This document shows positions 1 to 64,000 of a stretch of DNA of 64,000 bases, in pieces. Every line of letters begins with the position of its first letter. Position 1 is the stretch's first letter. Origin of the DNA: a bacterium. Lineage in GTDB: Bacteria > Arandabacterota > Arandabacteria > Arandabacterales > Arandabacteraceae. Where the stretch lies: positions 1,284-65,283 of the forward strand of contig JALGZP010000006.1 in NCBI GenBank assembly GCA_025774845.1. The letters are read 5' to 3'. Position numbers and translations under genes: made by a program. Under the pieces are notes generated by a model, which made no database searches, was not told where the DNA came from, and saw nothing but the letters and a program-made list of their open reading frames with translations.

Positions 1-1
1 C

Positions 2-361
2 TATGTTTCGGATAACGGTGAGTACAGGGGTGGAGTTATCGCGCCCGGTATGAACGCGGGTGCGGGGGATCTCTGGAAGCGGGCGCGGAAGCTGCCGGCG
101 GTGGAGATAATGCGTCCATCGAAACTGATAGGGACTTCAACGGTGGCATGCATGCAGGCAGGAATCTACTATGGTGCGGTCGGCCAGGTTGAAGGCATCG
201 TCAGGAGAATGTGGGGCGAGATGGGTGCCGAGTGCAAGGTCATAGTGACAGGGGGACGGGCGGGACTGATCTGGGAGGACCTGGGCTTTGAGGTGACATA
301 CGATCCGCATCTGACCCTCAAAGGGCTGGCCTACGCCGTCGACCCGGCCCTGCGTCTCTAG
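2..361 (+). CDS. coaX: type III pantothenate kinase, C-terminal part (5' end outside the window)
   Basis: The frame is open from the window edge. The translation ...DNGEYRGGVIAPGMNAG...GTSTVACMQAGIYYGAVGQVEGIVRRM...VIVTGGRAGLI matches the conserved C-terminal half of CoaX-type kinases. Stop TAG at 359-361. Confidence 0.8.
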   Translation, partial: YVSDNGEYRGGVIAPGMNAGAGDLWKRARKLPAVEIMRPSKLIGTSTVACMQAGIYYGAVGQVEGIVRRMWGEMGAECKVIVTGGRAGLIWEDLGFEVTYDPHLTLKGLAYAVDPALRL

Positions 362-372
362 GATTCAATGGT

Positions 373-446
373 CTCGCTGGCGCAGCCTCTTGGGACGCAA
401 GCGAATGCCTTTTCTGAGCAAGCGGACCAAGAGGTGCGCTGGCGAG
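373..446 (+). repeat. intergenic hairpin repeat, copy 1 (about 20-bp stem, 33-nt conserved loop)
   Basis: Arms 373-393 and 427-446 are complementary, with two G-T wobbles and one bulge. The loop GACGCAAGCGAATGCCTTTTCTGAGCAAGCGGA recurs at 56501-56571 (opposite strand) and partly at 12171-12190. Confidence 0.6.
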
Positions 447-465
447 TCACCGAGGGAAATAGAGC

Positions 466-494
466 TTGCCTATGTTTGCGGCGGTTTGTATTTT
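466..494 (+). promoter_or_regulatory. candidate sigma70-type promoter for groEL (TTGCCT-17-TATTTT)
   Basis: TTGCCT at 466-471, a 17-nt spacer and TATTTT at 489-494, about 60 nt upstream of the groEL start. Pattern match only. Confidence 0.3.
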
Positions 495-500
495 GTCTAA

Positions 501-2138
<1,638 letters not shown>

Positions 2139-2141
2139 GGG

Positions 2142-3422
2142 TCACCTGTAGCGGACAAGTAGGGGCAGGCTAAGCGCAAGGCACGAGCCGAGGATCACGA
2201 CAAGCGCAGTCTCGAGACCAAGCCTGGTACCTGCGGCCGCCGCAAGAGCTGCCGCCGCGACAATCGCGATCTTCATCAGCATATCCCTGACCGCGAAGAC
2301 CGTAGCCTGTCTTCGATGAGGTGTTTCCTCCTGTATGGAAGTCTCGCTCGAGACCAGGACGGGCCCCGCCACGAATCCCGCGGCTGTGACTGCAATTCCC
2401 ATGGGGATCAGTCGGTCGACCACACCGATCACTATCAGTGAGAGTATGGCCAGTGCCGTTCCCGTTACGACAAGCCGGGCCCGGCGGATGCCGTGTAACG
2501 CCTTGCCGGTTACGTAGCACCCCGCTGCCATACCCGCTCCGGCCAGGCCGACAAGAAAGCCCACGTGCATCGTTCCCTCAGGACTCATGCCTTCGACGAT
2601 CGCGACTCCAAGGACATAGACTGCTGCTCCCGCCACCGCCAGCAGCGACGGAGCAAGGACGCCCGCCTGCAGTGCGGCGGTCTTCCGGATCTCTCCCAGG
2701 GCATCCTTTATGATCCTGATGTAAGGGACATGGGCGGTAGGCTGCGACTCCTGCGGTATCACCCTTGTGGTTATAAAGGCCAGAGCACCGGCCGAGACGA
2801 AGTACGTGACGGAATCTATGTAGAGCGCAGCACGCCAGCCGGCTCGGGAGGCGAGGACACCACCGACACCAAACCCCAGGATCGTCGCCAGGGTCGCTCC
2901 CACAGAAAGAAGGGAATTCGCCTTGATCAGACTCTTCTGTGAGACTATCTCGGCTACGATTGCGCATCGTGCCGGAAGGAAGAAGAGATTTGCCACATAG
3001 AGCATTGCAACGACCGCGTAGACCGTCCAGAGAGGCAAAGCCGGTCTCAGAAAGGGTATCGCCAGTACGGCTGCTCCGCGAATAACATCCGTCACTATCA
3101 GGACCCGCTTCCGGTCGACGCGGTCGATGTAGGCCCCCGCGAGCGGGCCAAGGATGATCGCGGGCAGGGTCATGGCGGCGGCGAGTTTTGAAAGCTCGAA
3201 TATCGAGCCCGGTGTGGCAAAACGCTCTGTCTCAATCGAGATCATCTCGATCAGGGCTATGTTGCCCAGGCGGTCTCCCAGGATAGACACGATCTGACCC
3301 ACGAGAAGCGCCGTGAAAGAGATCGTAAAGAGGCTAGAGTAGCCTGAATCTTTTTGCCCGTTTAGGCTCACAGGTTCTCCTGCATACCGGTCGTGTGTGA
3401 AGTTCTCCGTATATGCCTGCAA
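2142..3422 (-). CDS. MFS-type transporter
   Basis: 426-aa ORF made almost entirely of about 12 hydrophobic helices with short basic loops (e.g. DRVDRKRVL after helix 2), as is typical of the major facilitator superfamily. A GTG at 3371 is an alternative start that shortens the overlap with the upstream gene. Confidence 0.7.
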   Translation of the reverse strand: MQAYTENFTHDRYAGEPVSLNGQKDSGYSSLFTISFTALLVGQIVSILGDRLGNIALIEMISIETERFATPGSIFELSKLAAAMTLPAIILGPLAGAYIDRVDRKRVLIVTDVIRGAAVLAIPFLRPALPLWTVYAVVAMLYVANLFFLPARCAIVAEIVSQKSLIKANSLLSVGATLATILGFGVGGVLASRAGWRAALYIDSVTYFVSAGALAFITTRVIPQESQPTAHVPYIRIIKDALGEIRKTAALQAGVLAPSLLAVAGAAVYVLGVAIVEGMSPEGTMHVGFLVGLAGAGMAAGCYVTGKALHGIRRARLVVTGTALAILSLIVIGVVDRLIPMGIAVTAAGFVAGPVLVSSETSIQEETPHRRQATVFAVRDMLMKIAIVAAAALAAAAGTRLGLETALVVILGSCLALSLPLLVRYR

Positions 3423-4509
3423 TCCGTCGTGCGATACGCGGCCAATCGAAGAGGATCGCTTTCTCCTGACCCTTCCGTCCCATCACCGCTCTCAACTCGC
3501 TGTCCGCCACAAGCCTGCCGAGCGCATCTGCAATCCCGGTCGTGTCGCCGGGTCTGACCAGGATACCGTCGACCTCATCGCTAACGATCTCACGATACCC
3601 CTCTATTCGGGTAGCCACGATCGGAATTCCAGCGGCCATTGCCTCGAGCAGGACTATGCCAAAACTCTCACTGCCGGCCGGTACCGAACAGAATATGTCT
3701 GAAGAACTGTAATAAGAAGGCAGGTCGGTGGGGGACACCCTGCCCCTGAAGACAATGTCCTTTCCTGTGAGCGGGTAAGCCATAGCCCGGCACGCAGGTT
3801 CCATGAATCCCTTTCCGACAATCACCAGTCTGGAATCGGGGTGCACGCGCCTGAGCTTCTTAAAGGCCGATATCAGCAAGGGTGCTCGTTTGCGTATATC
3901 CAGTCTTCCGACGAAGAGGATATTGATCCTGCCGTCGGCCAGCTCCCGTACAGGCTGGGCCCGGGCTGCAAACCTGCTGAACGCCACTCCGTTGGGGACA
4001 ACCACGTACTCACCGGGGAAGTAGCGCATCGCGAATCTGCGGGCCGCCTGTGAAACCGCGATACGGGCATCGAGTCTCAGAGCATGGGTGCGGAGCACCT
4101 CCGAGAAGACCTCATAGGCGGGCGACACCCTCGCGGACATGTGGAACGTCCCGACAACCGGACAATCCACCGATCTGGCCGCCATCAATGCCGCCAGCGG
4201 CAGCGTCGGTTCAAGCGGGCTGTGAATGTGTATGATGTCGAAATCGCCAGATCTGAAAACGTTCTCCAGGCGCTTTCTCAGGCGCAATCCGACAGTGACA
4301 TTTACGAAAGCTCCGTTTATGGGGAAAAGCGCGTTCCTGCCGATGCGTACCGTAGTGCCCGCACCGTCTTCATCGCCGTTATGAGGACCGGCCGTTACGA
4401 TTGTAACCTGGTGCCCCTGTGAGCGGAGGGCCTCGCAAAGGTGGTGCACGTGTTCCGTGACGCCTCCGAGACTAGGGTAGTATGATTGAGACACCATCGC
4501 GATTTTCAC
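3334..4509 (-). CDS. GT4-family glycosyltransferase (PimA-like)
   Basis: N-terminus VKIAMVSQSYYPSLGGVTEHVHHL and C-terminal ESFGIVLLEAMAAGIPIVATRIEGYREIV (E-x7-E region) are GT-B/GT4 signatures. The likely GTG start at 4509 overlaps the upstream stop as GTGA. The ORF track extends to 4545. Confidence 0.8.
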   Translation of the reverse strand: MKIAMVSQSYYPSLGGVTEHVHHLCEALRSQGHQVTIVTAGPHNGDEDGAGTTVRIGRNALFPINGAFVNVTVGLRLRKRLENVFRSGDFDIIHIHSPLEPTLPLAALMAARSVDCPVVGTFHMSARVSPAYEVFSEVLRTHALRLDARIAVSQAARRFAMRYFPGEYVVVPNGVAFSRFAARAQPVRELADGRINILFVGRLDIRKRAPLLISAFKKLRRVHPDSRLVIVGKGFMEPACRAMAYPLTGKDIVFRGRVSPTDLPSYYSSSDIFCSVPAGSESFGIVLLEAMAAGIPIVATRIEGYREIVSDEVDGILVRPGDTTGIADALGRLVADSELRAVMGRKGQEKAILFDWPRIARRIAGIYGELHTRPVCRRTCEPKRAKRFRLL

Positions 4510-5360
4510 TGCTCGTTCTCCCAGATCAACCGGAACATACACCACTGGTCGGCATAACGCCTGATGTAGTCCTCGACGATCGTTGCGATACTCCGCGTCA
4601 ATCCATTCTCATCCCGTCCGTCGATCGGGATCTCCTCCTCTATGTGCACAGTTATCATACCTCTTGCGGTTCTGATTGCAAATGCCGGAACGATCGCCGC
4701 ACCGGTTCTGATCGCCAAACCTGCCGGCCCCCTTGGTAGCACGGTCTTCCTGCCGAAAAGATCCGCGGTGATGCCACCCAGGTATTGATCCCCATCGATA
4801 TGCAACGCGACAATCTCACCCCGCTTGAGTGTCCGGGCTATCCTGAGTGTACCGCCATCGGCGGAGACGACGTCGATCCCACGGGCCTGCTTCATTGCCT
4901 TGATATGCGGTGACAGAGCCCGCGTGAACTGAATCCCGGCGACCGTGGTGATCCTGTAACCCAGAGCGGCGAGTGCGGCCCCGCCGAGTTCCCAGCTGCC
5001 GAGGTGGGCAGTCACGAGGATCACTCCTCTACCGGCCGACACGGCCGAATCAAGACGTTCGCGCCCCTCGAGCGACATGTTGGAGAGCAGGTCCTTCTTG
5101 CTGAGATGGGGGATCATGAATACCTCTGTCACGCTCCTTGCGAAATTGAGCATCACCCTGAACCCCACTCTGTTGAGACCGGGCAGTTTACTGTCCCCCA
5201 AAACGATCCTGAGATTGCGTGTGAGTTTCTGGCGACGTCCGGTGCAGAGTAAGAAACAGACAACTGCCAGCGTCTCACCTATTAGATAGGAGATCGATGG
5301 AGGTAGGATGCGTGCAAGAGTGGAAAGGACGCCATAACCTATTCTTGAGAGTGCATTCAT
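4506..5360 (-). CDS. lysophospholipid/lipid A-type acyltransferase (HtrB/PatA-like, LPLAT superfamily)
   Basis: 284 aa with an N-terminal hydrophobic anchor. Contains VILVTAHLGSWELGG (the H-x4-D/E acyltransferase motif region) and a C-terminal ...YIRRYADQW typical of lauroyl/myristoyl-type acyltransferases. Confidence 0.7.
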   Translation of the reverse strand: MNALSRIGYGVLSTLARILPPSISYLIGETLAVVCFLLCTGRRQKLTRNLRIVLGDSKLPGLNRVGFRVMLNFARSVTEVFMIPHLSKKDLLSNMSLEGRERLDSAVSAGRGVILVTAHLGSWELGGAALAALGYRITTVAGIQFTRALSPHIKAMKQARGIDVVSADGGTLRIARTLKRGEIVALHIDGDQYLGGITADLFGRKTVLPRGPAGLAIRTGAAIVPAFAIRTARGMITVHIEEEIPIDGRDENGLTRSIATIVEDYIRRYADQWCMFRLIWENEQ

Positions 5361-5476
5361 TTCTGATTGCCTGTATATGTCACACGTGCACGTTTGTCAA
5401 GTCTGGCCGATATTTGCCGGGATTTGCGTCTTGACAAGAAGCTTTGCGGAAAAGTAACCTGTCGCTGGAGGTTGCC

Positions 5477-5890
5477 GTGGCAAAAGAGAAGATCGTCCGG
5501 TGTATGATCTCGAAAGACCACTCTGACGGGCACGAGAAATCGGTCCGATACATCCCTCTGGAGATCTTCGAGCTCTGGAAAATCGTGATGACCGAGCGAC
5601 ATGATTTTGCGATTGAGGAAGATTGCATATCCCTCTGGTTTGACATTGACGGTGACCCGAACGTAACATATGCGGACGCGAACTACGACAAGGTAGTCCG
5701 GCTTTCATTGTCCCTCTATTCAGAACAGGACGGGATGTTCAAGACGGTCACAAGGTACTTCCCGTCGAATTCTTACCACGAGATCAAGCCTCGCTTTCTC
5801 TCACACTACACGCAGTACCTCAACGCTTCACGCTTTCCTCCCGGTATGAATGAGACCTACGGCGTGTGGCTGAAGCCTATCGACCGCTGA
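5477..5890 (+). CDS. hypothetical protein
   Basis: The ORF is open from 5444. A GTG at 5477 lies 5 nt after GGAGG. I recognise no motif. It is divergent from the acyltransferase gene. Confidence 0.5.
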   Translation: MAKEKIVRCMISKDHSDGHEKSVRYIPLEIFELWKIVMTERHDFAIEEDCISLWFDIDGDPNVTYADANYDKVVRLSLSLYSEQDGMFKTVTRYFPSNSYHEIKPRFLSHYTQYLNASRFPPGMNETYGVWLKPIDR

Positions 5891-6105
5891 CTCTGTTGCA
5901 TTTTGCCGAGCGGATTGCCAGGTGCAACGGAACCTGAGTCCGTCACACCCGTGCTTTTTGCAAGGCCGACTATCCTCTTATAAATCATCGCACTATATCG
6001 CAGCGTTCTCCCGGTAACCCCGGTTTCACTGGCATGCTTGTTGCTGTATTGATGCAAGCGGAGGATATAAGAAATCAGAATCCGAACACTGGGGAGGTCG
6101 GGCTA

Positions 6106-7143
6106 ATGGTTGTCTTCAACTACTCCGGCAGAGAGATAAACGCAAAGGTCGTTTACTACGGGCCGGGTCTGAGTGGGAAGACCACCAACCTCGAACACGT
6201 CTACGCCAAGACAGCCGGACACCTTCGCGGGAAGATGGTGTCCATGAAGACGAAAGTCGACCGGACACTGTTCTTCGATTTTCTTCCGATAGAAGGCGGA
6301 GAGATAGCCGGCTTCAATATACGGTTTCTCCTTTACACCGTACCAGGGCAGGTGTATTACAACGCAACGAGAAAGCTGGTGCTCAAGGGGGCGGACGCGA
6401 TCGTCTTTGTCGCCGATTCCCAGGCCGAGGAGATGGCGGCAAACAGAGAGAGCCTCAAGAACCTGAGGGAAAATCTCGACGAGCACGGCAAGGACCTCGA
6501 TGATATCCCACTTGTGATTCAGTACAACAAGCGGGACCTGCCATCGGCTCTGTCCATTGAGAAGCTCAACGAGGAATTGAATCCCAAGGGAGTGACGAGC
6601 TTCGAATCGGTGGCGACAACGGGTACAGGTGTTTTTGAAACGCTTGCGGCCGCAACCAAGATGGTGTTGTCCGACCTGCGGACGCAGCTTGTAAAAGACC
6701 AGGCAGAAGAAGTTGATTCGGGTGGACGGGAGATCTCATTCGGTTTCGTTCCGGAACCGGCTGGGACTCGGGCCACCGGGGAACAGGCGGAAAAAGACTC
6801 CTCCACGATCAAGGATAAGGTTCCAGATGTCCCCTCCCCGGGTGAAGAACCCTCCCCTGTTCCCACGGATACGGACGCTCCCTGTCCACCCGATCAACAT
6901 ACAGAGACGGAGCAAACGGTACAGGCCACGACGGCGCCCACCGCTACGGCGGTCAGTGAAACACCTGAAGCCGGAACGGGACAAAGCGTGGAGATCACAC
7001 ACTCCGCCAGGATTGCTGCAGGCAAAGGTGGTAAGCTGAGTATACCCGTCAGGGTCGGCGGAAACGGAAAACCCGGCCACGTCATACTCAACCTCGCGGT
7101 CGACATAGAAATCCTTACGGAAGAAGACGATAAGACGGTTTGA
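6106..7143 (+). CDS. mglA: MglA-type Ras-like small GTPase with about 150-aa C-terminal extension
   Basis: MVVFNYSGREINAKVVYYGPGLSGKTTN, VDRTLFFDFLP, LYTVPGQVYY, LKGADAIVFVADSQ and IQYNKRDL align almost residue for residue with Myxococcus MglA. ATG at 6106 follows GGGGAGG. The ORF track starts at 6034. Confidence 0.85.
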   Translation: MVVFNYSGREINAKVVYYGPGLSGKTTNLEHVYAKTAGHLRGKMVSMKTKVDRTLFFDFLPIEGGEIAGFNIRFLLYTVPGQVYYNATRKLVLKGADAIVFVADSQAEEMAANRESLKNLRENLDEHGKDLDDIPLVIQYNKRDLPSALSIEKLNEELNPKGVTSFESVATTGTGVFETLAAATKMVLSDLRTQLVKDQAEEVDSGGREISFGFVPEPAGTRATGEQAEKDSSTIKDKVPDVPSPGEEPSPVPTDTDAPCPPDQHTETEQTVQATTAPTATAVSETPEAGTGQSVEITHSARIAAGKGGKLSIPVRVGGNGKPGHVILNLAVDIEILTEEDDKTV

Positions 7144-7200
7144 CAGTCCTTCCTTGCTGTGATACCCTCTCCAGCAGTCGCAAATCCAGGGGTGTAGCGG

Positions 7201-8270
7201 TGAGTGAAAAAACCGTCAAGGCACTGAAGACCCAGTTCAAGCGGAAGCCCGGTGATTCCACCGCGCTTCTGGAGCTTGTAGCTGCCCTGCGGTCTGCAGG
7301 CAAGTACGATCAGGCGATTTCGTTGCTCGAGAGGTTCCTGTCGGAACACCCCGGTCACTTCGGAACAATGATCACCTACGGCGAAACCCTGCTGGACGTG
7401 CGAACATATGAAGAAGCGATCGCCGTCTTCCGGAGGGTCTGTGATGCTCAACCCTGCGCAGAGGCACACTACAGTCTGGCCCGCGCACTGGATCTCAAAG
7501 GCGTGTATGAGGAAGCGATCAAGGAGCACAATGCAGCTATCGGGCTTGAACCGGAATGTGCCGAGGCCTACTACAGACTCGGGATGACCTATACGCGCGG
7601 CGGCAAGTACGAGGACGCCCTGACCGCCTTCCAGAAGTGTCTGAGGTATGACCAATCCTGCGCGAAAGCCCACAGCGAAATGGCTTTGCTCTATGATAAG
7701 AAGGGACAGAAGGACCTCGCGATCGTCGAGCTGAAGAAGGCCGTCGAGAAGGATCCCCGTAACGCACAGTGGCACTGCAATCTCGGGGCTGTCTATGGTG
7801 ATGAGCGGATGTTCGATGAGGCGATCGAGGAATTCATGACTGCGATTTCGCTCGGTGGTGACGGGGCGGAAGAGCATTACAACCTCGGTGTTGCGCTGAG
7901 TAACAGGGGTGATATCGAGGAGGCCACGGCGGAGTTCAGGAGAGCCCTGAATATAGATCCGAAGTCGTCCAAGACGTTGTTTCACCTCGGGCTGGCCTAC
8001 CTTCGCAAAGGGCTGCACGCCAAAGCTATCCGGTCACTCACCAAGTGCCTGAATATCGACGCCGACAATGCGAAGGCGTACTTCTACCTCGGTCAGGCCT
8101 ATCTCGGCAAGGGTGATGTGGATGATGCAATAGCCTCGCTTGAGCGTGCCGTCGCGATCCAGTCTCAGGACTGGAGGGGCTACTACTACCTTGGCGTCGC
8201 GTACGATCACAAGGGTGACGGCGAGAGAGCCAAGGAAGCATACAAAAAGGCAGAGAGTCTTCACCGGTGA
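7201..8270 (+). CDS. TPR-repeat protein
   Basis: Eight to nine 34-aa repeats of the A-x3-Y-x-L-G/A...A-x3-F/Y-x2-A-L/I-x2-P type. The likely GTG start at 7201 follows AGGGG. The ORF is open from TTG 7140, which overlaps the mglA stop. Confidence 0.8.
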
Positions 8271-9124
8271 TGTCGCTGCGAGCCTGCTGGTACGTTCTCG
8301 TGCTTCTGAGACTTCACAACTGCGTGATCGCCTGGGGCTCAGTTGCGCTGGGCTCATTCCTGGCCGGCGGCAGGATCGGTTTCGAGTCCTGGATGGCGTC
8401 GTTGATGGCGTTCTTCGTCTGCGCGGGAGGCTACGCCCTGAATGATATCTTCGATGTCGACAGTGACAGGGTGATCAAACCCTGGCGGCCGCTCGTGAGC
8501 AGCCGGCTCCGCCGTGAGACCGCGATCACGGTAGTCATTGCCGTCTGGGCAATCGGGTGCGGTTTTGCGCTGCTTGCCGGCCGGCCGACGGTGGGGTTCT
8601 TCTCCGGCTGGGTTGTTCTCCTTTACCTATATTCCTGGAAGATCAAGTCGCATGGGGTGGCGGGCCCCGTAGTCGTCAGTCTCGTCGCCTCCTCCGGTTT
8701 CCTGCTTGGTGGACTGACGGGCGGCAGTCTGAGTGCGGCTGTCTTTCCGTTCGTGGTTGCCATGTCACTACACATGGCCCGGGAGACCGTCAAAAGCGTG
8801 GCCGATATCAGAGGGGACTCGAAGGCCGGCGTAGCTACTGTGGCGGTCCAACTCGGGGCAAGGAGGTCTCTGGGGCTGGCGCTCGGGTGGATAGCGGTGG
8901 TGATCGTAACGAGTCTGCTGCCGTTCGCGTTACGGGTTTATGGTTATCTTTATTTTCTGCCTGTCGTGATCGTCGTGTATCCGCTCCTTGCTGTCTGCAT
9001 CTATTTGATAACCACGGCTCGGATCGACCCGAACCGTGCTGAGCGGAACTCCTGCTCGGTCACGACCATTCTCAAAGCGGTGATGCCGGTTGGTCTTGTC
9101 GCATTCCTGCTGGCGGGGATCTGA
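8267..9124 (+). CDS. UbiA-family membrane prenyltransferase
   Basis: 285 aa with 8-9 hydrophobic helices. First Asp-rich motif ALNDIFDVDSDRVIKPWRPL (NDxxDxxxD). The start overlaps the TPR gene stop (GTGATG). Confidence 0.75.
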   Translation: MMSLRACWYVLVLLRLHNCVIAWGSVALGSFLAGGRIGFESWMASLMAFFVCAGGYALNDIFDVDSDRVIKPWRPLVSSRLRRETAITVVIAVWAIGCGFALLAGRPTVGFFSGWVVLLYLYSWKIKSHGVAGPVVVSLVASSGFLLGGLTGGSLSAAVFPFVVAMSLHMARETVKSVADIRGDSKAGVATVAVQLGARRSLGLALGWIAVVIVTSLLPFALRVYGYLYFLPVVIVVYPLLAVCIYLITTARIDPNRAERNSCSVTTILKAVMPVGLVAFLLAGI

Positions 9125-9126
9125 GC

Positions 9127-9933
9127 ATGACTCCATTTGACGAGGTACTGAAAGCGGCTGCAGTCGGGATCGTGCAGGCGCTGACCGAGTTTCTGCCGGT
9201 GAGCTCAAGCGGCCACATGGTGATTGCCAAGATATTGCTCGGGATCGAAGAGGAGCACATTTCCATCGAGGTCGTCACCCATTTTGCCACGGCTCTTGCG
9301 GTGCTGATCTACCTGAGACACCGCGTGGTGGAAATCCTGGGCGCCGTGGGAACCAGGCTGGCCGCGCGGGGTGGGGACATGACGGAACACCAGCGAAGGG
9401 ATTCAAAACTCTTTCTCCTGGTGATCCTGGGTTCGATTCCTGCAGCAATTGTGGGGCTGTCGGCCAGAGATTACATAGGCCGTTTTTTTGAAGATATGAC
9501 GACGACATCGATAATGCTGATAGTGACCGGAGTCTTTGTGCTGGTTTCGGGCCGCCTGACGAGACCGGGTGCGTCGCTCGGTGTGGTGCGGGCGCTGGTA
9601 GTAGGAATCGGACAGGCGTTTGCGATCGTCCCGGGTATCTCACGGTCGGGTATGACGGTCGGTACGGGTTTGCTTGCCGGTCTGGGCAGGAGGGAGGCAT
9701 TTGAGTTCTCGCTTCTCCTGTCGTTGCCCGCGATCATTGGAGCCTCAATCATCGAGATCGTCTCGGGGCGAGTGGGAGGGGAGCCGGTCGTGCTTCTGGC
9801 TGCAGCCATCCCGGCGTTCGGTGGGGGCTATCTTGCGATCTCACTCCTTTTCAGGGCCATCGTCCGTAACAAGTTTCATGTGTTCGCCTACTACCTCATC
9901 CCCCTCGGCGTAGCTCTCCTCATCTTTGCATAG
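9127..9933 (+). CDS. uppP: undecaprenyl-diphosphate phosphatase
   Basis: QALTEFLPVSSSGHMVI and AIVPGISRSGMT are the two conserved BacA/UppP motifs. 268 aa, polytopic. Confidence 0.9.
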   Translation: MTPFDEVLKAAAVGIVQALTEFLPVSSSGHMVIAKILLGIEEEHISIEVVTHFATALAVLIYLRHRVVEILGAVGTRLAARGGDMTEHQRRDSKLFLLVILGSIPAAIVGLSARDYIGRFFEDMTTTSIMLIVTGVFVLVSGRLTRPGASLGVVRALVVGIGQAFAIVPGISRSGMTVGTGLLAGLGRREAFEFSLLLSLPAIIGASIIEIVSGRVGGEPVVLLAAAIPAFGGGYLAISLLFRAIVRNKFHVFAYYLIPLGVALLIFA

Positions 9934-10041
9934 CGGGTGCCCCTAATGGGATCAGAGCTAAAAAGTTGATTTCTTGGTGTCTGACCTCCGATCCTGCAAC
10001 TTTTTAGCTCTGACCCCAGGGACTTTTGCATAGCGGGTGCC
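9925..10041. repeat. hairpin element flanked by exact 17-bp direct repeats (MITE-like or recombination scar)
   Basis: TTTGCATAGCGGGTGCC occurs at 9925-9941 and again at 10025-10041, exactly 100 bp apart. Between them is a perfect 17-bp inverted repeat, TCAGAGCTAAAAAGTTG (9952-9968) and CAACTTTTTAGCTCTGA (9997-10013). It extends to 21 bp with one mismatch. Confidence 0.65.
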
Positions 10042-10146
10042 GGTGAGGCATTCACCGACAGATCCCAGTATGAATTTGCTATCGTGTATTTATTGAAGTA
10101 TACCCCATGAATAGCGCTAGTACACTGCGTTATAATGATTTTTCTA

Positions 10147-10176
10147 TTGACAACACGCTTATAAGCGTGCTATAAT
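10147..10176 (+). promoter_or_regulatory. near-consensus sigma70-type promoter (TTGACA-18-TATAAT) with an embedded 16-bp perfect palindrome
   Basis: TTGACA at 10147-10152 and TATAAT at 10171-10176, with an AT-rich upstream tract. The palindrome CACGCTTATAAGCGTG (10154-10169) fills the spacer. It lies about 150 nt upstream of the 10325 start codon. Confidence 0.6.
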
Positions 10177-10324
10177 GGCGACCGTCGAAGGAAGCATGAA
10201 TGGTCTAGCTTAAGCAGAGCGAAGGTTCGCTCAAAAGGAGGTGAGCGAGAACGAGTTACTGGTTTTAGAGTTCCAGTGAGTTTTGATTCCAAAACAATTA
10301 CAGTCAAGTTGAGGGAGGCGTAAA

Positions 10325-11161
10325 ATGAAGTACTTAGTGATTGCGCTGGTGCTGGTTCTTGCCACGTCTGCGTTCGGTCTTGAGAAGAAGGCCTACCAGA
10401 TGAGGGATGACTTCGGCATGGAGCCGCAGTACGATGGCGCTCTCCAGTATTACTACTACATCCCGTGTCCGACTTACTCGTGGTTCTGGGCCTATACGGG
10501 ATGGGATCCCGGAGACATCATCGGAATGGGATTCGAAATCGGTTCACAGGGTACGGGTGGCTATGATCCGCTCGATCCGTACAACTGCGCGGAAATTGAG
10601 CAGATCCGTATTCTCGACTTTGCTGGTTATGGTACGGTCTATCCCGGCCTCTTCACGATCGAACTTGACGTGTGGTGCCATACCGGTATCCATCTGTGGA
10701 ACAGCGGTCCCCTCGAGACAGGGTTTGCCTGGAACTACTTCCTTGTAGACCCGCCTGTCTGTTACACAATATGTGGCGTGGACCCTGGTGTCCCGACAAT
10801 CCTTGTCACGGCAACGATGACAGGGACGGACGGCATCTACCCGGCCTGGGGTATGGACAACATCTCGACAGCGCTGGAAACCGGGTGTGTATTGCATGAC
10901 CTGGGCTGTCTCCCCGTTGTCTGGCCGAGAGGGCCAGATGACATGGTACCCGGCGATGCCGGTGAGGTCCATGGTGGATACTTCGGGACATACTTCTGGG
11001 AGTATGTGCCGCCTCTAGGCTTCCTTGACGGCCGTGACACCACGCCTGATGGCAGCCAGTTCGGATTCATCGAGTTGGCCTGGAGAGTCTACATCATCTG
11101 TGGAGGTCCGACCTCTGTAGAGCCCAGCACCTGGGGTAACATCAAGTCGATGTATCGGTAG
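10325..11161 (+). CDS. secreted Trp/Tyr/Gly/Cys-rich protein of unknown function, paralog 1 (C-terminal STWGNIKSMYR)
   Basis: ATG follows GAGGGAGG. Signal peptide MKYLVIALVLVLATSAFG. Roughly 70 percent identical, by eye, to the next gene. Confidence 0.8.
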   Translation: MKYLVIALVLVLATSAFGLEKKAYQMRDDFGMEPQYDGALQYYYYIPCPTYSWFWAYTGWDPGDIIGMGFEIGSQGTGGYDPLDPYNCAEIEQIRILDFAGYGTVYPGLFTIELDVWCHTGIHLWNSGPLETGFAWNYFLVDPPVCYTICGVDPGVPTILVTATMTGTDGIYPAWGMDNISTALETGCVLHDLGCLPVVWPRGPDDMVPGDAGEVHGGYFGTYFWEYVPPLGFLDGRDTTPDGSQFGFIELAWRVYIICGGPTSVEPSTWGNIKSMYR

Positions 11162-11221
11162 AGAGCTTATTGCCCGAGATCCATCCCTCATGCAGAGATC
11201 GGTGAGATCGTAAGGGCATGG

Positions 11222-11247
11222 AGAGGGGTGCCTCCCGGCACCCCTCT
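11222..11247 (+). terminator. GC-rich hairpin between the two paralogs (possible partial terminator or attenuator)
   Basis: AGAGGGGTGCC / GGCACCCCTCT forms an 11-bp perfect stem with a 4-nt loop, followed by the T-poor tail TCGCATTT. Confidence 0.45.
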
Positions 11248-11292
11248 TCGCATTTGGAGTCACCGCCGGCTCCATTCGAGGGAGGTGCCATC

Positions 11293-12150
11293 ATGAAGTA
11301 CCTAGTCTTCGCGTTCGTTCTGGTTCTCGCCACATCTGCGTTCGGTCTGGAGAAGAAGGCCTACCAGATGAGGGACGACTTCGGTATGGAGCAGCTCTAC
11401 GACGGCGCTCTCCAGTTCTATTACTACATCCCGTGCCCGACTTATTCCTGGTTTTGGGCGGTTACGGGATGGGAACCGGGAGACATCATCGGCGTGGACT
11501 TCCCGATCGGTGTGCAGGGTACGGGTGGATGGGATCCGGTGGATCCGCTGAACTGCATGGCCTTTGAGCAGATACGTGTGCTCGACTTCGCGGGTTACGG
11601 CACCGTCTATGGCGGCCTCTTCACGATTGAGTTCGATCTGTGGTGCTGGGATCCCGCCCAACCGGAACATCACTTGTGGTTGTGGAACAGTGGTCCGGTA
11701 GAGACACGGTTTTCCTGGAACTACATTCCCATCGATCCGATGATCTGTATCGACATCTGCCCGTGGGGCGGGTCACACGGTGATCACGACGGTCCCGTGC
11801 TGGTTGTGACGGCGACGATGACCGGTACCGAGGGTGCCTACCCCGCCTGGGGTGCGGATAACATTTCGACGGCCTGGGAGACAGGGTGTGAGTTCCATGA
11901 CTATGGGTGTCTGCCGGCAACCTGGCCGAGAGGTGCACCGGGTATAGGTGGAGTGCACAGTGGTTACTTCGGCAATGGGGTAGTCCAGTATGAGCCACCT
12001 CTTGGCTTCCTCGACGGGCGCGATACGACACCCGACGGTAGCCAGTACGGTTTCCTCGAGTTGGCGTGGCGAGTCTACATTACCTGTCTTGGCCCAAGTT
12101 CCGCGGAGCCCAGTACCTGGGGCAACATAAAATCCATGTACAGAGAGTAA
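11293..12150 (+). CDS. secreted Trp/Tyr/Gly/Cys-rich protein of unknown function, paralog 2 (C-terminal STWGNIKSMYRE)
   Basis: ATG at 11293 follows GAGGGAGG. Signal peptide MKYLVFAFVLVLATSAFG. The ORF track starts at 11218, but that extension runs through the hairpin and has no signal peptide. Confidence 0.8.
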   Translation: MKYLVFAFVLVLATSAFGLEKKAYQMRDDFGMEQLYDGALQFYYYIPCPTYSWFWAVTGWEPGDIIGVDFPIGVQGTGGWDPVDPLNCMAFEQIRVLDFAGYGTVYGGLFTIEFDLWCWDPAQPEHHLWLWNSGPVETRFSWNYIPIDPMICIDICPWGGSHGDHDGPVLVVTATMTGTEGAYPAWGADNISTAWETGCEFHDYGCLPATWPRGAPGIGGVHSGYFGNGVVQYEPPLGFLDGRDTTPDGSQYGFLELAWRVYITCLGPSSAEPSTWGNIKSMYRE

Positions 12151-12170
12151 GAGAGGAACAACGGGAAAAC

Positions 12171-12190
12171 TGCCTTTTCTGAGCAAGCGG
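12171..12190 (+). repeat. truncated copy of the intergenic hairpin repeat (loop fragment only)
   Basis: TGCCTTTTCTGAGCAAGCGG is identical to 406-425. No flanking stem arms are present. Confidence 0.5.
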
Positions 12191-12230
12191 GGCGAAAGAC
12201 CACACCAGCACCCACCGCCATACAATTGTG

Positions 12231-12259
12231 TTGACCCTGTGAATGGGGAGGATTATCAT
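12231..12259 (+). promoter_or_regulatory. candidate promoter TTGACC-17-TATCAT upstream of the large TPR gene
   Basis: TTGACC at 12231-12236 and TATCAT at 12254-12259, about 55 nt before the GTG at 12313. Pattern match only. Confidence 0.35.
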
Positions 12260-12312
12260 AATAGAAATCCTCTTAAATCTTATCCGTTGGGGAGTGTCGA
12301 GGTCTTGTCAGG

Positions 12313-15300
12313 GTGAGACAATCTGTAGGTCTGTTGATTGCTCTTCTGCTTTGTGCGATTCCTGTCCGGACGGCCGCCCAGGCGCCGTCGGGCACGGATT
12401 TCATTGAGTACCTCCAGAAGTCGAATCTTACACATCTTTATGTAGCCGAGCTCCGGAATTTGTGTCTTGAAGCGAACGACCTTGCCGCGTGCAATCAATA
12501 TCTGGCGTTCCTCGAGCACAGTCGCGAGGTCGATCGTGCGATTGCATTTACGGACAGTCTCAAGCGTGAAGATTCTCATGCCGATCTGGCCATCCGGCTG
12601 ATGAAGGCCAGTGCCTTGGTCGATGCTTCGCGATACTCCGAGTCGGTTACCATACTTGACGAGATCATCGCCTCGCTTCCGCCCCGGAACGTTCTCATCC
12701 AGGCGGCTTTCTTAAGAGCCCGGTGCCGGTTCGAGCTGGGACAGGTGGATGAAGCCTTGCTCAACCTGCGGTCTGTTGAACGCTTTGCGGCCGGCTCGGA
12801 AGCTGCGGAGTTCGCGGTGCTGCTGGGTGAGTGTGAAGAGGCCGACGGTAACCTGGCGAGGGCGGAGACACTCTATCAGGAGGCCCTCGAGCAGGGAGGA
12901 TCACGTGATGCGGCAGTCGGCCTTCTGAGATGCCGGCTCAAACAGGGAGACGTAGCGGGTTTCTTCGACCTGCGGACCGACGTGGCAGGCCGCGGTATGA
13001 CACTACCGCCAGAGCCCTCCTGTGAAATCGCGGTCGCCATTGGTGAGTTACTGCCGGAAGTGTGGCACGTACTTGTGGGTCTGGTCATGGCCGATCGCAA
13101 TCCGGAAAGCGACGCCTGTCATGCCGTCGTGAAGTCGGTAGTCCAGCTTGCCGAGAGCGGTGAACCTGTTGACACGTATTGCGATTCCCTTCTTTCGCTC
13201 GAACTGACGGCAGATCTTAAGGAGAAACTCAGATATGCGTGGGCGCTGGCGCTGGGTGAATCAACCTGGGCGGCCGACACGCTTGCATCGCTTGCACGGC
13301 GGGCGACGCACCCCGACGTGAAACTGCGATATGCGACCTCTGCAATCACACAGGCGGCCGATCAGGCCAGGCCTGCATTAGCTACGAATCTTGTACCGGG
13401 TATCCTTCCGTTGGCCGACCGGCTGTCGACCGGCGAGCGTTTCGAACTCGCCACTCTGCTTGTTGACTCAGGTCTAGACGAGGAGGGCGTCCGGCTCGCC
13501 CGAACTTCAGGAAAAGACCAAAGGACGCGTCCCAACTCGATCGGCTCCGCCCTGGCTTTCCTGATGGAGCGCGCCGGCCAGACGACCAGGGCCCGTGATA
13601 TTTACGAAACACTGGGTGCATCACTCATACCGACCCGCCACAGTCTTGAGGGGCGAAAGCGTGCCTATCTATTGGACGATTCGCTTTCAGGCTCAGCGGG
13701 GACGGAGGGACTGTCAGCCGAGGTGGAGCGAATAGCCCGCGAAGGGGCTTCCGATCTTGAACTGGGTGATCTATTCGTGCGGCTCAGGGATTTCGAACGG
13801 GCGTCGAACCACTACCGCAGAGCGGTGGTTTCACCACCGGAGGGTGCTCACCCGGATGTCATAAAGGCTAAACTGATCATCTCACTGGGCCACAGGTGGA
13901 TCGAGACCGGTGACGAAACTGCAAGACACGAGGCCGTAGAACTTGTGGGTGAAATCGCAGACAGTCCCGAGGTGGATCCTGCTACGGTAAGGGCCGCGCT
14001 TGACATATCGACGGACTGGTTGCGTCTCGATCACGACCGCGCGTTCCGGATCGCGCAGAAGCTGAGCCACCGCGATGACCTCTCGAGCAGCGAACTCTAC
14101 GAGAGCGCACGGATACTCTACACGCTCTTTCTCGGGCACGACGGTAATGTCTATACCGAGTGTGTCCTGGCTCTGAGGAGTCTGCTGGATGAGTTTCCAG
14201 AGTCACCGGATGCGCCGGGCGCGGCACTGCTTCTGGGCAGGGCTAAATTCGTGGCAGGGGACTATGTGGGTGCGCTCGAGGCGTACGAATCCTGTCTGGC
14301 CGAATACGATGAGGATGAGATCGGAACTCTTTGCCGGTTGGGGATAGGTGAATGCTACCTCTATTCGGGTGGGATCAGCGGTGCCCTCTCGCACTTCAAG
14401 CAGGCCGGCAACTCGCCCGAGGCCATCTACAACACCGCCAGGTGTCACGAACTAATGGAAGAAAGTGACTCGGCCCGGGTCTACTATAGAAAATCGCTTT
14501 CTGAGCTCGCCGATGTTTCACTCACAGCTGCCGCAAGTCTCAGACTGGGTCTTCTTGTCCTGGAGCGCGATGGCCTCGCTGCGGCCATGGACGAGCTGGA
14601 TTCACCTCTTCCTGCGGTCAGACAACGTCTGAGTAATGTACGACGCATGGTTCGGGCCTACGGGCTGGGGTGGGAGGGTTACAGGGATCTAGCGGTCGAG
14701 GAGCTCACACGCTCCTCGGCGGAGGGTGGGATGTTTGCCTGTGAGGCTCTTCTCCTTTCGGCATCGCTTGCTGCGCCGGATGATCCCGCTATGGCCTCTT
14801 CGCTTCTCGGACCCGGTCGCGAACGGTGTGACGACATCTTCGGAGTCTTCGGTCTGCTCGAGGACCGCGCATCATATGCCTGCTCCGACGGTTCGCTCAG
14901 ACTCTGCGCACGGGAGGGTGCGGCCTTCAAGCAACGTTTCCCGCTTGCCGAGCGGAGCCACCTTGGGCTGGACATAAGGACACTCCTTCTCCTGTTCCGT
15001 GAGGGGGAGGGTGACAGTGCATCCATGATGCTTGATAGTCTACTCGCAACCCGCCGGGAGCACGAGCTCCTGGCACAGGCCGTATACCGGAGAGGTATCG
15101 AGTACATGGTCGAGGCCGACTACCGGAGCGGTGTGGAGGCTTTCAGCGTGATCGAGCGCGACTACCCTGATCATGATCTCTACCGTGATGCATGCTTTAA
15201 ACTCGGCACTGCATATTACATGGCTGGAAGTTATGATTCGTCCGCGATCTACTTCGAGCTTGCAACGGAGTCCGAAAAGGCTTCACTTGTCGAGAATGCG

Positions 15301-15801
15301 TTTTTCAATCTCGGTTTAGCGCTTGAAAAACACGGTGACCTTAAGCGCGCCGCGCGGGCCTTCTGGTCACTTGTAGTAAGGTTTCCTCTATCGGAGAGGT
15401 TCGAAAGATCACTGATGAGAAGCGCATATGCACTTGAGCGGGCCGGCGAACCCGGGGAAGCGATTCGTATCTACAAGGGGCTCCTCAACTATGCCGGGGA
15501 TCAGGAAACAGCTGCCGAGGCCCTCTACTGGATGGGTGAGTCGTTTTCCGAAATGGGAGACCATCTGAGAGCGGCCGTCGAGTTCATGAGGGTCGGTCAC
15601 GAGTTTCCCGGGGAAGCCGCCTGGGCGGGGACGGCTTGGTTCCGGGCAGGTGCTGAATGTGAGGCGGCCGGTCTCACCGATCATGCGGTAGCGATCTATG
15701 AGCGGACCGTCAGTCGCTTCGGTAAACGCACGGACTGGGGAAAAGCATCCGCAGAGCGGCTGATTGAGATCATGGCACCCGTGCATGAAGAGGATCTCTG
15801 A
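12313..15801 (+). CDS. large secreted TPR-repeat protein (1162 aa)
   Basis: Signal peptide [24 protein letters not shown]. The protein is Ala/Leu-rich helical repeats throughout. The C-terminal third has YbgF/BamD-like TPR units ([41 protein letters not shown]...). The stop overlaps the uvrA ATG (TGATG). Confidence 0.8.
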
Positions 15802-18662
15802 TGCCCAAGGACCATATAATCGTAAAGGGTGCCAGGGAGCATAATCTCAAGTCGATAAACGTGAAAATCCCCCGGGACAAGATCACCGTGATAACGGGTC
15901 TGAGCGGCTCGGGCAAGTCCTCGCTTGCATTTGACACGATCTATGCCGAAGGCCAGCGGCGTTACGTGGAATCTCTCTCAGCGTACGCGCGGCAATTCCT
16001 CGGGCAGATGGAAAAACCCGACGTGGACTATATCGAGGGACTTTCTCCCGCCATAAGCATAGAACAGCGTGTTGCGGGTACGAATCCAAGATCGACGGTC
16101 GGAACGGTGACCGAGATTTACGACTACCTGAGGCTGCTCTTCGCAAGGGTGGGGATACCGCACTGCTACCAGTGCGGTAGAGAGATTTCGCGTCAGAACG
16201 CCGACCAGATGGTCGACCGCATCCTGGAATTTGAAGACGGCACCGCAGTCCAGGTGATGGCACCGCTCGTCAGAGGCAGGAAAGGCGAGCACCGGAAGAT
16301 CCTCGAAAGGGCGAAGAAAGAAGGATTCGTCAGAGCGAGAATCGACGGCCGGCTCCACGATCTTGATCGCAAGATCAAACTGGATAAGAACAAGAAACAT
16401 ACTATAGATGTGGTTATAGACAGGTTGAAGATGGAACCCGGTCTCCGGTCACGGGTCGCAGATTCGGTTGAAACTGCGCTGAAGCTGGGTGGTGGTGTCG
16501 TGATCGTGAGTGCGGGAGGCGGCCGTGAGATCGTGCTCAGCCAGTTGTTCGCCTGTGTGGATTGCGGGATCGGTTTTCCCGAGATTTCACCGCGTATGTT
16601 CTCCTTCAACAGTCCATACGGCGCGTGTGAGATCTGCGATGGCATCGGGCGAAAGCTGGAAGTCGACCCGACCCTGGTTGTACCGGATGGTCATGTCTCG
16701 CTCGCTCAAGGGGCGGTGGTTCCGTGGGGCAAGAAACGAAGCAGTGTTACATGGGGGATGATCGAATCGGTCGCGGAGCGTTACAGCATATCGCTCGACA
16801 CGCCGTTTGAGGATCTCCCCGAGCCTCAAAGACGGATAATGCTCTATGGCACGGGTGATGAAAGCGTCCGTTTCAAGATACGGGGCAGCCGAAGCCGCTA
16901 TGAGTATCTCTCGCCCTTCGAGGGCGTGGTGCCCAACCTCGAGAGACGCTTCGTCGAGACCGACTCTGACGACATACGTTCGTGGATCGGACAGTACATG
17001 GCGATGAGACCGTGTCCCGGATGTGAAGGCGCACGGCTCAAGCCCCAGAGCCTTTCAGTCAGACTCGCCGGCAGCAATATCAACGAGGTGACCGGTCTGT
17101 CGGTGGACAAGGCTCTCGGGTTCTTCTCGGGACTGAGTTTCACGGGTACCGCCGCGAAAGTCGCCTCACCTATTGTCAAAGAGATAAAGGACAGGCTCAG
17201 GTTCATGTTCGATGTCGGGCTTTCATACCTCACGCTAGGCAGATCGGCTTCCACATTGGCCGGTGGTGAGCTCCAGAGGATAAGACTTGCCACCCAGATC
17301 GGTTCGAGTCTCGTCGGAGTGCTCTATGTACTTGATGAGCCGAGCATCGGGCTTCACATGCGCGACAACCGGAGACTGCTTGATACGCTCACGCGATTGA
17401 GAGACCTCGGCAACACCGTTGTCGTCGTCGAGCACGACCGTGAGACCATACTCTCGGCCGACTACGTGATCGATCTCGGACCCGGCGCCGGGAAAGACGG
17501 GGGCAGAGTCGTCGCCGTCGGGCCGCCGGAGGCCATAAAGAAGAAGCGGGCGTCGCTTACAGGCAGGTATCTGAGAGGAGACAAGTGGATTCCGACACCT
17601 TCGACCCGGCGGCCTGGAAGCGGCCGGTCGCTCGTGATACGCGGTGCGCGCCAGTTCAATCTCAAGAACATAGATGTCACGATACCCCTCGGTGCTCTCA
17701 CCTGCGTGACCGGCGTTTCGGGCTCGGGGAAAAGCACGCTTGTCAACGAGATCCTCTACAGGGCGCTCGCCAGACAGTTCTATAGATCGAAGGAGGAACC
17801 CGGTGACCACGATGCGATCGAAGGAACGGATCTCCTCGACAAAGTGATCGATATCGACCAGTCACCGATAGGGAGGACGCCGCGGTCGAATCCCGCAACC
17901 TACACCGGTCTCTTCTCACCGATACGTGATGTTTTTGCACGGGTGCCTGAGGCGAAGATGAAGGGCTATAAGCCGGGCAGATTCAGCTTCAATGTAAAGG
18001 GAGGCAGATGTGAGGCATGCAGGGGTGACGGCGTAACGAAGATCGAGATGCACTTCCTGCCCGATGTCTACGTCAGGTGTGACGTGTGCAAGGGGAAGCG
18101 CTACGAGCGGGAGACTCTCGAGATCAGGTACAAGGGCAGGAACATAGCGGAGGTCCTTGAGACCACGGTCGCTGAGGCAAGGGAGTTCTTCGAAAATATC
18201 CCGGTCGTCAAGCGGAAGTTGGACACGCTGTATGATGTCGGGCTTGGTTACATCCACCTGGGTCAGCCCGCAACAACGCTTTCGGGCGGAGAAGCCCAGC
18301 GGGTAAAACTCGCCCGCGAGTTGTCGAAAGTGAGCACGGGCCGGACCCTCTACATACTGGACGAACCGACCACCGGTCTGCATTTTGAGGACACGCTGAT
18401 GTTGCTCGGCGTACTCAACCGGCTGGTGGAGAAGGGAAATACGGTTGTCGTAATTGAGCACAACCCGGATTGCATAAAGGTCGCCGACCACATAGTCGAT
18501 CTCGGCCCCGAGGGCGGAGATGAGGGCGGCGGGATCGTCGCCGAGGGCACGCCCGAGGACATCTCGCTGTGCCGCGGGTCATATACGGGAGAGGTTCTGA
18601 GGCGTATCTTCGAAGACGAATCCGAGCTCTATGATCTTGAAAAACAGATGACGTCGCGTTAG
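15801..18662 (+). CDS. uvrA: excinuclease ABC subunit A
   Basis: 953 aa. Two ABC ATPase modules ([51 protein letters not shown]) plus the UvrA zinc-finger cysteines (CVDCG...[14 protein letters not shown]...CDVCKG). Confidence 0.97.
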
Positions 18663-18674
18663 TGTATGTAGTTC

Positions 18675-19775
18675 TTGGGAGGACTATTGGAGCCGAAGAA
18701 GACACCGCTTTATGACAGACAGGTTGCCCTGGGTGGAAGACCGGTCGAATTTGCCGGCTTCAGTATGCCCATTGAGTTCACCGGGGTAGTTGACGAACAC
18801 CTGAGCGTCCGGCGCGAGGTGGGTATCTTCGATGTGTCTCACATGGGTGAGATATCCGTATCGGGTGACAACGCTCTCGATTACGTCGAGAGGCTCACTA
18901 CGAACCAGGCTACCGGGCTGGATCCTTTCCAGGCACAGTACACCCTGATGCTGAACGACGACGGCGGTGTGATTGATGATCTACTGGTCTACAGAAGGAA
19001 ATTTGACTACCTGCTGGTGGTTAACGCGGCCAACACCCGGAGAGCGCTGACCTGGGTGACCGGGCATGCTCCGGCTGATGTGCGTATTGATAACCTGAGC
19101 GACGAGACCGGGCTGATTGCGCTTCAGGGGCCGAGGGCTAAAGATGTCATGAGGCAAGTGTGTGGCGATGATAATGTGTTGGGTCTCGAGCCCTTTCGTT
19201 CAATGGGCGCGACAATTGGAGACGCACCTTGTCTTGTGTCGCGGACCGGCTATACAGGAGAGGACGGTTTCGAAATCTACATCAACGCTTCAAGCACGGG
19301 CGATGTCTGGGACATCCTGATGGGCGCGGAGCCAAGGCCCAAGCCGTGCGGTCTGGGAGCACGGGATACCCTGCGCCTCGAGATGGCCTTCAGACTTCAT
19401 GGCAGCGACATGGATGAAAGCACGACACCTCTTGAAGCGGGGCTCGGGTGGACAGTCAAACTGGACAAGGGTGACTTCTACGGCCGGGATGCGTTGATCC
19501 GCCAGAAGGAAAGCGGGATACCGAGAAAGATCGTGGGTTTGAGATCGGACGCCAAACGTTTTGCGAGACGAGGCTCTAAAGTCCGGTCGGGTGGGGAGGA
19601 GATAGGAGAGGTTACAAGCGGGGGGTTCTCACCCTCGCTCGAATGCGGTATCGCTCTGGCCTACGTTGGGTCGAAGTTTGCGAAACGCAGTACCGACTTC
19701 AAGATTGATGTAAGAGGCCAACTGGTTGATGCTAAGTATGAGAAGGGGCCTTTTTACAAGAAACCGGAGAATTAG
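18675..19775 (+). CDS. gcvT: glycine cleavage system T protein (aminomethyltransferase)
   Basis: KKTPLYDRQVALGGRPVEFAGFSMPIEF, EHLSVRREVGIFDVSHMGEI, RTGYTGEDGFEI and GLGARDTLRLE are classic GcvT motifs. TTG start. Confidence 0.93.
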   Translation: MGGLLEPKKTPLYDRQVALGGRPVEFAGFSMPIEFTGVVDEHLSVRREVGIFDVSHMGEISVSGDNALDYVERLTTNQATGLDPFQAQYTLMLNDDGGVIDDLLVYRRKFDYLLVVNAANTRRALTWVTGHAPADVRIDNLSDETGLIALQGPRAKDVMRQVCGDDNVLGLEPFRSMGATIGDAPCLVSRTGYTGEDGFEIYINASSTGDVWDILMGAEPRPKPCGLGARDTLRLEMAFRLHGSDMDESTTPLEAGLGWTVKLDKGDFYGRDALIRQKESGIPRKIVGLRSDAKRFARRGSKVRSGGEEIGEVTSGGFSPSLECGIALAYVGSKFAKRSTDFKIDVRGQLVDAKYEKGPFYKKPEN

Positions 19776-19790
19776 TGGAAAGGAGATACA

Positions 19791-20171
19791 GTGATGATTC
19801 CGGACGATCTGCGTTACTCCGACAAGCACGAATGGGTCAAGGTCGATGGGGACATCGCCATTGTGGGTATAACGGACTATGCCCAGACCCAGCTCGGTGA
19901 CATCGTCTATGTCGAGCTTCCCTCGGTCGGGACCAAGGTCGAGGCTGCAGCATCGTTTGGCACGATCGAGGCTGTCAAGGCTGTGAGCGACCTTTACTGT
20001 CCGATCTCAGGGGAAGTCACTGAGGTGAATGACAACGTCACCGCCGACCCTGCCGTAATCAAGTCGTCACCCTACGGGGGTGGGTGGATGATAAAGATCA
20101 AAATGGAAAAGAAGGACGAACTCGACTCACTTCTGAATGCGGAAAAGTATCGCGAGCTCACGGGGGAGTAA
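19791..20171 (+). CDS. gcvH: glycine cleavage system H protein
   Basis: YSDKHEWVKVDGDIAIVGITDYAQTQLGDIVYVELP and the lipoyl-lysine context FGTIEAVKAVSDLYCPISGEV. 126 aa. Confidence 0.93.
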   Translation: MMIPDDLRYSDKHEWVKVDGDIAIVGITDYAQTQLGDIVYVELPSVGTKVEAAASFGTIEAVKAVSDLYCPISGEVTEVNDNVTADPAVIKSSPYGGGWMIKIKMEKKDELDSLLNAEKYRELTGE

Positions 20172-20176
20172 CCGAT

Positions 20177-21535
20177 TTGGTTTACATACCCAGGACCGAA
20201 CAGGAAAAGACGGAGATGCTGCGTGTCATCGGGGTGAAAACCTTCGATGACCTGCTTGCCGATGTTCCGGAGGATCTCCGGCTGGAACGCGAACTGGATC
20301 TGCCCCCGCCTCTCTCGGAGTTTGAAGCCAAGACGGCTCTGAGGAACCTGGCTTCCATGTCCCTCGATCCCGATGAGTGGACGTGCTTCCTGGGGGGAGG
20401 AGCTTATGATCACTACATTCCCAGCATCGTCGATCACATATCGTCGCGTTCGGAGTTCTATACGGCCTATACTCCCTACCAGCCGGAAGTAAGCCAGGGG
20501 ACACTCCAGTCGATCTTCGAGTTCCAGTCACTGATCACCCGGCTTACGGGGATGGATATCTCCAATGCCTCGCTCTACGATGGCGGCACTGCGATCGCCG
20601 AAGCCGTACTGATGGCGAATGCCGTCAACGGCAGGAAACACGTGATAGTCAGCGGCTGTATAAATCCCCTCAGGCTCGCCGTTTTAGAAGCGTATCTCGG
20701 GTCCAGCGGTTTCAAGATAAGTGTGACGGGCAGAGAAGGGGGAGCGACCGATCCGGAAGAGGTGAGATCGCTCGCGGGAGAAGACACATGCTGTGTGGTC
20801 CTTGAGAATCCCAACTTTTTCGGTGTGGTCGAGAACGGGAAGCCAATCGGCGATATAGCTCAGACAAGTGGTGCGCTCTTCATAGTATCGGTGGATCCGA
20901 TTTCACTTGGACTACTGAAACCTCCTTCAGAATACGGGGCCGATGTCGTTGTCGGCGAGGGTCAATCCCTCGGCAACAGCCTCAGTTTCGGGGGGGCATG
21001 CCTGGGCTTCATCGCAACGAGATCCCAGCATATAAGGAGGCTTCCCGGCAGAATCGTCGGCCGTACGGTTGACGCCGACGGCAACCGGTGTTTCTGCCTT
21101 ACACTCCAGACGCGCGAGCAGCACATCAGGCGTGAGAGGGCTACCTCCAACATATGTACGAACCAGGCACTTCTGGCCCTGCGTGCTACGGTCTACCTTT
21201 GCTGGCTTGGAAAGCACGGGATCGCCGAGGTGGCAAACCTGTGTCTTTCTAAAACGGTGTATGCCCACAGGCAGCTCCTTGATGCGGGTTTCTCACCCCG
21301 GTTTACCGGTCCCTTCTTCAAGGAGTTCACGATAAAGATGCCGGTCGATGCCGCCACGGTGGTTGAGCGACTGGCCGGGCAAAGGATCGCCCCGGGCATC
21401 CCGCTCGGCAGGTTCTATGAGAACGAGACCGAAACACTCCTTATCGCCTTCACGGAGAAGAGAACGAAGGCCGAGATCGACGAACTCGTCCTTGCGCTAA
21501 AGAACGCGGCGGGAAAAGGGAGGGGCGGGTCGTGA
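20177..21535 (+). CDS. gcvPA: glycine dehydrogenase (decarboxylating) subunit 1
   Basis: [54 protein letters not shown] and [21 protein letters not shown]. The likely TTG start at 20177 lies just after the gcvH stop. The ORF track starts at 20084, inside gcvH. Confidence 0.9.
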
Positions 21536-22974
21536 GGTCACGTAAGACGATATTTGAGGAAAGCAGAGAGGGACGCCGGGCATATACACTGCCGTCTCTC
21601 GACGTGCCCGCTGCCAGCCCGGATGCCGTGTTACCCCCCGGTCTTATTCGCCGGGAGGCTCCGGAGCTTCCCGAGGTTTCCGAGCCCGACATCGCTCGCC
21701 ACTTTGTCAACCTCTCGGTTCTCAATCATCATGTTGACAGGGACCTCTATCCGCTCGGTTCATGCACGATGAAATACAACCCCAAGGTCGGAGAGGACGT
21801 GGCCAACCTCAGGGGTTTCTCGGAGTTACATCCGCTTCTTCCCGAAGGGCTTGTTCAGGGTGCGCTCCGGCTCACGTACGAACTCGGTCGGACTCTCTGT
21901 GAGATAACAGGGATGGATGATGTGACGATGGTTCCCGCGGCCGGTGCTCACGGGGAACTGACTGGGATGTTGCTGGTTCGCGCATACCACGAGGACCGCG
22001 GAAGCCGGAGAACCAAGGTTTTGATCCCCGACTCCTCGCACGGCACAAATCCGGCCAGCGTCGAGATCGCAGGTTACGAGGCCGTGGAAATAAGATCGGA
22101 TTCGCGTGGCAGAATCGATGCAGACTCGCTCAAGTCCCATCTCAGTGAGGATGTTGCGGCAATAATGGTGACCAACCCCAACACGCTCGGACTCTTTGAG
22201 ACCGAGATCTGCAAAATCGCCGGACTCGTTCATGATGCCGGCGGTCTTGTTTACATGGACGGGGCCAACATGAACGCATTGCTGGGCATATCGCGACCGG
22301 GTGACTTCGGGATCGATATCGCCCATCTCAATCTGCATAAGACATTCTCAACTCCGCATGGTGGGGGAGGTCCGGGGTCCGGGCCGCTTGTGGTCAAGGA
22401 AGAACTTACCCCGTACCTGCCCGTACCCGTCGTCGGCAGGGAAGGGGATACCTACAGGTTTGTGTATGACACGCCGAAATCGATCGGTCGAATCCATACC
22501 TTCTACGGTAACTTCTCAGTTCTCATCAAAGCGTACTGCTACGTTCTGATGTGCGGGGCACATGGTCTCCGCGAGGCTGCTGAGAGTGCGATAATCAATG
22601 CGAACTACCTTCTTTCGAAACTCAGAGACGGGTTCATGGTACCTTACGATGGGGTATGCAAGCACGAATTCGTGCTCTCGGGGAAGGACAAGCTGAAAGC
22701 CGGTGTCAGAACCGCCGACATCGCCAAGCGGCTCATGGACTATGGTTTTCATCCACCTACCGTGTACTTCCCGCTAATCGTTGAAGAGGCTCTTATGATC
22801 GAGCCCACCGAAACTGAATCCAGAGAGACCCTCGACAGGTTTGCCGAAGCACTCGGCCGGATCAATGCCGAGATCGAAGCCGATCCCGAGAAGGTCAAGG
22901 GAGCACCCTATTCGACACCCGTACGCCGGGTCGATGAGGCAATGGCGGCAAGGAAGATCGATGTCGCGGAATGA
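21532..22974 (+). CDS. gcvPB: glycine dehydrogenase (decarboxylating) subunit 2
   Basis: [23 protein letters not shown] and the PLP-lysine context [19 protein letters not shown]. The start overlaps the gcvPA stop. Confidence 0.92.
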
Positions 22975-23401
22975 AGCCGGACAAGAGCTGGAGTGGAGCA
23001 TATTTCCCTTCCTGGAAAACCTCAAACGCTCAATCATCGTCGTGGTTGTGATACTGGTCTGCGGGCTCCTTGTCTATCTGGCGTTCAAGGACATGTTCCT
23101 TGCGCTGCTTTCGGTACTGATTCTTTTTGTTTCGCTCCATACCTACTTCAGCAAGACCACCTACCGGCTCGACCGGGACGGGGTGGTTATCAGAACTTCC
23201 CTTGCAAAAACCGTTAAGAAGTGGTCTGATTTCAAGAGATACTATGCCGACCGGAAGGGGGTTACGCTTTCTCCATTTGCCAAACCCTCGAGACTCGAGC
23301 CCTTCAGGTCGGTGAGGTTACTTTACAAGGACAATAAAGACGATGTGGTGGAGTTTGTTTCGACGAACATCGAGCGCAGCACCGCCGATAGCGCCGCCTA
23401 G
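22961..23401 (+). CDS. cassette protein P1: two-TM membrane protein with a PH-like soluble tail, unknown function
   Basis: ATG at 22961 overlaps the gcvPB end by 14 nt. TM segments [19 protein letters not shown] and [19 protein letters not shown] are followed by [12 protein letters not shown]...[10 protein letters not shown], which resembles bacterial PH (YdbS/T-like) domains. Confidence 0.6.
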
Positions 23402-23756
23402 GGATGTATCAGGAGAGGTCGAACCGGCCTCCGAGGATGAGGAGCTGATAAGAAAGGTGGCGGAGCGGATAGTCCGGATGAGGATGACTGTACCTGCCAT
23501 ATTCTTTCTTGAATCGAGCAAACCGCTTGCTTTTCTGGGCAGCCAGTTGCTAATCTTTCTAGAACCATTTGTCCAGACCCTGTTTAACATCCGCCAGTAC
23601 CAGCGATTTGCCTTGCTTATGGAAGACAGGGATAACTGGGAGAAGATGATCAGGAAAGTCGAGGATCTCGAAGCGGAGTACTCCGAACGCGAGAAGGAGT
23701 CTAAGAGACAAAAATCTAAGAAGCAAAAAGATTCCACGAGGGGAAAGAAGAAATGA
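23343..23756 (+). CDS. cassette protein P2: small protein with one hydrophobic segment and a Lys/Glu-rich tail, unknown function
   Basis: VPAIFFLESSKPLAFLGSQLLIFLEPFV followed by ...EAEYSEREKESKRQKSKKQKDSTRGKKK. The start is uncertain (ATG 23343 overlaps P1 by 59 nt; an in-frame GTG lies near 23457). The stop overlaps the P3 start. Confidence 0.5.
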   Translation: MWWSLFRRTSSAAPPIAPPRDVSGEVEPASEDEELIRKVAERIVRMRMTVPAIFFLESSKPLAFLGSQLLIFLEPFVQTLFNIRQYQRFALLMEDRDNWEKMIRKVEDLEAEYSEREKESKRQKSKKQKDSTRGKKK

Positions 23757-25594
23757 CAGAAGGGGTCGATCTGAACAAGGATCCGGAATCAATACAGACC
23801 ATAGTCGCGACCGACTGCGGGAGCACGACCACGAAAGCCATATTGATAGAGAAGCATGATGGTCATTACCGGCTTGTCAACAGGGGTGAAGCTCCCACCA
23901 CGGTTGAAGCACCATTCGAAGATGTTACGCGTGGGGTTCTCAATGCGGTCGCGGAGGTCGAGGATCTTACGGGCCGGCAGTTCATAAGAGACGACAAGAT
24001 AGTGTATCCGAGGGAGGGCGAGACGGGGACGGATCTTTATGTGTCCACGTCGTCCGCGGGCGGCGGGCTTCAGATGATGGTCGCGGGCGTGGTAAAGGAG
24101 ATGACGGCGGAGAGCGCACAGCGAGCCGCACTCGGCGCCGGTGCGATCGTCATGGATGTGATCGCCTCAAACGATCGGAGACAGCCTTACCAGAGGATCC
24201 GCCTGATACGAAACCTCAGACCGGACATGATCCTGTTGTCGGGTGGGATAGACGGCGGTACGACGACCCATGTTGCGGAGCTTGCCGAGTTGATCGCGGC
24301 GGCCGACCCGAGACCCAGGCTGGGGATGGCATACTCACTGCCTGTTATCTACGCGGGCAACGTCGATGCAAGGGAGATCGTCAAGGACAGGCTCGACGCC
24401 AAGAGCAGCCTGACGGTCACGGAGAACCTTAGACCGGTTCTTGAAAGAGAAAACCTCCAGCCGGCGAGACTCCGGATCCAGGACCTGTTTCTTGAACACG
24501 TGATGAAGCACGCACCGGGGTACAGTAACCTTCTTGAGTGGACCGCGGTGCCGATCATGCCAACTCCCGCTGCGGTCGGTTCGATAATGCAGTTGATCGC
24601 CAGAGAAGAGGAGATAGACGTGGTCGGTGTTGACATCGGTGGTGCCACGACCGACGTGTTCTCGGTGTTCGGCGAGGTCTTCAATCGAACTGTGAGCGCA
24701 AACCTCGGTATGAGTTACTCGGTATCCAACGTGCTCGCCGAGGCGACCGTTCCAAGCATCCTGAGATGGGTCCCGTTCGATGTTGAGGAAGCAGACCTCA
24801 GAAACCGGATCAAGAACAAGATGATCCGGCCTACAACCATACCTCAGGCTCTCGAGGAGCTGATGATCGAGCAGGCGATCGCCCGGGAAGCATTACGGCT
24901 TGCCTTCATACAGCATAAGCTCCTTGCGGTAGGGCTTAAGGGTGTACAGCAGGAACGGACAATATCCGATACTTTCGAGCAGACCGAGAGCGGTGCGACG
25001 CTCGTCAACATGATGGACCTCGACATACTGGTGGGAAGCGGCGGTGTCCTGTCGCATGCTCCACGCAGAGTACAGGCGGCCTTCATGTTGATCGATGGAT
25101 TCTATCCTGAGGGCATCACCCAGCTCGCCGTAGACAGCATTTTCATGATGCCCCAGCTGGGAGTTCTTGCACAGGTACATCCCAAGGCGGCGATGGAGGT
25201 GTTCCACAAGGACTGTCTGATCAAGCTGGGGACGTGTGTAGCGCCCGTAGGCGTTTCCAAAACAGGTGACCAGTGTATTGACATAACACTCGAGATGCCG
25301 GACGGCAAGACTGAGAAGAGATCAGTCAAGTTCGGCGAGATGGCGGTGATCCCGCTTGACGTTGACGCCAAGGCCAAGGCTGTCATAAATCCGGCAAGGA
25401 AGTTCGACGTGGGGGCGGGCAGGGGCAAGGAGATACATACCGAGATCATCGGCGGGGTGGTCGGGGTGATCATAGATGCCAGGGGCAGACCTTTGATACT
25501 GCCCACTGACAGGGGTGAGAGGGTTCGTATGCTGACCGAATGGAACAAGGCCCTCGATGTTTATCCGGAAAACCGCGAATCAACGGAGGTGTGA
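23753..25594 (+). CDS. cassette protein P3: GlmL/MutL-like ASKHA (actin-fold) ATPase, 613 aa
   Basis: The N-terminal phosphate-1 motif IVATDCGSTTTKAILIEK and the second nucleotide motif VVGVDIGGATTDVFSV resemble the GlmL family (glutamate mutase accessory protein) and EutA-like reactivases. No mutase subunits are nearby. Confidence 0.7.
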   Translation: MTEGVDLNKDPESIQTIVATDCGSTTTKAILIEKHDGHYRLVNRGEAPTTVEAPFEDVTRGVLNAVAEVEDLTGRQFIRDDKIVYPREGETGTDLYVSTSSAGGGLQMMVAGVVKEMTAESAQRAALGAGAIVMDVIASNDRRQPYQRIRLIRNLRPDMILLSGGIDGGTTTHVAELAELIAAADPRPRLGMAYSLPVIYAGNVDAREIVKDRLDAKSSLTVTENLRPVLERENLQPARLRIQDLFLEHVMKHAPGYSNLLEWTAVPIMPTPAAVGSIMQLIAREEEIDVVGVDIGGATTDVFSVFGEVFNRTVSANLGMSYSVSNVLAEATVPSILRWVPFDVEEADLRNRIKNKMIRPTTIPQALEELMIEQAIAREALRLAFIQHKLLAVGLKGVQQERTISDTFEQTESGATLVNMMDLDILVGSGGVLSHAPRRVQAAFMLIDGFYPEGITQLAVDSIFMMPQLGVLAQVHPKAAMEVFHKDCLIKLGTCVAPVGVSKTGDQCIDITLEMPDGKTEKRSVKFGEMAVIPLDVDAKAKAVINPARKFDVGAGRGKEIHTEIIGGVVGVIIDARGRPLILPTDRGERVRMLTEWNKALDVYPENRESTEV

Positions 25595-25597
25595 AAG

Positions 25598-26731
25598 GTG
25601 GCACACGCTTATTCACCCGGACTGAGGGTTGCCAGACAGACCAAGATAAGGAAGGAACGCAGACTGCCTTTGCGCGGTGAGGTTCTGGCTGCGGTTGGCG
25701 ATCGGGTTCAAGCTGAGGCGGTTGTCGCGAGGACCGAACTGCCCGGAAACGTTCAGACGATCAACGTGGCCAATAAACTCAGCATCCTTCCTGAGGACAT
25801 TGAACGCCATATGCTCGCCAAGCCCGGGGATTGGGTTGATGAGGGCGAAATCCTCGCCCAGAGCAGGAGCTTCTTCGGTCTCTTCAAGTCGCACTGCAAG
25901 ATGCCGGTAGGAGGAACGATTGAATCCGTCTCCGAGATCACCGGCCAGGTGATCATAAGGGAAGTAGCGATACCCGTGGAAGTGAATGCGTATGTCGACG
26001 GTGACGTGGTGGAGGTCTTTGAGGACGAGGGTGTGCTCGTCGAGACCGAAGGGACGTTCGTTCAGGGTATCTTCGGAATCGGTGGGGAAGCGGTCGGTAC
26101 GCTCGAAGTTGTCGCCGATAATGGCAGCGAAGTGCTGTCTCCCGATGTCATTACACCTTCGCACAAGGATAAAATCATCCTCGGTGGCTCGCTCGTCACC
26201 ATGGATTCGCTCAAACGTGCAACGGAGGTCGGTGTAAGGGGAATAATCGTCGGCGGCATGGGCGATTCAGACCTGCGCACGATCCTTGGCTATGACCTGG
26301 GTGTGGCAATAACAGGTTCGGAAGATATCGGTCTCAGTCTCATTGTGACCGAGGGGTTCGGCGAGATGACGATGGCCAAGCGTACATTCGATCTGCTCGC
26401 TTCCAGACGGGGAATGAAGGCATCAATAAGCGGGGCGACTCAGATAAGGGCCGGCGTGATAAGACCGGAGGTCGTAATTCCCCTGGACCGTGTCGCAGGT
26501 GAGGATCAGGAGAAAGCACGCCGCGACGCGCCATCGACGGGTCTCGTTGTTGGAAGCTCGGTCAGGGTGATAAGGGTACCTTACTTCGGCAGGATCGGAA
26601 AAGTAACCGATCTGCCTCCGGAGCTCCAGAAGCTCGGGTCCGAGGCAATGGTGAGGGTACTCGGTGTGGAATTCGAAGACGGTGCCCACGCCGTCGTACC
26701 GCGGGCGAACGTAGAACTTATCGAAGAGTAA
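25598..26731 (+). CDS. cassette protein P4: soluble protein with an N-terminal barrel-sandwich-hybrid-like region, unknown function
   Basis: GTG start 3 nt after the P3 stop. LPLRGEVLAAVGDRVQAEAVVARTELPG and AKPGDWVDEGEILAQ...MPVGGTIESV resemble the RnfC/NqrA/lipoyl-like hybrid barrel. A Rossmann-like middle follows (VRGIIVGGMGDSDL), then a small beta C-terminal domain. Assignment by eye only. Confidence 0.55.
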   Translation: MAHAYSPGLRVARQTKIRKERRLPLRGEVLAAVGDRVQAEAVVARTELPGNVQTINVANKLSILPEDIERHMLAKPGDWVDEGEILAQSRSFFGLFKSHCKMPVGGTIESVSEITGQVIIREVAIPVEVNAYVDGDVVEVFEDEGVLVETEGTFVQGIFGIGGEAVGTLEVVADNGSEVLSPDVITPSHKDKIILGGSLVTMDSLKRATEVGVRGIIVGGMGDSDLRTILGYDLGVAITGSEDIGLSLIVTEGFGEMTMAKRTFDLLASRRGMKASISGATQIRAGVIRPEVVIPLDRVAGEDQEKARRDAPSTGLVVGSSVRVIRVPYFGRIGKVTDLPPELQKLGSEAMVRVLGVEFEDGAHAVVPRANVELIEE

Positions 26732-26736
26732 GGATC

Positions 26737-27888
26737 GTGATGGGCATTTCCCCCTGCGGGACACACCCCACCCTGTATCTACTTCTGTTCGTTTGCACTC
26801 TACTTGCAGTCACCGGTACGGCTTCAGGTTTGGAGTACCACATGGCTCCGATCTCCGTTTCCGTCACCGACGTCCCGGACGATGACGGCACCGCCCTCGT
26901 TATAAGATGGGCCGGTGAGATTACACCCGGCCAGACCCTGGAGATCTCAAGAGCCGAGTACCCGGATACCGCTTCCTGGTCGGAGGTTGCAGCGGTCGAT
27001 GCGGAGCGCCGGGAGTATACCAATACGGGGCTCTCAAGGCACAGGTCCTACATCTTCAGAGTGACTTCCCCCGACGGCTCCGTCGTGCTGACGGAGGCCG
27101 TGACACCGAGAGCGTCGATGCTCAGTCGCGGGAGGATAAACCAGCTGGTGATCCTCACGCTCTTTTTCGCTTTCGTCCTTATCTACATACGGTTGGCCAC
27201 CGCGGGCAGGAAACTCTTCGTCCGGAAGATCCCGGGACTCAATGCCATCGAAGAAGCAATTGGCAGGGCCACGGAGATGGGTAGACCCGTCCTTTACGTT
27301 CCGGGGATAGATGATCTCAACAATATCCAGACGATAGCCAGCATGGTCATTCTCGCTGACGTCGCACGGCTTACGGCAACCTACGAGACCCCGGTGATTG
27401 TACCCGTCTGCAAGCCCTTTGTCGTTCCTGTCGCTGAGGAGGCGGTCAAGCAGGGGCATCTCAACGCGGGCCGCCCCGAACTCTACAACCCCGACAACGT
27501 GAGATACCTGTCCGATGAGCAGTTCGCTTTCACCGCCGGAGTCAACGGTATCATGCTCAGGGAAAAGACGGCGGCCAACATCTATATGGGCTCTTTTTTC
27601 GCCGAGTCGCTCATTCTTTCGGAGACGGGGTTCTCATCGGGTGCGATACAGGTTGCAGGGACCGCGAATATCCACCAGTTGCCCTTCTTCGTAGCTGCAT
27701 GTGACTACACCCTGATAGGTGAGGAACTGTATGCAGCGAGCGCCTATCTCTCGAAGGAGCCGAAACTGCTGGGTACACTCAAGGCGAGTGACCTGGCGAA
27801 GGTTCTGATCTTAATAGTGCTGGTCATAGGGTTCATCACAGAGACACTGGGTTTTGAGGGTTTTGCCGAATGGTTCACCCCGAGGTAA
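26737..27888 (+). CDS. cassette protein P5: bitopic/tritopic membrane protein with an FN3-like ectodomain and a large cytoplasmic domain
   Basis: Signal/anchor LYLLLFVCTLLAVTGTASG, then an FN3-like stretch (VSVTDVPDDDGTALVIRWAG...YIFRVTS). TM LVILTLFFAFVLIYIRLA is followed by about 220 aa of soluble sequence and a terminal TM VLILIVLVIGFI. Confidence 0.6.
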   Translation: MMGISPCGTHPTLYLLLFVCTLLAVTGTASGLEYHMAPISVSVTDVPDDDGTALVIRWAGEITPGQTLEISRAEYPDTASWSEVAAVDAERREYTNTGLSRHRSYIFRVTSPDGSVVLTEAVTPRASMLSRGRINQLVILTLFFAFVLIYIRLATAGRKLFVRKIPGLNAIEEAIGRATEMGRPVLYVPGIDDLNNIQTIASMVILADVARLTATYETPVIVPVCKPFVVPVAEEAVKQGHLNAGRPELYNPDNVRYLSDEQFAFTAGVNGIMLREKTAANIYMGSFFAESLILSETGFSSGAIQVAGTANIHQLPFFVAACDYTLIGEELYAASAYLSKEPKLLGTLKASDLAKVLILIVLVIGFITETLGFEGFAEWFTPR

Positions 27889-27892
27889 AGGT

Positions 27893-28513
27893 ATGAAGAA
27901 CGAGGTCCCGGTTGCGATAGCGTTTGCGGCAGGGATGCTTATGGTCGTATCGCTCTTCGTCCCTCATCCTTACATATCCGGCCCGGCAGCCGTTGCTAGG
28001 AGCTGGGCCATCATCATAACTGCATTTGCGTATGTTCTGGGTGTTGCGAACATTGCCAGGATAAGCATCAACACGGTGAGGAAGAAGTCGGCGGACTGGG
28101 AATACAAGACCGCTCTTCTTGTCGCACTCGCGGGTATGGTCGGGGTCGGAATCGGCAGGGGCATCCAGACCGGCAGTCCTTTCGACTGGACATATCTCAA
28201 TGTTTACGTCCCGATGCAGGCGACGATGTTCTCGCTGCTCGCCTTCTTTATCGCGTCAGCTGCTTACAGGGCGTTTCGCGCAAGATCCGTTGAAGCAACG
28301 CTTCTTCTTGTCACAGCTGCGATCGTCATGCTCGGGAGAGTACCCGTAGGCGAGCAACTCTGGGGCAGGCTCCCCGACTTCACGGAGTGGATAATGGAGG
28401 TTCCCAACATGGCCGCGAAGCGGGGGATCATGATAGGAGCGGCACTCGGCGCGATATCCACGGGTCTTAAGATGATTCTGGGACTGGAACGATCCTACCT
28501 GGGTGGTGAATGA
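27893..28513 (+). CDS. cassette protein P6: polytopic membrane protein (5-6 TM), unknown function
   Basis: ATG at 27893 follows GAGGTAAAGG, 4 nt after the P5 stop. Hydrophobic helices run throughout. The stop overlaps the P7 start (ATGA). Confidence 0.6.
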   Translation: MKNEVPVAIAFAAGMLMVVSLFVPHPYISGPAAVARSWAIIITAFAYVLGVANIARISINTVRKKSADWEYKTALLVALAGMVGVGIGRGIQTGSPFDWTYLNVYVPMQATMFSLLAFFIASAAYRAFRARSVEATLLLVTAAIVMLGRVPVGEQLWGRLPDFTEWIMEVPNMAAKRGIMIGAALGAISTGLKMILGLERSYLGGE

Positions 28514-29358
28514 TGAAGGAAACCGGCAGCCGCAGAGACTTTATTACAAGGCTTTCGAGCATCGACAGAAGGATTCTTTTCCTCATAATCCTGGTCTGCG
28601 TGGTCATACCCCTGCTCGCCGGAGCGAGGATGAGGATGTCGATCACCCCGCCGGTAAGAGGTCTCTACGATGCGATCGACACGCTGGAGCCGGGTTCGTA
28701 CGTGTGGCTCGCGGCCGATTACGGTCCGGGATCGATGCCCGAGCTCTACCCGATGAATATCTCCTTTGTCGAGCACCTCTTCTCGAAGGACATCAAAGTC
28801 ATCTGTGCAGCCCTGTGGGCCCCCGGGCCCCCGCTTGCACAGAGGGTCTTCGATGAAATGGCAGCCAAGTACGGCAAGACGTACGGGGTTGATTACGTCA
28901 ACCTGGGTTTCAAGGAAGGACGAGAAGCCGTTATGGTGTCGGTCGCCGAGGACATGCGGAGGACGTTTCCCGAGGACTACGCGGGCACTGCCTGGGACAG
29001 CATACCTATGCTCGAGGGCATCCGGAATCTCACGGATCTTGAGATGATCGTCTGTGTGTCGGCGGGCTACCCCGGCATAAAGGAATGGATACAGCAGGTA
29101 TCGACGCGGTATGACATCACGACCGGCGGTGGCGTGACGGCTGTCTCCGGGCCCGAGATGTACCCCTACATCCAGTCGGGCCAGCTCGTGGGTCTCCTTG
29201 CGGGTATGAAGGGCGCCGCGGAGTACGAACAGCTCCTCGAGAAGCCGGGTCTCGGGCTCTCGGGCATGGCTGCGCAGTCATACGTTCACCTGATGGTCGT
29301 CGTTTTCATTATCTTTGCCAATATCATCTACTTCATCGAGAAGCGGAGAGCTGTATGA
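28510..29358 (+). CDS. cassette protein P7: membrane-anchored protein (N- and C-terminal TM flanking a domain of about 220 aa), unknown function
   Basis: RILFLIILVCVVIPLLAGA ... YVHLMVVVFIIFANIIYFI. ATGA overlaps at both ends. Confidence 0.6.
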   Translation: MMKETGSRRDFITRLSSIDRRILFLIILVCVVIPLLAGARMRMSITPPVRGLYDAIDTLEPGSYVWLAADYGPGSMPELYPMNISFVEHLFSKDIKVICAALWAPGPPLAQRVFDEMAAKYGKTYGVDYVNLGFKEGREAVMVSVAEDMRRTFPEDYAGTAWDSIPMLEGIRNLTDLEMIVCVSAGYPGIKEWIQQVSTRYDITTGGGVTAVSGPEMYPYIQSGQLVGLLAGMKGAAEYEQLLEKPGLGLSGMAAQSYVHLMVVVFIIFANIIYFIEKRRAV

Positions 29359-30104
29359 GACTGAGGTTAGCGCTGACGGGTGTTGTCGTGGTGCTGGTGG
29401 TCATCGCACTGGCCTCGGGGAGGATCACATCCGTCACGTTCGGCAAGTGGGTCGCCGCGCTCCTGACGCTTTCGATCTTCAGCTTTCTCTACAAGGATAA
29501 CCCGGTCTACAAGATGGCGGAACATGTTTTCATAGGTATCTCCGCGGGCTACTTCGTATCGTTGGAATACTGGAATGTGTTTATACCCAACCTCTGGAGC
29601 CCGCTTATGGAGGGGACGCGTGAGAACATGATCCTGGTGGTGCCGTTTGCCCTGGGTCTGCTTCTGTTTTCAAGATTCCATCCACGCGTTGCCTGGCTCA
29701 GCAGGTGGTCGATGGCGGCGATGATAGGTTCCTATGCGGGTCTTGCGATAATAGGCGCACTCCAGGGGGATCTGGTCGCGCAGATAAGGGCCAATATGAT
29801 TCCGTTGTATTCTCCCGAGAGCATTGTCGCGCTCGGGAACAGCCAGGGCGCGACCGAGATCTTTTTCGGTCTGCTCGAGGTCCTTCGGAATCCGCTGATC
29901 ATAATCGGTCTGATCGCCACACTGATCTATTTCTTCTTCTCACGCGAACACAAGGGCGGGTTCGGTGTTGTTTCCAGGGTCGGTGTTTGGTTTCTCATGA
30001 TATCCTTCGGGGCTTCATTCGGGTATACGGTGATGAGCAGGGTGTCGCTTCTGATCGGAAGGCTCCACTTCCTCCTGAGTGACTGGCTGGGCATAATCCC
30101 TTGA
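29355..30104 (+). CDS. cassette protein P8: polytopic membrane protein (6-7 TM), unknown function
   Basis: 249 aa of hydrophobic helices. The start overlaps the P7 stop (ATGA). The stop overlaps the TTG start of the lipoate ligase-family gene (TTGA). Confidence 0.6.
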   Translation: MRLRLALTGVVVVLVVIALASGRITSVTFGKWVAALLTLSIFSFLYKDNPVYKMAEHVFIGISAGYFVSLEYWNVFIPNLWSPLMEGTRENMILVVPFALGLLLFSRFHPRVAWLSRWSMAAMIGSYAGLAIIGALQGDLVAQIRANMIPLYSPESIVALGNSQGATEIFFGLLEVLRNPLIIIGLIATLIYFFFSREHKGGFGVVSRVGVWFLMISFGASFGYTVMSRVSLLIGRLHFLLSDWLGIIP

Positions 30105-30925
30105 CGAAATCCAAGCAGAAACTTGAAACACTCGAGTTCGGTACGTATGACGCCCGCTACAACATGGCGCTTGATCTCCACCTCTATACACTTTGCGAGA
30201 ACGGTTCGAACCGTGGTTTCCTGAGATTCTACACATGGTCCAGGCCCACGCTGTCGCTCGGTCATTTCGAGGACGAAGGTGTTATCGACATGGCCAGGGT
30301 ACTTGAGGACGGAGTCCAGGTGGTCAGGCGGCCGACCGGTGGGCGGGTGGTTCTTCATGGCGATGACCTGACCTATGCTGTCATTGTACCCGGAGGGGCC
30401 GGCCGGAGCATGCTTGAGACATACAGGATGATCTCGGAGTGCATAGTAAAAGGCTTGAACCGGTTGGGGATAGAGGCGGGGCTAGAACGGAGTACGGCGT
30501 GCAAGTCCGACGTCACACGGAAGCCCTGCTTCGTATCGACAAGCAGGTATGAGATTCTTCACGGGGGCAGGAAGGTGGCCGGCAGTGCTCAGAAGACAGG
30601 GGAGACCGCCGTTCTCCAGCACGGCAGCATACCCCTTGGCCCGGGTTACCTCGGGGTCGTCGACTACATGGCCTCTGGATATGGGGACCGGATGACGCTT
30701 CGCTCCGACATCGACGCTGCGACAACCTGCATTTATGACCTTCTCGGATCATGCCCTGCGCCCTCAGAGGTCGCGTCAGCACTGGCTCTCGGCTTCGCCG
30801 AGCGATTCGACCTTGTTGAGCGCGGAACTCACACCGATGTAATAGACAGGGAGATCATAGATGCCCCTCAGGGGCTCGAAAAGGGGGTTTCCTGGCCCTC
30901 TGGAGTGACAGACAAAAGCACTTGA
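30101..30925 (+). CDS. lipoate/octanoate-protein ligase family protein (BPL_LplA_LipB catalytic domain)
   Basis: FYTWSRPTLSLGHFED, VVRRPTGGRVVLHGDDLTYAVIVP and GGRKVAGSAQKTGETAVLQHGSIPL (catalytic Lys context) match LplA/LipB-type catalytic domains. TTG start. Confidence 0.75.
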   Translation: MTKSKQKLETLEFGTYDARYNMALDLHLYTLCENGSNRGFLRFYTWSRPTLSLGHFEDEGVIDMARVLEDGVQVVRRPTGGRVVLHGDDLTYAVIVPGGAGRSMLETYRMISECIVKGLNRLGIEAGLERSTACKSDVTRKPCFVSTSRYEILHGGRKVAGSAQKTGETAVLQHGSIPLGPGYLGVVDYMASGYGDRMTLRSDIDAATTCIYDLLGSCPAPSEVASALALGFAERFDLVERGTHTDVIDREIIDAPQGLEKGVSWPSGVTDKST

Positions 30926-30949
30926 CAGTAAGTCTTTGGTTTTTATATA
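30922..30949 (+). promoter_or_regulatory. candidate promoter TTGACA-16-TATATA upstream of receptor gene A
   Basis: TTGACA at 30922-30927 (overlapping the ligase stop) and TATATA at 30944-30949. Pattern match only. Confidence 0.4.
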
Positions 30950-30979
30950 GTAACCTCGGATGATGGCTTCTATACTAGG

Positions 30980-33721
30980 ATGATGTCGGCCCAACCCAAA
31001 AGGGGGATGGATACTATGCCTTCCTTGTCGAAAACCTCTGTAGCCGCCTTAGTAGTTCTACTGGCTCTCACCGCGTCTTTAGCCTCCGCCCAGGACACCG
31101 GAAGGATCTCCGGTATGGTAGTCGGCACCAAGGATGGTAAGCCTCTAGGGTTCGCGAACGTCCTCATAATCGGGACGGGTATAGGTACATTTGTTAAGGA
31201 CAACGGCCGGTTCGCACTCGAGAGCGTCCCGCCGGGAACCTATACTGTCAAGGTCATGATGATGGGTTTTGGATCCAAGACCCAGGAGAACGTGCTTGTC
31301 ACCGCCGGGCAGACGACCGAGCTTAAGTTCGAGCTGGCGGAGACCGTTGTTCTCGTCACCGACGTGGTTGAGATTACCGGTGACAGACCTATGGTTGATA
31401 CCGAGCGTACCCAGACCAAGCGGACTATTACGACCGAGGAGGTTGCGGTTAGGTCTATCAACACCGTTGAGGACGCTATTGCCGCACAGGCCGGAGTTGT
31501 GCTTGAACAGGGTGAGATTCACATCAGGGGCGGAAGATCGGGTGAGGTCAAGCAGTTCATCGACGGTATGCAGATCAGCGACCCGTTCGTGGGTCGTAAT
31601 ACGATGGAAGTAAGCCTGACGTCACTCTCCGAGATCGAGGTGCTCTCGGGTGGTTTCGATGCTGAGTACGGTAATGTCCAATCCGGTGTGATTAACCTGA
31701 AGACCAGGGAAGGCGGCACCAAGTACTCCGGCGTGATCAGATTCATGACGGATGATTATGGTGCACCCGACAAGACATATTTCAACTATGACAATGTCGC
31801 GGTCGGCTTCGGCGGACCGCTAATCACCACAGATCTGAGGTTCTTTGCATCCGCTGAGGCGGTATTCACCGATACGTATCTCAAGACCCTGGAGCCCAGA
31901 CAGCAGAAGGAGCTGTGGGGTTTCATCAAGTTCCGTGAGCGTCAGGCAAACAACTACTCGGGCCAGGGGAAGATGACGTACTTCTTCTCACCTACTAAGA
32001 AGATATCCAGTGAGATCCTGGCCTCAGGCGAAAAATACGATTTCTACAGTCACACGATGAGCAGGGTGGGGTACTGGTCGGATCTCTACAACCATTGGTG
32101 GTTTGAGCCATTGGATGAGACCTACAGTCTTTACCTTGGTCCGTCTCACACACCTGATATCACAAATAAGCACATGAGCACAAAACTGGTGTGGAACCAT
32201 ACACTGAGCCCCTCGGCGTTCTATACGATGAGGCTGGGTCGGTACACCACGCTTCACAAACTTGTTGTGCTTGACAAGGAGCCCTGGCAGTACCAGTGGG
32301 AGAGCCAGTTTGAGAGGCTCGATCCTGAGAACCGCTACTATATTGTAACGGGTGACTATCCCCACTGGCAGCGTTACCACACCACGATGTGGACCGGTAA
32401 AGGTGACATGACCATCCAGAAGTCCACGACACACCAGATCAAGTTTGGGGCCGAGAGTAACCTCTACAGGCTCGAGATGGAGGACTTGAGATGGCCCTCG
32501 CTGGATCAGCCGCTGGGTGTGTTCACCGATATATACAAGTTCAATTGCTGGGGGCTTTCGGCTTTCATGCAGGACAAGATAAAGTTCGAGGGTATGAACG
32601 TGAGGGTCGGGCTGAGGTTCGATCTCTTCGATCCGGGCAAGGATGCGGTCGAGGCATATTACAGATTCATCGGCTCTACGGGGCTGTCTACGGGTGAGTC
32701 CGGGTTCTTCAAACGGAGCGAGTGGCAGATAAGCCCGAGGCTGGGTGTGTCGTACCCCGTTTCTGAGAGGGATGCGCTTTACTTCAACTACGGCAGGTTC
32801 TACCAGATACCGAGACTCGAGGTTCTGTTCCAATTCCTGGGTCAGACAGAGACAGGACTTCTGGAGTTCGGCAATCCCCTGATGGAAGCAGAGACCACGA
32901 TCATGTACGAGGTCGGGATTCAGCACCAGTTCACGCAGACGATAGTGGGCGACATCGCCCTGTTCTATAAGGATATATTCGGTCTGACCGGTACACTGCC
33001 GGGTGATCTTACCGAGGACTCACCGTTCATACAGCAGTATGGTCCTACGTCGACCCCGGTAGTCTATACCAACCTTGACTACGGTTCGGTCAGGGGTATT
33101 GAGTTTAAGCTGACCAAGCGTTTCAGTAACCGTTTCAGCGGGAGTATGACCTATACCTTCTCGAAAGCAACCGGATCGAGTTCGAACGAGCTTCAGGGTT
33201 CGAACGTGGTGAGCGGCGGTATGGATCGTGCGCCGATTACCGAGCTCCCCCTTGACTGGGATCGGAATCATGTGATCGCGGCAAACCTCTACATCAGCGA
33301 GCCAGGTCTATGGGGCTGCAACGTGGACTGGAGTTACTCATCGGGAGCGCCCTACACGCCTATGATGCCGCGGGAGCGAGAGGTACGGGCGACTCTGATC
33401 AACACCGAGAGGTTGCCGGCGCGTAGCACGGTCAATGTAAAGGCTGACAAGCGTTACAAGATAGCCGGCCAGGAGATATCTCTGTTCCTGGAGGCCCGGA
33501 ACGTACTTGACAGGCAGAACATTTCAAATGTGAACCCCGCGGTTTGGCCGGGAGGCACTGGCAACTACGTATCCTATTACACCACTGAGAGTGAACTTGG
33601 CGGAGCCTATGACATGGGTGAGTTGCTGGGGCTTGCCGAGGTTGACTATCGAGCGCTGAACGATCCGCGGGTGTACGCATCACCCAGGAATGTCAGGGTC
33701 GGCGTATCGTTTGACTGGTAA
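30980..33721 (+). CDS. TonB-dependent-receptor-like outer membrane barrel with N-terminal carboxypeptidase-regulatory-like domain (cassette A)
   Basis: GRISGMVVGTKDGKPLGFANVLIIGT...PPGTYTVKVMMMGF (CarboxypepD_reg fold). Plug motifs IHIRGGRSGEVKQFIDGMQI and LSGGFDAEYGNVQSGVINLKT. A long beta-rich barrel ends VGVSFDW. The true start may be ATG 31007 or 31016 (signal peptide MPSLSKTSVAALVVLLALTASLASA). Confidence 0.85.
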   Translation: MMSAQPKRGMDTMPSLSKTSVAALVVLLALTASLASAQDTGRISGMVVGTKDGKPLGFANVLIIGTGIGTFVKDNGRFALESVPPGTYTVKVMMMGFGSKTQENVLVTAGQTTELKFELAETVVLVTDVVEITGDRPMVDTERTQTKRTITTEEVAVRSINTVEDAIAAQAGVVLEQGEIHIRGGRSGEVKQFIDGMQISDPFVGRNTMEVSLTSLSEIEVLSGGFDAEYGNVQSGVINLKTREGGTKYSGVIRFMTDDYGAPDKTYFNYDNVAVGFGGPLITTDLRFFASAEAVFTDTYLKTLEPRQQKELWGFIKFRERQANNYSGQGKMTYFFSPTKKISSEILASGEKYDFYSHTMSRVGYWSDLYNHWWFEPLDETYSLYLGPSHTPDITNKHMSTKLVWNHTLSPSAFYTMRLGRYTTLHKLVVLDKEPWQYQWESQFERLDPENRYYIVTGDYPHWQRYHTTMWTGKGDMTIQKSTTHQIKFGAESNLYRLEMEDLRWPSLDQPLGVFTDIYKFNCWGLSAFMQDKIKFEGMNVRVGLRFDLFDPGKDAVEAYYRFIGSTGLSTGESGFFKRSEWQISPRLGVSYPVSERDALYFNYGRFYQIPRLEVLFQFLGQTETGLLEFGNPLMEAETTIMYEVGIQHQFTQTIVGDIALFYKDIFGLTGTLPGDLTEDSPFIQQYGPTSTPVVYTNLDYGSVRGIEFKLTKRFSNRFSGSMTYTFSKATGSSSNELQGSNVVSGGMDRAPITELPLDWDRNHVIAANLYISEPGLWGCNVDWSYSSGAPYTPMMPREREVRATLINTERLPARSTVNVKADKRYKIAGQEISLFLEARNVLDRQNISNVNPAVWPGGTGNYVSYYTTESELGGAYDMGELLGLAEVDYRALNDPRVYASPRNVRVGVSFDW

Positions 33722-33743
33722 TCTCGAGACGGAGGACCTGACG

Positions 33744-35876
33744 ATGACAAGGACGAGATCAGCATTTTCCAGGGCCACCTGCATCTTGCTGTTGTTGCTG
33801 GCGGTTCAGCTGGTGGTGGTCACTTCAGCATCTGCGCGCTATGACGGGCCAATTCCCGAGCAGTATGCCGCTCCGGAGCAAGGTTTGGTGAAGTTTCTGG
33901 GTTGGTACCACAATGTGAACCAGTTACTTCTCCATGTCTGCAACATGGGTTTCTTCGGTGACTGGAATTCGGATCCCTCGGCTCCGTCCTGTGAGTGGCC
34001 GGGTGGAAGCGGTATCGAGTACCTCTATGCAGCAGGGCTGTGGGTAGGGGGTGTGAAGCTCGATGAATTCGGAAGACCGGACACGCTTGTATCCGCTGCA
34101 GTCTATCAGCAGGAGTTCTATCCGAAGCCCGATCCACGGGATGTGATCTACGAGGCCGCCGAAGGGCAGCAGGCGGGTGGCCGAAGGTGTGATGACGACG
34201 CCGACAATCTCAGGGATGAGGATTTCCTCGACGGCTGGGACAACGATGGCGACGGACTTATAGATGAGGACTTTTCTTCGATATCCCAGCAGATGTACAC
34301 ATGCGTTTACTATGACACAAGTACCAACATGAATGCGAACAGGTCTGAGGACTTTCATGTACCCCTCGACCTGATGGTCAGGCAAGGGAGCTATACCTGG
34401 ACCAGCCCCGCCGTGGAAGATTTCATCGGTGTCGAGTACAGTGTTACGAACATAGGCGATTCGACCATCTACTCGGCGTATGTCGCATTCATGATCGATG
34501 GTGACATCGGTCCTGTGAGACAGGTACCCCAGTCTTATACGGATGACATGGCCGCGTACATCGACACGGTGGTCACGCGGACGGAGCTGGATGCGGCCGG
34601 AAACGAACAGACCCAGGACTATCGCTTGACAGTTGGGTACATGTACGACGCCGAGGGCGGTGACGATGGTGATGTGGAAGGCTACATCGGGATCATGTTC
34701 CTTGGTCATACCACCGACGATACCGGTGAACTTGCTCCCCAGAGTGTAGAGATCCATATGTTCCGGAGCTGGTCAAGTGGTGAGCAGGACCCGCAGAACG
34801 ACAAGGAAAGATATAGATACATGAGGGGGAATTCAGATTTCGAGCAGACGATTGACCCTCCGACATCAAGACCGTCCGATTACCGGTTCCTGGTATCGGC
34901 GGGACCGTTTGCGGAGATCCGCCCCGGGAGTACACTGATCTTTCAGTGTGCTTTTGTGGCCGGGTTCCCGTTTGAAGATTTCATAGACAACGCCACGAAT
35001 GCACAGAGGGTGTATAACCTGAAGCCGATGATCAACTGCCACGGTGAGCAGATTGATGACAACTGGCTGGGTTCAAGCCCGCCTCCTCCACCGAAGCAGC
35101 GGGTGATGGCCGGGGACAGCAAGGTTATTCTCGAGTGGGATGACTATTCCGAGAGGACCCCGGATCCCCTTATGCAGATCTTCGATTTCGATGGTTACAG
35201 GATATGGCGAGCGGTAGGGTGGAGGCATGAGAGCGAGGTGCCGGCCGCTGAGCAGTGGGAGTTGATCGCGCACTTCGGCAAACAGGACTTGCCGACCATA
35301 GACACGGGTCTAATGGGAATCGGGAAGTACAGGTTTGTGGATGAGTTCGTCCATAACGGGCTTCCGTACTGGTATGCGGTCACCGCTTTTGACAATGGAA
35401 GCGCCGAGAGGATATACGACAGAGAGACGGACACGACCGATTCGATACCCAGATACGGGAGCTACGCTCAGGCCATGCAACTTGTGTATCCGCGTAGCAC
35501 GCCCTCGAGGACCACGGGCAAAGTGCAGATCGTTCCCAACCCGTATCCGTGGAATCCGAGCAATCCGGCGATCCCCGCGGATTTGAGGGAAACCCGGAAG
35601 GCGATCGGTGATTTGGCCGAGTATGACAGGGATCCTTCGGGGCGACGCGTTACGTTCGTAAACCTGCCGAGACAGTCGATGGTAAGGGTATACAGTCTGG
35701 GGGGTGACCTGGTCTGGAGCCGCTACTTCGAAGGGCCTGTGGACCCGTTCACCGGTGCCCCGCCGCAGTGGAACCTGGTTTCCAGGAATGATCAGGAAAT
35801 AGTCAGTGGCATATACATAGTGCATATAGAGTCGCCGGTGGGTAGTCAGACAACCAAGTTCATAGTGGTGAGATAG
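33744..35876 (+). CDS. secreted protein with acidic Ca-binding-like motif, FN3-like region and T9SS-type/FlgD-Ig-like C-terminal domain (cassette A)
   Basis: ATG at 33744 follows GGAGGA. Signal peptide MTRTRSAFSRATCILLLLLAVQLVVVTSASA. Contains DGWDNDGDGLIDEDF. The C-terminal VTFVNLPRQSMVRVYSLGGDLV...VSGIYIVHIESPVGSQTTKFIVVR resembles T9SS CTDs. Homologous to 53540-55426. Confidence 0.75.
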   Translation: MTRTRSAFSRATCILLLLLAVQLVVVTSASARYDGPIPEQYAAPEQGLVKFLGWYHNVNQLLLHVCNMGFFGDWNSDPSAPSCEWPGGSGIEYLYAAGLWVGGVKLDEFGRPDTLVSAAVYQQEFYPKPDPRDVIYEAAEGQQAGGRRCDDDADNLRDEDFLDGWDNDGDGLIDEDFSSISQQMYTCVYYDTSTNMNANRSEDFHVPLDLMVRQGSYTWTSPAVEDFIGVEYSVTNIGDSTIYSAYVAFMIDGDIGPVRQVPQSYTDDMAAYIDTVVTRTELDAAGNEQTQDYRLTVGYMYDAEGGDDGDVEGYIGIMFLGHTTDDTGELAPQSVEIHMFRSWSSGEQDPQNDKERYRYMRGNSDFEQTIDPPTSRPSDYRFLVSAGPFAEIRPGSTLIFQCAFVAGFPFEDFIDNATNAQRVYNLKPMINCHGEQIDDNWLGSSPPPPPKQRVMAGDSKVILEWDDYSERTPDPLMQIFDFDGYRIWRAVGWRHESEVPAAEQWELIAHFGKQDLPTIDTGLMGIGKYRFVDEFVHNGLPYWYAVTAFDNGSAERIYDRETDTTDSIPRYGSYAQAMQLVYPRSTPSRTTGKVQIVPNPYPWNPSNPAIPADLRETRKAIGDLAEYDRDPSGRRVTFVNLPRQSMVRVYSLGGDLVWSRYFEGPVDPFTGAPPQWNLVSRNDQEIVSGIYIVHIESPVGSQTTKFIVVR

Positions 35877-35911
35877 ACAATTTCCATATAGCATGGAAGG
35901 AGGAAGTTAAA

Positions 35912-36889
35912 TTGAGAGGAACTCTGTCGATTGCGGTTGCGGTGATTCTGCTCCTGACGGTGTCATGCTGGTCCGGGGAGATGTTTGAGAAAGTCGGGAC
36001 GGTCGGGGCGCAATTCCTCAAGATAGGCGCGGGTGCCCGTGGAGTGGGGATGGGCGAGGCGTTTGTGGCCCTTGACGGAGATGCTACCTGCATTTACTGG
36101 AATCCCGCAGGTGTGGCCACTATCGAAGGTAGCCAGTTCACCCTCAACCATTCAACGTGGCCTGCCGAACTCAGCCACGAGTTTGCTGCCTATGTCTTTT
36201 CCTACAAGTTCATTCCCGGCGTTCTCGGTGTCAGCGCCACGGTTCTCCAGATGGATCCGATGCCCGAGACGACGGAGTACAGGCAGGGTGGGACGGGGTA
36301 TTCCTTTGATGCCGGAAGCATGGCATTTGGACTCACCTATGCCAGGATGCTGACGGATCGATTCTCATTCGGTTTAACCGTCAAGTGGGTTCACGAGGGT
36401 CTTGCGGATTTCAGCGGTGAGACGGTCGCGCTGGATCTTGGAACGATCTACAATACGGGGTTCCGTGATATCAAGATCGGGATGGCCTTTGTGAACATGG
36501 GTTCAGGGTATACCCTGATTGAAAACGGCAAGGAAAGCCCGATGCCCGTGATGTTCAAAGTTGGTGGAGCGATGCCCCTGATGAACACAACTGATCACCG
36601 GGTGCTGGGCGCGCTTGAGTTCAATCATCCACCCGATGGGGCGGAGAGGCTCAACGCCGGTGGGGAGTATATCTACCAGAAGTATGCTCCCAACTTCGAA
36701 GTGGCTCTGAGGGGTGGTTACAGGTTTAACAGGGACGAGGAAAGCCTCACCGCCGGATTCGGCATAAGGTTCCCGTTCGTCAGGATAGGCCTGATCAACA
36801 AGGCATCGATCTGGAGCATCGACTACGCTTACTCCGAGATGGGGCTTCTTGAGAGTTCCCACAAGATCTCATTGAGCGCACAATACTAG
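35912..36889 (+). CDS. PorV/PorQ-like (UPF0164-type) outer membrane beta-barrel (cassette A)
   Basis: TTG start follows AAGGAGGA. GAQFLKIGAGARGVGMGEAFVALDGDATCIYWNPAGVA is the family's N-terminal signature. The protein is beta-strand rich and ends in ...SLSAQY. Confidence 0.7.
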   Translation: MRGTLSIAVAVILLLTVSCWSGEMFEKVGTVGAQFLKIGAGARGVGMGEAFVALDGDATCIYWNPAGVATIEGSQFTLNHSTWPAELSHEFAAYVFSYKFIPGVLGVSATVLQMDPMPETTEYRQGGTGYSFDAGSMAFGLTYARMLTDRFSFGLTVKWVHEGLADFSGETVALDLGTIYNTGFRDIKIGMAFVNMGSGYTLIENGKESPMPVMFKVGGAMPLMNTTDHRVLGALEFNHPPDGAERLNAGGEYIYQKYAPNFEVALRGGYRFNRDEESLTAGFGIRFPFVRIGLINKASIWSIDYAYSEMGLLESSHKISLSAQY

Positions 36890-36893
36890 GTTT

Positions 36894-38474
36894 ATGAAAA
36901 AGACACTGATCAAGCGAGGGGTGGCACTTAAAATGCTGCCCCTCATAGTCTTTGGGGCTGTGTACGTGTGTGGCGTGACGGCCTCGCAGGCATGGGTGGA
37001 ATACGCGGATGTGCCTGAATCCAGTCATGGAGATATCGTCTTCTACGTGGACGTTGTTACCTTTTACGGGGGTGACGGCGAGAACATAGAGGAGATTTAC
37101 TGTGTCGTACCGAACGACCAGGTCACGTTCATCGAAGAGGACGGTACATACCGGGGGAAACTGAGATTCAAGACCCGTATTCTTGACGGCGAAGGTGATG
37201 TGGTCGGGAAGTCCGAGAACACCATCGAGGTCGGAGCTGCTTCCCCGGATGATGCGGTCGACAGAAGTGTCGTCCAGGTTCTTCAGTCCGAGGTCAGGGT
37301 GCCTCCCGGCAGGTATACGGCCGAGGTGACGCTCGAAGACCTGAACAAAGTCCAGAAGACATTGATTTCCTTCTTCCTCAAGCGATATATGAAGGGCGAG
37401 ACCGAAGTCGAGATAGAGTCCGGTGAATTCGAGCAGAGCAAGCTTGCGATCAGCGACATCGAATTCGCCCGGAGTCTCAGAAGGACCTCCGAGGGGGCGT
37501 TCCAGAAATCGGGTTTCGAGGTGATCCCGAACGCCCAGCGCCGCTATGGTCTGCTCCTCACCGAATTGCCGGTCTTTTTCGAGATCTACGATTTCAGGGA
37601 AGGCGTGAGCAGCGATAGCGTTGTGGCATCATACTCCATTCTGAACAAGACGGGCGACGAGATATTTACGAGCGAAAACACAATTGCCATGCAGGGCCGC
37701 ACATTCGGCAGCACGGCTCTCTTTGATATTCTCTCCCTGACTGCAGGGAGCTATCTTCTTTCCCTGAGAATATCGGACAGGGATGGGAACTCCCTTGCCC
37801 GGTCCGAGCGCAGGTTCGACGTTGTCTGGTCGCCGCTGTCCTGGGGAAGGTACGAGTCGGAAACGATCGGAGACATGGAGTTCGTTCTGACCGAGGATGA
37901 GATGAAGGACTTCAAGGTCCTGTCCACGGGGGAACGCGAGCAGTTCATGAGGGAGTTCTGGCTGGGCATCGACCCTACTCCGGGAACCGCAGAGAATGAG
38001 GCTCTGGAGGAGCATTACCGGCGTGTGGGATTCGCCGACCGCAGTTACGGTGGTTCCACACAGCGAGGGGCTCTGAGCGATCGAGGGAGGCTCTACGTCA
38101 AGTACGGACCTCCGGACGATATCGAGAGTCACTACTCCGACTTCGAGTTCGTGCAAGGAACGAGGCACATGGAAGGCGGGGGGAGTCCTGTGCCCACGGA
38201 TCCGTTTTCACGTGTGGGGCTCAAGGCCGGCACGGGTGGTTCAGGGAGCTGGGACCGGTCGGGTTCGGCCGCCGAAGCCCATTCCGACCAGAGGGGGGGA
38301 AGTACGGTACACGGGAAGGGGTATGAGATCTGGTCGTATGACGGTGCCGGGCACCCGATCAGAAGGCTGTCGAAACGCACTGCAACGTCGGCAAGAATGC
38401 AGTTTATTCTGGTGGATGAGAGGGGTTTTGGGGACTACAGATTGATCTACAGTACCGAGAAACATGAATACTAA
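36894..38474 (+). CDS. GWxTD-domain family protein (variant motif GALSD)
   Basis: FWLGIDPTPGTAENEALEEHYRRV, GALSDRGRLYVKYGPPDDIE and FILVDERGFGDYRLIYS align with the [20 protein letters not shown] protein at 46689-47954. Starts 4 nt after the PorV-like gene. Confidence 0.7.
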   Translation: MKKTLIKRGVALKMLPLIVFGAVYVCGVTASQAWVEYADVPESSHGDIVFYVDVVTFYGGDGENIEEIYCVVPNDQVTFIEEDGTYRGKLRFKTRILDGEGDVVGKSENTIEVGAASPDDAVDRSVVQVLQSEVRVPPGRYTAEVTLEDLNKVQKTLISFFLKRYMKGETEVEIESGEFEQSKLAISDIEFARSLRRTSEGAFQKSGFEVIPNAQRRYGLLLTELPVFFEIYDFREGVSSDSVVASYSILNKTGDEIFTSENTIAMQGRTFGSTALFDILSLTAGSYLLSLRISDRDGNSLARSERRFDVVWSPLSWGRYESETIGDMEFVLTEDEMKDFKVLSTGEREQFMREFWLGIDPTPGTAENEALEEHYRRVGFADRSYGGSTQRGALSDRGRLYVKYGPPDDIESHYSDFEFVQGTRHMEGGGSPVPTDPFSRVGLKAGTGGSGSWDRSGSAAEAHSDQRGGSTVHGKGYEIWSYDGAGHPIRRLSKRTATSARMQFILVDERGFGDYRLIYSTEKHEY

Positions 38475-38482
38475 GAAAAGGG

Positions 38483-38511
38483 TTGACAACATTTTAGGCT
38501 GGTATTAGAGT
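38483..38511 (+). promoter_or_regulatory. candidate promoter TTGACA-17-TAGAGT upstream of exbB
   Basis: TTGACA at 38483-38488 and TAGAGT at 38506-38511, about 90 nt before the exbB ATG. Pattern match only. Confidence 0.4.
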
Positions 38512-38602
38512 TTAGGCAATAATCTTGCGTGGTGCGGTCTGCCTAGCGTTTTGGCACGTCGCATGTTGATCTTGGGACACATTTCTGCAAGGAGAGGGTT
38601 AC

Positions 38603-39445
38603 ATGAGTAGTGTCAAATTCTGGTCTTGTCTAATGGTCATTGCTGTTGGTCTTATCTTGGTCGCCGGTGTGTCGATGTCTCAGGAAGAGCCTGTGACCGA
38701 AGAGGTGACCCAGCCCGATACGTCGCTTGCAGCGCTCCTGAGATCGGTAGAGACCGTCCCTGAGGAAACAGATGTTCCGGAAGAAGGCGTGGTTGCACGC
38801 CTGAAGCAGAGCGGACTCATCGAGCTCTTCATCCAGGGCGGGCCCTTCATGTATCCCCTCCTGGCTGCCTCGATAATAGGGGCTGCCGTGATTATAGAAA
38901 GGGCTGTAACGCTCAGCCGTGCGAGAACCGATGTCAGGAAGCTGATGAGAAAGGTTCTTGATGCTCTTCATTCGAAGGGCATCGAAGCGGCGGCGGCAGA
39001 GTGCGAGAGAACAAGGGGACCGATTGCCGCAATTCTTCATGCCGGTCTCAAGCGGGCCGAGAGAGGTACGGAAGCGGTGGAGAGAGGGATCGAAACCGCC
39101 GCGACCATCGAGACGTCGTTCCTTGAACGAGGACTGATCTGGCTGTCTACGCTTGCAACGATTGCACCGCTCCTCGGCTTCCTTGGAACGGTCTCGGGAA
39201 TGATCCGGGCGTTCAACGCCATTGCTGAAGCCGAACAGGTCAACGCGAAACTGGTTGCCTCCGGTATTTCGGAAGCGCTTATAACCACCGCGACAGGTCT
39301 GCTGATAGCAATTCCGATTCAGGCCTTCCACAACTTCTTTGTCGCCCAGATCGACCGCTTCATCATTGAGATGGAGGAGTCCACTGCGGATCTGGTAGAT
39401 ACGCTTGTGATGGTTGGCGGGATGAAAGAGGATGTTGGCGCATAA
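38603..39445 (+). CDS. exbB: MotA/TolQ/ExbB proton-channel protein with N-terminal extension
   Basis: LSTLATIAPLLGFLGTVSGMIRAF and ISEALITTATGLLIAIPIQAFHNFF are ExbB/TolQ signatures. An extra signal-anchored acidic N-terminal region of about 70 aa is present. Confidence 0.88.
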   Translation: MSSVKFWSCLMVIAVGLILVAGVSMSQEEPVTEEVTQPDTSLAALLRSVETVPEETDVPEEGVVARLKQSGLIELFIQGGPFMYPLLAASIIGAAVIIERAVTLSRARTDVRKLMRKVLDALHSKGIEAAAAECERTRGPIAAILHAGLKRAERGTEAVERGIETAATIETSFLERGLIWLSTLATIAPLLGFLGTVSGMIRAFNAIAEAEQVNAKLVASGISEALITTATGLLIAIPIQAFHNFFVAQIDRFIIEMEESTADLVDTLVMVGGMKEDVGA

Positions 39446-39460
39446 GGAAGGTGAACCGAA

Positions 39461-39865
39461 GTGAAATTCGGAAGAAAATCAAAAGTACCTGACGAGATAC
39501 CGAACTCATCACTGGCCGATATAGCTTTCCTCCTGCTGATATTCTTCATGGTAAGCACGGTGTTTGCCGTCGAAGAGGGTCTGCTTCTGCAGCTTCCCAG
39601 TCAGGAGGGCATCGTCAAGAAGATATCCCGGAAGAACATCATGCGGCTGTCAGCGTTTCCGGACGGCCACGTGGAAATGGACGACGAGCTGATCCCCATC
39701 AATCAGATAAAGGTCCGTGTTGAGCAGGCCATCATAGACAACCCGAAGCTGGTCGTGGTGGTCGAGACCCATCCTGAAGCAAGATACGGCCTGATGATCG
39801 ATGTTCTTGACGAGCTCAAACTGGCCAGGGCAACGAGGATTTCACTCAAGCCGCTTCTGGAGTAA
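39461..39865 (+). CDS. exbD: ExbD/TolR biopolymer transport protein
   Basis: IPNSSLADIAFLLLIFFMVSTVF is a typical ExbD N-terminus. 134 aa, GTG start. Confidence 0.88.
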   Translation: MKFGRKSKVPDEIPNSSLADIAFLLLIFFMVSTVFAVEEGLLLQLPSQEGIVKKISRKNIMRLSAFPDGHVEMDDELIPINQIKVRVEQAIIDNPKLVVVVETHPEARYGLMIDVLDELKLARATRISLKPLLE

Positions 39866-39880
39866 TAGGCAGGGAGTACG

Positions 39881-40300
39881 ATGGCGAAATTCAAAAAGAA
39901 AGCGTCGGCGGAAAGCAAGATTCCGACCTCCTCCATGGCCGACATCGCGTTTCTGCTGCTGGTCTTCTTCATGGTAACGACGGTCCTCAAACTGGAAGAG
40001 GGACTGCCGGTTGCTTTGCCAAAGGCTGAGGCAGCGCAGGACATTCCGCGTGAGCATGTTGTACGTGTGTGGGTTGACAGGTCGGGCAAGATATCGATCA
40101 ATGACATGATTGTGCCCATGAATTCGGTTGAGGGGATTATAGCTCAGAGAATTCGCGGGAACCCGGGTATCATCGTTGCGTTCAACACCGATGAGAGTGC
40201 TCCGTACGGTGTGATGTCGGACATTATGGAGCAGCTCAAACGGGCAAGCGCTGTGAGAGTGTCGTTCACATCGAAAAAGGAAAAGGTGCGTTTTCGTTAG
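39881..40300 (+). CDS. exbD: ExbD/TolR biopolymer transport protein (second copy)
   Basis: IPTSSMADIAFLLLVFFMVTTVL. 139 aa. Confidence 0.88.
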   Translation: MAKFKKKASAESKIPTSSMADIAFLLLVFFMVTTVLKLEEGLPVALPKAEAAQDIPREHVVRVWVDRSGKISINDMIVPMNSVEGIIAQRIRGNPGIIVAFNTDESAPYGVMSDIMEQLKRASAVRVSFTSKKEKVRFR

Positions 40301-40312
40301 GAGTTTGCCAAG

Positions 40313-40924
40313 GTGACTGCAAACGCAGAACTGAAATCCAAGTATACGAAGTACCTCAATATCGGGTTTCTCATTGCCATCCTGATCCATGCTGTGGCGT
40401 TTGCGTTCTGGCCCGAGTATGTTCCCTCTGTCTATAAGCTGCGGGAGGAGAGGATCATGGTTATCGATATCCCGCCCGAGATAGAGATACCTCCGCCGCC
40501 TGAGGAGATTTCCCGCCCCGAGATCGCAGTCGAGATTGAGGCCAGCGATGAAGCAAGTGAAGATGAGACCATAGCCCCGACGTTTTTGGATGCCGAGAAT
40601 CTGCCTCCGGCACCACCACCTCCTCCGCCTGAGCCCGAGATGTTCTTTGCGTTCGACACCTACCCCGTGGTTATTGAGAGCGCGAAGCCCAAGTATCCGG
40701 AGCTGGCAAGGAAGGCCGAGGTCGAGGGTACCGTGATTGTGATGGTTACCATAGACGAGAACGGCAGGGTGCTCAGCGCATGGGTCGCCGAGTCCAGCAC
40801 TGCCGTCCTTGACGAGGCAGCGGTAGAAGCAGCATATAAGTTCAGATTCACACCAGCCAAGCAGCGCGAGGTCCCTGTTAAGGCGACGATAAGTATCCCG
40901 TTCAGATTCTCGCTGACGGACTGA
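40313..40924 (+). CDS. tonB: TonB-family energy transducer
   Basis: N-terminal TM, a Pro-rich spacer (PPAPPPPPPEPE) and the C-terminal domain KYPELARKAEVEGTVIVMVTIDENGRV...YKFRFTPA. Confidence 0.88.
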   Translation: MTANAELKSKYTKYLNIGFLIAILIHAVAFAFWPEYVPSVYKLREERIMVIDIPPEIEIPPPPEEISRPEIAVEIEASDEASEDETIAPTFLDAENLPPAPPPPPPEPEMFFAFDTYPVVIESAKPKYPELARKAEVEGTVIVMVTIDENGRVLSAWVAESSTAVLDEAAVEAAYKFRFTPAKQREVPVKATISIPFRFSLTD

Positions 40925-41064
40925 CGTCGCCCGGTGCTTTCCCTCTGATCAGCCGATGTCGGTGGGTAGAGCTTTAAGGCCGGCCTCAAGCAGTCCTTGT
41001 AGGTTTTCCCATCGCATGGTATATGTGGGTATCGAACAAGATCTGAATGGCAAGGGGGTACGGC

Positions 41065-41754
41065 ATGAAGAGAATCAGCAACCTCGGTCTGGTTTTTACC
41101 AGTCCCAGTGCTCTGGCCAGAAACATCGCCGAGGACCCGCACTGGCTCATCCCGCTGATATTAGTCCTGGCGGTCAGTTTCGTCGCGGCGTTTTCAACCC
41201 ACAAGCAGGCGTTGGAGTTTCAGCGGGCCTGGACGGAGGACATCCTTAAGCGCAGTGGCGCGACCGACGAGGAGATCGACGAGAGGTTCACCACTTCGCT
41301 GAGCAGCAGACTGACGGCTGGCGCCGGCTCGGCAGTGGGGTTCGGTATCATCCTGGTGATCGCAGCCGCCCTGTACAAGGGGATTGCTTCCATTCTCGGG
41401 GGTAAAATCGGGTTCCGCAAGATGTTCGCCCTTCAGTGCCATGCGGCCCTGATTGTGGTAGCCGGGCTGCTGGTGAAAGTGCCGTTGATACTGGCCAAGA
41501 ACAGCATAGATGTCAGAACGGGCATCGCCGCCCTTGCCCCGGGTGTCCCTCTCAGGTCACCACTTGGGACATTATTGAATCAGCTGGATCTGTTTGGAGT
41601 CTGGAGCCTCGTTGCCCTTTGCTTTGGCTTCAGCGTGCTTACAGGTCTGAGTATAAAGAAGTCCGCCGGGGCTGTTTTTGCACTGTGGGCCGTATTCGTA
41701 GTCCTGATGGTGGGTCTGGCGGTTCTCGGTTCAAAGTTCATGGGCGGAGCGTAG
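41065..41754 (+). CDS. Yip1-domain membrane protein
   Basis: ATG at 41065 follows AAGGGGG. Five hydrophobic helices follow a soluble N-terminus (FTSPSALARNIAEDPHW), an architecture typical of the Yip1/DUF1282 family. The ORF track starts at 41047. Confidence 0.6.
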   Translation: MKRISNLGLVFTSPSALARNIAEDPHWLIPLILVLAVSFVAAFSTHKQALEFQRAWTEDILKRSGATDEEIDERFTTSLSSRLTAGAGSAVGFGIILVIAAALYKGIASILGGKIGFRKMFALQCHAALIVVAGLLVKVPLILAKNSIDVRTGIAALAPGVPLRSPLGTLLNQLDLFGVWSLVALCFGFSVLTGLSIKKSAGAVFALWAVFVVLMVGLAVLGSKFMGGA

Positions 41755-41768
41755 GAAGGAGGATGTAA

Positions 41769-43067
41769 ATGAGATTCGGATCAAAGTCGCTTCTTGTAGT
41801 GATCGCGACGCTGTTTGTGAGTTTGACTGCCCCCGGGGCGAGGGCGGATGATCCACCCCTGAGACTGGATCTCGACAGGTGTGTCGAGATGGCGCTCGAG
41901 GTCAATGTATCCGTTCTCCGGGCGGGTTACGATCTGGACGTAGCGAGGAACTCCGTTATCACATCGGCATCCACGGTTCTTCCGACTGTCGGCATCTCGG
42001 CCAGTCGCTCGACCTCACCTGCCGTCGGTGGGGTGATAATCTCGCCGACCTCAACGCGAAGCTATACTACTTCGCTTTACTTCCGGGAACTGGTTACCGT
42101 GGGTGGTGTGATCGGTGTGTTCGAGTCACTGTCCAGCAAACGCGTGAGCGACCATAATCTCCGGCAGGTCCGGCAGGGCGTCTCATACGATGCCAAACAG
42201 AAGTACCTCGAGGTGCTCAAGTCTGAAAGATTGATGGCGGTGCGCAGAGAAGCTCTCGATCTGAGCCAGCGCCGGCTTGATAAAGCACAGGCACTCGTTG
42301 ACGTCGGCTCTGCTGTTAAGTCTGATGTACTGAGAGCCCAGGTTGAGGTCAGCAGGAACGAGCTGGAGCTGATATCGGCTACGAACGCATTGAGACTTGC
42401 CGAGACCGATCTCAGACACTTTCTTGCCATAAGTGATGAGGTCGACCTCGAGCTGGAGGACATACTTGAGACCAAAGAAGTTGATTACCCGCTTGAGTAT
42501 GCGCTTGCTGAAGCAATGGGTAAGAGACCGGACATAGGTATGGGTACCGAAGCGCTCGGTGCGGCAAGGGCTGCGGTCTGGAGAGAGCGAAGTGGCTGGC
42601 TCCCATACGTGTCGATTGAAGGCGACTACCGGTGGTTTGACGTAGAGTCCCCGGATGGGCTGAGTGATGTCTGGGATGATTCCGACTGGTACTGGACGGT
42701 CTATGGAGCTGTTGATATCTTTGACGGTCTTGAGACTTTCAGCCAGGTGAGAAGCGCCAAGGCCTCTAGGAAGTCCGCCGAGCAGAATCTTTTCCAGGTG
42801 AAGCGGGACGCGGCACTCGAGATCAAGCGGGCCTTCTATAATCTCGAGGAAGCCCGTCAGCGGGTCAAGATCAGCAGGGAGACCGTCGGGCTTGCGGAGG
42901 AGGAACTGAGACTTGCCGAGGAGAGGTTCAGACTGGGTGGAGCTACCATGCTCGAACAGATCGATTCACAGGTGGCCCTTAGCGAAGCACGGACATCATA
43001 CGTTGAAGCCCTCTATGACTATCTGCTTTCCCAGGCCGAACTGGTGAGAGCCATGGGAAAGGACTGA
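41769..43067 (+). CDS. TolC-family outer membrane efflux protein
   Basis: Signal peptide, then two repeated coiled-coil/beta halves with typical TolC phrases (LDRCVEMALEVNVSVLRAGYDLDVARN; RPDIGMGTEALGAARAAVWRERSGWLPYVSIEGDY). Confidence 0.85.
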   Translation: MRFGSKSLLVVIATLFVSLTAPGARADDPPLRLDLDRCVEMALEVNVSVLRAGYDLDVARNSVITSASTVLPTVGISASRSTSPAVGGVIISPTSTRSYTTSLYFRELVTVGGVIGVFESLSSKRVSDHNLRQVRQGVSYDAKQKYLEVLKSERLMAVRREALDLSQRRLDKAQALVDVGSAVKSDVLRAQVEVSRNELELISATNALRLAETDLRHFLAISDEVDLELEDILETKEVDYPLEYALAEAMGKRPDIGMGTEALGAARAAVWRERSGWLPYVSIEGDYRWFDVESPDGLSDVWDDSDWYWTVYGAVDIFDGLETFSQVRSAKASRKSAEQNLFQVKRDAALEIKRAFYNLEEARQRVKISRETVGLAEEELRLAEERFRLGGATMLEQIDSQVALSEARTSYVEALYDYLLSQAELVRAMGKD

Positions 43068-43074
43068 TCGTAAG

Positions 43075-44271
43075 ATGAAGAGCAAGAAGCGCCTGATGCT
43101 GATAGGGGTTGCGGTTGCTATAGTCGTGGTTGTGATAATCAACGTGAAACTTTCCTACGAGTCCTCCACCGAGGTCGAGGTCGAAGTGATGGGGAAGGGA
43201 GGCATTATCGAGAAGGTGTCGGGACCGGGAGTCGTACACGCGGAATCCTCGGTGAAGATCAGTTCGTCTGTGATGGGCAGGATAACCAGGCTTCCCGTCA
43301 AAGAGGGTGACCTAATAGAGGAAGGCAGTGTTCTGCTTAAGATCGAGGCCTCCCAGTACAGGGCGAGGCTCAATCAGGCTCAGGCGGCCCACAGGGCGGC
43401 CCTGGCCCGGTTGGAACTGGCCTGGGCGGAATCACTGGATGCACGTGCCGAAAGCGACCGGAAGCGCCGCCTGGCGAAGAACGACCTGGTCTCGGAAAGA
43501 GATCTTGAAGTAGCCAGGACGACTCTCGCGGTGGCGAGGGCAGGCGTTGAGGCTGCTGCGGAGGTCGCGAGGGAAGCTTCGGCATCGCTCGAGGCGGCCC
43601 GCGACAATCTTGAAAAGACGGTGATCACTGCGCCCATTTCCGGGACCGTAACCAGTTTGAATGTGGAGGAAGGTGAGATAGCGATCACGGGTACCATGAA
43701 CAACCCCGGTACCGTGCTTATGACAATCAGTGACCTTGACACGATGGAGGTCAGGGCCGAGATAGACGAGACCGATGTCGCCGGGGTGAATCCCGGCCAG
43801 CCGGTCGAAGTATCCGTGGATGCGTTTCCGGATACGGTACTGACCGGGACAGTCTCCGTGATCGGTAGCTCCTCAAGCGCGGCCAGGTCGGTTGCCTACC
43901 GGGCTGATGAGCGTTCGACCTTCGAGGTGAGAATAAGGATCGAAGACCGCCTGCCGGGCCTGAGACCCGGTATGACCACCACGGTTGATATCGTTACGGC
44001 GACCCGGGACAGTGTCGCAAGTGTGCCCCTTCAGGCGCTGGTCTTAAGAGAGGTCGGTGAGGGGGATGAGAAATCCGAACGCGAAGGTATCTTTGTTGTC
44101 AGGGATGGACGGTCGAGGTTTACGCCTGTCCGGACCGGGATCTCGGATGACAAGAACATAGAAGTTCTTCGGGAGCTCCCGGAGGATACCCGTGTTGTGG
44201 TCGGCCCGTTTAAGGCCTTGAGGGATCTGGAGGATAGTGTCAAGGTGAAGATAACCGAAGAGCGCGAATGA
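43075..44271 (+). CDS. HlyD/MacA-type periplasmic adaptor (membrane fusion protein)
   Basis: N-terminal anchor, lipoyl-like hairpin (VMGRITRLPVKEGDLIEEGSVLLKIE ... ITAPISGTVTSLNVEEGE) flanking a coiled coil, then a beta-barrel and membrane-proximal domain. Confidence 0.85.
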   Translation: MKSKKRLMLIGVAVAIVVVVIINVKLSYESSTEVEVEVMGKGGIIEKVSGPGVVHAESSVKISSSVMGRITRLPVKEGDLIEEGSVLLKIEASQYRARLNQAQAAHRAALARLELAWAESLDARAESDRKRRLAKNDLVSERDLEVARTTLAVARAGVEAAAEVAREASASLEAARDNLEKTVITAPISGTVTSLNVEEGEIAITGTMNNPGTVLMTISDLDTMEVRAEIDETDVAGVNPGQPVEVSVDAFPDTVLTGTVSVIGSSSSAARSVAYRADERSTFEVRIRIEDRLPGLRPGMTTTVDIVTATRDSVASVPLQALVLREVGEGDEKSEREGIFVVRDGRSRFTPVRTGISDDKNIEVLRELPEDTRVVVGPFKALRDLEDSVKVKITEERE

Positions 44272-45488
44272 CCTTCCTTGATCTTGTTCAGATATCCGCC
44301 ACTGCTCTCCTCAGACACAAGATACGCTCCGTCCTGACTCTTCTGGGCATTGTCATAGGTATTGTCTCGGTTGCCGCGGTTATGTCGGTGGTCCGCGGCA
44401 TCGATACGTATGTTGCGGAGCTCCTGGGGAGCATCGGTTCCCAGGGATTCGTTATCAGCAAACTGGGGATGCCGGGTAGTGAGGAAGAGTATCTCAAAGC
44501 CCTGAGGAGAAAGCCGATCCCGCCCTCAGCCGCGGAGACGATCAAGAAGGAATGCCCGTCGGTTTCACATGCTGCGCCTTTTGCTGGTACCTCCTCTGAT
44601 GTTAAACACCACAGGCAGAACGCGGAAGACGTCCGGATAGAAGGGACGACAGGTGATGCGCAATACATGACCGAGATCGGTCTCGAGGACGGCAGGTATT
44701 TCACCCCGTATGAGGTACAGCATGCCAGGTCGGTTTGCATCGTCGGCGCCGACATCGCCGAGAAGGTGTTTCCGGGCCGCGATCCGATCGGCAAGTACCT
44801 CTACATCAAAGGGCACAGATTCACCGTCATCGGCTCGCACGCAAAGATGGGGACGGTGCTGGGGATGTCACAGGACTCGTTTGTCCGGATCCCTTTCACC
44901 GCTTTCGAGAGGGTGTTCGGACGAGGTCACAGGACCAACATATCGGTTCGAAGCAAGAGCCCTGAATCAGTCAGGGATGCCATCAGGGAAGCCCGTGGGG
45001 TGATGAGAAGAATCAGGAAGCTCCGTGTGCGTGATGACGATGATTTCGGGATCCTGACCTCGGAAGCATTGATGGAAATATGGAGAAGGATCTCGGCAAG
45101 CATATTCCTTGCAAGCATAGGTGTCGGTAGTATTTCACTCCTCGTGGGTGGGATTGGAATCATGAACATAATGTTCGTTTCCGTCAAGGAAAGGACCAAT
45201 GAGATCGGCATCAGAAAGGCGACGGGTGCGACACGCAGGCAGATCATGGCCCAGTTCCTGACCGAGTCTGCCCTGCTGTGCCTGATAGGCGGGTCGATAG
45301 GTGTAGGTATCGGCGTAGGCGGATCCAAGATCCTGTCCTGGAAGACCAACGTGCCGGTGTCGGCGGAGTGGTGGTCCATCGGACTGCCGCTTGCCGTGGC
45401 GATTGCGGTCGGCCTCTTCTTCGGCGTGTATCCGGCCGTCAAGGCCGCATCGCTTGATCCGGTCGATGCCCTGAGGTACAACCAATGA
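44268..45488 (+). CDS. MacB/LolC-type ABC transporter permease (MacB_PCD + FtsX), no ATPase domain
   Basis: LRHKIRSVLTLLGIVIGIVSV N-terminus, a periplasmic domain and the FtsX motif NIMFVSVKERTNEIGIRKATGATRRQI. The start overlaps the adaptor stop. Confidence 0.85.
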   Translation: MTFLDLVQISATALLRHKIRSVLTLLGIVIGIVSVAAVMSVVRGIDTYVAELLGSIGSQGFVISKLGMPGSEEEYLKALRRKPIPPSAAETIKKECPSVSHAAPFAGTSSDVKHHRQNAEDVRIEGTTGDAQYMTEIGLEDGRYFTPYEVQHARSVCIVGADIAEKVFPGRDPIGKYLYIKGHRFTVIGSHAKMGTVLGMSQDSFVRIPFTAFERVFGRGHRTNISVRSKSPESVRDAIREARGVMRRIRKLRVRDDDDFGILTSEALMEIWRRISASIFLASIGVGSISLLVGGIGIMNIMFVSVKERTNEIGIRKATGATRRQIMAQFLTESALLCLIGGSIGVGIGVGGSKILSWKTNVPVSAEWWSIGLPLAVAIAVGLFFGVYPAVKAASLDPVDALRYNQ

Positions 45489-46696
45489 GATGGCTGACTG
45501 AGACCGTGCGAATTGCGCTTATGTCGCTCAAGGCCAATAAACTCCGGACGGTTCTGACCGTCATCGGTGTGATCATCGGAATAGGTACGATCATCGGTAT
45601 GCTGTCCCTGATAAACGGTATCAACGAGTCGGTGATGGAAGAGTTCAGACGGCTGGGTCCTGATGTCATGTACGTCACAAGAGAAGAACCGGGACTTCAG
45701 GTCGGTCCAAGCCGGAGAGACACAAAGGAGATCCTCTTAAGCGAGGTGCAGGAGCTGGGACGACGCTGCGAGTCTATCGATGAGATCTCGCTCATCGCGG
45801 ACAGGAGGGCCACCGTGGGTTACAGGGGGCGGCGGAGCGGCATGATGACCATCAGAGGCGTACTCGCCGACTACGGGGAGATAGGCAAGATCGTGATAAA
45901 ACAGGGGCGGTTCTTTAACCCCGCCGAAGGCCGGCGCTCAAGGGTGTGTGTCCTTGGCAGCGGGGTCGTGGAGGCGCTGTTCGGGAAAGTTTCTCCGCTT
46001 GACAAGCGCGTCGACATCGAGGGCAGGTCGTTCCGGGTGATCGGGACACTGGAGGAAACCGGTACGGTGTTCGGTGAGAGCAGCGATGATATGGTCATGC
46101 TTTCCTACACGTGGTGCAGGAGACTCTTCGGAGAGAGCAGGGACGACTATGCCATGGCGCTTCCTGCCGGCGGAACCGGTGTTGATGATGCTGTGGATGA
46201 TATCAGGATCACGCTCAGGGGTATTCGTAAGTTGACTCCGGGGCAGGAGGATGACTTCGCTGTATCGACCCAGGAATCCCTGCTGGACACTTATAAGCAG
46301 TTGACAGGCACGATTTACTGGGTTATGAGAATAGTAGCTTCAATCGCACTGCTTGTCAGCGGTGTCGGTATCATGAACATAATGTTCGTTGTCGTGATGG
46401 AGAGGACAAGGGAGATAGGGTTGCGGAAGGCCGTCGGAGCCCCGAGAATAGCGATCGCGGGTCAGTTTCTGGTCGAGGCGGTGGTTCTAACGTTGCTCGG
46501 GGGTCTGATCGGTATTGCTCTGGGTTTTCTTATCAGCATCACCGTTTCTGCCCTGACGCCTCTTCCTGCAACGGTCCCGTTCTGGGCGGTGCCGGTCTCG
46601 TTGGGAATCTGCTGTGCAGTTGGTATCTTTTTCGGATCCTACCCGGCCATGAGAGCTTCCGGGCTGGATCCGGTCAGGGCCCTTCGATATGAATAG
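45485..46696 (+). CDS. MacB/LolC-type ABC transporter permease, second copy
   Basis: LKANKLRTVLTVIGVIIGIGTI and NIMFVVVMERTREIGLRKAVGAPRIAI. ATGA overlap with the preceding permease. Confidence 0.85.
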   Translation: MRWLTETVRIALMSLKANKLRTVLTVIGVIIGIGTIIGMLSLINGINESVMEEFRRLGPDVMYVTREEPGLQVGPSRRDTKEILLSEVQELGRRCESIDEISLIADRRATVGYRGRRSGMMTIRGVLADYGEIGKIVIKQGRFFNPAEGRRSRVCVLGSGVVEALFGKVSPLDKRVDIEGRSFRVIGTLEETGTVFGESSDDMVMLSYTWCRRLFGESRDDYAMALPAGGTGVDDAVDDIRITLRGIRKLTPGQEDDFAVSTQESLLDTYKQLTGTIYWVMRIVASIALLVSGVGIMNIMFVVVMERTREIGLRKAVGAPRIAIAGQFLVEAVVLTLLGGLIGIALGFLISITVSALTPLPATVPFWAVPVSLGICCAVGIFFGSYPAMRASGLDPVRALRYE

Positions 46697-47954
46697 GACC
46701 ATACTGAATGTGGCGGCCGTTTTTGCCCTGCTGGGCGTGTATCTGGTACCTGCCCCCGCCACGGGAGCCGAGTTCGGTGTGCTTCCGGCCTGTTCACACT
46801 GGGCGCCCTATTTCTGTGCCGACGCAGGGTATTTCCTTGTCGGTGACACATATCAGCTTGAAGTCTACTTCCGGGTCTGTAACGAGGGCCTCCAGTTCGT
46901 CAGGGAAAACGATGGTTACACGGCGCGGGCAGACGTCGCGATCGTGGTTGAGGATGACAAGAACCGCCAGGTGACCGGTGACACCTACCGTATCAGGCTC
47001 AAGGCAGAGAAGTATGCGGAGACGACTTCGGTCGATTCATGCAAGACCCGATCCGTATCCTTCAAGGCACGGCCGGGAGATTTTGAAATGGTTGTGACGG
47101 TACGGGATGGGGATTCGGGGAGGAAGAGCAGGGTTGCGGCGGCCATTAAGGTACCTTCACTCGACAGGCGTCCCACGCTGAGCGATGTATGTCTCTTGCA
47201 CCGGGATGAAGCCAAGAGAGGTGGTAAGTGGGAGGGGTTCAGACCCAACGTCGTCAGGATCTACGATGCCACTACAGGAGACATCGCTTTCTACTATGAG
47301 GTATATCACAGTGACGGTGAAGATACCGTGACCGTCGTTCAGGAAGTCTTTGAGATGAGTGGGGCAAGGGCCTATCGGTTATCGAGTGCCATCGTGGGCA
47401 AAGGCATGACCGTGCATTTCGGAAACCTGTCGTTGGATTCGCTTTCAAATGGGCGCCATATGCTCACCGTATCGATCGCAGGGGCGGACGGCAAGCCTGT
47501 TGTCTCGCGGTCAAAGGAGTTTGAGGTCAGGACCACAAGCTTCTACTTCGGGAAGGACGCTGAAGAGGCGGCGCAGATACTGACTTACATCGCCACCAGC
47601 AGCATGATAGAGCGGTTTCTCGAGGCCGGTGAGGAAGAGAGGAAGCGGATATGGGAGCAGTTCTGGAGAGAAAAGGACCCCACGCCCCGAACACCTAAGA
47701 ATGAGTTCTATGATGAGCACATGAGACGTTTCAGATATGCCAACGAGCACTTCCCTACGTCCCTTACCGAGGGTTGGAGGACCGACAGGGGGAAGGTCTA
47801 CATCATGTACGGTGAGCCTGATGAGATCGAGGAATACCCCCTGGAGATAGGGAGAAATCCCACAGAGGTGTGGCACTATATCAGCAAAGGGAGGCGCTTC
47901 GTCTTTGTGGATGAGACGGGTTTCGGAGACTATGTTCTCATCCCCGGACGGTAG
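46689..47954 (+). CDS. GWxTD-domain protein
   Basis: Signal peptide, FWREKDPTPRTPKNEFYDEHMRRF, GWRTDRGKVYIMYGEPDEIE and FVFVDETGFGDYVLIPGR. Overlaps the permease stop by 8 nt. Confidence 0.75.
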   Translation: MNRTILNVAAVFALLGVYLVPAPATGAEFGVLPACSHWAPYFCADAGYFLVGDTYQLEVYFRVCNEGLQFVRENDGYTARADVAIVVEDDKNRQVTGDTYRIRLKAEKYAETTSVDSCKTRSVSFKARPGDFEMVVTVRDGDSGRKSRVAAAIKVPSLDRRPTLSDVCLLHRDEAKRGGKWEGFRPNVVRIYDATTGDIAFYYEVYHSDGEDTVTVVQEVFEMSGARAYRLSSAIVGKGMTVHFGNLSLDSLSNGRHMLTVSIAGADGKPVVSRSKEFEVRTTSFYFGKDAEEAAQILTYIATSSMIERFLEAGEEERKRIWEQFWREKDPTPRTPKNEFYDEHMRRFRYANEHFPTSLTEGWRTDRGKVYIMYGEPDEIEEYPLEIGRNPTEVWHYISKGRRFVFVDETGFGDYVLIPGR

Positions 47955-47969
47955 CTCCGGGTCTGATTT

Positions 47970-48734
47970 ATGGCAGTAGTATGTCGTGCGGTAGCGGGCT
48001 TAAGATCACGCCCCAGCACTTGTTCAGAGCTGCTAACCCAGGAGGTTTTCGGTAGAAGCCTTCAGGTCGAATCCTTGAAGGGTGACTGGGCGAAGTGCAC
48101 GCTGGCCGACGGTTACAGAGGTTGGCTGCCGCTAAGGTCGATATCCCTCGACAAGCCATGTGTTCCGACCCACATTATAGTGAAGCGTTTTGCGAGGGTC
48201 AGCTCCCCCGGTGATACCGACCTCCTGATTCCGATGGGGAGTCTGGTAAACGTCGTGGGAAGACCGGAAAGTAGCTACCTGCTCGAGCTTCCCGGCGGTG
48301 GGCACGGCAGGATAAGCCGTGAGGGTGTCAGAAGACTCACCACGCTGCCGTGGAGTCCCGGGCGATTCAGACCACTTATAAGGGAGGTTGCGGGCACCCC
48401 GTACCTGTGGGGAGGCAAAAGCACCTTCGGATTCGATTGCTCGGGTTTGGTCCAGTTCGCCTTCGGTTTCTTCGGTATCGACCTGCCGCGTGATTCGGGT
48501 GATCAGGCGAAGGCAGGAAGGGCGGTCAGGGATCTTGCCGGTCTCGGCGAGTATGATCTTGTGTTCTTTGGAGCCAGACGCAGGATCGATCATGTGGCAG
48601 TCCACCTGGGCAACCTGAGGATACTCCATGCCTCAGGCTGTGTGCGGATCGAGTCGCTCAAGCAGGGCTCGCGTCGCTTCCGGTCCGATCTTCTTACATC
48701 GCTAATATCAATGAGACGGGTCTGGCATGTTTAG
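47970..48734 (+). CDS. NlpC/P60 (C40) peptidase with SH3-like N-terminal region (YkfC-like gamma-D-glutamyl endopeptidase)
   Basis: GTPYLWGGKSTFGFDCSGLVQFAF (catalytic Cys) and IDHVAVHLGNLRILHASG (His). The N-terminal WAKCTLADGYRGWLP looks SH3b-like. Confidence 0.85.
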   Translation: MAVVCRAVAGLRSRPSTCSELLTQEVFGRSLQVESLKGDWAKCTLADGYRGWLPLRSISLDKPCVPTHIIVKRFARVSSPGDTDLLIPMGSLVNVVGRPESSYLLELPGGGHGRISREGVRRLTTLPWSPGRFRPLIREVAGTPYLWGGKSTFGFDCSGLVQFAFGFFGIDLPRDSGDQAKAGRAVRDLAGLGEYDLVFFGARRRIDHVAVHLGNLRILHASGCVRIESLKQGSRRFRSDLLTSLISMRRVWHV

Positions 48735-49764
48735 ACCCGACAGACTGGCGATCCTCGCAGAGGGAAAACTCGGGCTCCTCACCTCCAAGACTGCGGCAGT
48801 CATCATAAGATACCGGCCCGAACAGGTTGCCTGCGTAATCGACAGTACGAGGAGTGGGCGCACCGTCGGCGATGTCCTGGGGTTCGGGGGAACGATTCCG
48901 GTTGTGGGTTCGCTTGAAGAGGCCATGAAGACGGCCCCCGATTCGCTGTTGATGGGAATCGCACCGAGGGGTGGCGCGCTCCCGCCCGAGTGGCGGCGCA
49001 CCGTGCTTTCGGCCATTGATAACAGGCTGAACGTGATAAGCGGGCTTCACACCTTGCTTGGCGATGACCCCGAGATAGCAGCTCGAGCGCGACGCAGCGA
49101 TGTCGAGATCTGGGATATCCGCAAACCGGTGATACCGGAAGATGTCGCACAGGGAAGACTCAGGGACAAACACGGTCTTGTAGTGCTGACGGTGGGATCG
49201 GACTGCCGCAGCGGCAAGATGACGGTCGCATACGAGCTGACCCGGTCTCTCAACGACAAGGGTGTGGACGCCGAATTCGTGCCGACGGGGCAGACGGGAA
49301 TCCTGCTGGCGGGCTGGGGTGCTGTAGTCGACAGGCTGCCCGGGGACTTCATGTCGCGGGTCGTGGAGGACCTGACGGTTGAGGCCCTTTCCCGTTCGGC
49401 GGTTGCGGTGGTTGAGGGGCAGGGTTCACTCTTGCACCCGGCCTACTCGGGTGTAACACTGGCGCTGATGCACGGATGCTATGCCGATGCGATGATACTA
49501 TGCCACCAGCCGGGCAAGGACGAGATAGAAGGCTACGGGATCAGCATTCCGCCCCTGAACGGGCTCAAGGAAATCTATGAAAAGGCGTGCAAACCGGTCT
49601 TCCCGAGCAGGGTGGTCGCGGTCGCGCTCAATACATATGAACTTGACGAAGACGCCGCGGCGGCAGCCGTCGCCCAAGCCGAAAGTGAGATGGGTCTGCC
49701 TGCCACGGATGTCGTAAGATTTGGATGCGATAGGATTCTCGAAGCCATAAAGGAGATGCTGTGA
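48727..49764 (+). CDS. DUF1611-family protein (DgcN-like)
   Basis: AILAEGKLGLLTSKTAAVIIRY, VLTVGSDCRSGKMTVAYEL (P-loop-like) and VPTGQTGILLAG match what I recall of DUF1611. It overlaps both neighbours. Confidence 0.7.
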   Translation: MFRPDRLAILAEGKLGLLTSKTAAVIIRYRPEQVACVIDSTRSGRTVGDVLGFGGTIPVVGSLEEAMKTAPDSLLMGIAPRGGALPPEWRRTVLSAIDNRLNVISGLHTLLGDDPEIAARARRSDVEIWDIRKPVIPEDVAQGRLRDKHGLVVLTVGSDCRSGKMTVAYELTRSLNDKGVDAEFVPTGQTGILLAGWGAVVDRLPGDFMSRVVEDLTVEALSRSAVAVVEGQGSLLHPAYSGVTLALMHGCYADAMILCHQPGKDEIEGYGISIPPLNGLKEIYEKACKPVFPSRVVAVALNTYELDEDAAAAAVAQAESEMGLPATDVVRFGCDRILEAIKEML

Positions 49765-50777
49765 AAGTCCGGTTGATGACCTACGATCTGGATCTTGAGG
49801 TCCCCTTTGCGATTGCGAGAGGTACCACCTCTGTCCACAGGATATGTGTTGCCGAGATTGACTGTGATGGCATCAAGGGCTATGGCGAGGCCTCTCCCTC
49901 GAGATACTACGGTGACGATCCGGACAAGGCCTGCGAGACCATACTGGGCTCGGAGGACCTGATCGGGGATGATCCCTTCGCAACAGAGGTTATAGTGCGG
50001 AAGCTCGAGCAGCAGTTCCCGGCCAGCCCATCCGGCCGTGCCGCTGTGGAGGCCGCGCTTCTTGACATCTGTGGCAAGATCGCGGGGCAGCCCTTGTATA
50101 AGCTCCTGGGACTGTCGGGTGGGGACCTGCCCGTCACCTCTCTCACGGTCGGTGTGGAAGACGTCAGCTCGGCCGGCGGGAGGATCGACTTCCTGAGAAC
50201 GTTCCCGATCCTCAAGGCAAAGGTCGGATTCGGCGATGAACGCGCGCTTCTCCGTCTCCTCAAGGAGGAAACCGGTGCTGTACTCCGGGTGGATGCAAAC
50301 GAGGGCTGGTCGGTTGATGAGGCGGTCGAGAAAATCGACTCCTACGGCAGGGAATTCTCGATCGAGTATTTCGAACAACCCCTTCCAAAAGGGGATCGTG
50401 AGGGATACAGGATATTGAGGGAGAAGACCGGCGCGACCATCATTGTTGACGAGAGTGTCGCCTGCAAGGAAGACGTTCTTGAATGGCGCGGATTGGCCGA
50501 CGGCGTGAATATAAAGCTGATGAAATCGGGGGGGATACGCGAAGCGATGCGGATGATCACAGTTGCGAGGGCGGCAGGTCTCAGCGTGATGCTGGGCTGC
50601 ATGGTTGAGAGTTCGCTTGGTATCACAGCCGCAGCCCACTTAGCATCCCTTGCAGATTATTGCGATCTTGATGGAAATCTGCTCATCAGTAACGACCCCT
50701 TCAACGGCGTAAAAGCGCTTGGTGGCAGGCTCAGCCTCTCAGACAAGCCCGGTCTGGGCGTAAATCCCACCGTTTAG
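49761..50777 (+). CDS. dipeptide epimerase of the enolase superfamily (L-Ala-D/L-Glu epimerase-like)
   Basis: ILKAKVG, LRVDANEGWS, IEYFEQPLP, IIVDESV, NIKLMKSGGI and MLGCMVES give the MR/MLE-type K-x-K, D/E/D metal ligands and second catalytic Lys. Confidence 0.85.
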   Translation: MKVRLMTYDLDLEVPFAIARGTTSVHRICVAEIDCDGIKGYGEASPSRYYGDDPDKACETILGSEDLIGDDPFATEVIVRKLEQQFPASPSGRAAVEAALLDICGKIAGQPLYKLLGLSGGDLPVTSLTVGVEDVSSAGGRIDFLRTFPILKAKVGFGDERALLRLLKEETGAVLRVDANEGWSVDEAVEKIDSYGREFSIEYFEQPLPKGDREGYRILREKTGATIIVDESVACKEDVLEWRGLADGVNIKLMKSGGIREAMRMITVARAAGLSVMLGCMVESSLGITAAAHLASLADYCDLDGNLLISNDPFNGVKALGGRLSLSDKPGLGVNPTV

Positions 50778-50914
50778 CAGTAATCCCCTCAATAGCAGTT
50801 TTGCTCACCTTTATATGCAGTCGAATTCTGCTAAAGATCGTCAAGGCATGGCCGATATCGTCAGAAGGGATTTCATTGGTATATCAATTCTAGGAACCGG
50901 AGGAGAGGTGTGTT

Positions 50915-53524
50915 ATGAGAATAAGAACACTGTGTTCTGTCGTCGCGTTTGGAGCGCTTTTTATTGCCTGCAGTCTTTACGCGGGGACAACCGGCAAGAT
51001 CGCCGGAATGGTTTTCGACAGCGACACCGGTGAACCGCTGACCGCGGTAAACGTCATCGTCGAAGGAACCCAGCTGGGCGGGATCACAAACCTCGAAGGA
51101 CTCTATCACATCGTCAATGTACCACCCGGTGCCTACGCGGTGAAGGCGACCATGATGGGTTACCAGGCGGTTTTACAGCACGAGGTAGACGTCAGCACCG
51201 ATCTCACGAGTACGCTGGACTTCGCGCTCAACCCAACAGTCCTCGATGTGGTTCCGGAGATCGTTGTCACCGCCGACAGACCCATGATCCGGAAAGATAT
51301 GACCTCTTCGGTCAGTATCATCGAGCATGAAGAGATCGCGATGCTCCCGATCGAGTCACCGTTTGACATCGTGAGTTTCCAGGCGGGGGCTGCGGTTGAC
51401 AGACGTGGAATTCACGTCAGGGGCGGTCGTGAAAACGAGATCGCATATACCGTCAACGGCGCATCGATCCTCGACCCTGTTTTTTCAAGAGCATCGGCCA
51501 GCTATGACGAGTCCGCAATTCAGGAGATGGTCATCCTCAGTGGTGGCTTTACCCCCGAGTATGGAAACGCGCAATCGGGGATAGTCAACGTGATCACAAA
51601 GGAAGGCGGTCTCGATTTCAAAGGAGAAATCGAGAAGAGCTTCTACCTGCCTATGGAGGCACTGTGGAGAGACGCCGACGATGCCCGCGAATACGACACG
51701 GGCTTCAGTACGACGAAGCTCACGCTGAGCGGACCCTCCCCGTGGACACGCAAGATGAGATTCTTCGTTTCGGGCGAGACCTCGAAGTGGGACGATTGGG
51801 ATCCGCACATACATGTCCTGCCCAATCAGGGAAGGGACCTGGACCAGGTGATATGGAAGCTGACCGGATTTCCGGGACGTGATTTCAAGGTATACTGCGA
51901 GGGACTCTTCTATGACACCCAGTTCAATGCCTGGGACGCGCAGCGGCAGAAGCTTCCCGAGACATTTCTCGGTTACGACCGTAGAACACTCGTAGGCATG
52001 CTCGGAATGAGTCATATGATAAGTCATGACACCTACTATGACTTGTCCCTGTCGAGGTTCACCACGAGCTACCATGTTGCCCAGCCGGGCAAGTGGTGGG
52101 ATCTGTCGAGGTCGCAGGCCTGGAATACGACACCGGCTTCCGAGGGTGGTGGCGGTCTCGATCTTCAGCCCGAGTATGACGAGGACAACTACATTATAGG
52201 TGGGGACAATCCCCTGTTCCATGATTCGGAATCTACGATTTACAGTGTGAGATCCAGTATTACGAGCCAGGTCAATGAGCACCATCAGGTCAAGGTCGGT
52301 GGCGAATACTCCCAGTATGACACACGTCATCAGGAAGTATATGCACCTGCCGGCAACGTCTATCGCAATGACTATGACGTGGATCCTGTCTGCGGCGTTG
52401 CATACATCCAGGACAAGGTGGAGTACAGCGGCCTGGTCATCAATGCAGGAGTCAGGCTCGACTTCTTCAATCCCAGTTTCAAGATACCGTCGGATCCGAC
52501 CTACCCGTGGCCGGATTCAATCCAGGTACCCGGCCCCGGAAGTGGGGGTCCGGACAATACCGAACCACCGCTCCACAATCTGACAGATGCCTCCATAAAG
52601 TACCAGGTGAGTCCGAGGTTGGGAATGTCGCATCCGGTTTCCGAAAGAACGGTGCTTCACTTCACTTATGGACACTATTTCCAGGTACCCGCATACAGTT
52701 ACCTCTACAGCAACACCAAGTATGATATGGGCGGCCACTGGCCGTTGATCGGAAACCCCGATCTCGAGCCCGAGAGGACCGTTTCTTACGAGGTCGGTGT
52801 TGAACACCTGATATCCGATGGTCTGATGATCGACCTCACCGGCTTTTACAAGGACATCGATAATCTTCTCTCAACGGTGGTCGTGAACGACAGCCGGTAT
52901 CCGGATCCGGATCATCCGAACGCCACGGAGTACACGACGTACCGCAACACTGATTGGGGTAACGTCAGGGGCTTCGAGGTCACGACACAGCAGAAATTCC
53001 GGGAAGACTGGATGGGAAGGCTGATCTATACCTACATGATCGCAAAGGGTCGTAGCTCCGATGTGATCGAGGGTTATCTCAACCGGTTCGATGACAATGT
53101 CCCGCCGTCGAAGGAATACTACCTTGACTGGGACAGGCGCCACAGTCTGGTGTTTGACATCGGGTACGGCCGGAAGGACAACTGGGCGGCGAACGTGCTG
53201 GTCAAGTACGCTTCAGGTGCGCCCTACACGCCCGCGGAGAATACAAGGTCGGCCCAGCCGGAACAGAACACGGCGAGGTTCCCCTCGACGTCCCTGGTCA
53301 ATGTGAAGCTCTCCAAGGACTTCCATTTCCGCAATCTGACCCAGCAACTCTATCTGCAGATTCACAATCTTTTCGATAAACGCAATCTGGTCGGTTTCGA
53401 TGATAGCAACACCGATCTGATGAGACACCTGAGGTTCCATGGGGAATACACAGGTCCGTATGATGACGTTACTGTTTTCGGCTCGCCCAGGGAAATAAGA
53501 GCCGGAGTGAAGCTGGGATTCTAG
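50915..53524 (+). CDS. TonB-dependent-receptor-like outer membrane barrel with carboxypeptidase-regulatory-like domain (cassette B)
   Basis: GKIAGMVFDSDTGEPLTAVNVIVEGT...PPGAYAVKATMMGY, IHVRGGRENEIAYTVNGASI and LSGGFTPEYGNAQSGIVNVITKEGG. Ends AGVKLGF. Paralog of 30980-33721. Confidence 0.85.
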   Translation: MRIRTLCSVVAFGALFIACSLYAGTTGKIAGMVFDSDTGEPLTAVNVIVEGTQLGGITNLEGLYHIVNVPPGAYAVKATMMGYQAVLQHEVDVSTDLTSTLDFALNPTVLDVVPEIVVTADRPMIRKDMTSSVSIIEHEEIAMLPIESPFDIVSFQAGAAVDRRGIHVRGGRENEIAYTVNGASILDPVFSRASASYDESAIQEMVILSGGFTPEYGNAQSGIVNVITKEGGLDFKGEIEKSFYLPMEALWRDADDAREYDTGFSTTKLTLSGPSPWTRKMRFFVSGETSKWDDWDPHIHVLPNQGRDLDQVIWKLTGFPGRDFKVYCEGLFYDTQFNAWDAQRQKLPETFLGYDRRTLVGMLGMSHMISHDTYYDLSLSRFTTSYHVAQPGKWWDLSRSQAWNTTPASEGGGGLDLQPEYDEDNYIIGGDNPLFHDSESTIYSVRSSITSQVNEHHQVKVGGEYSQYDTRHQEVYAPAGNVYRNDYDVDPVCGVAYIQDKVEYSGLVINAGVRLDFFNPSFKIPSDPTYPWPDSIQVPGPGSGGPDNTEPPLHNLTDASIKYQVSPRLGMSHPVSERTVLHFTYGHYFQVPAYSYLYSNTKYDMGGHWPLIGNPDLEPERTVSYEVGVEHLISDGLMIDLTGFYKDIDNLLSTVVVNDSRYPDPDHPNATEYTTYRNTDWGNVRGFEVTTQQKFREDWMGRLIYTYMIAKGRSSDVIEGYLNRFDDNVPPSKEYYLDWDRRHSLVFDIGYGRKDNWAANVLVKYASGAPYTPAENTRSAQPEQNTARFPSTSLVNVKLSKDFHFRNLTQQLYLQIHNLFDKRNLVGFDDSNTDLMRHLRFHGEYTGPYDDVTVFGSPREIRAGVKLGF

Positions 53525-53539
53525 GATTGGAGGACTGAA

Positions 53540-55426
53540 ATGAAGCTCAGGAAAGCTATCCCAATCTGCACCATCGTGTTTCTGCTGATTTCTATTAAGG
53601 CCGGAGCGTGGGATGAAGATGTGATCGAACGGTTCGGTCCTCCCGGCTCGCGGGATGGTGAGTTTGCGACAATGGCACCGTGTGTAGGTGCCGACTTCAG
53701 CTACATGCTCGGTGATCTGTGGTTCCCGCAGATCTATACCATCGGTATCTGTATGTACACGGGCTTCTATCCGGGTTCATCGGGCAACGAACAGGTGTTT
53801 CAGGCCGGACCGTGGGCGGGCGGATACGTCGTCGGCGGCGAAGGGGGAGAGCCCTATACGGCCATAGGAACCTTCGACCAGCTGGACTTCCTGATGTATG
53901 ACTCCGTCTGCAGTGGTTTCAATGTTGCGCAGCCGGGGAACAGCTCCATGGACCTCGAAAGCACCTTTGATACGGGCTACTCGCCCCAGGATCTGGGTAT
54001 GAAGGTCACGCTTCGGTACATGATGTGGGAAGACCCGCGGCTTGACGACTTCATCCTGATCCGGGCCGACCTTGAGTTTACGAAGTCGGTTCAGCACTTC
54101 TGGTGGGGCTGGATGTCGGACTGCGATATGGGCAACAACGACCTGCCTGATTACTACTATGACGATCTCGTCGGGTATGACGAGACGCGGGGTGTCGCCT
54201 ATATGTACGATGACGACGGTGATCCGGCCGATGAGTCCGACAAGAACAGCAAGCTACTGTCACCGACCCACATAGGGCAGATGCTCCTGTCGGGCCCTCC
54301 GCCAGGCGGCAGCATAACGGAGACCCCGGTTACCGGTGTTTCGTGGGAGACCGTGACATGGTGGGACTGGAATAACGATGTGACCAGTGGGGCTTCTGCA
54401 TATGACAGACTGTCCCAGGGCACCGTTAAGGCCCCGCCTGACATACCCTTTGACTACAGAATGATGACGGCAATAGGGCCTTACGACGTCGAGGCAGGCG
54501 ACCAGACTACGTTCTATTTCGCCATGGTCTTCGGCGAGGGGCTCGACGCCAGTTTCTGGTCGAGGAGAGCCAGAGCCGGTGCTGAAGTCTCCACTCTCGG
54601 ATCGATGATGGAGCACGTCGATAACCTCAAGACCTTCTTCTCGAACGGATTCGTGATGGATGATTTCGCTCCCAACGCTCCGACACTTGACGAACCCCTG
54701 CTTACCGGCAGAGAGGTGGCTCTGGAGTGGTCATCGACTTCCGAGGAGGACGATGATTTCGCCGGATACCGGCTCTACAACAGCCTGGTCTCGAGTACGG
54801 GGCCATGGCAGCTGATAAGGGACTTCGAGGGCAGACCGTTCGTCAACAGCGCGGCTGACACTGTACGGATAGGTTTTCCGTCATTCTACCTTGTCACCGC
54901 CTATGACGCTGCAGGCAACGAATCGACACGCGGTAGCGCATATACCAAGACTCTCGACGGCGTCTACGCTACGCCGCTGCCGTCCGATTTCGATGGTGAC
55001 TGTGCCGGCCACTGCGAGGAAATGTGCCAGGAATGCCCGGACTGTTTCGATGAGTGCATGAGAAATTGCATGGAACAGGCCATTGCAGGCGCCCTCGACG
55101 GCATTATAGTGTCACCCAATCCTTACAGGGGAAGCGCGGACTGGGAGAGGCTCGACTACGAAGGCCGAATCTCGTTCTACAATCTACCGAAGCGGTGCAC
55201 CGTATATATCTACTCCATGACCGGTGAGCTGGTCGATGTGGTCTATCACAACGTTTCAGGTGATGAGACTCCGGATCCCGGTGGTAGCGAGACCGGGGGA
55301 GAAAGATGGGACATGCTCACCTCCAACAACCAGTCGATTGCTAGCGGAATATATATTTACAGGGTTGCGAGTCGTGAATACGGGGAGAAAATCGGGAAGT
55401 TTGCGGTAATCAAAGGTGAACGATGA
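53540..55426 (+). CDS. secreted protein with acidic region, FN3-like region, Cys-rich knot and T9SS-type C-terminal domain (cassette B)
   Basis: Signal peptide MKLRKAIPICTIVFLLISIKAGA. It shares blocks with 33744-35876: GPWAGG/GLWVGG, AYMYDDDGD/YMYDAEGGDDGD, YRMMTAIGPY/YRFLVSAGPF and FYLVTAYDAAGNES/YWYAVTAFDNGS. CTD: ISFYNLPKRCTVYIYSMTGELV...ASGIYIYRV...GKFAVIKGER. Confidence 0.75.
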   Translation: MKLRKAIPICTIVFLLISIKAGAWDEDVIERFGPPGSRDGEFATMAPCVGADFSYMLGDLWFPQIYTIGICMYTGFYPGSSGNEQVFQAGPWAGGYVVGGEGGEPYTAIGTFDQLDFLMYDSVCSGFNVAQPGNSSMDLESTFDTGYSPQDLGMKVTLRYMMWEDPRLDDFILIRADLEFTKSVQHFWWGWMSDCDMGNNDLPDYYYDDLVGYDETRGVAYMYDDDGDPADESDKNSKLLSPTHIGQMLLSGPPPGGSITETPVTGVSWETVTWWDWNNDVTSGASAYDRLSQGTVKAPPDIPFDYRMMTAIGPYDVEAGDQTTFYFAMVFGEGLDASFWSRRARAGAEVSTLGSMMEHVDNLKTFFSNGFVMDDFAPNAPTLDEPLLTGREVALEWSSTSEEDDDFAGYRLYNSLVSSTGPWQLIRDFEGRPFVNSAADTVRIGFPSFYLVTAYDAAGNESTRGSAYTKTLDGVYATPLPSDFDGDCAGHCEEMCQECPDCFDECMRNCMEQAIAGALDGIIVSPNPYRGSADWERLDYEGRISFYNLPKRCTVYIYSMTGELVDVVYHNVSGDETPDPGGSETGGERWDMLTSNNQSIASGIYIYRVASREYGEKIGKFAVIKGER

Positions 55427-55449
55427 TCGGTTCGGAGGAGGCCTTGATC

Positions 55450-56436
55450 ATGAAATTGATGAGTGCAGTCATAACGGTTGTGTGCTTGGTTGCGGTGTCG
55501 GTGCCTTGCTACGCCCTGATGGACAAAGTCGGTACGGCAGGGGCCCTCTTCCTCAAGATCGGGATGGACCCCAGAAGTGTAGCCATGGGAGAGGCCTCCG
55601 GGGCGGCTGTTGGACATGCTTCAGCAGCTTTCGCAAACCCGGCCGGGCTTGCGGGGATTGAGTCCAGGCAGATCTACATCACCGACACGGAATGGATTGC
55701 GGACATAAGAATGCTGGGTGGGGTATACGCATTCCCGTATACCAATTACGGAGTAATAGCGCTGAGCGGTATCGCCGTGAACTACGGTGAGATGCCGATG
55801 GTGAGGGAGGAAGAGGCCGACGTCATCGTGGAGTACTTCAGCCCGCAGGACATCGCACTGGGGATCTCCTACGCCCGGACATGGACTGACAGGCTGATGG
55901 TCGGCGGGTCGTTGAAATACATCGACCAGGCCATCGCGGACTTCCACTCGCGGGGCTTTGCCTTCGATTTCGGTACCATATACCATACCGGATACAGATC
56001 GCTGAGACTGGCGATGGCGACCAACAACTTCGGTCCCGACATGCGCTTCGACGGCACCTATGTCGACAAGTACTACATCGGAACAGCATACGTGGAGTCG
56101 GAGAAGACGTTCGGAGAATACGATCTGCCTCTGAACTTCAGGTTCGGGCTGGCATATGATTTCGACCTGTCGACTGCCGGCAGACTGACCGCCGCGCTTG
56201 ATGCAACCCATCCGAATGACTATTCGGAGCGGATACACCTGGGTGCGGAATACGCGTGGTCGGAGATGTTATTCCTGAGAAGCGGATATACCTTCAATGC
56301 GGAGGAGATGGGTTTTGCAGGGGGCTGCGGAATAAAGTTGACGACGTCGATGGGAGTCGGTTCGGTGGACTACGCCTATACCGATCATGGTGTCTTCAGC
56401 GGTGTCCACAGACTCTCCCTGGGTATCTCCTTCTAG
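55450..56436 (+). CDS. PorV/PorQ-like outer membrane beta-barrel (cassette B)
   Basis: Signal peptide MKLMSAVITVVCLVAVSVPCYA, then GTAGALFLKIGMDPRSVAMGEASGAAVGHASAAFANPAGLAGI. Ends LSLGISF. The ORF track starts at 55423, overlapping the preceding stop. Confidence 0.7.
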   Translation: MKLMSAVITVVCLVAVSVPCYALMDKVGTAGALFLKIGMDPRSVAMGEASGAAVGHASAAFANPAGLAGIESRQIYITDTEWIADIRMLGGVYAFPYTNYGVIALSGIAVNYGEMPMVREEEADVIVEYFSPQDIALGISYARTWTDRLMVGGSLKYIDQAIADFHSRGFAFDFGTIYHTGYRSLRLAMATNNFGPDMRFDGTYVDKYYIGTAYVESEKTFGEYDLPLNFRFGLAYDFDLSTAGRLTAALDATHPNDYSERIHLGAEYAWSEMLFLRSGYTFNAEEMGFAGGCGIKLTTSMGVGSVDYAYTDHGVFSGVHRLSLGISF

Positions 56437-56460
56437 AATACAAACCAGCACCACGAGGTA

Positions 56461-56494
56461 GCGCCGGGTCCCTGTGCCCGGCGTTACTTGTTTC
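56461..56494 (+). terminator. rho-independent terminator after PorV-like gene B
   Basis: GCGCCGGG-TCCCTGT-GCCCGGCG forms an 8-bp GC stem, followed by the T-rich TTACTTGTTTC. Confidence 0.6.
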
Positions 56495-56500
56495 CCTGAA

Positions 56501-56571
56501 CGCCGGCGCGCCCTTCGTTCCGCTTGCTCAAACTGCAGGCATTCGCTTGCGGTCCGAAGGGCTCACCAGCG
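56501..56571 (-). repeat. intergenic hairpin repeat, copy 2 (inverted orientation)
   Basis: The reverse complement CGCTGGTGAGCCCTTCGGACCGCAAGCGAATGCCTGCAGTTTGAGCAAGCGGAACGAAGGGCGCGCCGGCG aligns with 376-444. The loop core is the same. The inner stem is CCCTTCG/CGAAGGG instead of CCTCTTGG/CCAAGAGG. Confidence 0.6.
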
Positions 56572-56645
56572 ATGCCATGCTCACCGGATTATCTTGACTT
56601 CTCGAGCACGCGGTGGTACTAGTGTGCCCGACTGGAGGTGGTTTT

Positions 56646-57263
56646 TTGGCAGAGATACGAAGGATCTATAAGCTCAGGCAGGGTCGGATCATAGATGGCG
56701 TTTGTGGAGGAGTCGCCGCATATCTCGACATAGACTCGATATGGGTCCGAATAGGCTGGGGGGCGCTGAGTCTTGCAGGAGGCATCGGTCTCATAGCATA
56801 CCTTCTCGGGATGTACCTCTTTCCCAGGATCGAGGAGGGTACCGAAAAACCAGCACCTGCAGGACGATCATCAGGCCTGCTGGTCGGCGGCATTCTGCTG
56901 ATCTCGGTCGCGGTGCTTCTGTTCCTCAGAGTATTCGGATTCATGCGGTACGGCTTCTGGGGGGCGTGGCACGTCGCGTGGGTCATTCTGTGGCCGCTCT
57001 CGCTGATTGCGGGTGGCGCCTTTCTACTTTTCGTCTACTGGAAGCAGGGCGTCGAAGAGCGCCCGCGCCTGCGGCGAGCGGCAGGGGACAAGATGCTGCT
57101 TGGTGTGTGCAGCGGGCTAGCGGAGTTCTTCAAGACCGACCCCAATCTGGTCCGGTTCCTGTTTGCCCTGGTCATACTGCTGTCCCGAGGTGTGGGACTG
57201 ATTGCTTACGTTGTAATCGGGCTGCTGAGCCCCGGGGATGGAAGCGAATCCGAGGAGGCATAG
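56646..57263 (+). CDS. PspC-domain membrane protein (two PspC domains)
   Basis: RIYKLRQGRIIDGVCGGVAAYLDIDSIWVRIGW and GDKMLLGVCSGLAEFFKTDPNLVRFLFAL. The likely TTG start at 56646 lies 7 nt after GGAGG. The ORF is open from 56613. Confidence 0.75.
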   Translation: MAEIRRIYKLRQGRIIDGVCGGVAAYLDIDSIWVRIGWGALSLAGGIGLIAYLLGMYLFPRIEEGTEKPAPAGRSSGLLVGGILLISVAVLLFLRVFGFMRYGFWGAWHVAWVILWPLSLIAGGAFLLFVYWKQGVEERPRLRRAAGDKMLLGVCSGLAEFFKTDPNLVRFLFALVILLSRGVGLIAYVVIGLLSPGDGSESEEA

Positions 57264-57281
57264 AGGGCCTTTCGGACCTCT
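57262..57281. terminator. short hairpin between convergent genes
   Basis: AGAGGGCC-TTTC-GGACCTCT forms a 7-bp stem with one mismatch, directly after the PspC-gene stop. No clear T-tract. Confidence 0.3.
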
Positions 57282-57362
57282 GACCCGGTTCAGTGGATGT
57301 GCACAACCGGTCTTGATGCGCAGCAGGGCCCCTGGGACTACGAGTGACTCATCTCTACGGGG

Positions 57363-57875
57363 TCACAGACAGCCCTTGAGCTTCAGCGATGCGACTAACT
57401 CGCTCTCGGTCATCATGGTCACATCAACACGCATCCGAGGCCGCATTTTGACCTCATTGATACAGTCGCTGAATAAACTTGTCTTTGCGGCCCGCGAGCT
57501 CTCCTTGAGTAGGACGCACCGGGGGAGAAGGCTACTGGTAGTGGACATGAACCACAATACTACAGTCTCATCCCGTTCCACGCTGAGGGGAAGCCGCAGT
57601 TCGTAAGCCCCGGAAGCGGTCGTATGTCCCACCTCGACAAGGAGGCCATCCGCGAAGAGTTTGACCATGACGCCCCCGATCGGGTTGCCATCGGAACCGA
57701 CAACATCGCCCACGACCATCTGCTCGGGAAAAGGCAGGGGAGCACCCTTATCAAGTATGCGGTCCACTGTTGAGCGTGTAGCGGCGTCGTCGGCCTTCGA
57801 TCCGGGCTCGACCGCGTGACCAGCCGAACACAAAACAGCTAGAATCACACAGGAGATCAGAATTAAACGTTCCAA
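57363..57875 (-). CDS. small secreted protein with carboxypeptidase-regulatory-like beta-sandwich
   Basis: The likely TTG start at 57875 lies 7 nt after GGAGG and gives the signal peptide (M)ERLILISCVILAVLCSAGHA. VVGDVVGSDGNPIGGVMVKLFADGLLVEVGHTTASGAYELRL resembles CarboxypepD_reg. The ORF track extends to 57980. Confidence 0.6.
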   Translation of the reverse strand: MERLILISCVILAVLCSAGHAVEPGSKADDAATRSTVDRILDKGAPLPFPEQMVVGDVVGSDGNPIGGVMVKLFADGLLVEVGHTTASGAYELRLPLSVERDETVVLWFMSTTSSLLPRCVLLKESSRAAKTSLFSDCINEVKMRPRMRVDVTMMTESELVASLKLKGCL

Positions 57876-57996
57876 TTCTCTACCTCCTTTCAAGGCTACC
57901 AGCGGCAGGTTATCAAATCGCTGCCGGGCTGTCAACAATATCCAGGGTTGATTAAGGGAGGCCGAGCACTTATCTTTCAAGCAAAAGGAGGGTCAG

Positions 57997-58269
57997 TTGC
58001 CTACGTATGACTACAAGTGTACCAAGTGTGGTTATACCTTCTCGGTCGAGCAGAGCATGCTTGACAAACCCCTGGCCAGGTGCCGCAAGTGCCGGGGGAA
58101 ACTGGAGAAGCTGCTTCCGCAGAGTATCAGTCTGATCTTCAAGGGCTCGGGTTTCTATGAGACGGACTACAAGAAGAAGACCCCCAAAGATACCGCTGAT
58201 TCCAAGTCCGGCAAGAAGAGTGAACGCAAAGATACCGCTGATTCCCAGTCCGGTAAGAAGGAGAAGTAA
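57997..58269 (+). CDS. FmdB-family zinc-ribbon protein with repeated Lys-rich tail
   Basis: PTYDYKCTKCGYTF...ARCRKCRGKLEKLL (CxxC...CxxC). The tail holds two 14-aa repeats, KDTADS(K/Q)SGKK.... Confidence 0.75.
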   Translation: MPTYDYKCTKCGYTFSVEQSMLDKPLARCRKCRGKLEKLLPQSISLIFKGSGFYETDYKKKTPKDTADSKSGKKSERKDTADSQSGKKEK

Positions 58270-58278
58270 TACCCCGGT

Positions 58279-58716
58279 CTACTTAGCCCAGTGCTTCCTG
58301 GCTATCTCCGCAAGGATTCTCTCGATCTGCTCCTTGATTCTCGCCTCCGCGCTTGGCTCGAAGAAAGCCTTCTGGATGCGGCCGAGATCATCCTTTTTGA
58401 CGTAGCGAAGCGACTTGAGCGCCTCCATCGGAAGGAGTATGTCTTTGGAGACCCTGACTTCCAGAGGTTTGCCGTCCGCTTTGGTCTTGGGGTTATTGTA
58501 GGGATTCATGCCCATGGCCCAGCCATGCGCCAGCATGCCACAAAACGCGATTCTCAGCTTGTGCCAGTCCGCCTTTGAGATGTCCGGCATCTCGGCCACC
58601 AGCTTATCAATGAGACCATCGACTACCGCAGCTCCCTGCTTTGCGACCCTTGCATCGAGCGGGATCTTCACCAGATTGACAAACATATGGCCTATTATCT
58701 TACGCGTTTCTGACAT
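58279..58716 (-). CDS. hypothetical protein (145 aa)
   Basis: Clean ATG-to-stop ORF with coding-like composition. No motif recognised. Confidence 0.55.
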   Translation of the reverse strand: MSETRKIIGHMFVNLVKIPLDARVAKQGAAVVDGLIDKLVAEMPDISKADWHKLRIAFCGMLAHGWAMGMNPYNNPKTKADGKPLEVRVSKDILLPMEALKSLRYVKKDDLGRIQKAFFEPSAEARIKEQIERILAEIARKHWAK

Positions 58717-58889
58717 GACTTACTCCTCTTCGGGTCCCCATTCAGGTAGTTGCGTTCTGTACTTAGTAATCGGCACATCGTCTGATGCCTTTGAGCAAAA
58801 TCACATTGACATCGCCAACCAAATGTTGAAGAATATGATCACAGGTTCAGGGCCTCTGTCAAGGACTAACGAGAATGAGGGGTTATTCT

Positions 58890-59495
58890 ATGGGTAAGTT
58901 GGCCACCGGCTTTCTGACCGGTATCGTACTTATCAGTCTGCAGTCGGTTTGTCTTGCGGATGACACATATCCTACGAATCTCGAGCTTGTCGAGCGAGCG
59001 GTCAGGGCTGCCGTCGATTCGATGGACGTCGCCCCGCCCGGAAGCGGCAGACCGTATCTTCAGATCGAAGCGGGCACCGGTGAGGATGCCTCGTGGAGGG
59101 TGCAGGCGGGTGAAGATGACCCGGCCGAGGATCCGGCCCAGGAGACTTCCTACCTGCTCAGTCTGCGGATCACGGACCTTGAGCTCAACTACGGCAGGAG
59201 CTGGAGACGATATGTGCTCGTGGGCAAGATCATAGAGCGAATCGCGAGGGTATCATTTTACTACGAGCTGGTTAAACGGTCGGATGGACAGGTACTGGCG
59301 TCTTCAAATGCAAGAGCTGAAGTCAGAGATAACGTGCCGGCTTCCATGGTGCCGCTGCTGAGTGACAGTGAACACGGCTTTGCGGCCCCCGAGATGGAGA
59401 AGGGACAGTGGGACCGCTATCTTGAGGGTGGGCTGGTTATAGCAATCATAGGTGTGCTCATCTACCTGTTCTATTCAAACAAGACCGCTTCTTGA
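58890..59495 (+). CDS. hypothetical secreted protein with C-terminal membrane anchor
   Basis: ATG at 58890 gives the signal peptide MGKLATGFLTGIVLISLQSVCLA. C-terminal TM GGLVIAIIGVLIYLFY. The ORF track starts at 58875. Confidence 0.55.
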   Translation: MGKLATGFLTGIVLISLQSVCLADDTYPTNLELVERAVRAAVDSMDVAPPGSGRPYLQIEAGTGEDASWRVQAGEDDPAEDPAQETSYLLSLRITDLELNYGRSWRRYVLVGKIIERIARVSFYYELVKRSDGQVLASSNARAEVRDNVPASMVPLLSDSEHGFAAPEMEKGQWDRYLEGGLVIAIIGVLIYLFYSNKTAS

Positions 59496-59518
59496 TGACC
59501 CCTGGAAGAGATCGGTTC

Positions 59519-60301
59519 ATGCAAAGAAAACTGCTGTTTGTGATTTCTCTTGTCACGGTTGCCGTGGTTGCCTGCTCGGGTGGGCAGGACAAGTCTGCGG
59601 TGCGTCCGGAGGAACGTCTCGTAATCGCGGACAGGTTGCAGGGGGAAGGAAAGTGCTCTAAGGCGATCATCGAGTATGAGCAACTGCTTTCCGAGTTTCC
59701 CGCCCAGTCCGTCGCAGAACGGGCGGAGTTCAGTCTGGCCAGCTGCCGTATGGAAATCGGTGAGTATGACCTGGCAGTGCGCGACTTTGAGGATTTCATC
59801 GATTCCTACCCCGGGAGTGAGCTTGTCGATAACGCGATGTACATGATTGCACTGAGCTATATTGAGCAGGCGCCCCGCCCGGAAAGGGATCAGACCGAGA
59901 GGGTGAAGGCCTTAAGCGAGCTCATTCTCCTGCTTCGGGAGTACCCGGAAACCGATCTCAAGCAAGACGCCGAGCAGCTCGTGGCGGAGTGCAGATCGAC
60001 ACTGGCTGAGAAGGAGTATCTCAGCGGTGATCTCTACCTGAAGCTCGGCTATTACAGGTCTGCACGCATCTATTTCGACAGTGTGCTCAAGGAGTACGGT
60101 GATACTCCCTGGGCCCAGCAGGCGTTGCTCGGAAAGGGAATCGCACTGGTCGGTGAGGGCAAACTCAGCGAGGCAAGACTTGCCTATGAGGAATTGCTGA
60201 GGGACTACCCGGAGAGTCCCGCGGGGGATCAGGCTGCACGGAGACTGAAGGAGCTCAGAGGTGCAATCGAAAGCCAGACGGAAACCTCCTCAAGCGAATG
60301 A
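59519..60301 (+). CDS. bamD: BamD/YfiO-like outer membrane assembly lipoprotein (TPR)
   Basis: Lipobox-like MQRKLLFVISLVTVAVVACSGG. FEDFIDSYPGSELVDNAMYMIALSY, ERDQTERVKALSELILLLREYPETD and LKLGYYRSARIYFDSVLKEYGDTPWA follow the BamD pattern. The ORF track starts at 59492. Confidence 0.7.
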   Translation: MQRKLLFVISLVTVAVVACSGGQDKSAVRPEERLVIADRLQGEGKCSKAIIEYEQLLSEFPAQSVAERAEFSLASCRMEIGEYDLAVRDFEDFIDSYPGSELVDNAMYMIALSYIEQAPRPERDQTERVKALSELILLLREYPETDLKQDAEQLVAECRSTLAEKEYLSGDLYLKLGYYRSARIYFDSVLKEYGDTPWAQQALLGKGIALVGEGKLSEARLAYEELLRDYPESPAGDQAARRLKELRGAIESQTETSSSE

Positions 60302-60902
60302 TATAAAACGCCTCGGCTTGTTCGGCGGGACTTTCGACCCCATCCATTGCGGACACCTGATCTGTGCCGAGCAGTTGCGCGAAGCAATCGGTCTCGACCT
60401 GGTTATGTTCATCCCGTCGAGCAGTCCTCCACATAAGCCTGAATACACGGCCGCATCTGCCTCACACAGGCTTGAGATGGTGAGGCTGGCGGTTGCGGAC
60501 TACGACCACTTCACCGCCTCAAATATCGAGGTCCGGAAGGGTGGAGTCTCCTACACGGTTGATACCGTCAGAGAGATCCGGAACCGCTATGGGAAGGACG
60601 TCGAGTTCTGGTTGCTGATGGGGATGGACGCCTATCTTGATCTTCCGAACTGGAAGGAACCCGACGTCGTAGCGGCCGAGTGTTCCTTCGGGATCGCCCG
60701 CAGACCCGGTTATGTGAACAGTATTGACCCCGGGCAGGCCACGGCCGGGAAGCAGTTCGTGGACATCACGCTGGTCGAAATCTCGTCCACCGGGATACGT
60801 GAACGGCTGTCGGAGGGCCGGAGCATCAGGTTTCTTGTGCCCGGGAGCGTCGAGCGGTATATCGAACAGCACAAACCGTATCCATCCGCATCTAAAGACT
60901 AG
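60261..60902 (+). CDS. nadD: nicotinate-nucleotide adenylyltransferase
   Basis: RLGLFGGTFDPIHCGHL (the (H/T)xGH motif) and ISSTGIRERL (ISST motif). The GTG start is uncertain; as drawn it overlaps the bamD-like gene by 41 nt. Confidence 0.88.
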   Translation: MQSKARRKPPQANDIKRLGLFGGTFDPIHCGHLICAEQLREAIGLDLVMFIPSSSPPHKPEYTAASASHRLEMVRLAVADYDHFTASNIEVRKGGVSYTVDTVREIRNRYGKDVEFWLLMGMDAYLDLPNWKEPDVVAAECSFGIARRPGYVNSIDPGQATAGKQFVDITLVEISSTGIRERLSEGRSIRFLVPGSVERYIEQHKPYPSASKD

Positions 60903-61010
60903 AGAGCCCTGCCCCGGGCCCTGCACGGAGGTATTGACGGGGGATGGCGTTTGTGATAACTTTAGGAGGTTTCTCCAGGTTTCTGGTTGACCCCATAGGG
61001 AGAGAGTAAC

Positions 61011-61214
61011 ATGCCTGAGATAAAAGTCGACAAGGAGCGGTGCAAAGGTTGTGAATTCTGCATACTTTACTGTCCAAAAAAGACGATTAGCCTGTCGGCG
61101 GGCTTCAATACCAAGGGCTATCACTATCCGGAGTGTACTGATCCCGAATCCTGTACAGGCTGTGCGATGTGCGGGTGGATCTGTCCTGAGGTAGCGATAG
61201 AGGTCTATAAATAA
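61011..61214 (+). CDS. 2-oxoacid:ferredoxin oxidoreductase delta subunit (2x[4Fe-4S] ferredoxin)
   Basis: CKGCEFCILYCP and CTGCAMCGWICP cluster motifs. 67 aa. First gene of a D-A-B-G (oorDABC-like) order. Confidence 0.85.
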   Translation: MPEIKVDKERCKGCEFCILYCPKKTISLSAGFNTKGYHYPECTDPESCTGCAMCGWICPEVAIEVYK

Positions 61215-61234
61215 AAGAAAGATGGAGGGCTCAG

Positions 61235-62332
61235 ATGGCTGAAGAACGCCTGCTAATGAAGGGTAATGAGGCTATCGGTGAGGCTGCCTTGAGGGCAGGC
61301 TGCCGCTTTTACGCAGGGTACCCCATCACTCCTCAGAACGAGCTCACCGAATACATGTCGAGACGTATGCCTGAAGAGGGTGGAACCTTCATTCAGGCCG
61401 AGAGTGAAATAGCTGCAATAAACATGGTCTACGGGGCATCTGCGGCGGGTGCGCGAACAATGACGTCATCGTCCGGACCGGGTATCAGCCTCAAGCAGGA
61501 AGGTATCTCATACCTGTGTGGCTCTGAGCTTCCCTGCTTCTATGCCAATATCGTACGTGGGGGACCCGGACTGGGCAATATTGCCCCCGCACAGTCGGAC
61601 TACTTTCAGTCCACACGAGGTGGGGGACACGGGGATTACAGGGTAGTGGTGTTTGCCCCGAGCACCGTCCAGGAGCTGGTCGATCTTACAATACTCGGGT
61701 TTGAGGTAGCCGACCGCTACAACAATCCCTCGATGATCCTCGGTGACGGCATACTAGGCCAGATGATGGAACCGGTGGTGATGAGGGAATCTGTCACTTA
61801 CGATCCGAGCGGTAAGACCGGATGGGCGCTTGGAAACTCCGAGGGCCGGGAGCGCCACATGATCACGTCAGTCAGACTTGCCCCGGGTACGCTCGAACGA
61901 CACAACGTACACCTCAGGAAGAAGTACCTGGAGATAGAAGCCAAAGAAGTCCGTTACGAACTCTATGAGGTCGATGATGCCGATGTGGTTATCATCGCAT
62001 ACGGGACGGCCGCCAGGGTAGCGAAGTCGGCGGTGACCGCGGCGAGGGAAAAGGGCGGGATCAAACTCGGTCTCTTAAGACCGATCACGCTCTGGCCGTT
62101 TCCCACCGATGCCATTGCCGACCTTGCCAAAAACAAGCAGGATATCCTGGTAGCGGAAATGAGTTTCGGACAGCTTTATGAGGATGTCCGGTTGAGTGTG
62201 TGCGGCAAGGCCAAGGTGTCGCTACTGGCCCACACGGGTGGAGGGCTGCCCACTGAGGATGAGATCATAGAGGCGGCGGGCAAGTGCGTAGCATCGAGTG
62301 AACCGGTTGAGATATATCCTGTACTTGAATAG
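61235..62332 (+). CDS. 2-oxoacid:ferredoxin oxidoreductase alpha subunit
   Basis: LMKGNEAIGEAALRAGCRFYAGYPITPQNELTEYM and AESEIAAINMVYGASAAGARTMTSSSGPG. Confidence 0.9.
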   Translation: MAEERLLMKGNEAIGEAALRAGCRFYAGYPITPQNELTEYMSRRMPEEGGTFIQAESEIAAINMVYGASAAGARTMTSSSGPGISLKQEGISYLCGSELPCFYANIVRGGPGLGNIAPAQSDYFQSTRGGGHGDYRVVVFAPSTVQELVDLTILGFEVADRYNNPSMILGDGILGQMMEPVVMRESVTYDPSGKTGWALGNSEGRERHMITSVRLAPGTLERHNVHLRKKYLEIEAKEVRYELYEVDDADVVIIAYGTAARVAKSAVTAAREKGGIKLGLLRPITLWPFPTDAIADLAKNKQDILVAEMSFGQLYEDVRLSVCGKAKVSLLAHTGGGLPTEDEIIEAAGKCVASSEPVEIYPVLE

Positions 62333-62344
62333 AACCTACTGGAG

Positions 62345-63115
62345 GTGAGGAACTTGGAGAAGGTCTTTGGGAAACCCGAGAGCCTGAGTGACAGGCCATT
62401 TACCTATTGTCCCGGCTGCGCGCACAGCCTTGTCCATCGTCTGACAGCCGAGGCCATAGACGACCTCGGTGTGATGCCGCGATGCATAGGTGTTGCATCG
62501 GTGGGGTGCTCGGTTTTCTCTGACCTGTACTTCAATTTCGACTTCATTCAGGCGGCGCACGGCCGTGCCCCGGCAGTGGCCACAGGTATAAAGCGGGTGA
62601 AACCGGATTGCGTATTGTTCACCCACCAGGGTGACGGCGATCTGGCCTCTATCGGAACGGCGGAGTTGATTCACAGCGCGAACAGGGGCGAAAAGATAAC
62701 GATAATCTTTGTGAACAACGCTATCTACGGTATGACGGGCGGGCAGATGGCCCCGACGACCTTGATAGGTATGAAGACGACGACATCACCACTCGGAAGA
62801 CAAGCCGAGGTTCAGGGCTATCCCTTGAGGGTCTGCGAGCTGATACGCGAGCTCAAGGGTGTTGCGTATCTTGAGAGGACCGCGGTAAACAACCCGCAGA
62901 ACGTCCTGAAGACCAAGCGCGCCCTCAAGAAGGCGTTTCAAGCTCAGCTGGACGGTCTCGGGTTCTCGCTCGTAGAGGTGGTTTCGCAGTGTCCCACCGG
63001 CTGGGGAATGTTGCCGGCGGACTCGCTTGAGTGGCTGGAGAAGGAAATGGGCGCGTATTTCCCGCTGGGTGTTTTCAAAGATGCCAAGGCCGAAGAACCT
63101 CAGGAGGTTGCCTAA
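62345..63115 (+). CDS. 2-oxoacid:ferredoxin oxidoreductase beta subunit (TPP-binding)
   Basis: FTYCPGCAHSLVHRL, GDGDLASIGTAELIHSANRGEKITIIFVNNAIYGMTGGQ. A TTG at 62354 (9 nt after GGAGG) is an alternative start. Confidence 0.9.
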   Translation: MRNLEKVFGKPESLSDRPFTYCPGCAHSLVHRLTAEAIDDLGVMPRCIGVASVGCSVFSDLYFNFDFIQAAHGRAPAVATGIKRVKPDCVLFTHQGDGDLASIGTAELIHSANRGEKITIIFVNNAIYGMTGGQMAPTTLIGMKTTTSPLGRQAEVQGYPLRVCELIRELKGVAYLERTAVNNPQNVLKTKRALKKAFQAQLDGLGFSLVEVVSQCPTGWGMLPADSLEWLEKEMGAYFPLGVFKDAKAEEPQEVA

Positions 63116-63134
63116 GAGCAGGAAGGGGGCGTTG

Positions 63135-63671
63135 ATGACGACCAGAGTGATTATGGCCGGTTTTGGGGGACAGGGAGTTGTCCTCATGGGGACGCTTCTG
63201 TCTTACTCCGCTATGGTACAAGGAAAACATACGACGTTTTTCCCTTCCTACGGTGCAGAAATGCGGGGCGGGACCGCCAATTGCTCGGTTATAGTCTCCG
63301 ACACTGAGATTCCATCTCCGGTTGTCAATGAACCCGACTGTGTGATTGCGATGAATATCGCGTCATTGGATAAATTCGAAAGCCGGATACGGCCCGGCGG
63401 TGTCATCTTTGTGAACTCCTCGCTTGTCAAGAAGAAGGTAGCCAGGGACGACATCGAAGAGATCAGGGTGCCGGCGAATGATATCGCCGAAGGGCTCGGT
63501 GCTTCCAGAGCTGCCAATATGGTGATGCTCGGGTGCGTGCTGAAGAAGACCGGGGCCGTTGCCGTTGACTCGGCGGTCAAAAGTCTTGAGAAGGTCCTTT
63601 CAGAAAGGGCTATGGCGCTCCTCGAGCTCAACAAGAAAGCCCTCCAGAGAGGATTCGAAGAGGTCTCCTAG
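63135..63671 (+). CDS. 2-oxoacid:ferredoxin oxidoreductase gamma subunit
   Basis: ATG at 63135 gives MTTRVIMAGFGGQGVVLMGTLL...FPSYGAEMRGG, typical of the gamma subunit. The ORF track starts at 63027, inside the beta gene. Confidence 0.88.
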   Translation: MTTRVIMAGFGGQGVVLMGTLLSYSAMVQGKHTTFFPSYGAEMRGGTANCSVIVSDTEIPSPVVNEPDCVIAMNIASLDKFESRIRPGGVIFVNSSLVKKKVARDDIEEIRVPANDIAEGLGASRAANMVMLGCVLKKTGAVAVDSAVKSLEKVLSERAMALLELNKKALQRGFEEVS

Positions 63672-63724
63672 ATTAATCATTTGCGATCGTCCGCCCCCAT
63701 CATCTCGTTAGCGAGGTATATCTC

Positions 63725-64000
63725 TTGATCTGTGCTCTTAACGGCAAACCTGTATCCCAACTGGTCCGGGAGGTTACGCGGCCGGGCAGGTACTGCGGTA
63801 ACGAGATCAACTTTCCTCAGAAGCGCGACGGGCGGCTGAAGTTTCTCCTGTGTTTCCCGGATCTTTATGAGATAGGTATGTCAAACATGGGGCTGAGGAT
63901 CCTCTATCACACCTTGAACGCCCATCCGGATTTTCTGGCGGATCTGGCGTTTGCCCCCTGGGTCGATATGGAGGCATTCATGAAAAAAGAGAATGTCTCG
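63725..64000 (+). CDS. radical SAM/B12-binding-domain family protein, N-terminal fragment (runs off the window)
   Basis: Not in the ORF track because there is no stop in the window. From TTG 63725 the frame reads LICALNGKPVSQLVREVTRPGRYCGNEINFPQKRDGRLKFLLCFPDLYEIGMSNMGLRILYHTLN...FAPWVDMEAFM. That is the conserved N-terminus of an uncharacterised radical SAM family (PaRYiGgE...FPDvYEiGMS). Confidence 0.6.
   Translation, partial: MICALNGKPVSQLVREVTRPGRYCGNEINFPQKRDGRLKFLLCFPDLYEIGMSNMGLRILYHTLNAHPDFLADLAFAPWVDMEAFMKKENVS

Follow-up and report, generated by a model that had tools for sequence, protein, structure and literature searches.

Between the glycine cleavage genes and a gene of the LplA/LipB family, the 64,000-nucleotide stretch of DNA analysed here (the window) carries a conserved set of eight genes, P1 to P8, that comprises two separable units: (P1)-P2-P3-P4 and a membrane module, P5-P6-P7-P8. 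Because it is conserved in hundreds of species and no described system matches it, the set seems to encode a membrane machine of a kind not yet described. An earlier note on this DNA had taken the genes for a single cassette unlike any described transporter, secretion, respiratory or cytoskeletal system. The second of these judgments is borne out by our searches of Pfam, NCBIfam, PADLOC and the literature, by sequence and profile searches of the PDB and by Foldseek: P4-P8 matched no characterised family, and synteny proved very widely conserved in other genomes. The first judgment needs amending, for the genes do form a conserved, co-transcribed-looking set, but one that is divisible and whose module can sit elsewhere.

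Table 1. Genes of the P1-P8 set and their immediate neighbours in the window.
Feature	Position	Strand	Description
gcvT, gcvH, gcvPA, gcvPB	18675..22974	+	Glycine cleavage T, H and P proteins; Pfam GCV_T, GCV_H and GDC-P on a 90%-identical contig
P1	22961..23401	+	Small membrane protein, 146 aa; 1-2 N-terminal TM helices, then bacterial-PH-like domain
P2	23343..23756	+	Small protein; conserved weakly hydrophobic hairpin, highly charged C-terminal tail; start codon uncertain
P3	23753..25594	+	Predicted MutL/GlmL-family ASKHA-fold ATPase (residues 17-488) with extra beta-rich C-terminal domain of ~125 aa
P4	25598..26731	+	Soluble three-domain adaptor: N-terminal barrel-sandwich-hybrid, central alpha/beta, C-terminal KOW/SH3-like
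P5	26737..27888	+	Signal peptide, periplasmic FN3, TM helix, DUF6754 domain, C-terminal TM helix
P6	27893..28513	+	Polytopic membrane protein, 6 predicted TMs; invariant cytoplasmic motif A.SAA(F/Y)RAFRAR (alignment A3)
P7	28510..29358	+	Bitopic: N-terminal TM, alpha/beta-type domain of ~215 aa predicted periplasmic, C-terminal TM
P8	29355..30104	+	Polytopic membrane protein, 6-7 predicted TMs; conserved motifs LYKDNP.YK.AEH and FFFS.EHKG (alignment A5)
LplA/LipB-family protein	30101..30925	+	274 aa, catalytic domain only; PF21948 E 1.8e-28; TTG start

All eight ORFs proposed earlier were found on the + strand, spanning 22961-30104 (Table 1). Since orthologues (30-95% identity) share their order in up to 80 independent loci, they must be genes and not chance ORFs. 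They are mostly translationally coupled. ATGA overlaps can be read from the sequence at the P2/P3, P6/P7 and P7/P8 junctions, and gaps of 3, 5 and 4 nt separate P3/P4, P4/P5 and P5/P6; at the borders of the set, P1 overlaps the end of gcvPB by 14 nt and the P8 stop overlaps the start of the LplA/LipB-family gene in a TTGA. The original description, in which ATGA overlaps or gaps of 5 nt or less join the genes, thus holds for most junctions but not for P1/P2, whose overlap is 59 nt when P2 is started at 23343. That start is uncertain because the MWW..FRR N-terminus of P2 is kept in close relatives only and a later start, giving 94 aa, is called in the annotated 90%-identical contig.

The two units are evident from the arrangement of the genes elsewhere. 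P2 lies immediately 5', and P4 immediately 3', of P3 in 35/35 loci, P2 doing so also in L088-L091. P2 is thus a constant partner of P3; P1, which precedes P2-P3 in 27/35 loci, is an accessory part limited to certain lineages. The order P5-P6-P7-P8 is fixed in 75-78 of 80 loci (P6 directly 3' of P5 in 78, P8 found in 75). The first P5 abuts P4 in 32/48 loci and P3-P4 stands away from the module in the other 16; in some genomes the P1-P4 unit and the P5-P8 module are encoded apart. A single P3-P4 pair is followed by one to three tandem modules, and in one Zixibacteria MAG a fourth module stands by itself on a separate contig (L010 and L046). P5 paralogues form at least three old clades. Two lineages, independent of each other, encode P3 and P4 as a single fusion protein (P0265 and P0342; 995 and 1003 aa, seen as 8 and 4 different sequences spread over many contigs); in one of the two, P5-P8 follow directly 3' of the fusion. 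Species-level genomes with a member of the P5 family number at least 558; none comes from a cultured organism, and they include Eisenbacteria, Zixibacteria, Ignavibacteria, Calditrichaeota, WOR-3 and Fermentibacteria.

Its sequence marks P3 as a divergent ASKHA ATPase of the GlmL/MutL type, as had been proposed. It matches Pfam PF13941 (MutL) with an E value of 1.7e-126 over residues 17-488, and it contains the two motifs pointed out earlier, TDCGSTTTKA and VGVDIGGATTDV, neither of which varies among 30 orthologues. The phosphate-1, phosphate-2 and adenosine motifs are invariant in the same orthologues; with DxGSTTTK, DIGGATTD and GSGG all preserved, P3 may well be able to bind ATP. With a mean column identity of 73% it surpasses all other proteins of the set in conservation, and both P3 and the DUF6754 domain of P5 are better conserved than GcvP in the same loci (for example, 65% and 54% versus 53% in L012). 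The likeness to GlmL/MutL and Or-4, which belong with B12-dependent glutamate and ornithine mutases (PF13941, TIGR01319), extends from end to end of PF13941 with the ASKHA motifs kept. However, P3 scores below every NCBIfam cutoff (222 bits against 475 for GlmL, 209 against 600 for Or-4, 161 against 204 for TIGR01319), has the additional C-terminal domain, and is never adjoined by a mutase gene in the loci examined, while P2 and P4 always adjoin it and membrane modules usually do. In agreement with the earlier note, glutamate mutase, B12 and radical-SAM genes are absent from the scanned ORFs of the window and from the annotated 90%-identical contig. GlmL-family proteins are thought to be chaperones or reactivases of soluble B12 mutases, not transport motors, and we know of no transporter with an ASKHA ATPase as its motor. 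We propose P3 as a putative motor or chaperone subunit.

P4 itself finds no match in Pfam, NCBIfam or PDB sequence searches. Its AF2 model (pLDDT 83.5) agrees with the soluble barrel-sandwich and alpha/beta architecture suggested previously and adds a C-terminal domain that matches KOW domains in Foldseek. The N-terminus, MAHAY(T)PGL, is invariant. A role as lipoyl or biotinyl carrier can be rejected, because the hairpin has no conserved lysine, the single invariant one in P4 being K19. As for the small proteins, P1 has 1-2 predicted TM segments (one at residues 24-42), its orthologues align from MS.NEAGQ..EW onward, and their matches to bPH_7 and YcxB are weak. P2, likewise without match in Pfam, NCBIfam and PDB sequence searches, has a hairpin with the core motif VPAIFFLESSKPLAFLGSQ..F.EPFV. 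The TM segments formerly assigned to P1, P2 and P5-P8 are predicted in all of these except P2, which has none above threshold.

Within the module, P5 is a DUF6754 protein (PF20539, E 4e-113). Its GTG start at 26737 retains a signal peptide common to all orthologues (alignment A1), which is followed by two clear TMs and about four weak hydrophobic segments. The FN3-like ectodomain suspected before is confirmed by a profile that matches titin FN3 among PDB entries at E 2.6e-18 and by an AF2 pLDDT of about 90 there. The DUF6754 domain is very conserved, with invariant polar motifs (including E290, E296, N311, H313 and D323) within weakly hydrophobic hairpins. As the AF2 model of this region is unreliable (pLDDT <50), it is hydropathy (GRAVY +0.27) that makes us think the domain probably partly membrane-embedded; hydropathy and positive-inside analysis place K/R-rich loops on the predicted cytoplasmic side of P5. 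No consistent Pfam match and no NCBIfam or PDB match was obtained for P6, nor any match in these three databases for P7 and P8. P7 (TMs at 21-39 and 258-276) has the invariant residues D70, E78, D128, Y220, Q225 and E240 (alignment A4). Altogether, some 16-20 TM segments are predicted per module.

How might these parts work together? Our tentative reading, quite possible though somewhat short of probable, is that P2-P8, with P1 as lineage-specific accessory, constitute a machine in the inner membrane that is driven by ATP, carries out translocation or energy transduction and serves the cell envelope. The P3 ATPase and its adaptor P4 would, as the two fusion lineages suggest, form a cytoplasmic complex, tethered to the membrane by the small proteins P2 and P1 and docking on the conserved cytoplasmic loops of P5. 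In the membrane itself, P5, P6 and P8 would make up the translocation core; on the periplasmic side, P5 would act through its FN3 domain and P7 through its alpha/beta domain. One could envision ATP hydrolysis by P3 driving conformational changes in the module, which would carry a substrate (an ion, a small solute or an envelope precursor) through the inner membrane or pass force on to its other side. A single P3-P4 energiser might serve one to four paralogous modules. Contact of P3/P4 with P5, coupling to ATP, translocation and the kind of substrate are all inferred here.

P3-P4 might instead be an assembly or repair factor for a P5-P8 complex that is itself self-sufficient (an ion-motive-force transporter or a periplasmic enzyme complex), using ATP to open it for insertion or exchange of a cofactor or subunit, in the way proposed for the GlmL/EutA/DdrA-type ASKHA reactivases of B12 enzymes. 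That the sole named relatives of P3 are accessory proteins of B12 mutases, that modules and P3-P4 can be encoded apart and that one pair can accompany several paralogous modules would all fit. We nevertheless consider this unlikely: P5-P8 alignments reveal no cofactor-binding signature (no conserved Cys/His clusters, B12 motif or, in periplasmic parts, flavinylation motif), the high conservation of P3 would be unusual for an accessory factor, and P3 lies far under the GlmL and Or-4 equivalog cutoffs. Its actin-like fold also invites the idea of a filament, which P4, P2 and P1 would join to P5-P8 membrane anchors in order to organise envelope growth, cell shape or surface motility, in the manner of MreB-RodZ or the Agl-Glt gliding machinery. 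Gliding in other bacteria has been linked to DUF4388 and TolQR-type motors, and in WOR-3-type loci P5-P8 are translationally coupled to DUF4388 and ExbB-ExbD-ExbD-TonB genes. Against this, the MreB-like_C match of P3 is insignificant (E 0.099), sequence and profile searches of the PDB find no P3 relative, actin-like or other, and no member of the hydantoinase/GlmL branch, to which P3 belongs, is known to polymerise; polymerisation strikes us as improbable.

The neighbouring genes had suggested either an insertion into a gcv/lplA operon or a tie to glycine or lipoate metabolism. The gcv genes are indeed conserved neighbours, without this implying membership in the machine: in Eisenbacteria-like lineages they lie immediately upstream of P1-P3 in 25/27 informative loci, and an LplA-family gene follows the last P8 in 30/61 (the protein in the window is far below every NCBIfam LplA cutoff). 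A recent insertion is rejected, as gcv linkage persists down to ~45-55% protein identity. The linkage survives where gcvP is missing (L011, L015, L035, L039 and L056) and where no P5-P8 adjoin (L083), and belongs to the P1-P4 side. Together with the lipoyl/biotinyl-like barrel-sandwich domain of P4, this could mean that the genes serve glycine cleavage or lipoylation, through glycine or lipoate import or the handling of lipoyl-H protein at the membrane. Yet neither gcv nor lplA is found near the cluster in L082 (a Zixibacteria/Ignavibacteria-type three-module locus), L088-L091 or WOR-3-type loci, and loci of the P3-P4 fusion and Ozemobacteraceae types show no such linkage, so that an obligatory tie is unlikely; P4 is no lipoyl carrier, and no glycine riboswitch or other Rfam element occurs in the window. 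Moreover, conserved order among related lineages is expected anyway, since between 6 and 57 kb one strand carries nearly every gene. The linkage is probably inherited gene order, and we give a glycine or lipoate function little credence. Even less can be said for a divergent Rnf/Nqr redox-driven ion pump, with P4 as RnfC/NqrA, P5 as RnfD/NqrB, P7 as RnfG/NqrC and P6 and P8 as RnfA/E or NqrD/E. The rnfCDGEA genes are loosely similar in subunit sizes, topologies and order; P4, like RnfC and NqrA, is soluble and encoded directly 5' of membrane subunits; and its homologues show weak matches (of 32, 26 to Biotin_lipoyl, 22 to RnfC_N and 13 to NQRA_N; best Rnf/Nqr-type E 4.5e-8) in their barrel-sandwich-hybrid. 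However, the P4 encoded in the window has no RnfC_N match at E 0.1 or better, it has a KOW domain in place of NADH, FMN and Fe-S domains, P5 is much poorer in clear TM helices than RnfD/NqrB, and an ATPase stands where an NADH or ferredoxin module would be. Neither any of the proteins nor their 31-member orthologue sets match Rnf-Nqr, NQR2_RnfD_RnfE, FMN_bind, Fer4 or Complex1_51K, and conserved Cys clusters are absent. This very improbable reading is already largely refuted. Rnf, ABC, lipoyl-carrier and B12-mutase roles find no support.

The ATP-driven machine that we tentatively prefer has partial analogues. ECF transporters and ABC importers with a shared energiser likewise combine one cytoplasmic ATPase unit with several paralogous membrane modules, adjacent or dispersed, but the ATPase here is ASKHA-fold and not ABC, and EcfT, EcfS and ABC permease families were undetected. 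Polysaccharide export by Wzm/Wzt or KpsMT with a PCP protein, and GldAFG, offer another analogy in their small 6-TM proteins and bitopic protein with a large periplasmic domain, and the neighbours of the cluster are envelope-related (Wzz, TMEM260-like GT-C, BacA, TonB/ExbBD); in contrast to those systems, no ABC2_membrane, Wzz or ABC_tran match was found. The P3-P4 fusion of L091 is coupled to a Wzz/GNVR protein, whose kinship with P7 is rejected (P7 profile E 0.024 in an eight-sequence database). A TonB-dependent-receptor-like gene lies downstream in 19/51 loci and upstream in none. This context argues only weakly for an envelope role, since the envelope-related neighbours vary between phyla and genes for TonB-dependent receptors, of which the 64 kb contain two, are frequent in this genome. 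A TMEM260-like GT-C protein adjoins P4 in three loci, and BacA too occurs among the neighbours.

The eight ORFs of the cassette, P1-P8, are true genes: orthologues with 30-95% identity keep their order in as many as 80 independent loci. An ORF reading of the window bears out the coordinates of the earlier note, listed in the table below, with all eight ORFs on the plus strand. The tight coupling it had also claimed is found at all junctions except P1/P2: ATGA overlaps join P2/P3, P6/P7 and P7/P8, gaps of 3, 5 and 4 nt separate P3/P4, P4/P5 and P5/P6, respectively, P1 overlaps the gcvPB stop by 14 nt, and the ligase-like gene has a TTG start that overlaps the stop of P8. P1 and P2 overlap by 59 nt when P2 is started at 23343. 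This start is uncertain, because conservation of the P2 core begins only at about residue 33 and the gene call in a 90%-identical contig yields a 94-aa product. For P5, the GTG at 26737 is preferable to the later ATG chosen by the gene caller in the homologue P0001 (348 aa), since the hydrophobic signal sequence present in all orthologues is then retained.

Relatives found with a P5 profile occur in at least 558 species-representative genomes, and our locus counts come from the 80 best loci, with which all window proteins were compared by tblastn. The 80 loci belong to Eisenbacteria (about 28), Zixibacteria, Ignavibacteria, WOR-3, Calditrichaeota, Fermentibacteria, Coatesbacteria, Stahlbacteria and others; all are MAGs, and a wider look for a cultured host gave only MAGs and metagenomes, with no cultured organism among the named matches. 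A fixed P5-P6-P7-P8 module is present in 75-78 of the 80, as one, two or three paralogous copies in tandem (more than one in 20 loci). Inspection of the window revealed no second module. In 35 of 35 loci P2 is followed by P3 and P3 by P4; 27 of the 35 also carry P1, and P4 adjoins the first module in 32 of the 48 loci with enough upstream sequence. In a neighbour-joining tree, P5 resolves into at least three old paralogue clades common to several phyla, and the window P5 groups with the last module of three-module clusters. The last P5 copy of Zixibacteria/Ignavibacteria-type clusters, an orthologue of the window P5, has no FN3 domain and measures about 290-307 aa. Besides the loci in which the two units occur apart (see table), WOR-3-type loci carry modules with no P3-P4 within 10 kb, and one Zixibacteria MAG has a three-module cluster plus a fourth module on another contig (L010, L046). 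In the three loci with a lone P4, the gene before position 10001 encodes a protein of about 930 aa that resembles GT-C glycosyltransferases; two of these loci have V-type ATPase genes nearby.

Positions of the cassette, of its neighbours and of related loci (L numbers, homologous loci in other genomes; four-digit P numbers, homologous proteins)
Locus	Position	Feature	Remark
Window	6034-9933	Arf-like/DO-GTPase2-like GTPase (369 aa), TPR protein, UbiA prenyltransferase, BacA (undecaprenyl-diphosphatase)	translationally coupled
Window	22961-23401	P1	plus strand
Window	23343-23756	P2	plus strand
Window	23753-25594	P3	plus strand
Window	25598-26731	P4	plus strand
Window	26737-27888	P5	plus strand
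Window	27893-28513	P6	plus strand
Window	28510-29358	P7	plus strand
Window	29355-30104	P8	plus strand
Window	30101-30925	LplA/LipB-family gene (lplA)	274 aa
Window	30922-30951	best sigma-70-like site of the region	TTGACA, 18 nt, TATAGT, 11/12
Window	30980-38474	CarboxypepD_reg/Plug/TonB-dependent-receptor-like protein (913 aa), 728-aa protein, PorV-like protein, GWxTD-domain protein	conserved downstream block
Window	41769-50777	TolC-like OEP, HlyD-type adaptor, two MacB/FtsX-type permeases, then NlpC/P60, DUF1611, MR_MLE-family epimerase	
Window	46689-47954	second GWxTD protein	
Window	50915-53524	second receptor	29% identical to first
L090	10001-12988	P3-P4 fusion P0265	P2-like gene before, P5-P8 after
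L091	1083-4094	P3-P4 fusion P0342	order P8, P2-like, P3P4, Wzz
L061	3362-8503	DUF4388/ExbBD-TonB string	one strand, tightly spaced; similar in L053, L054, L058, L067, L074
L009, L007, L010, L076, L071, L082		three module copies	behind single P3-P4
L020, L032, L040, L041, L044, L045, L080		two module copies	behind single P3-P4
L083		gcv-P1-P2-P3-P4	module absent
L088, L089		UDG-P2-P3-P4	beside flagellin genes
L084, L086, L087		P4 without P3 or module	directly downstream of TMEM260_N/TPR GT-C-like protein

P3 matches the Pfam MutL family (PF13941) over profile positions 1-450 of 450, with 423 bits against a cutoff of 27 (E 1.7e-126). It falls far below the NCBIfam cutoffs for the GlmL equivalog, methylaspartate mutase accessory protein (NF040745; 221.9, cutoff 475), for Or-4 (NF040744; 208.6, cutoff 600) and for TIGR01319 (161.2, cutoff 204), and therefore represents a separate subfamily: like GlmL and Or-4 it is a PF13941 protein, yet it stands outside both equivalogs. 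No B12-mutase genes (glmS/glmE, oraS/oraE) lie within about 10 kb in the window's 90%-identical contig, nor were any found among the scanned window ORFs or the other annotated loci. The three ASKHA nucleotide-binding motifs, phosphate-1 (DxGxTxxK, T20-K28), phosphate-2 (DxGGxTxD, D294-D301) and adenosine (GxGG, G428-G431), are invariant in 30 orthologues, where mean column identity is 73%, and P3 is more conserved than GcvP of the same genomes. Neither sequence nor profile searches of the PDB revealed a structure related to P3. The protein has an extra C-terminal domain of about 125 aa; kinship of this C-terminus with P4 was rejected, as hhalign finds no relationship.

In its AF2 model (pLDDT 83.5), P4 is predicted to consist of an N-terminal beta-rich barrel-sandwich-hybrid (pLDDT >90), a central alpha/beta domain and a C-terminal KOW/SH3-like domain, and the barrel-sandwich-hybrid fold could be confirmed. 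When 25-32 orthologues of each of P4-P8 were scanned against Pfam at E up to 1, information was gained for P4 alone: the 32 P4 homologues gave weak matches to Biotin_lipoyl (26; best E 2.6e-7), RnfC_N (22), NQRA_N (13) and Peptidase_M23 (9). Foldseek comparison of the model with PDB and viral structures returned KOW-domain matches only, with global TM-scores of about 0.13. The hairpin region reads A44-x-T46-x-L48-P49-G50, and K19 is the sole invariant lysine. A role as lipoyl or biotinyl carrier was rejected for want of a conserved modifiable lysine at the hairpin tip, as was a phospho-histidine relay through the invariant His3, this residue being replaced in the fusion protein P0265.

A P4-profile search of 1.84 billion cluster representatives yielded 1028 relatives at E up to 1e-30 and, in addition, two proteins (995 and 1003 aa) in which P3 and P4 are fused, from two separate lineages. 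Both were verified against P3 (61% and 51% identity), and for each there are several distinct full-length sequences, 8 and 4 respectively, spread over many contigs. In L091, where gene order is permuted, a Wzz/GNVR gene is ATGA-coupled to the fusion. A member of this fusion's cluster (P0402) is publicly annotated as 'glutamate mutase L [Candidatus Ozemobacteraceae bacterium]', from a lineage outside the FCB-type phyla. Some P4 homologues bear the JGI label 'transcription antitermination factor NusG'. Each label was probably carried over, misleadingly, from a single domain, and the former, which these genes receive in MAGs, misleads metabolic reconstructions.

P5 consists of a signal peptide, an FN3 domain, a TM helix, DUF6754 and a C-terminal TM helix. 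The FN3 assignment comes from profile comparison with titin FN3 (E 2.6e-18) and from an AF2 model with seven strands (pLDDT 85-93); the window P5 alone matches Pfam fn3 at E 0.21. DUF6754 (PF20539) is matched by residues 126-379 with 377 bits (cutoff 27, E 4e-113) and by 25 of 25 P5 homologues. Conservation of this region is extreme, dozens of its polar residues being invariant, and it has a GRAVY of +0.27 and K/R-rich loops between four weakly hydrophobic segments; we infer that it may form two helical hairpins that enter the membrane from the cytoplasm, in a part where the AF2 model is unreliable (pLDDT <50). The invariant acidic and polar residues of these hydrophobic hairpins suggest a site for an ion or a substrate. 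P6 has six predicted TMs, P8 six or seven, and P7 an N-terminal TM, a predicted periplasmic domain of alpha/beta type and a C-terminal TM. None of the three gave a consistent Pfam or PDB match, even over 31 orthologues each; the weak TMD0_ABC match in 11 of 31 P6 orthologues (best E 0.0014) corresponds to a generic 5-TM bundle. Sequence and profile searches of the PDB with P3-P8 recovered the FN3 domain and, weakly, a KOW domain, but nothing else. Kinship of P5 with P7 or of P6 with P8 was rejected, hhalign finding no relationship, and P7 was tested and rejected as a Wzz/PCP protein. Of the small proteins, P1 combines one or two TMs with a PH-like domain (weak bPH_7 and YcxB matches), and P2 a conserved, weakly hydrophobic hairpin with a charged tail.

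The main reading of the earlier note, an ATP-dependent membrane machine unmatched by any described system, stands, strengthened by wide conservation, by the P3-P4 fusions and by the modular architecture. On the evidence of sequence and gene context we favor, tentatively and at somewhat less than even chances, a single ATP-powered inner-membrane machine. Its cytoplasmic part would be a P3-P4 complex, supported by the invariant adjacency of the two genes and by the two fusions; P2 and P1 would be probable membrane tethers, and the complex would act on membrane-spanning P5-P8 modules with periplasmic domains. Such an arrangement recalls ECF and shared-ATPase ABC systems, in which one energiser serves several paralogous or dispersed modules. 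With slightly more reserve, one could envision an undescribed class of ATP-driven membrane machine, made of a GlmL-type ASKHA motor, a barrel-sandwich/KOW adaptor and interchangeable four-protein modules, with an ancient and probably core envelope function in much of the uncultured FCB-related bacteria and in Ozemobacteraceae. The motor would then have an ASKHA fold, as opposed to being an ABC, P-type, AAA+ or rotary ATPase, and the dedicated adaptor would couple it to the modules. Pfam, NCBIfam and PADLOC gave little useful for the eight proteins; no PADLOC model was matched at E up to 0.1, so that no known anti-phage defence system was recognized in P1-P8, and ABC_tran and ABC permease families are likewise absent from them. 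The classifiable parts are, by sequence comparison, P3 as a member of PF13941, P5 through DUF6754 and the domain type of P4, and nothing else. No paper on DUF6754 or PF13941, and none of relevance on GlmL, was found in a literature search. As we found no described transporter, secretion, respiratory, defence or cytoskeletal system of this composition, the cassette appears new in kind.

P3-P4 might alternatively be a maintenance chaperone of a self-sufficient membrane complex, in the manner of GlmL; the PF13941 membership of P3 and its distance from the GlmL equivalog bear on this reading from opposite sides, and we consider it unlikely. An actin-like scaffold is more doubtful still: P3 carries ASKHA motifs, but its resemblance to the MreB/ParM/FtsA group amounts to an MreB-like_C match at E 0.099, below cutoff, with no PDB profile match. 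A divergent Rnf/Nqr pump is very improbable. Its sole grounds are a loose resemblance in subunit size and the RnfC_N/NQRA_N-like domain of P4, a domain type in common with RnfC/NqrA. It is contradicted by all family-level tests, family matches and redox motifs being absent: no Rnf-Nqr, NQR2_RnfD_RnfE, FMN_bind or Fe-S/NADH modules were found in the window proteins or in 25-31 orthologues each of P5-P8 at E up to 1. Somewhat less remote, yet highly improbable, is a genuine link in function with glycine cleavage or lipoylation. The window order is UvrA, gcvT, gcvH, gcvPA, gcvPB, cassette, LplA-family catalytic-domain protein; of 27 informative loci, 25 have gcv genes immediately upstream of P1-P3, and in 30 of 61 loci the gene after P8 is lplA. 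The gcv link is kept in loci whose proteins are only about 45-55% identical (L078 and L079 of Fermentibacteria), in loci without gcvP (L011, L015, L035, L039, L056) and in the one without the module (L083). It is absent from L082, L088-L091 and the WOR-3-type loci, which reduces the earlier proposal of an insertion into a gcv-lplA operon, or of a glycine or lipoate tie, to a lineage-specific association at most. An Rfam scan of the whole window detected no element, and hence no glycine riboswitch.

Returning to the ATP-powered machine, its recurrent, varied neighbours (TonB/ExbBD, Wzz, a GT-C protein, BacA/UbiA and a PorV-like gene) point to a role related to the envelope. Loci of the WOR-3 type show translational coupling of P8 to a gene for a DUF4388 protein, followed by four unknown small genes and ExbB-ExbD-ExbD-TonB. 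In 19 of 51 loci a TonB-dependent-receptor gene occurs downstream, within 8 kb, and in none upstream; this context is weak evidence, because this genome has many such genes (two in 64 kb). The 728-aa protein of the block downstream of the cassette belongs to no family and has homologues downstream in 9 loci. If P1-P8 do form one machine, they would represent a new coupling of ATP hydrolysis to a membrane process, and DUF6754 would gain a function, as would at least five protein families absent from family databases. The cluster is likely to matter for host physiology, since it is highly conserved and found in at least 558 species-level genomes, probably in envelope biogenesis, uptake or energy transduction; the host phyla are abundant in sediments, soils and digesters.

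Some further features of the window deserve mention. The putative lipoate ligase has the LplA/LipB-family catalytic domain only and scores far below all NCBIfam LplA cutoffs; instead of a ligase, its product could be a transferase of octanoyl or lipoyl groups (LipM/LipL type). The gcvPA ORF as listed (GTG 20084) shares 88 nt with the end of gcvH (20084-20171); it probably starts further downstream, since the products called in related contigs have 443-450 aa. The sigma-70-like site in the 55-nt gap before the receptor-like gene suggests that the gcv-cassette-lplA transcription unit may end at lplA; the promoter and terminator scan gave a result no different from shuffled sequence, promoter-like sites being no more numerous. 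No ABC ATPase was found among the scanned ORFs near the MacB/FtsX-type permeases, and the NlpC/P60, DUF1611 and MR_MLE epimerase genes make up a peptidoglycan-peptide recycling-type set. Finally, from about 6 to 57 kb almost every long ORF is on the plus strand and the cumulative GC skew climbs steadily window-wide, consistent with a single leading-strand replichore segment, a location that by itself favors conserved gene order.

Follow-up and report, generated by a model that had tools for sequence, protein, structure and literature searches.

Gene content and organization of the locus

Positions 30980 to 38474 of the window (the whole stretch of 64,000 nucleotides that was analysed) are occupied by four open reading frames on the + strand, referred to here as cassette A, that are separated by successive gaps of 22, 35 and 4 nucleotides, in keeping with the tight spacing reported in a preliminary description of this DNA. 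The products of these genes are a TonB-dependent transporter (TBDT), a secreted middle protein (MID), a PorV/PorQ-family barrel and a GWxTD-domain protein. Directly 3' of the cassette lies an exbB-exbD-exbD-tonB operon (38603..40924), corresponding to an inner-membrane energising complex, and further downstream is a second copy of the first three genes (cassette B). While the preliminary description had framed these genes by reference to Bacteroidota, the host is an uncultured marine-sediment member of Candidatus Eisenbacteria and not of that phylum. The features of the locus, all on the + strand, are listed below.

30922..30951, +, sigma-70-like promoter match (TTGACA, 18-nt spacer, TATAGT; 11/12), inside the 54-nt gap 5' of the TBDT_A gene
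30980..33721, +, TBDT_A, 913-aa TonB-dependent transporter (Pfam)
33744..35876, +, MID_A, 710-aa secreted all-beta protein (AlphaFold model, CTD scans, invariant columns)
35912..36889, +, PORV_A, 325-aa PorV/PorQ-family (FadL-like) outer-membrane barrel (NF033709, PF19572)
36894..38474, +, GWxTD1, secreted GWxTD-domain protein of 526 aa, or 513 aa if the start is at 36933 (TIGR04514)
38483..38511, +, sigma-70-like promoter match (10/12), inside the 128-nt gap 5' of exbB
38603-39445, +, exbB (Pfam MotA_ExbB)
39461-39865, +, first exbD (Pfam ExbD)
39881-40300, +, second exbD (Pfam ExbD)
40313-40924, +, tonB (Pfam TonB_C)
41047..47954, +, downstream context: Yip1-domain protein, TolC-like OEP, HlyD-type adaptor, two MacB/FtsX-type permeases and a second GWxTD protein
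46689-47954, +, the second GWxTD protein, which ends the preceding run
47970..50777, +, NlpC/P60+SH3 endopeptidase, DUF1611 protein and MR/MLE-type (dipeptide epimerase-like) enzyme, immediately 5' of cassette B
50915..53524, +, TBDT_B, 869 aa, paralogue of TBDT_A
53540..55426, +, MID_B, 628 aa, distant paralogue of MID_A with the same CTD type
55423..56436, +, PORV_B, 337-aa PorV/PorQ-family barrel, paralogue of PORV_A

The promoter match upstream of the TBDT_A gene is the top-scoring one between positions 30000 and 42000; the total of such matches does not exceed the shuffled expectation, and therefore only the position of this match is suggestive.

Properties of the encoded proteins

TBDT_A comprises a signal peptide, a carboxypeptidase-regulatory-like N-terminal extension, a plug and a 22-strand-type barrel, and its Pfam scores (CarboxypepD_reg 63, Plug 33.9 and TonB_dep_Rec_b-barrel 101 bits) all exceed the corresponding cut-offs, which bears out the barrel, N-domain and plug originally assigned to it. 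A TonB-box-like motif (DVVEITG) follows the N-terminal extension and precedes the plug, and aligns across TBDT_A orthologues. Comparison with the named receptor families in NCBIfam produced sub-threshold matches only, and the closest solved structure, Bacteroides XusA (9gbc_A), matches solely in its N-terminal part. In addition to the CarboxypepD_reg N-domain, the TBDTs display partial matches to OMP_b-brl_4 (Pfam). Membership of the TBDTs in the SusC/RagA family was considered and rejected: TIGR04056 matched TBDT_B alone, at the N-terminus only, with 58 bits against a cut-off of 368.

MID_A (710 residues from the methionine chosen by the gene caller, or 728 from an alternative start at 33690) was modelled with AlphaFold at a pLDDT of 77.8 and a pTM of 0.72. 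It consists of a signal peptide, a beta-sandwich N-domain of approximately 400 residues, in which invariant acidic loops of the DxDxDG type are found at residues 150-176, an Fn3 domain (approximately 450-570) and a T9SS type-A-like CTD (approximately 595-710). The protein had no match in Pfam or among PDB sequences, and Foldseek returned only a weak likeness to the beta-supersandwich of GH116, GH94 and GH65 enzymes (TM ~0.2) and to Fn3 arrays; a hydrolase domain, which had been contemplated for the N-terminal region, was not found by either sequence or structure searches. No enzymatic domain was recognised in MID by Pfam, PDB sequence or Foldseek comparison, in agreement with a binding role. 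The N-domain family is large, with 1342 clusters at 50% identity, and its members vary in length and context.

The T9SS-type tail initially ascribed to MID_A is clear in its relatives and marginal in the window's own copy. When scanned against TIGR04183 (cut-off 23 bits), the full-length protein scores 18 bits and the last 115 residues alone score 23.6 bits, while Pfam Por_Secre_tail falls below threshold, so that on sequence the call in this copy is borderline. The CTDs of relatives exceed the TIGR04183 cut-off (29.6 and 29.1 bits), and one MID_A orthologue is annotated by NCBI as a 'T9SS type A sorting domain-containing protein'. Across 12 sampled MID tails, TIGR04183 (type A) matched all 12 (best E 1.8e-5), the C-terminal segment of the PorZ model matched 11 (best E 1.3e-8) and that of the PorU model matched 10, with better E-values against the PorZ and PorU segments than against the generic CTD model; CHU_C (type B) matched just six, weakly. 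The tail further contains PNP, GxY and, in its last strand, a Lys/Arg where type-A CTDs have a conserved lysine (PMC10994853). Other protein families in these bacteria bear T9SS-type CTDs as well, including GWxTD proteins with PF18962.

PORV_A passes the curated thresholds of both NF033709 (183 bits, cut-off 90) and Pfam PorV PF19572 (33.3 bits, cut-off 27), and PORV_B scores 190.6 bits against NF033709; the PorV/PorQ-like nature of the barrel is thereby upheld. The N-terminal motif of PORV_A aligns with that of Flavobacterium johnsoniae PorV (6h3i_F, E 1.5e-5), and the barrels also display weak matches to Toluene_X (FadL/TodX) and to the UPF0164 Pfam family. Orthology to PorV or PorQ themselves was rejected, as PORV_A lies below the equivalog cut-offs for PorV (73 versus 250 bits) and PorQ (82 versus 220 bits); it is likewise below the cut-off for PorV2 (69 bits), and for the barrels the PorQ score slightly exceeds the PorV score. 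The fourth product, GWxTD1, matches TIGR04514 with 82 bits (cut-off 28), as expected from its first assignment, and its model (pLDDT 80.7) contains two Ig/Fn3-like sandwiches and, C-terminal to them, a helical/beta GWxTD domain that carries a disordered insert. Only the tandem sandwiches found matches in Foldseek (RbmA and transglutaminase C-terminal domains).

Duplication and conservation of the module

All three proteins of cassette B proved to be full-length paralogues of their counterparts in cassette A, as the preliminary description had proposed for a recurring triad at 50915-56436: TBDT_B is 29% identical to TBDT_A over its full length, MID_B is 23% identical to MID_A over approximately 550 residues (E 2e-18), and PORV_B is 33% identical to PORV_A. 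The C-terminus of MID_B matches the PorZ and PorU models weakly, and a homologue search with this protein recovered 50 sequences. At a related locus (L081) that encodes a MID_B relative (34% identical), the flanking TBDT scores 113 bits to TBDT_B versus 31 to the A type, and the flanking barrel scores 214 bits to PORV_B versus 134 to the A type. A third, divergent four-gene copy (L083), again with GWxTD as its fourth gene, occupies an unrelated site in another complete genome, and the module is therefore found at three unrelated genomic sites (cassettes A and B of the window, and L083). Judged from these comparisons of sequence, the module is duplicated as a whole, with each type of MID keeping its own type of TBDT and barrel. 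Neither cassette B nor L083 possesses an exbBD-tonB set of its own.

The order TBDT, MID, PorV-like barrel, whose loss in other genomes had been named beforehand as refuting, is kept in 46 of the 54 related loci with sufficient flanking DNA to judge it (drawn from Eisenbacteria, 'Gemmatimonadota'-labelled MAGs and Krumholzibacteriota), and this conservation, which spans the phylum, is far beyond chance. The fourth gene (46 scorable loci) encodes a GWxTD protein in 26 cases and a second PorV/PorQ-family barrel in 17. The exbB-exbD-exbD-tonB genes follow the cassette in most loci where the downstream DNA extends far enough, and the context at 41047..47954 recurs in L001, L005-L007, L013, L015, L080 and L082. 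Cassette A is nearly universal, and in most of the sampled genomes it lies at the same fixed position. The idea of a module stands insofar as a conserved unit has been duplicated whole, and must be relaxed insofar as six loci encode orphan copies of MID that keep this type of CTD but have neither a TBDT nor a barrel beside them, indicating that the pairing is frequent rather than obligatory.

Two positional observations may be added. In relatives, cassette A adjoins lplA or gcv/uvrA, a conserved and housekeeping-like position; and at some loci, L017 among them, intervening genes separate the cassette from exbB-exbD-exbD-tonB.

Comparison with known systems

In the chitin locus of Flavobacterium johnsoniae, T9SS-secreted enzymes are encoded beside SusC/D. 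Such a polysaccharide utilisation locus resembles the present one in that T9SS cargo shares a locus with a TBDT, and differs in that the cargo is a released enzyme for which no dedicated PorV-like barrel is known, whereas no catalytic domain was found in the module described here.

The pairing of one barrel with each cargo, which the preliminary description had regarded as unusual, already has precedents. PorZ-PorQ and PorU-PorV are cognate pairs in which the CTD is retained and docked on the barrel (PMC10202324), and in both, as here, a surface protein with a type-A-like CTD is partnered with a PorV/PorQ-family barrel. MID nevertheless resembles neither the beta-propellers of PorZ nor the C25 peptidase of PorU, and those pairs form the attachment complex of the Bacteroidota T9SS, whereas the present pair is Eisenbacterial, with a TBDT and a GWxTD protein encoded alongside it. 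Proteins with type-B CTDs similarly pair with adjacent PorP/SprF-like barrels, one barrel per cargo, for surface anchorage, as in SprB-SprF (PMC9143113); there too, the gene for the cargo adjoins that for its cognate barrel in the outer membrane, but the barrel family is PorP/SprF, the CTD is type B and a TBDT is absent, in contrast to the PorV/PorQ barrel, type-A CTD and TBDT found here.

For the association of a TBDT with a surface partner, XusAB provides a precedent (10.1101/2024.04.15.589501). In SusC/SusD, RagA/RagB, BtuB/BtuG and XusA/XusB, as in the present module, a TBDT with a carboxypeptidase-regulatory-like extension adjoins a non-enzymatic surface protein; their partners, however, are lipoproteins (SusD-like, beta-propeller or other folds), whereas MID carries a T9SS-type CTD and has a dedicated barrel. 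The likeness to SusC/D first drawn for this locus lies in this juxtaposition and in the proposed logic of surface capture followed by TonB-powered import; it does not extend to the families, as the TBDTs fall outside SusC/RagA and no SusD-like gene is present in the module. A structural precedent is offered by the Bacteroides BAM, in which BamG, a FadL-like 14-strand barrel, bridges BamA and the surface protein BamH (PMC12578637): a FadL/PorV-type barrel packs alongside a large one and holds a surface protein with its extracellular loops. That complex serves barrel assembly, while the module here has no BamA or BamD.

Proposed function and alternative explanations

The reading tentatively preferred, at a probability of roughly 0.45, is a TonB-powered import module in which the capture protein at the cell surface is anchored by its cognate barrel of the PorV/PorQ type, as a functional analogue of SusCD, RagAB and XusAB. 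MID would be exported by Sec, after which its CTD would direct outer-membrane crossing via a T9SS-type route. By analogy with the CTDs of PorZ and PorU, which remain on PorQ and PorV respectively, we infer that the CTD would be retained rather than removed, docked in the extracellular loops of the barrel encoded next door. In this docked state the ectodomain, made up of the beta-sandwich and Fn3, would lie over the TBDT or next to it, and could there capture a ligand and pass it to the transporter; import would be powered by the adjacent ExbB-ExbD-TonB complex, and the GWxTD protein would be an envelope accessory. The TonB-box-like motif and the downstream exbB-exbD-exbD-tonB operon fit such a TonB-powered machine. 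The module seems to embody a new design for a nutrient-capture complex at the cell surface and, if the reading is true, would represent an Eisenbacterial counterpart of SusCD, RagAB, BtuBG and XusAB, in which a CTD-plus-barrel anchor replaces the lipid anchor.

An unlikely, yet the best surviving, alternative is that the genes are co-located while their functions are separate, in which case MID would be a T9SS cargo of the ordinary kind, for instance an adhesin or a protein of a surface coat, the barrel would serve T9SS generally, as a shuttle or for attachment, and the TBDT would be an unrelated nutrient importer sharing an operon beside the tonB locus by chance. Orphan MID copies of identical CTD type that lack both neighbours, the size and the varied lengths and contexts of the N-domain family, and the housekeeping-like position of cassette A are all consistent with it; the joint duplication and in-step divergence of all three genes, the repetition of their order at three unrelated sites and their tight spacing (4-35 nt, or a 4-nt overlap) argue against it, as does the fact that one general shuttle per cargo type is not expected.

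The DxDxDG-type loops, which suggest a calcium-dependent structure, could belong to a surface layer or adhesion coat stabilised by calcium and tethered via PorV-like barrels, with the TBDT and GWxTD proteins as anchoring or assembly partners. The all-beta, Fn3-containing and non-enzymatic nature of MID, the resemblance of the GWxTD N-terminal sandwiches to the biofilm scaffold RbmA, and the near-universal, fixed occurrence of cassette A agree with such a structural complex. It is nonetheless rather improbable: a passive anchor needs neither a TonB-box-like motif nor a plug, both of which the TBDT keeps; neither repeats nor self-assembly features were seen; and paralogous modules with divergent N-domains better fit substrate diversification.

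The Myxococcus TBDT Oar reportedly exports the protease PopC, and a comparable arrangement, in which the TBDT-like barrel moves the CTD protein out across the outer membrane and the PorV-like barrel next receives and holds it, would constitute a minimal, self-contained type IX analogue powered by TonB. The CarboxypepD_reg N-domain and partial OMP_b-brl_4 matches are typical of Oar-like receptors, exbBD-tonB lies directly 3' of the cassette in most loci, the 64-kb window contains no T9SS core genes (SprA/Sov, PorKLMN, PorU), and the literature searched contained no report of a T9SS in Eisenbacteria. This explanation is quite improbable as well, however, in that orphan MID copies retain the CTD without an adjacent TBDT, pointing to a general export route encoded elsewhere; T9SS-type CTDs are borne by other families in these bacteria; cassette B and L083 are without exbBD-tonB; and the plug and TonB box are ordinary and importer-like. 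Finally, a FadL-type lateral-gate channel serving lipid or hydrophobic uptake together with MID and the TBDT, with the CTD cleaved as usual, is suggested by the FadL-like character of the PorV/PorQ family and the weak Toluene_X and UPF0164 matches, but is highly improbable given a FadL/TodX score of 16.8 bits, far under the 29.7-bit threshold (versus 183-190 bits for the PorV/PorQ family model), and no lipid-metabolism genes near the cassettes among the window genes examined.

For the proposed import module, the gene neighbourhood points weakly, by association, to a peptide or cell-wall (muropeptide) substrate. Genes for an Opp-type peptide ABC importer accompany the cassette in one clade, although Opp genes lie near it in only 21 of 76 loci, and the NlpC/P60+SH3, DUF1611 and MR/MLE-type trio that precedes cassette B is also located 5' of TBDT_B in L080 and L082. 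Among sequencing runs, the only ones found to contain the locus are DNA runs from marine sediment.

Organization of the locus

The genes of cassette A, those of its paralogue (cassette B), and the elements that lie at or between them are distributed as follows.

Features of the two cassettes and the genes that connect them
30922-30951: sigma-70-like match 5' of the TBDT_A gene (11/12)
30980-33721, + strand: TBDT_A, TonB-dependent transporter, 913-aa ORF
33744-35876, + strand: MID_A, secreted middle protein with a putative T9SS-type C-terminal domain (CTD), 710 aa (728 aa from an upstream ATG at 33690, which would overlap the TBDT_A gene)
35912-36889, + strand: PORV_A, PorV/PorQ-family barrel, 325-aa ORF
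36894-38474, + strand: GWxTD1, GWxTD protein, 526 aa (513 aa from the gene-caller start at 36933)
38483-38511: sigma-70-like match 5' of exbB (10/12)
38603-39445: exbB, first gene of the block 3' of the GWxTD1 gene
39461-39865 and 39881-40300: two exbD genes
40313-40924: tonB
46689-47954: GWxTD2, second GWxTD protein of the window
47970-50777: NlpC/P60+SH3 endopeptidase, DUF1611 protein and MR/MLE-type enzyme, between GWxTD2 and cassette B
50915-56436: cassette B, comprising TBDT_B (869 aa), MID_B (628 aa) and PORV_B (337 aa)

The close packing of cassette A that was noted in the preliminary description was confirmed, with intergenic gaps of 22, 35 and 4 nt, as was the presence of a second triad of transporter, middle protein and PorV/PorQ-family barrel; the 710-aa form of MID_A is the one used by its database cluster. 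Overlooked in that description, Pfam-annotated reading frames for exbB, two exbD genes and tonB lie immediately 3' of the GWxTD1 gene, and are followed by genes for a Yip1-domain protein, a TolC-like outer-membrane efflux protein (OEP), an HlyD-type adaptor, two MacB/FtsX permeases and GWxTD2. The two best sigma-70-like matches in the interval 30000-42000 occupy the gaps 5' of the TBDT_A gene and 5' of exbB, and their placement, in promoter and terminator scans whose match totals did not exceed those of shuffled sequence, is no more than suggestive of two transcription units.

Identity of the transporter, the barrel and the GWxTD proteins

In the first gene product, as proposed, curated Pfam cut-offs were exceeded by three domains, namely a carboxypeptidase-regulatory domain (CarboxypepD_reg), a Plug and a TonB_dep_Rec_b-barrel. 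The plug (PF07715, cut-off 23.9 bits) scored 33.9 bits in TBDT_A and 24.6 bits in TBDT_B, and the 22-strand-type barrel (PF00593, cut-off 27 bits) scored 101 and 124 bits, respectively. A TonB-box-like motif, (E/D)(V/I)VV(E/T)(A/G), was recognized by eye in the stretch of both proteins that joins the N-terminal extension to the plug, and is kept in most of the 14 orthologues and paralogues that were examined. Membership in the SusC/RagA family was rejected, as TIGR04056 matched only the N-terminus of TBDT_B (58 bits vs a cut-off of 368), and Pfam detected no SusD-like domain in the gene 3' of the transporter. The closest solved relative of TBDT_A is XusA from Bacteroides (9gbc), which works with a surface lipoprotein, XusB.

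Assignment of the third gene to the PorV/PorQ family was upheld by NF033709 scores of 183.3 bits for PORV_A and 190.6 bits for PORV_B (cut-off 90), and by PF19572 scores of 33.3 and 27.9 bits (cut-off 27); related loci in other genomes (L017, with two such barrels, L081 and L083) also pass the cut-offs for the family. Orthology to PorV (NF033710), PorQ (NF033711) or PorV2 (NF052325) was rejected, with best scores of 73, 99 and 69 bits against respective cut-offs of 250, 220 and 325. Both barrels score slightly higher to PorQ (82 or 99 bits) than to PorV (73 or 56 bits), and because all of these values fall far below the equivalog cut-offs, the barrels are considered members of the family and not orthologues of either protein. 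FadL/TodX was likewise discarded as the primary identity of the barrel (16.8 vs 29.7 bits).

The fourth gene product was correctly called a GWxTD protein: TIGR04514 (cut-off 28 bits) scored 82.4 bits for GWxTD1 and 112 bits for GWxTD2, and PF20094 (cut-off 26.9 bits) scored 32.7 and 58.4 bits. A structural model of GWxTD1 (pLDDT 80.7) contains two Ig/Fn3-like sandwiches and, after them, the GWxTD domain, which is of helical/beta structure and is interrupted by a disordered insert (residues 404-460). Foldseek searches with that model matched only the sandwiches (to RbmA and to transglutaminase C-terminal domains) and returned no solved fold for the GWxTD domain proper; no mention of GWxTD was found in the literature searched, and the family has no attached function. 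The GWxTD2 gene lies directly 3' of the OEP, HlyD and two MacB-type permease genes, in a pairing that is shared with four related loci (L001, L013, L080 and L082), and the occurrence of such proteins beside this set as well as beside the triad indicates that GWxTD accompanies two different outer-membrane machines.

The middle protein and its C-terminal tail

An AlphaFold model of MID_A, computed from 42 homologues (pLDDT 77.8, pTM 0.72), consists of a signal-peptide helix, an all-beta N-domain (approximately residues 50-440), an Fn3 domain (approximately 450-570) that follows a PPPPP linker, and a C-terminal beta-sandwich (approximately 595-710). By inspection, the N-terminus is of the Sec type, with a hydrophobic helix at residues 10-25 followed by ASA-type sites, and that of MID_B is alike. 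Two DxDxDG-type acidic loops at residues 150-176 of MID_A (DDDADN...DNDGDGLIDED) are invariant in 42/42 aligned homologues, modelled at low confidence, and missing from the shorter MID_B; they resemble EF-hand or dockerin-type calcium sites and, as judged from the motif, probably bind calcium. The sole PDB profile match to MID_A was a designed protein with the same acidic repeat (E = 0.91).

An enzymatic role for the middle protein was rejected, since no catalytic domain was identified by Pfam, NCBIfam, PDB profile or Foldseek searches. Foldseek returned Fn3 arrays for MID_A and, for its N-domain, a weak likeness to the beta-supersandwich with which enzymes of GH116, GH94 and GH65 begin at their N-terminus (E approximately 5e-6, but TM approximately 0.2). 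The N-domain alone has at least 1342 relatives at E <= 1e-3, and 491 at E <= 1e-10, counted as 50%-identity cluster representatives. In ten distant members (800-1200 aa), the Pfam matches were limited to a FlgD_ig or Por_Secre_tail tail in some proteins and, in one case, a mis-fused ABC fragment; together with the number of relatives, this indicates a large undescribed domain family, for which Pfam has no model. One distant member, at 3064-5838 of L084 (GCA_003704855.1; 919 aa), has as its upstream neighbour a 924-aa protein without a Pfam match, which is not a transporter and ends in a PorZ-type-CTD-like segment (25 bits), such that two CTD proteins stand there in tandem with no adjoining barrel.

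Against the T9SS sorting-signal model TIGR04183 (cut-off 23 bits), MID_A scored 18 bits when scanned at full length and 23.6 bits when its tail was scanned alone; the Pfam tail model PF18962 gave 14.4 bits (cut-off 27), and no Pfam family was assigned to the protein. When the last 115 residues alone were scanned for 12 members of the family, including MID_B, TIGR04183 matched 12/12 tails, and its curated cut-off was passed by those of L083 (29.6 bits) and L043 (29.1 bits). Of these tails, 11/12 matched the PorZ model in its C-terminal segment (best E = 1.3e-8) and 10/12 the corresponding segment of the PorU model (best E = 8.2e-6). Por_Secre_tail matched nine of the 12 below threshold, and the type-B model CHU_C weakly matched six. 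Notably, E-values were better for the PorZ and PorU models than for the generic CTD model; PorZ and PorU are the pair of T9SS proteins that escape CTD cleavage and stay bound to PorQ and PorV, respectively (PMC10202324). Alignment of the tails revealed the motifs VVPNPY, NLP and SGIY and a last strand of the form G(K/R)FxVI(R/K), in which the Lys/Arg may occupy the position of the one conserved, functionally important lysine of type-A CTDs (PMC10994853).

Conservation and duplication of the module

A profile of the middle protein was used to fetch 76 loci, with one genome per species, in which reading frames were labelled using the window's own proteins. The order of transporter, middle protein and PorV-like barrel was found to be maintained in 46 of the 54 loci having enough DNA on both sides; of the remainder, six are orphans, in which the middle protein stands among unrelated genes, and two are partial loci. 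The fourth gene encodes a GWxTD protein in 26 loci and a second barrel in 17. Among loci with sufficient downstream sequence, most have the exbB-exbD-exbD-tonB block after the cassette, in agreement with gene-call tables bearing Pfam matches.

The second barrel replaces the GWxTD protein in one Eisenbacteria clade (L017, at 13254-14270, and 16 others, such as L018-L023, L028 and L031). That of L017, the only example scanned, belongs to the PorV/PorQ family (NF033709, 134.6 bits; no Pfam match), and is separated from exbB by unrelated genes on the minus strand. The orphan copies (L043, at approximately 3.99 Mb of OZ244210.1, and L037, L046, L050, L051 and L052) retain the same CTD and have no transporter or PorV-like neighbour; the neighbours in L043 are FG-GAP/ASPIC, TPR, GH113 and OmpA-like proteins. 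An orphan and a full cassette were retrieved from the same genome in two cases (OZ244210.1, with L032 and L043, and JAWKKG01, with L026 and L051).

Cassette B and its three upstream genes are kept in relatives at 63-69% identity. In L081, cassette B is found at 34% identity, and the flanking genes favour the B type over the A type (113 vs 31 bits for the transporter, and 214 vs 134 bits for the barrel). A third, divergent four-gene copy, encoding a transporter, a 936-aa middle protein, a PorV-family barrel and a GWxTD protein, is present in another complete genome (L083), where it adjoins glycolysis genes and is not accompanied by exbBD-tonB. Full-length A and B paralogues share 29% identity between transporters, 23% between middle proteins and 33% between barrels. 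The paralogy of all three proteins, together with the copies in L081 and L083, indicates that the unit was copied whole and diverged in step, which is the strongest argument that these genes work together. The preliminary description had proposed a modular surface complex, conceptually like SusCD. That interpretation is supported in part, as the existence of the module and its unit-like behaviour are borne out, and the physical complex and SusCD-like function are retained as inferences.

Homologues of the middle protein reside in metagenome-assembled genomes labelled Candidatus Eisenbacteria/Eiseniibacteriota, simply 'bacterium', or Gemmatimonadota. The closest contig (93% identical) derives from a Candidatus Eisenbacteria genome, and Krumholzibacteriota contribute two loci of greater divergence; this distribution places the host in the FCB group, outside Bacteroidota. 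Fragments of the locus were detected only in two marine-sediment metagenome DNA runs, and no RNA runs holding it were found.

Proposed function and alternatives

The families of the individual parts (TonB-dependent transporter, PorV/PorQ, T9SS-type CTD and GWxTD) are known, as is the principle of one cognate barrel per CTD protein. No description was found in the literature of a locus in which a transporter is accompanied by a CTD-bearing partner and by a PorV-like barrel dedicated to that partner. From the anatomy of the module, its conservation, its duplication and its adjacency to the TonB genes, we infer that it may conduct TonB-powered import, with the middle protein acting as a barrel-held capture device (probability roughly 0.45). 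The middle protein would be exported by Sec and would then cross the outer membrane via a T9SS-type route; its CTD would be retained, docked into loops of the PorV/PorQ-like barrel that is its cognate partner, and would thereby position the beta-sandwich and Fn3 ectodomain beside the transporter as a capture device, while ExbB-ExbD-TonB would power import. Each element of this scheme has a precedent: CTDs are retained on cognate barrels (PMC10202324), type-B cargo is encoded beside its barrel (PMC9143113), a FadL-like barrel of the Bacteroides BAM packs on a large barrel and holds a surface protein (PMC12578637), and in XusAB a TonB-dependent transporter operates with a non-enzymatic surface partner (10.1101/2024.04.15.589501).

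The gene neighbourhood provides a weak hint that the substrate might be peptides or cell-wall peptides. Genes of an Opp-type peptide importer lie within 10 kb in 21/76 loci, and form a complete OppABCDF set in nine. The NlpC/P60, DUF1611 and epimerase-like genes are always found 5' of cassette B in relatives, and the set resembles one for murein-peptide recycling, being comparable to the ykfABC genes of Bacillus.

Bacteroidota place capture proteins beside TonB-dependent transporters as surface lipoproteins, such as SusD, RagB, BtuG and XusB. If the import reading is correct, the present module represents a second, independent way to seat a capture protein beside such an importer, in which FCB-group bacteria employ a type IX-style tail locked in a dedicated PorV-like barrel in place of a lipoprotein. 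The concept that a cognate barrel keeps its CTD (as for PorZ-PorQ and PorU-PorV) would then reach from T9SS housekeeping to nutrient acquisition; the GWxTD domain and the N-domain of approximately 400 residues would each acquire a first functional context; and the physiology of a sediment phylum that has so far not been cultured would become more accessible.

The alternative that these proteins perform separate functions and simply share one operon draws on the orphan copies of the middle protein, conflicts with duplication of the whole unit, and is regarded as unlikely. That the module forms a calcium-stabilised surface coat, tethered via its barrels, is less likely again. Comparably doubtful is the proposal that it constitutes a TonB-powered export and anchoring module, amounting to a minimal type IX-like system, against which stand both the orphan copies and those modules without their own exbBD-tonB. 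In the specific form of that proposal, Eisenbacteria would lack canonical SprA/PorKLMN, and a plugged barrel of the TonB-dependent type, driven by ExbB-ExbD-TonB, would export the CTD protein to its PorV-like barrel; this is rather improbable. The ExbBD motor is related to the PorLM/GldLM motor, and were export to be the true function, the module would stand either as a present-day analogue of type IX secretion or as its evolutionary precursor, and would add a second case to the TonB-dependent exporters. The reading of the barrel as a FadL-type channel, serving hydrophobic substrates, is very improbable.

No T9SS core genes (SprA/Sov, PorK/L/M/N, PorU, PorT and others) are present within the 64-kb window, and no report of a T9SS in Eisenbacteria was found in the literature searched. 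A 1162-aa TPR protein (12313-15801) was rejected as PorW/SprE (30 bits vs a cut-off of 250) and is of a generic TPR/YbgF-like type; its C-terminal part is YbgF/CpoB-like (TIGR02795, 127 bits), and its gene lies just 5' of uvrA.

Additional features of the window

A packed run of genes on the + strand (23753-30104), located just 5' of lplA and cassette A, encodes a MutL-like protein (PF13941, 423 bits; an ATPase with an actin fold, of the type of glutamate-mutase MutL), a family-less 377-aa reading frame, a DUF6754 protein (377 bits), and reading frames of 219, 282 and 249 aa without Pfam or NCBIfam matches; it looks like a conserved operon with no assigned function. At 6034-8270, a 369-aa Arf-like/double-GTPase small-GTPase protein is followed by an overlapping 376-aa TPR protein, a pairing that is unusual for a bacterium.
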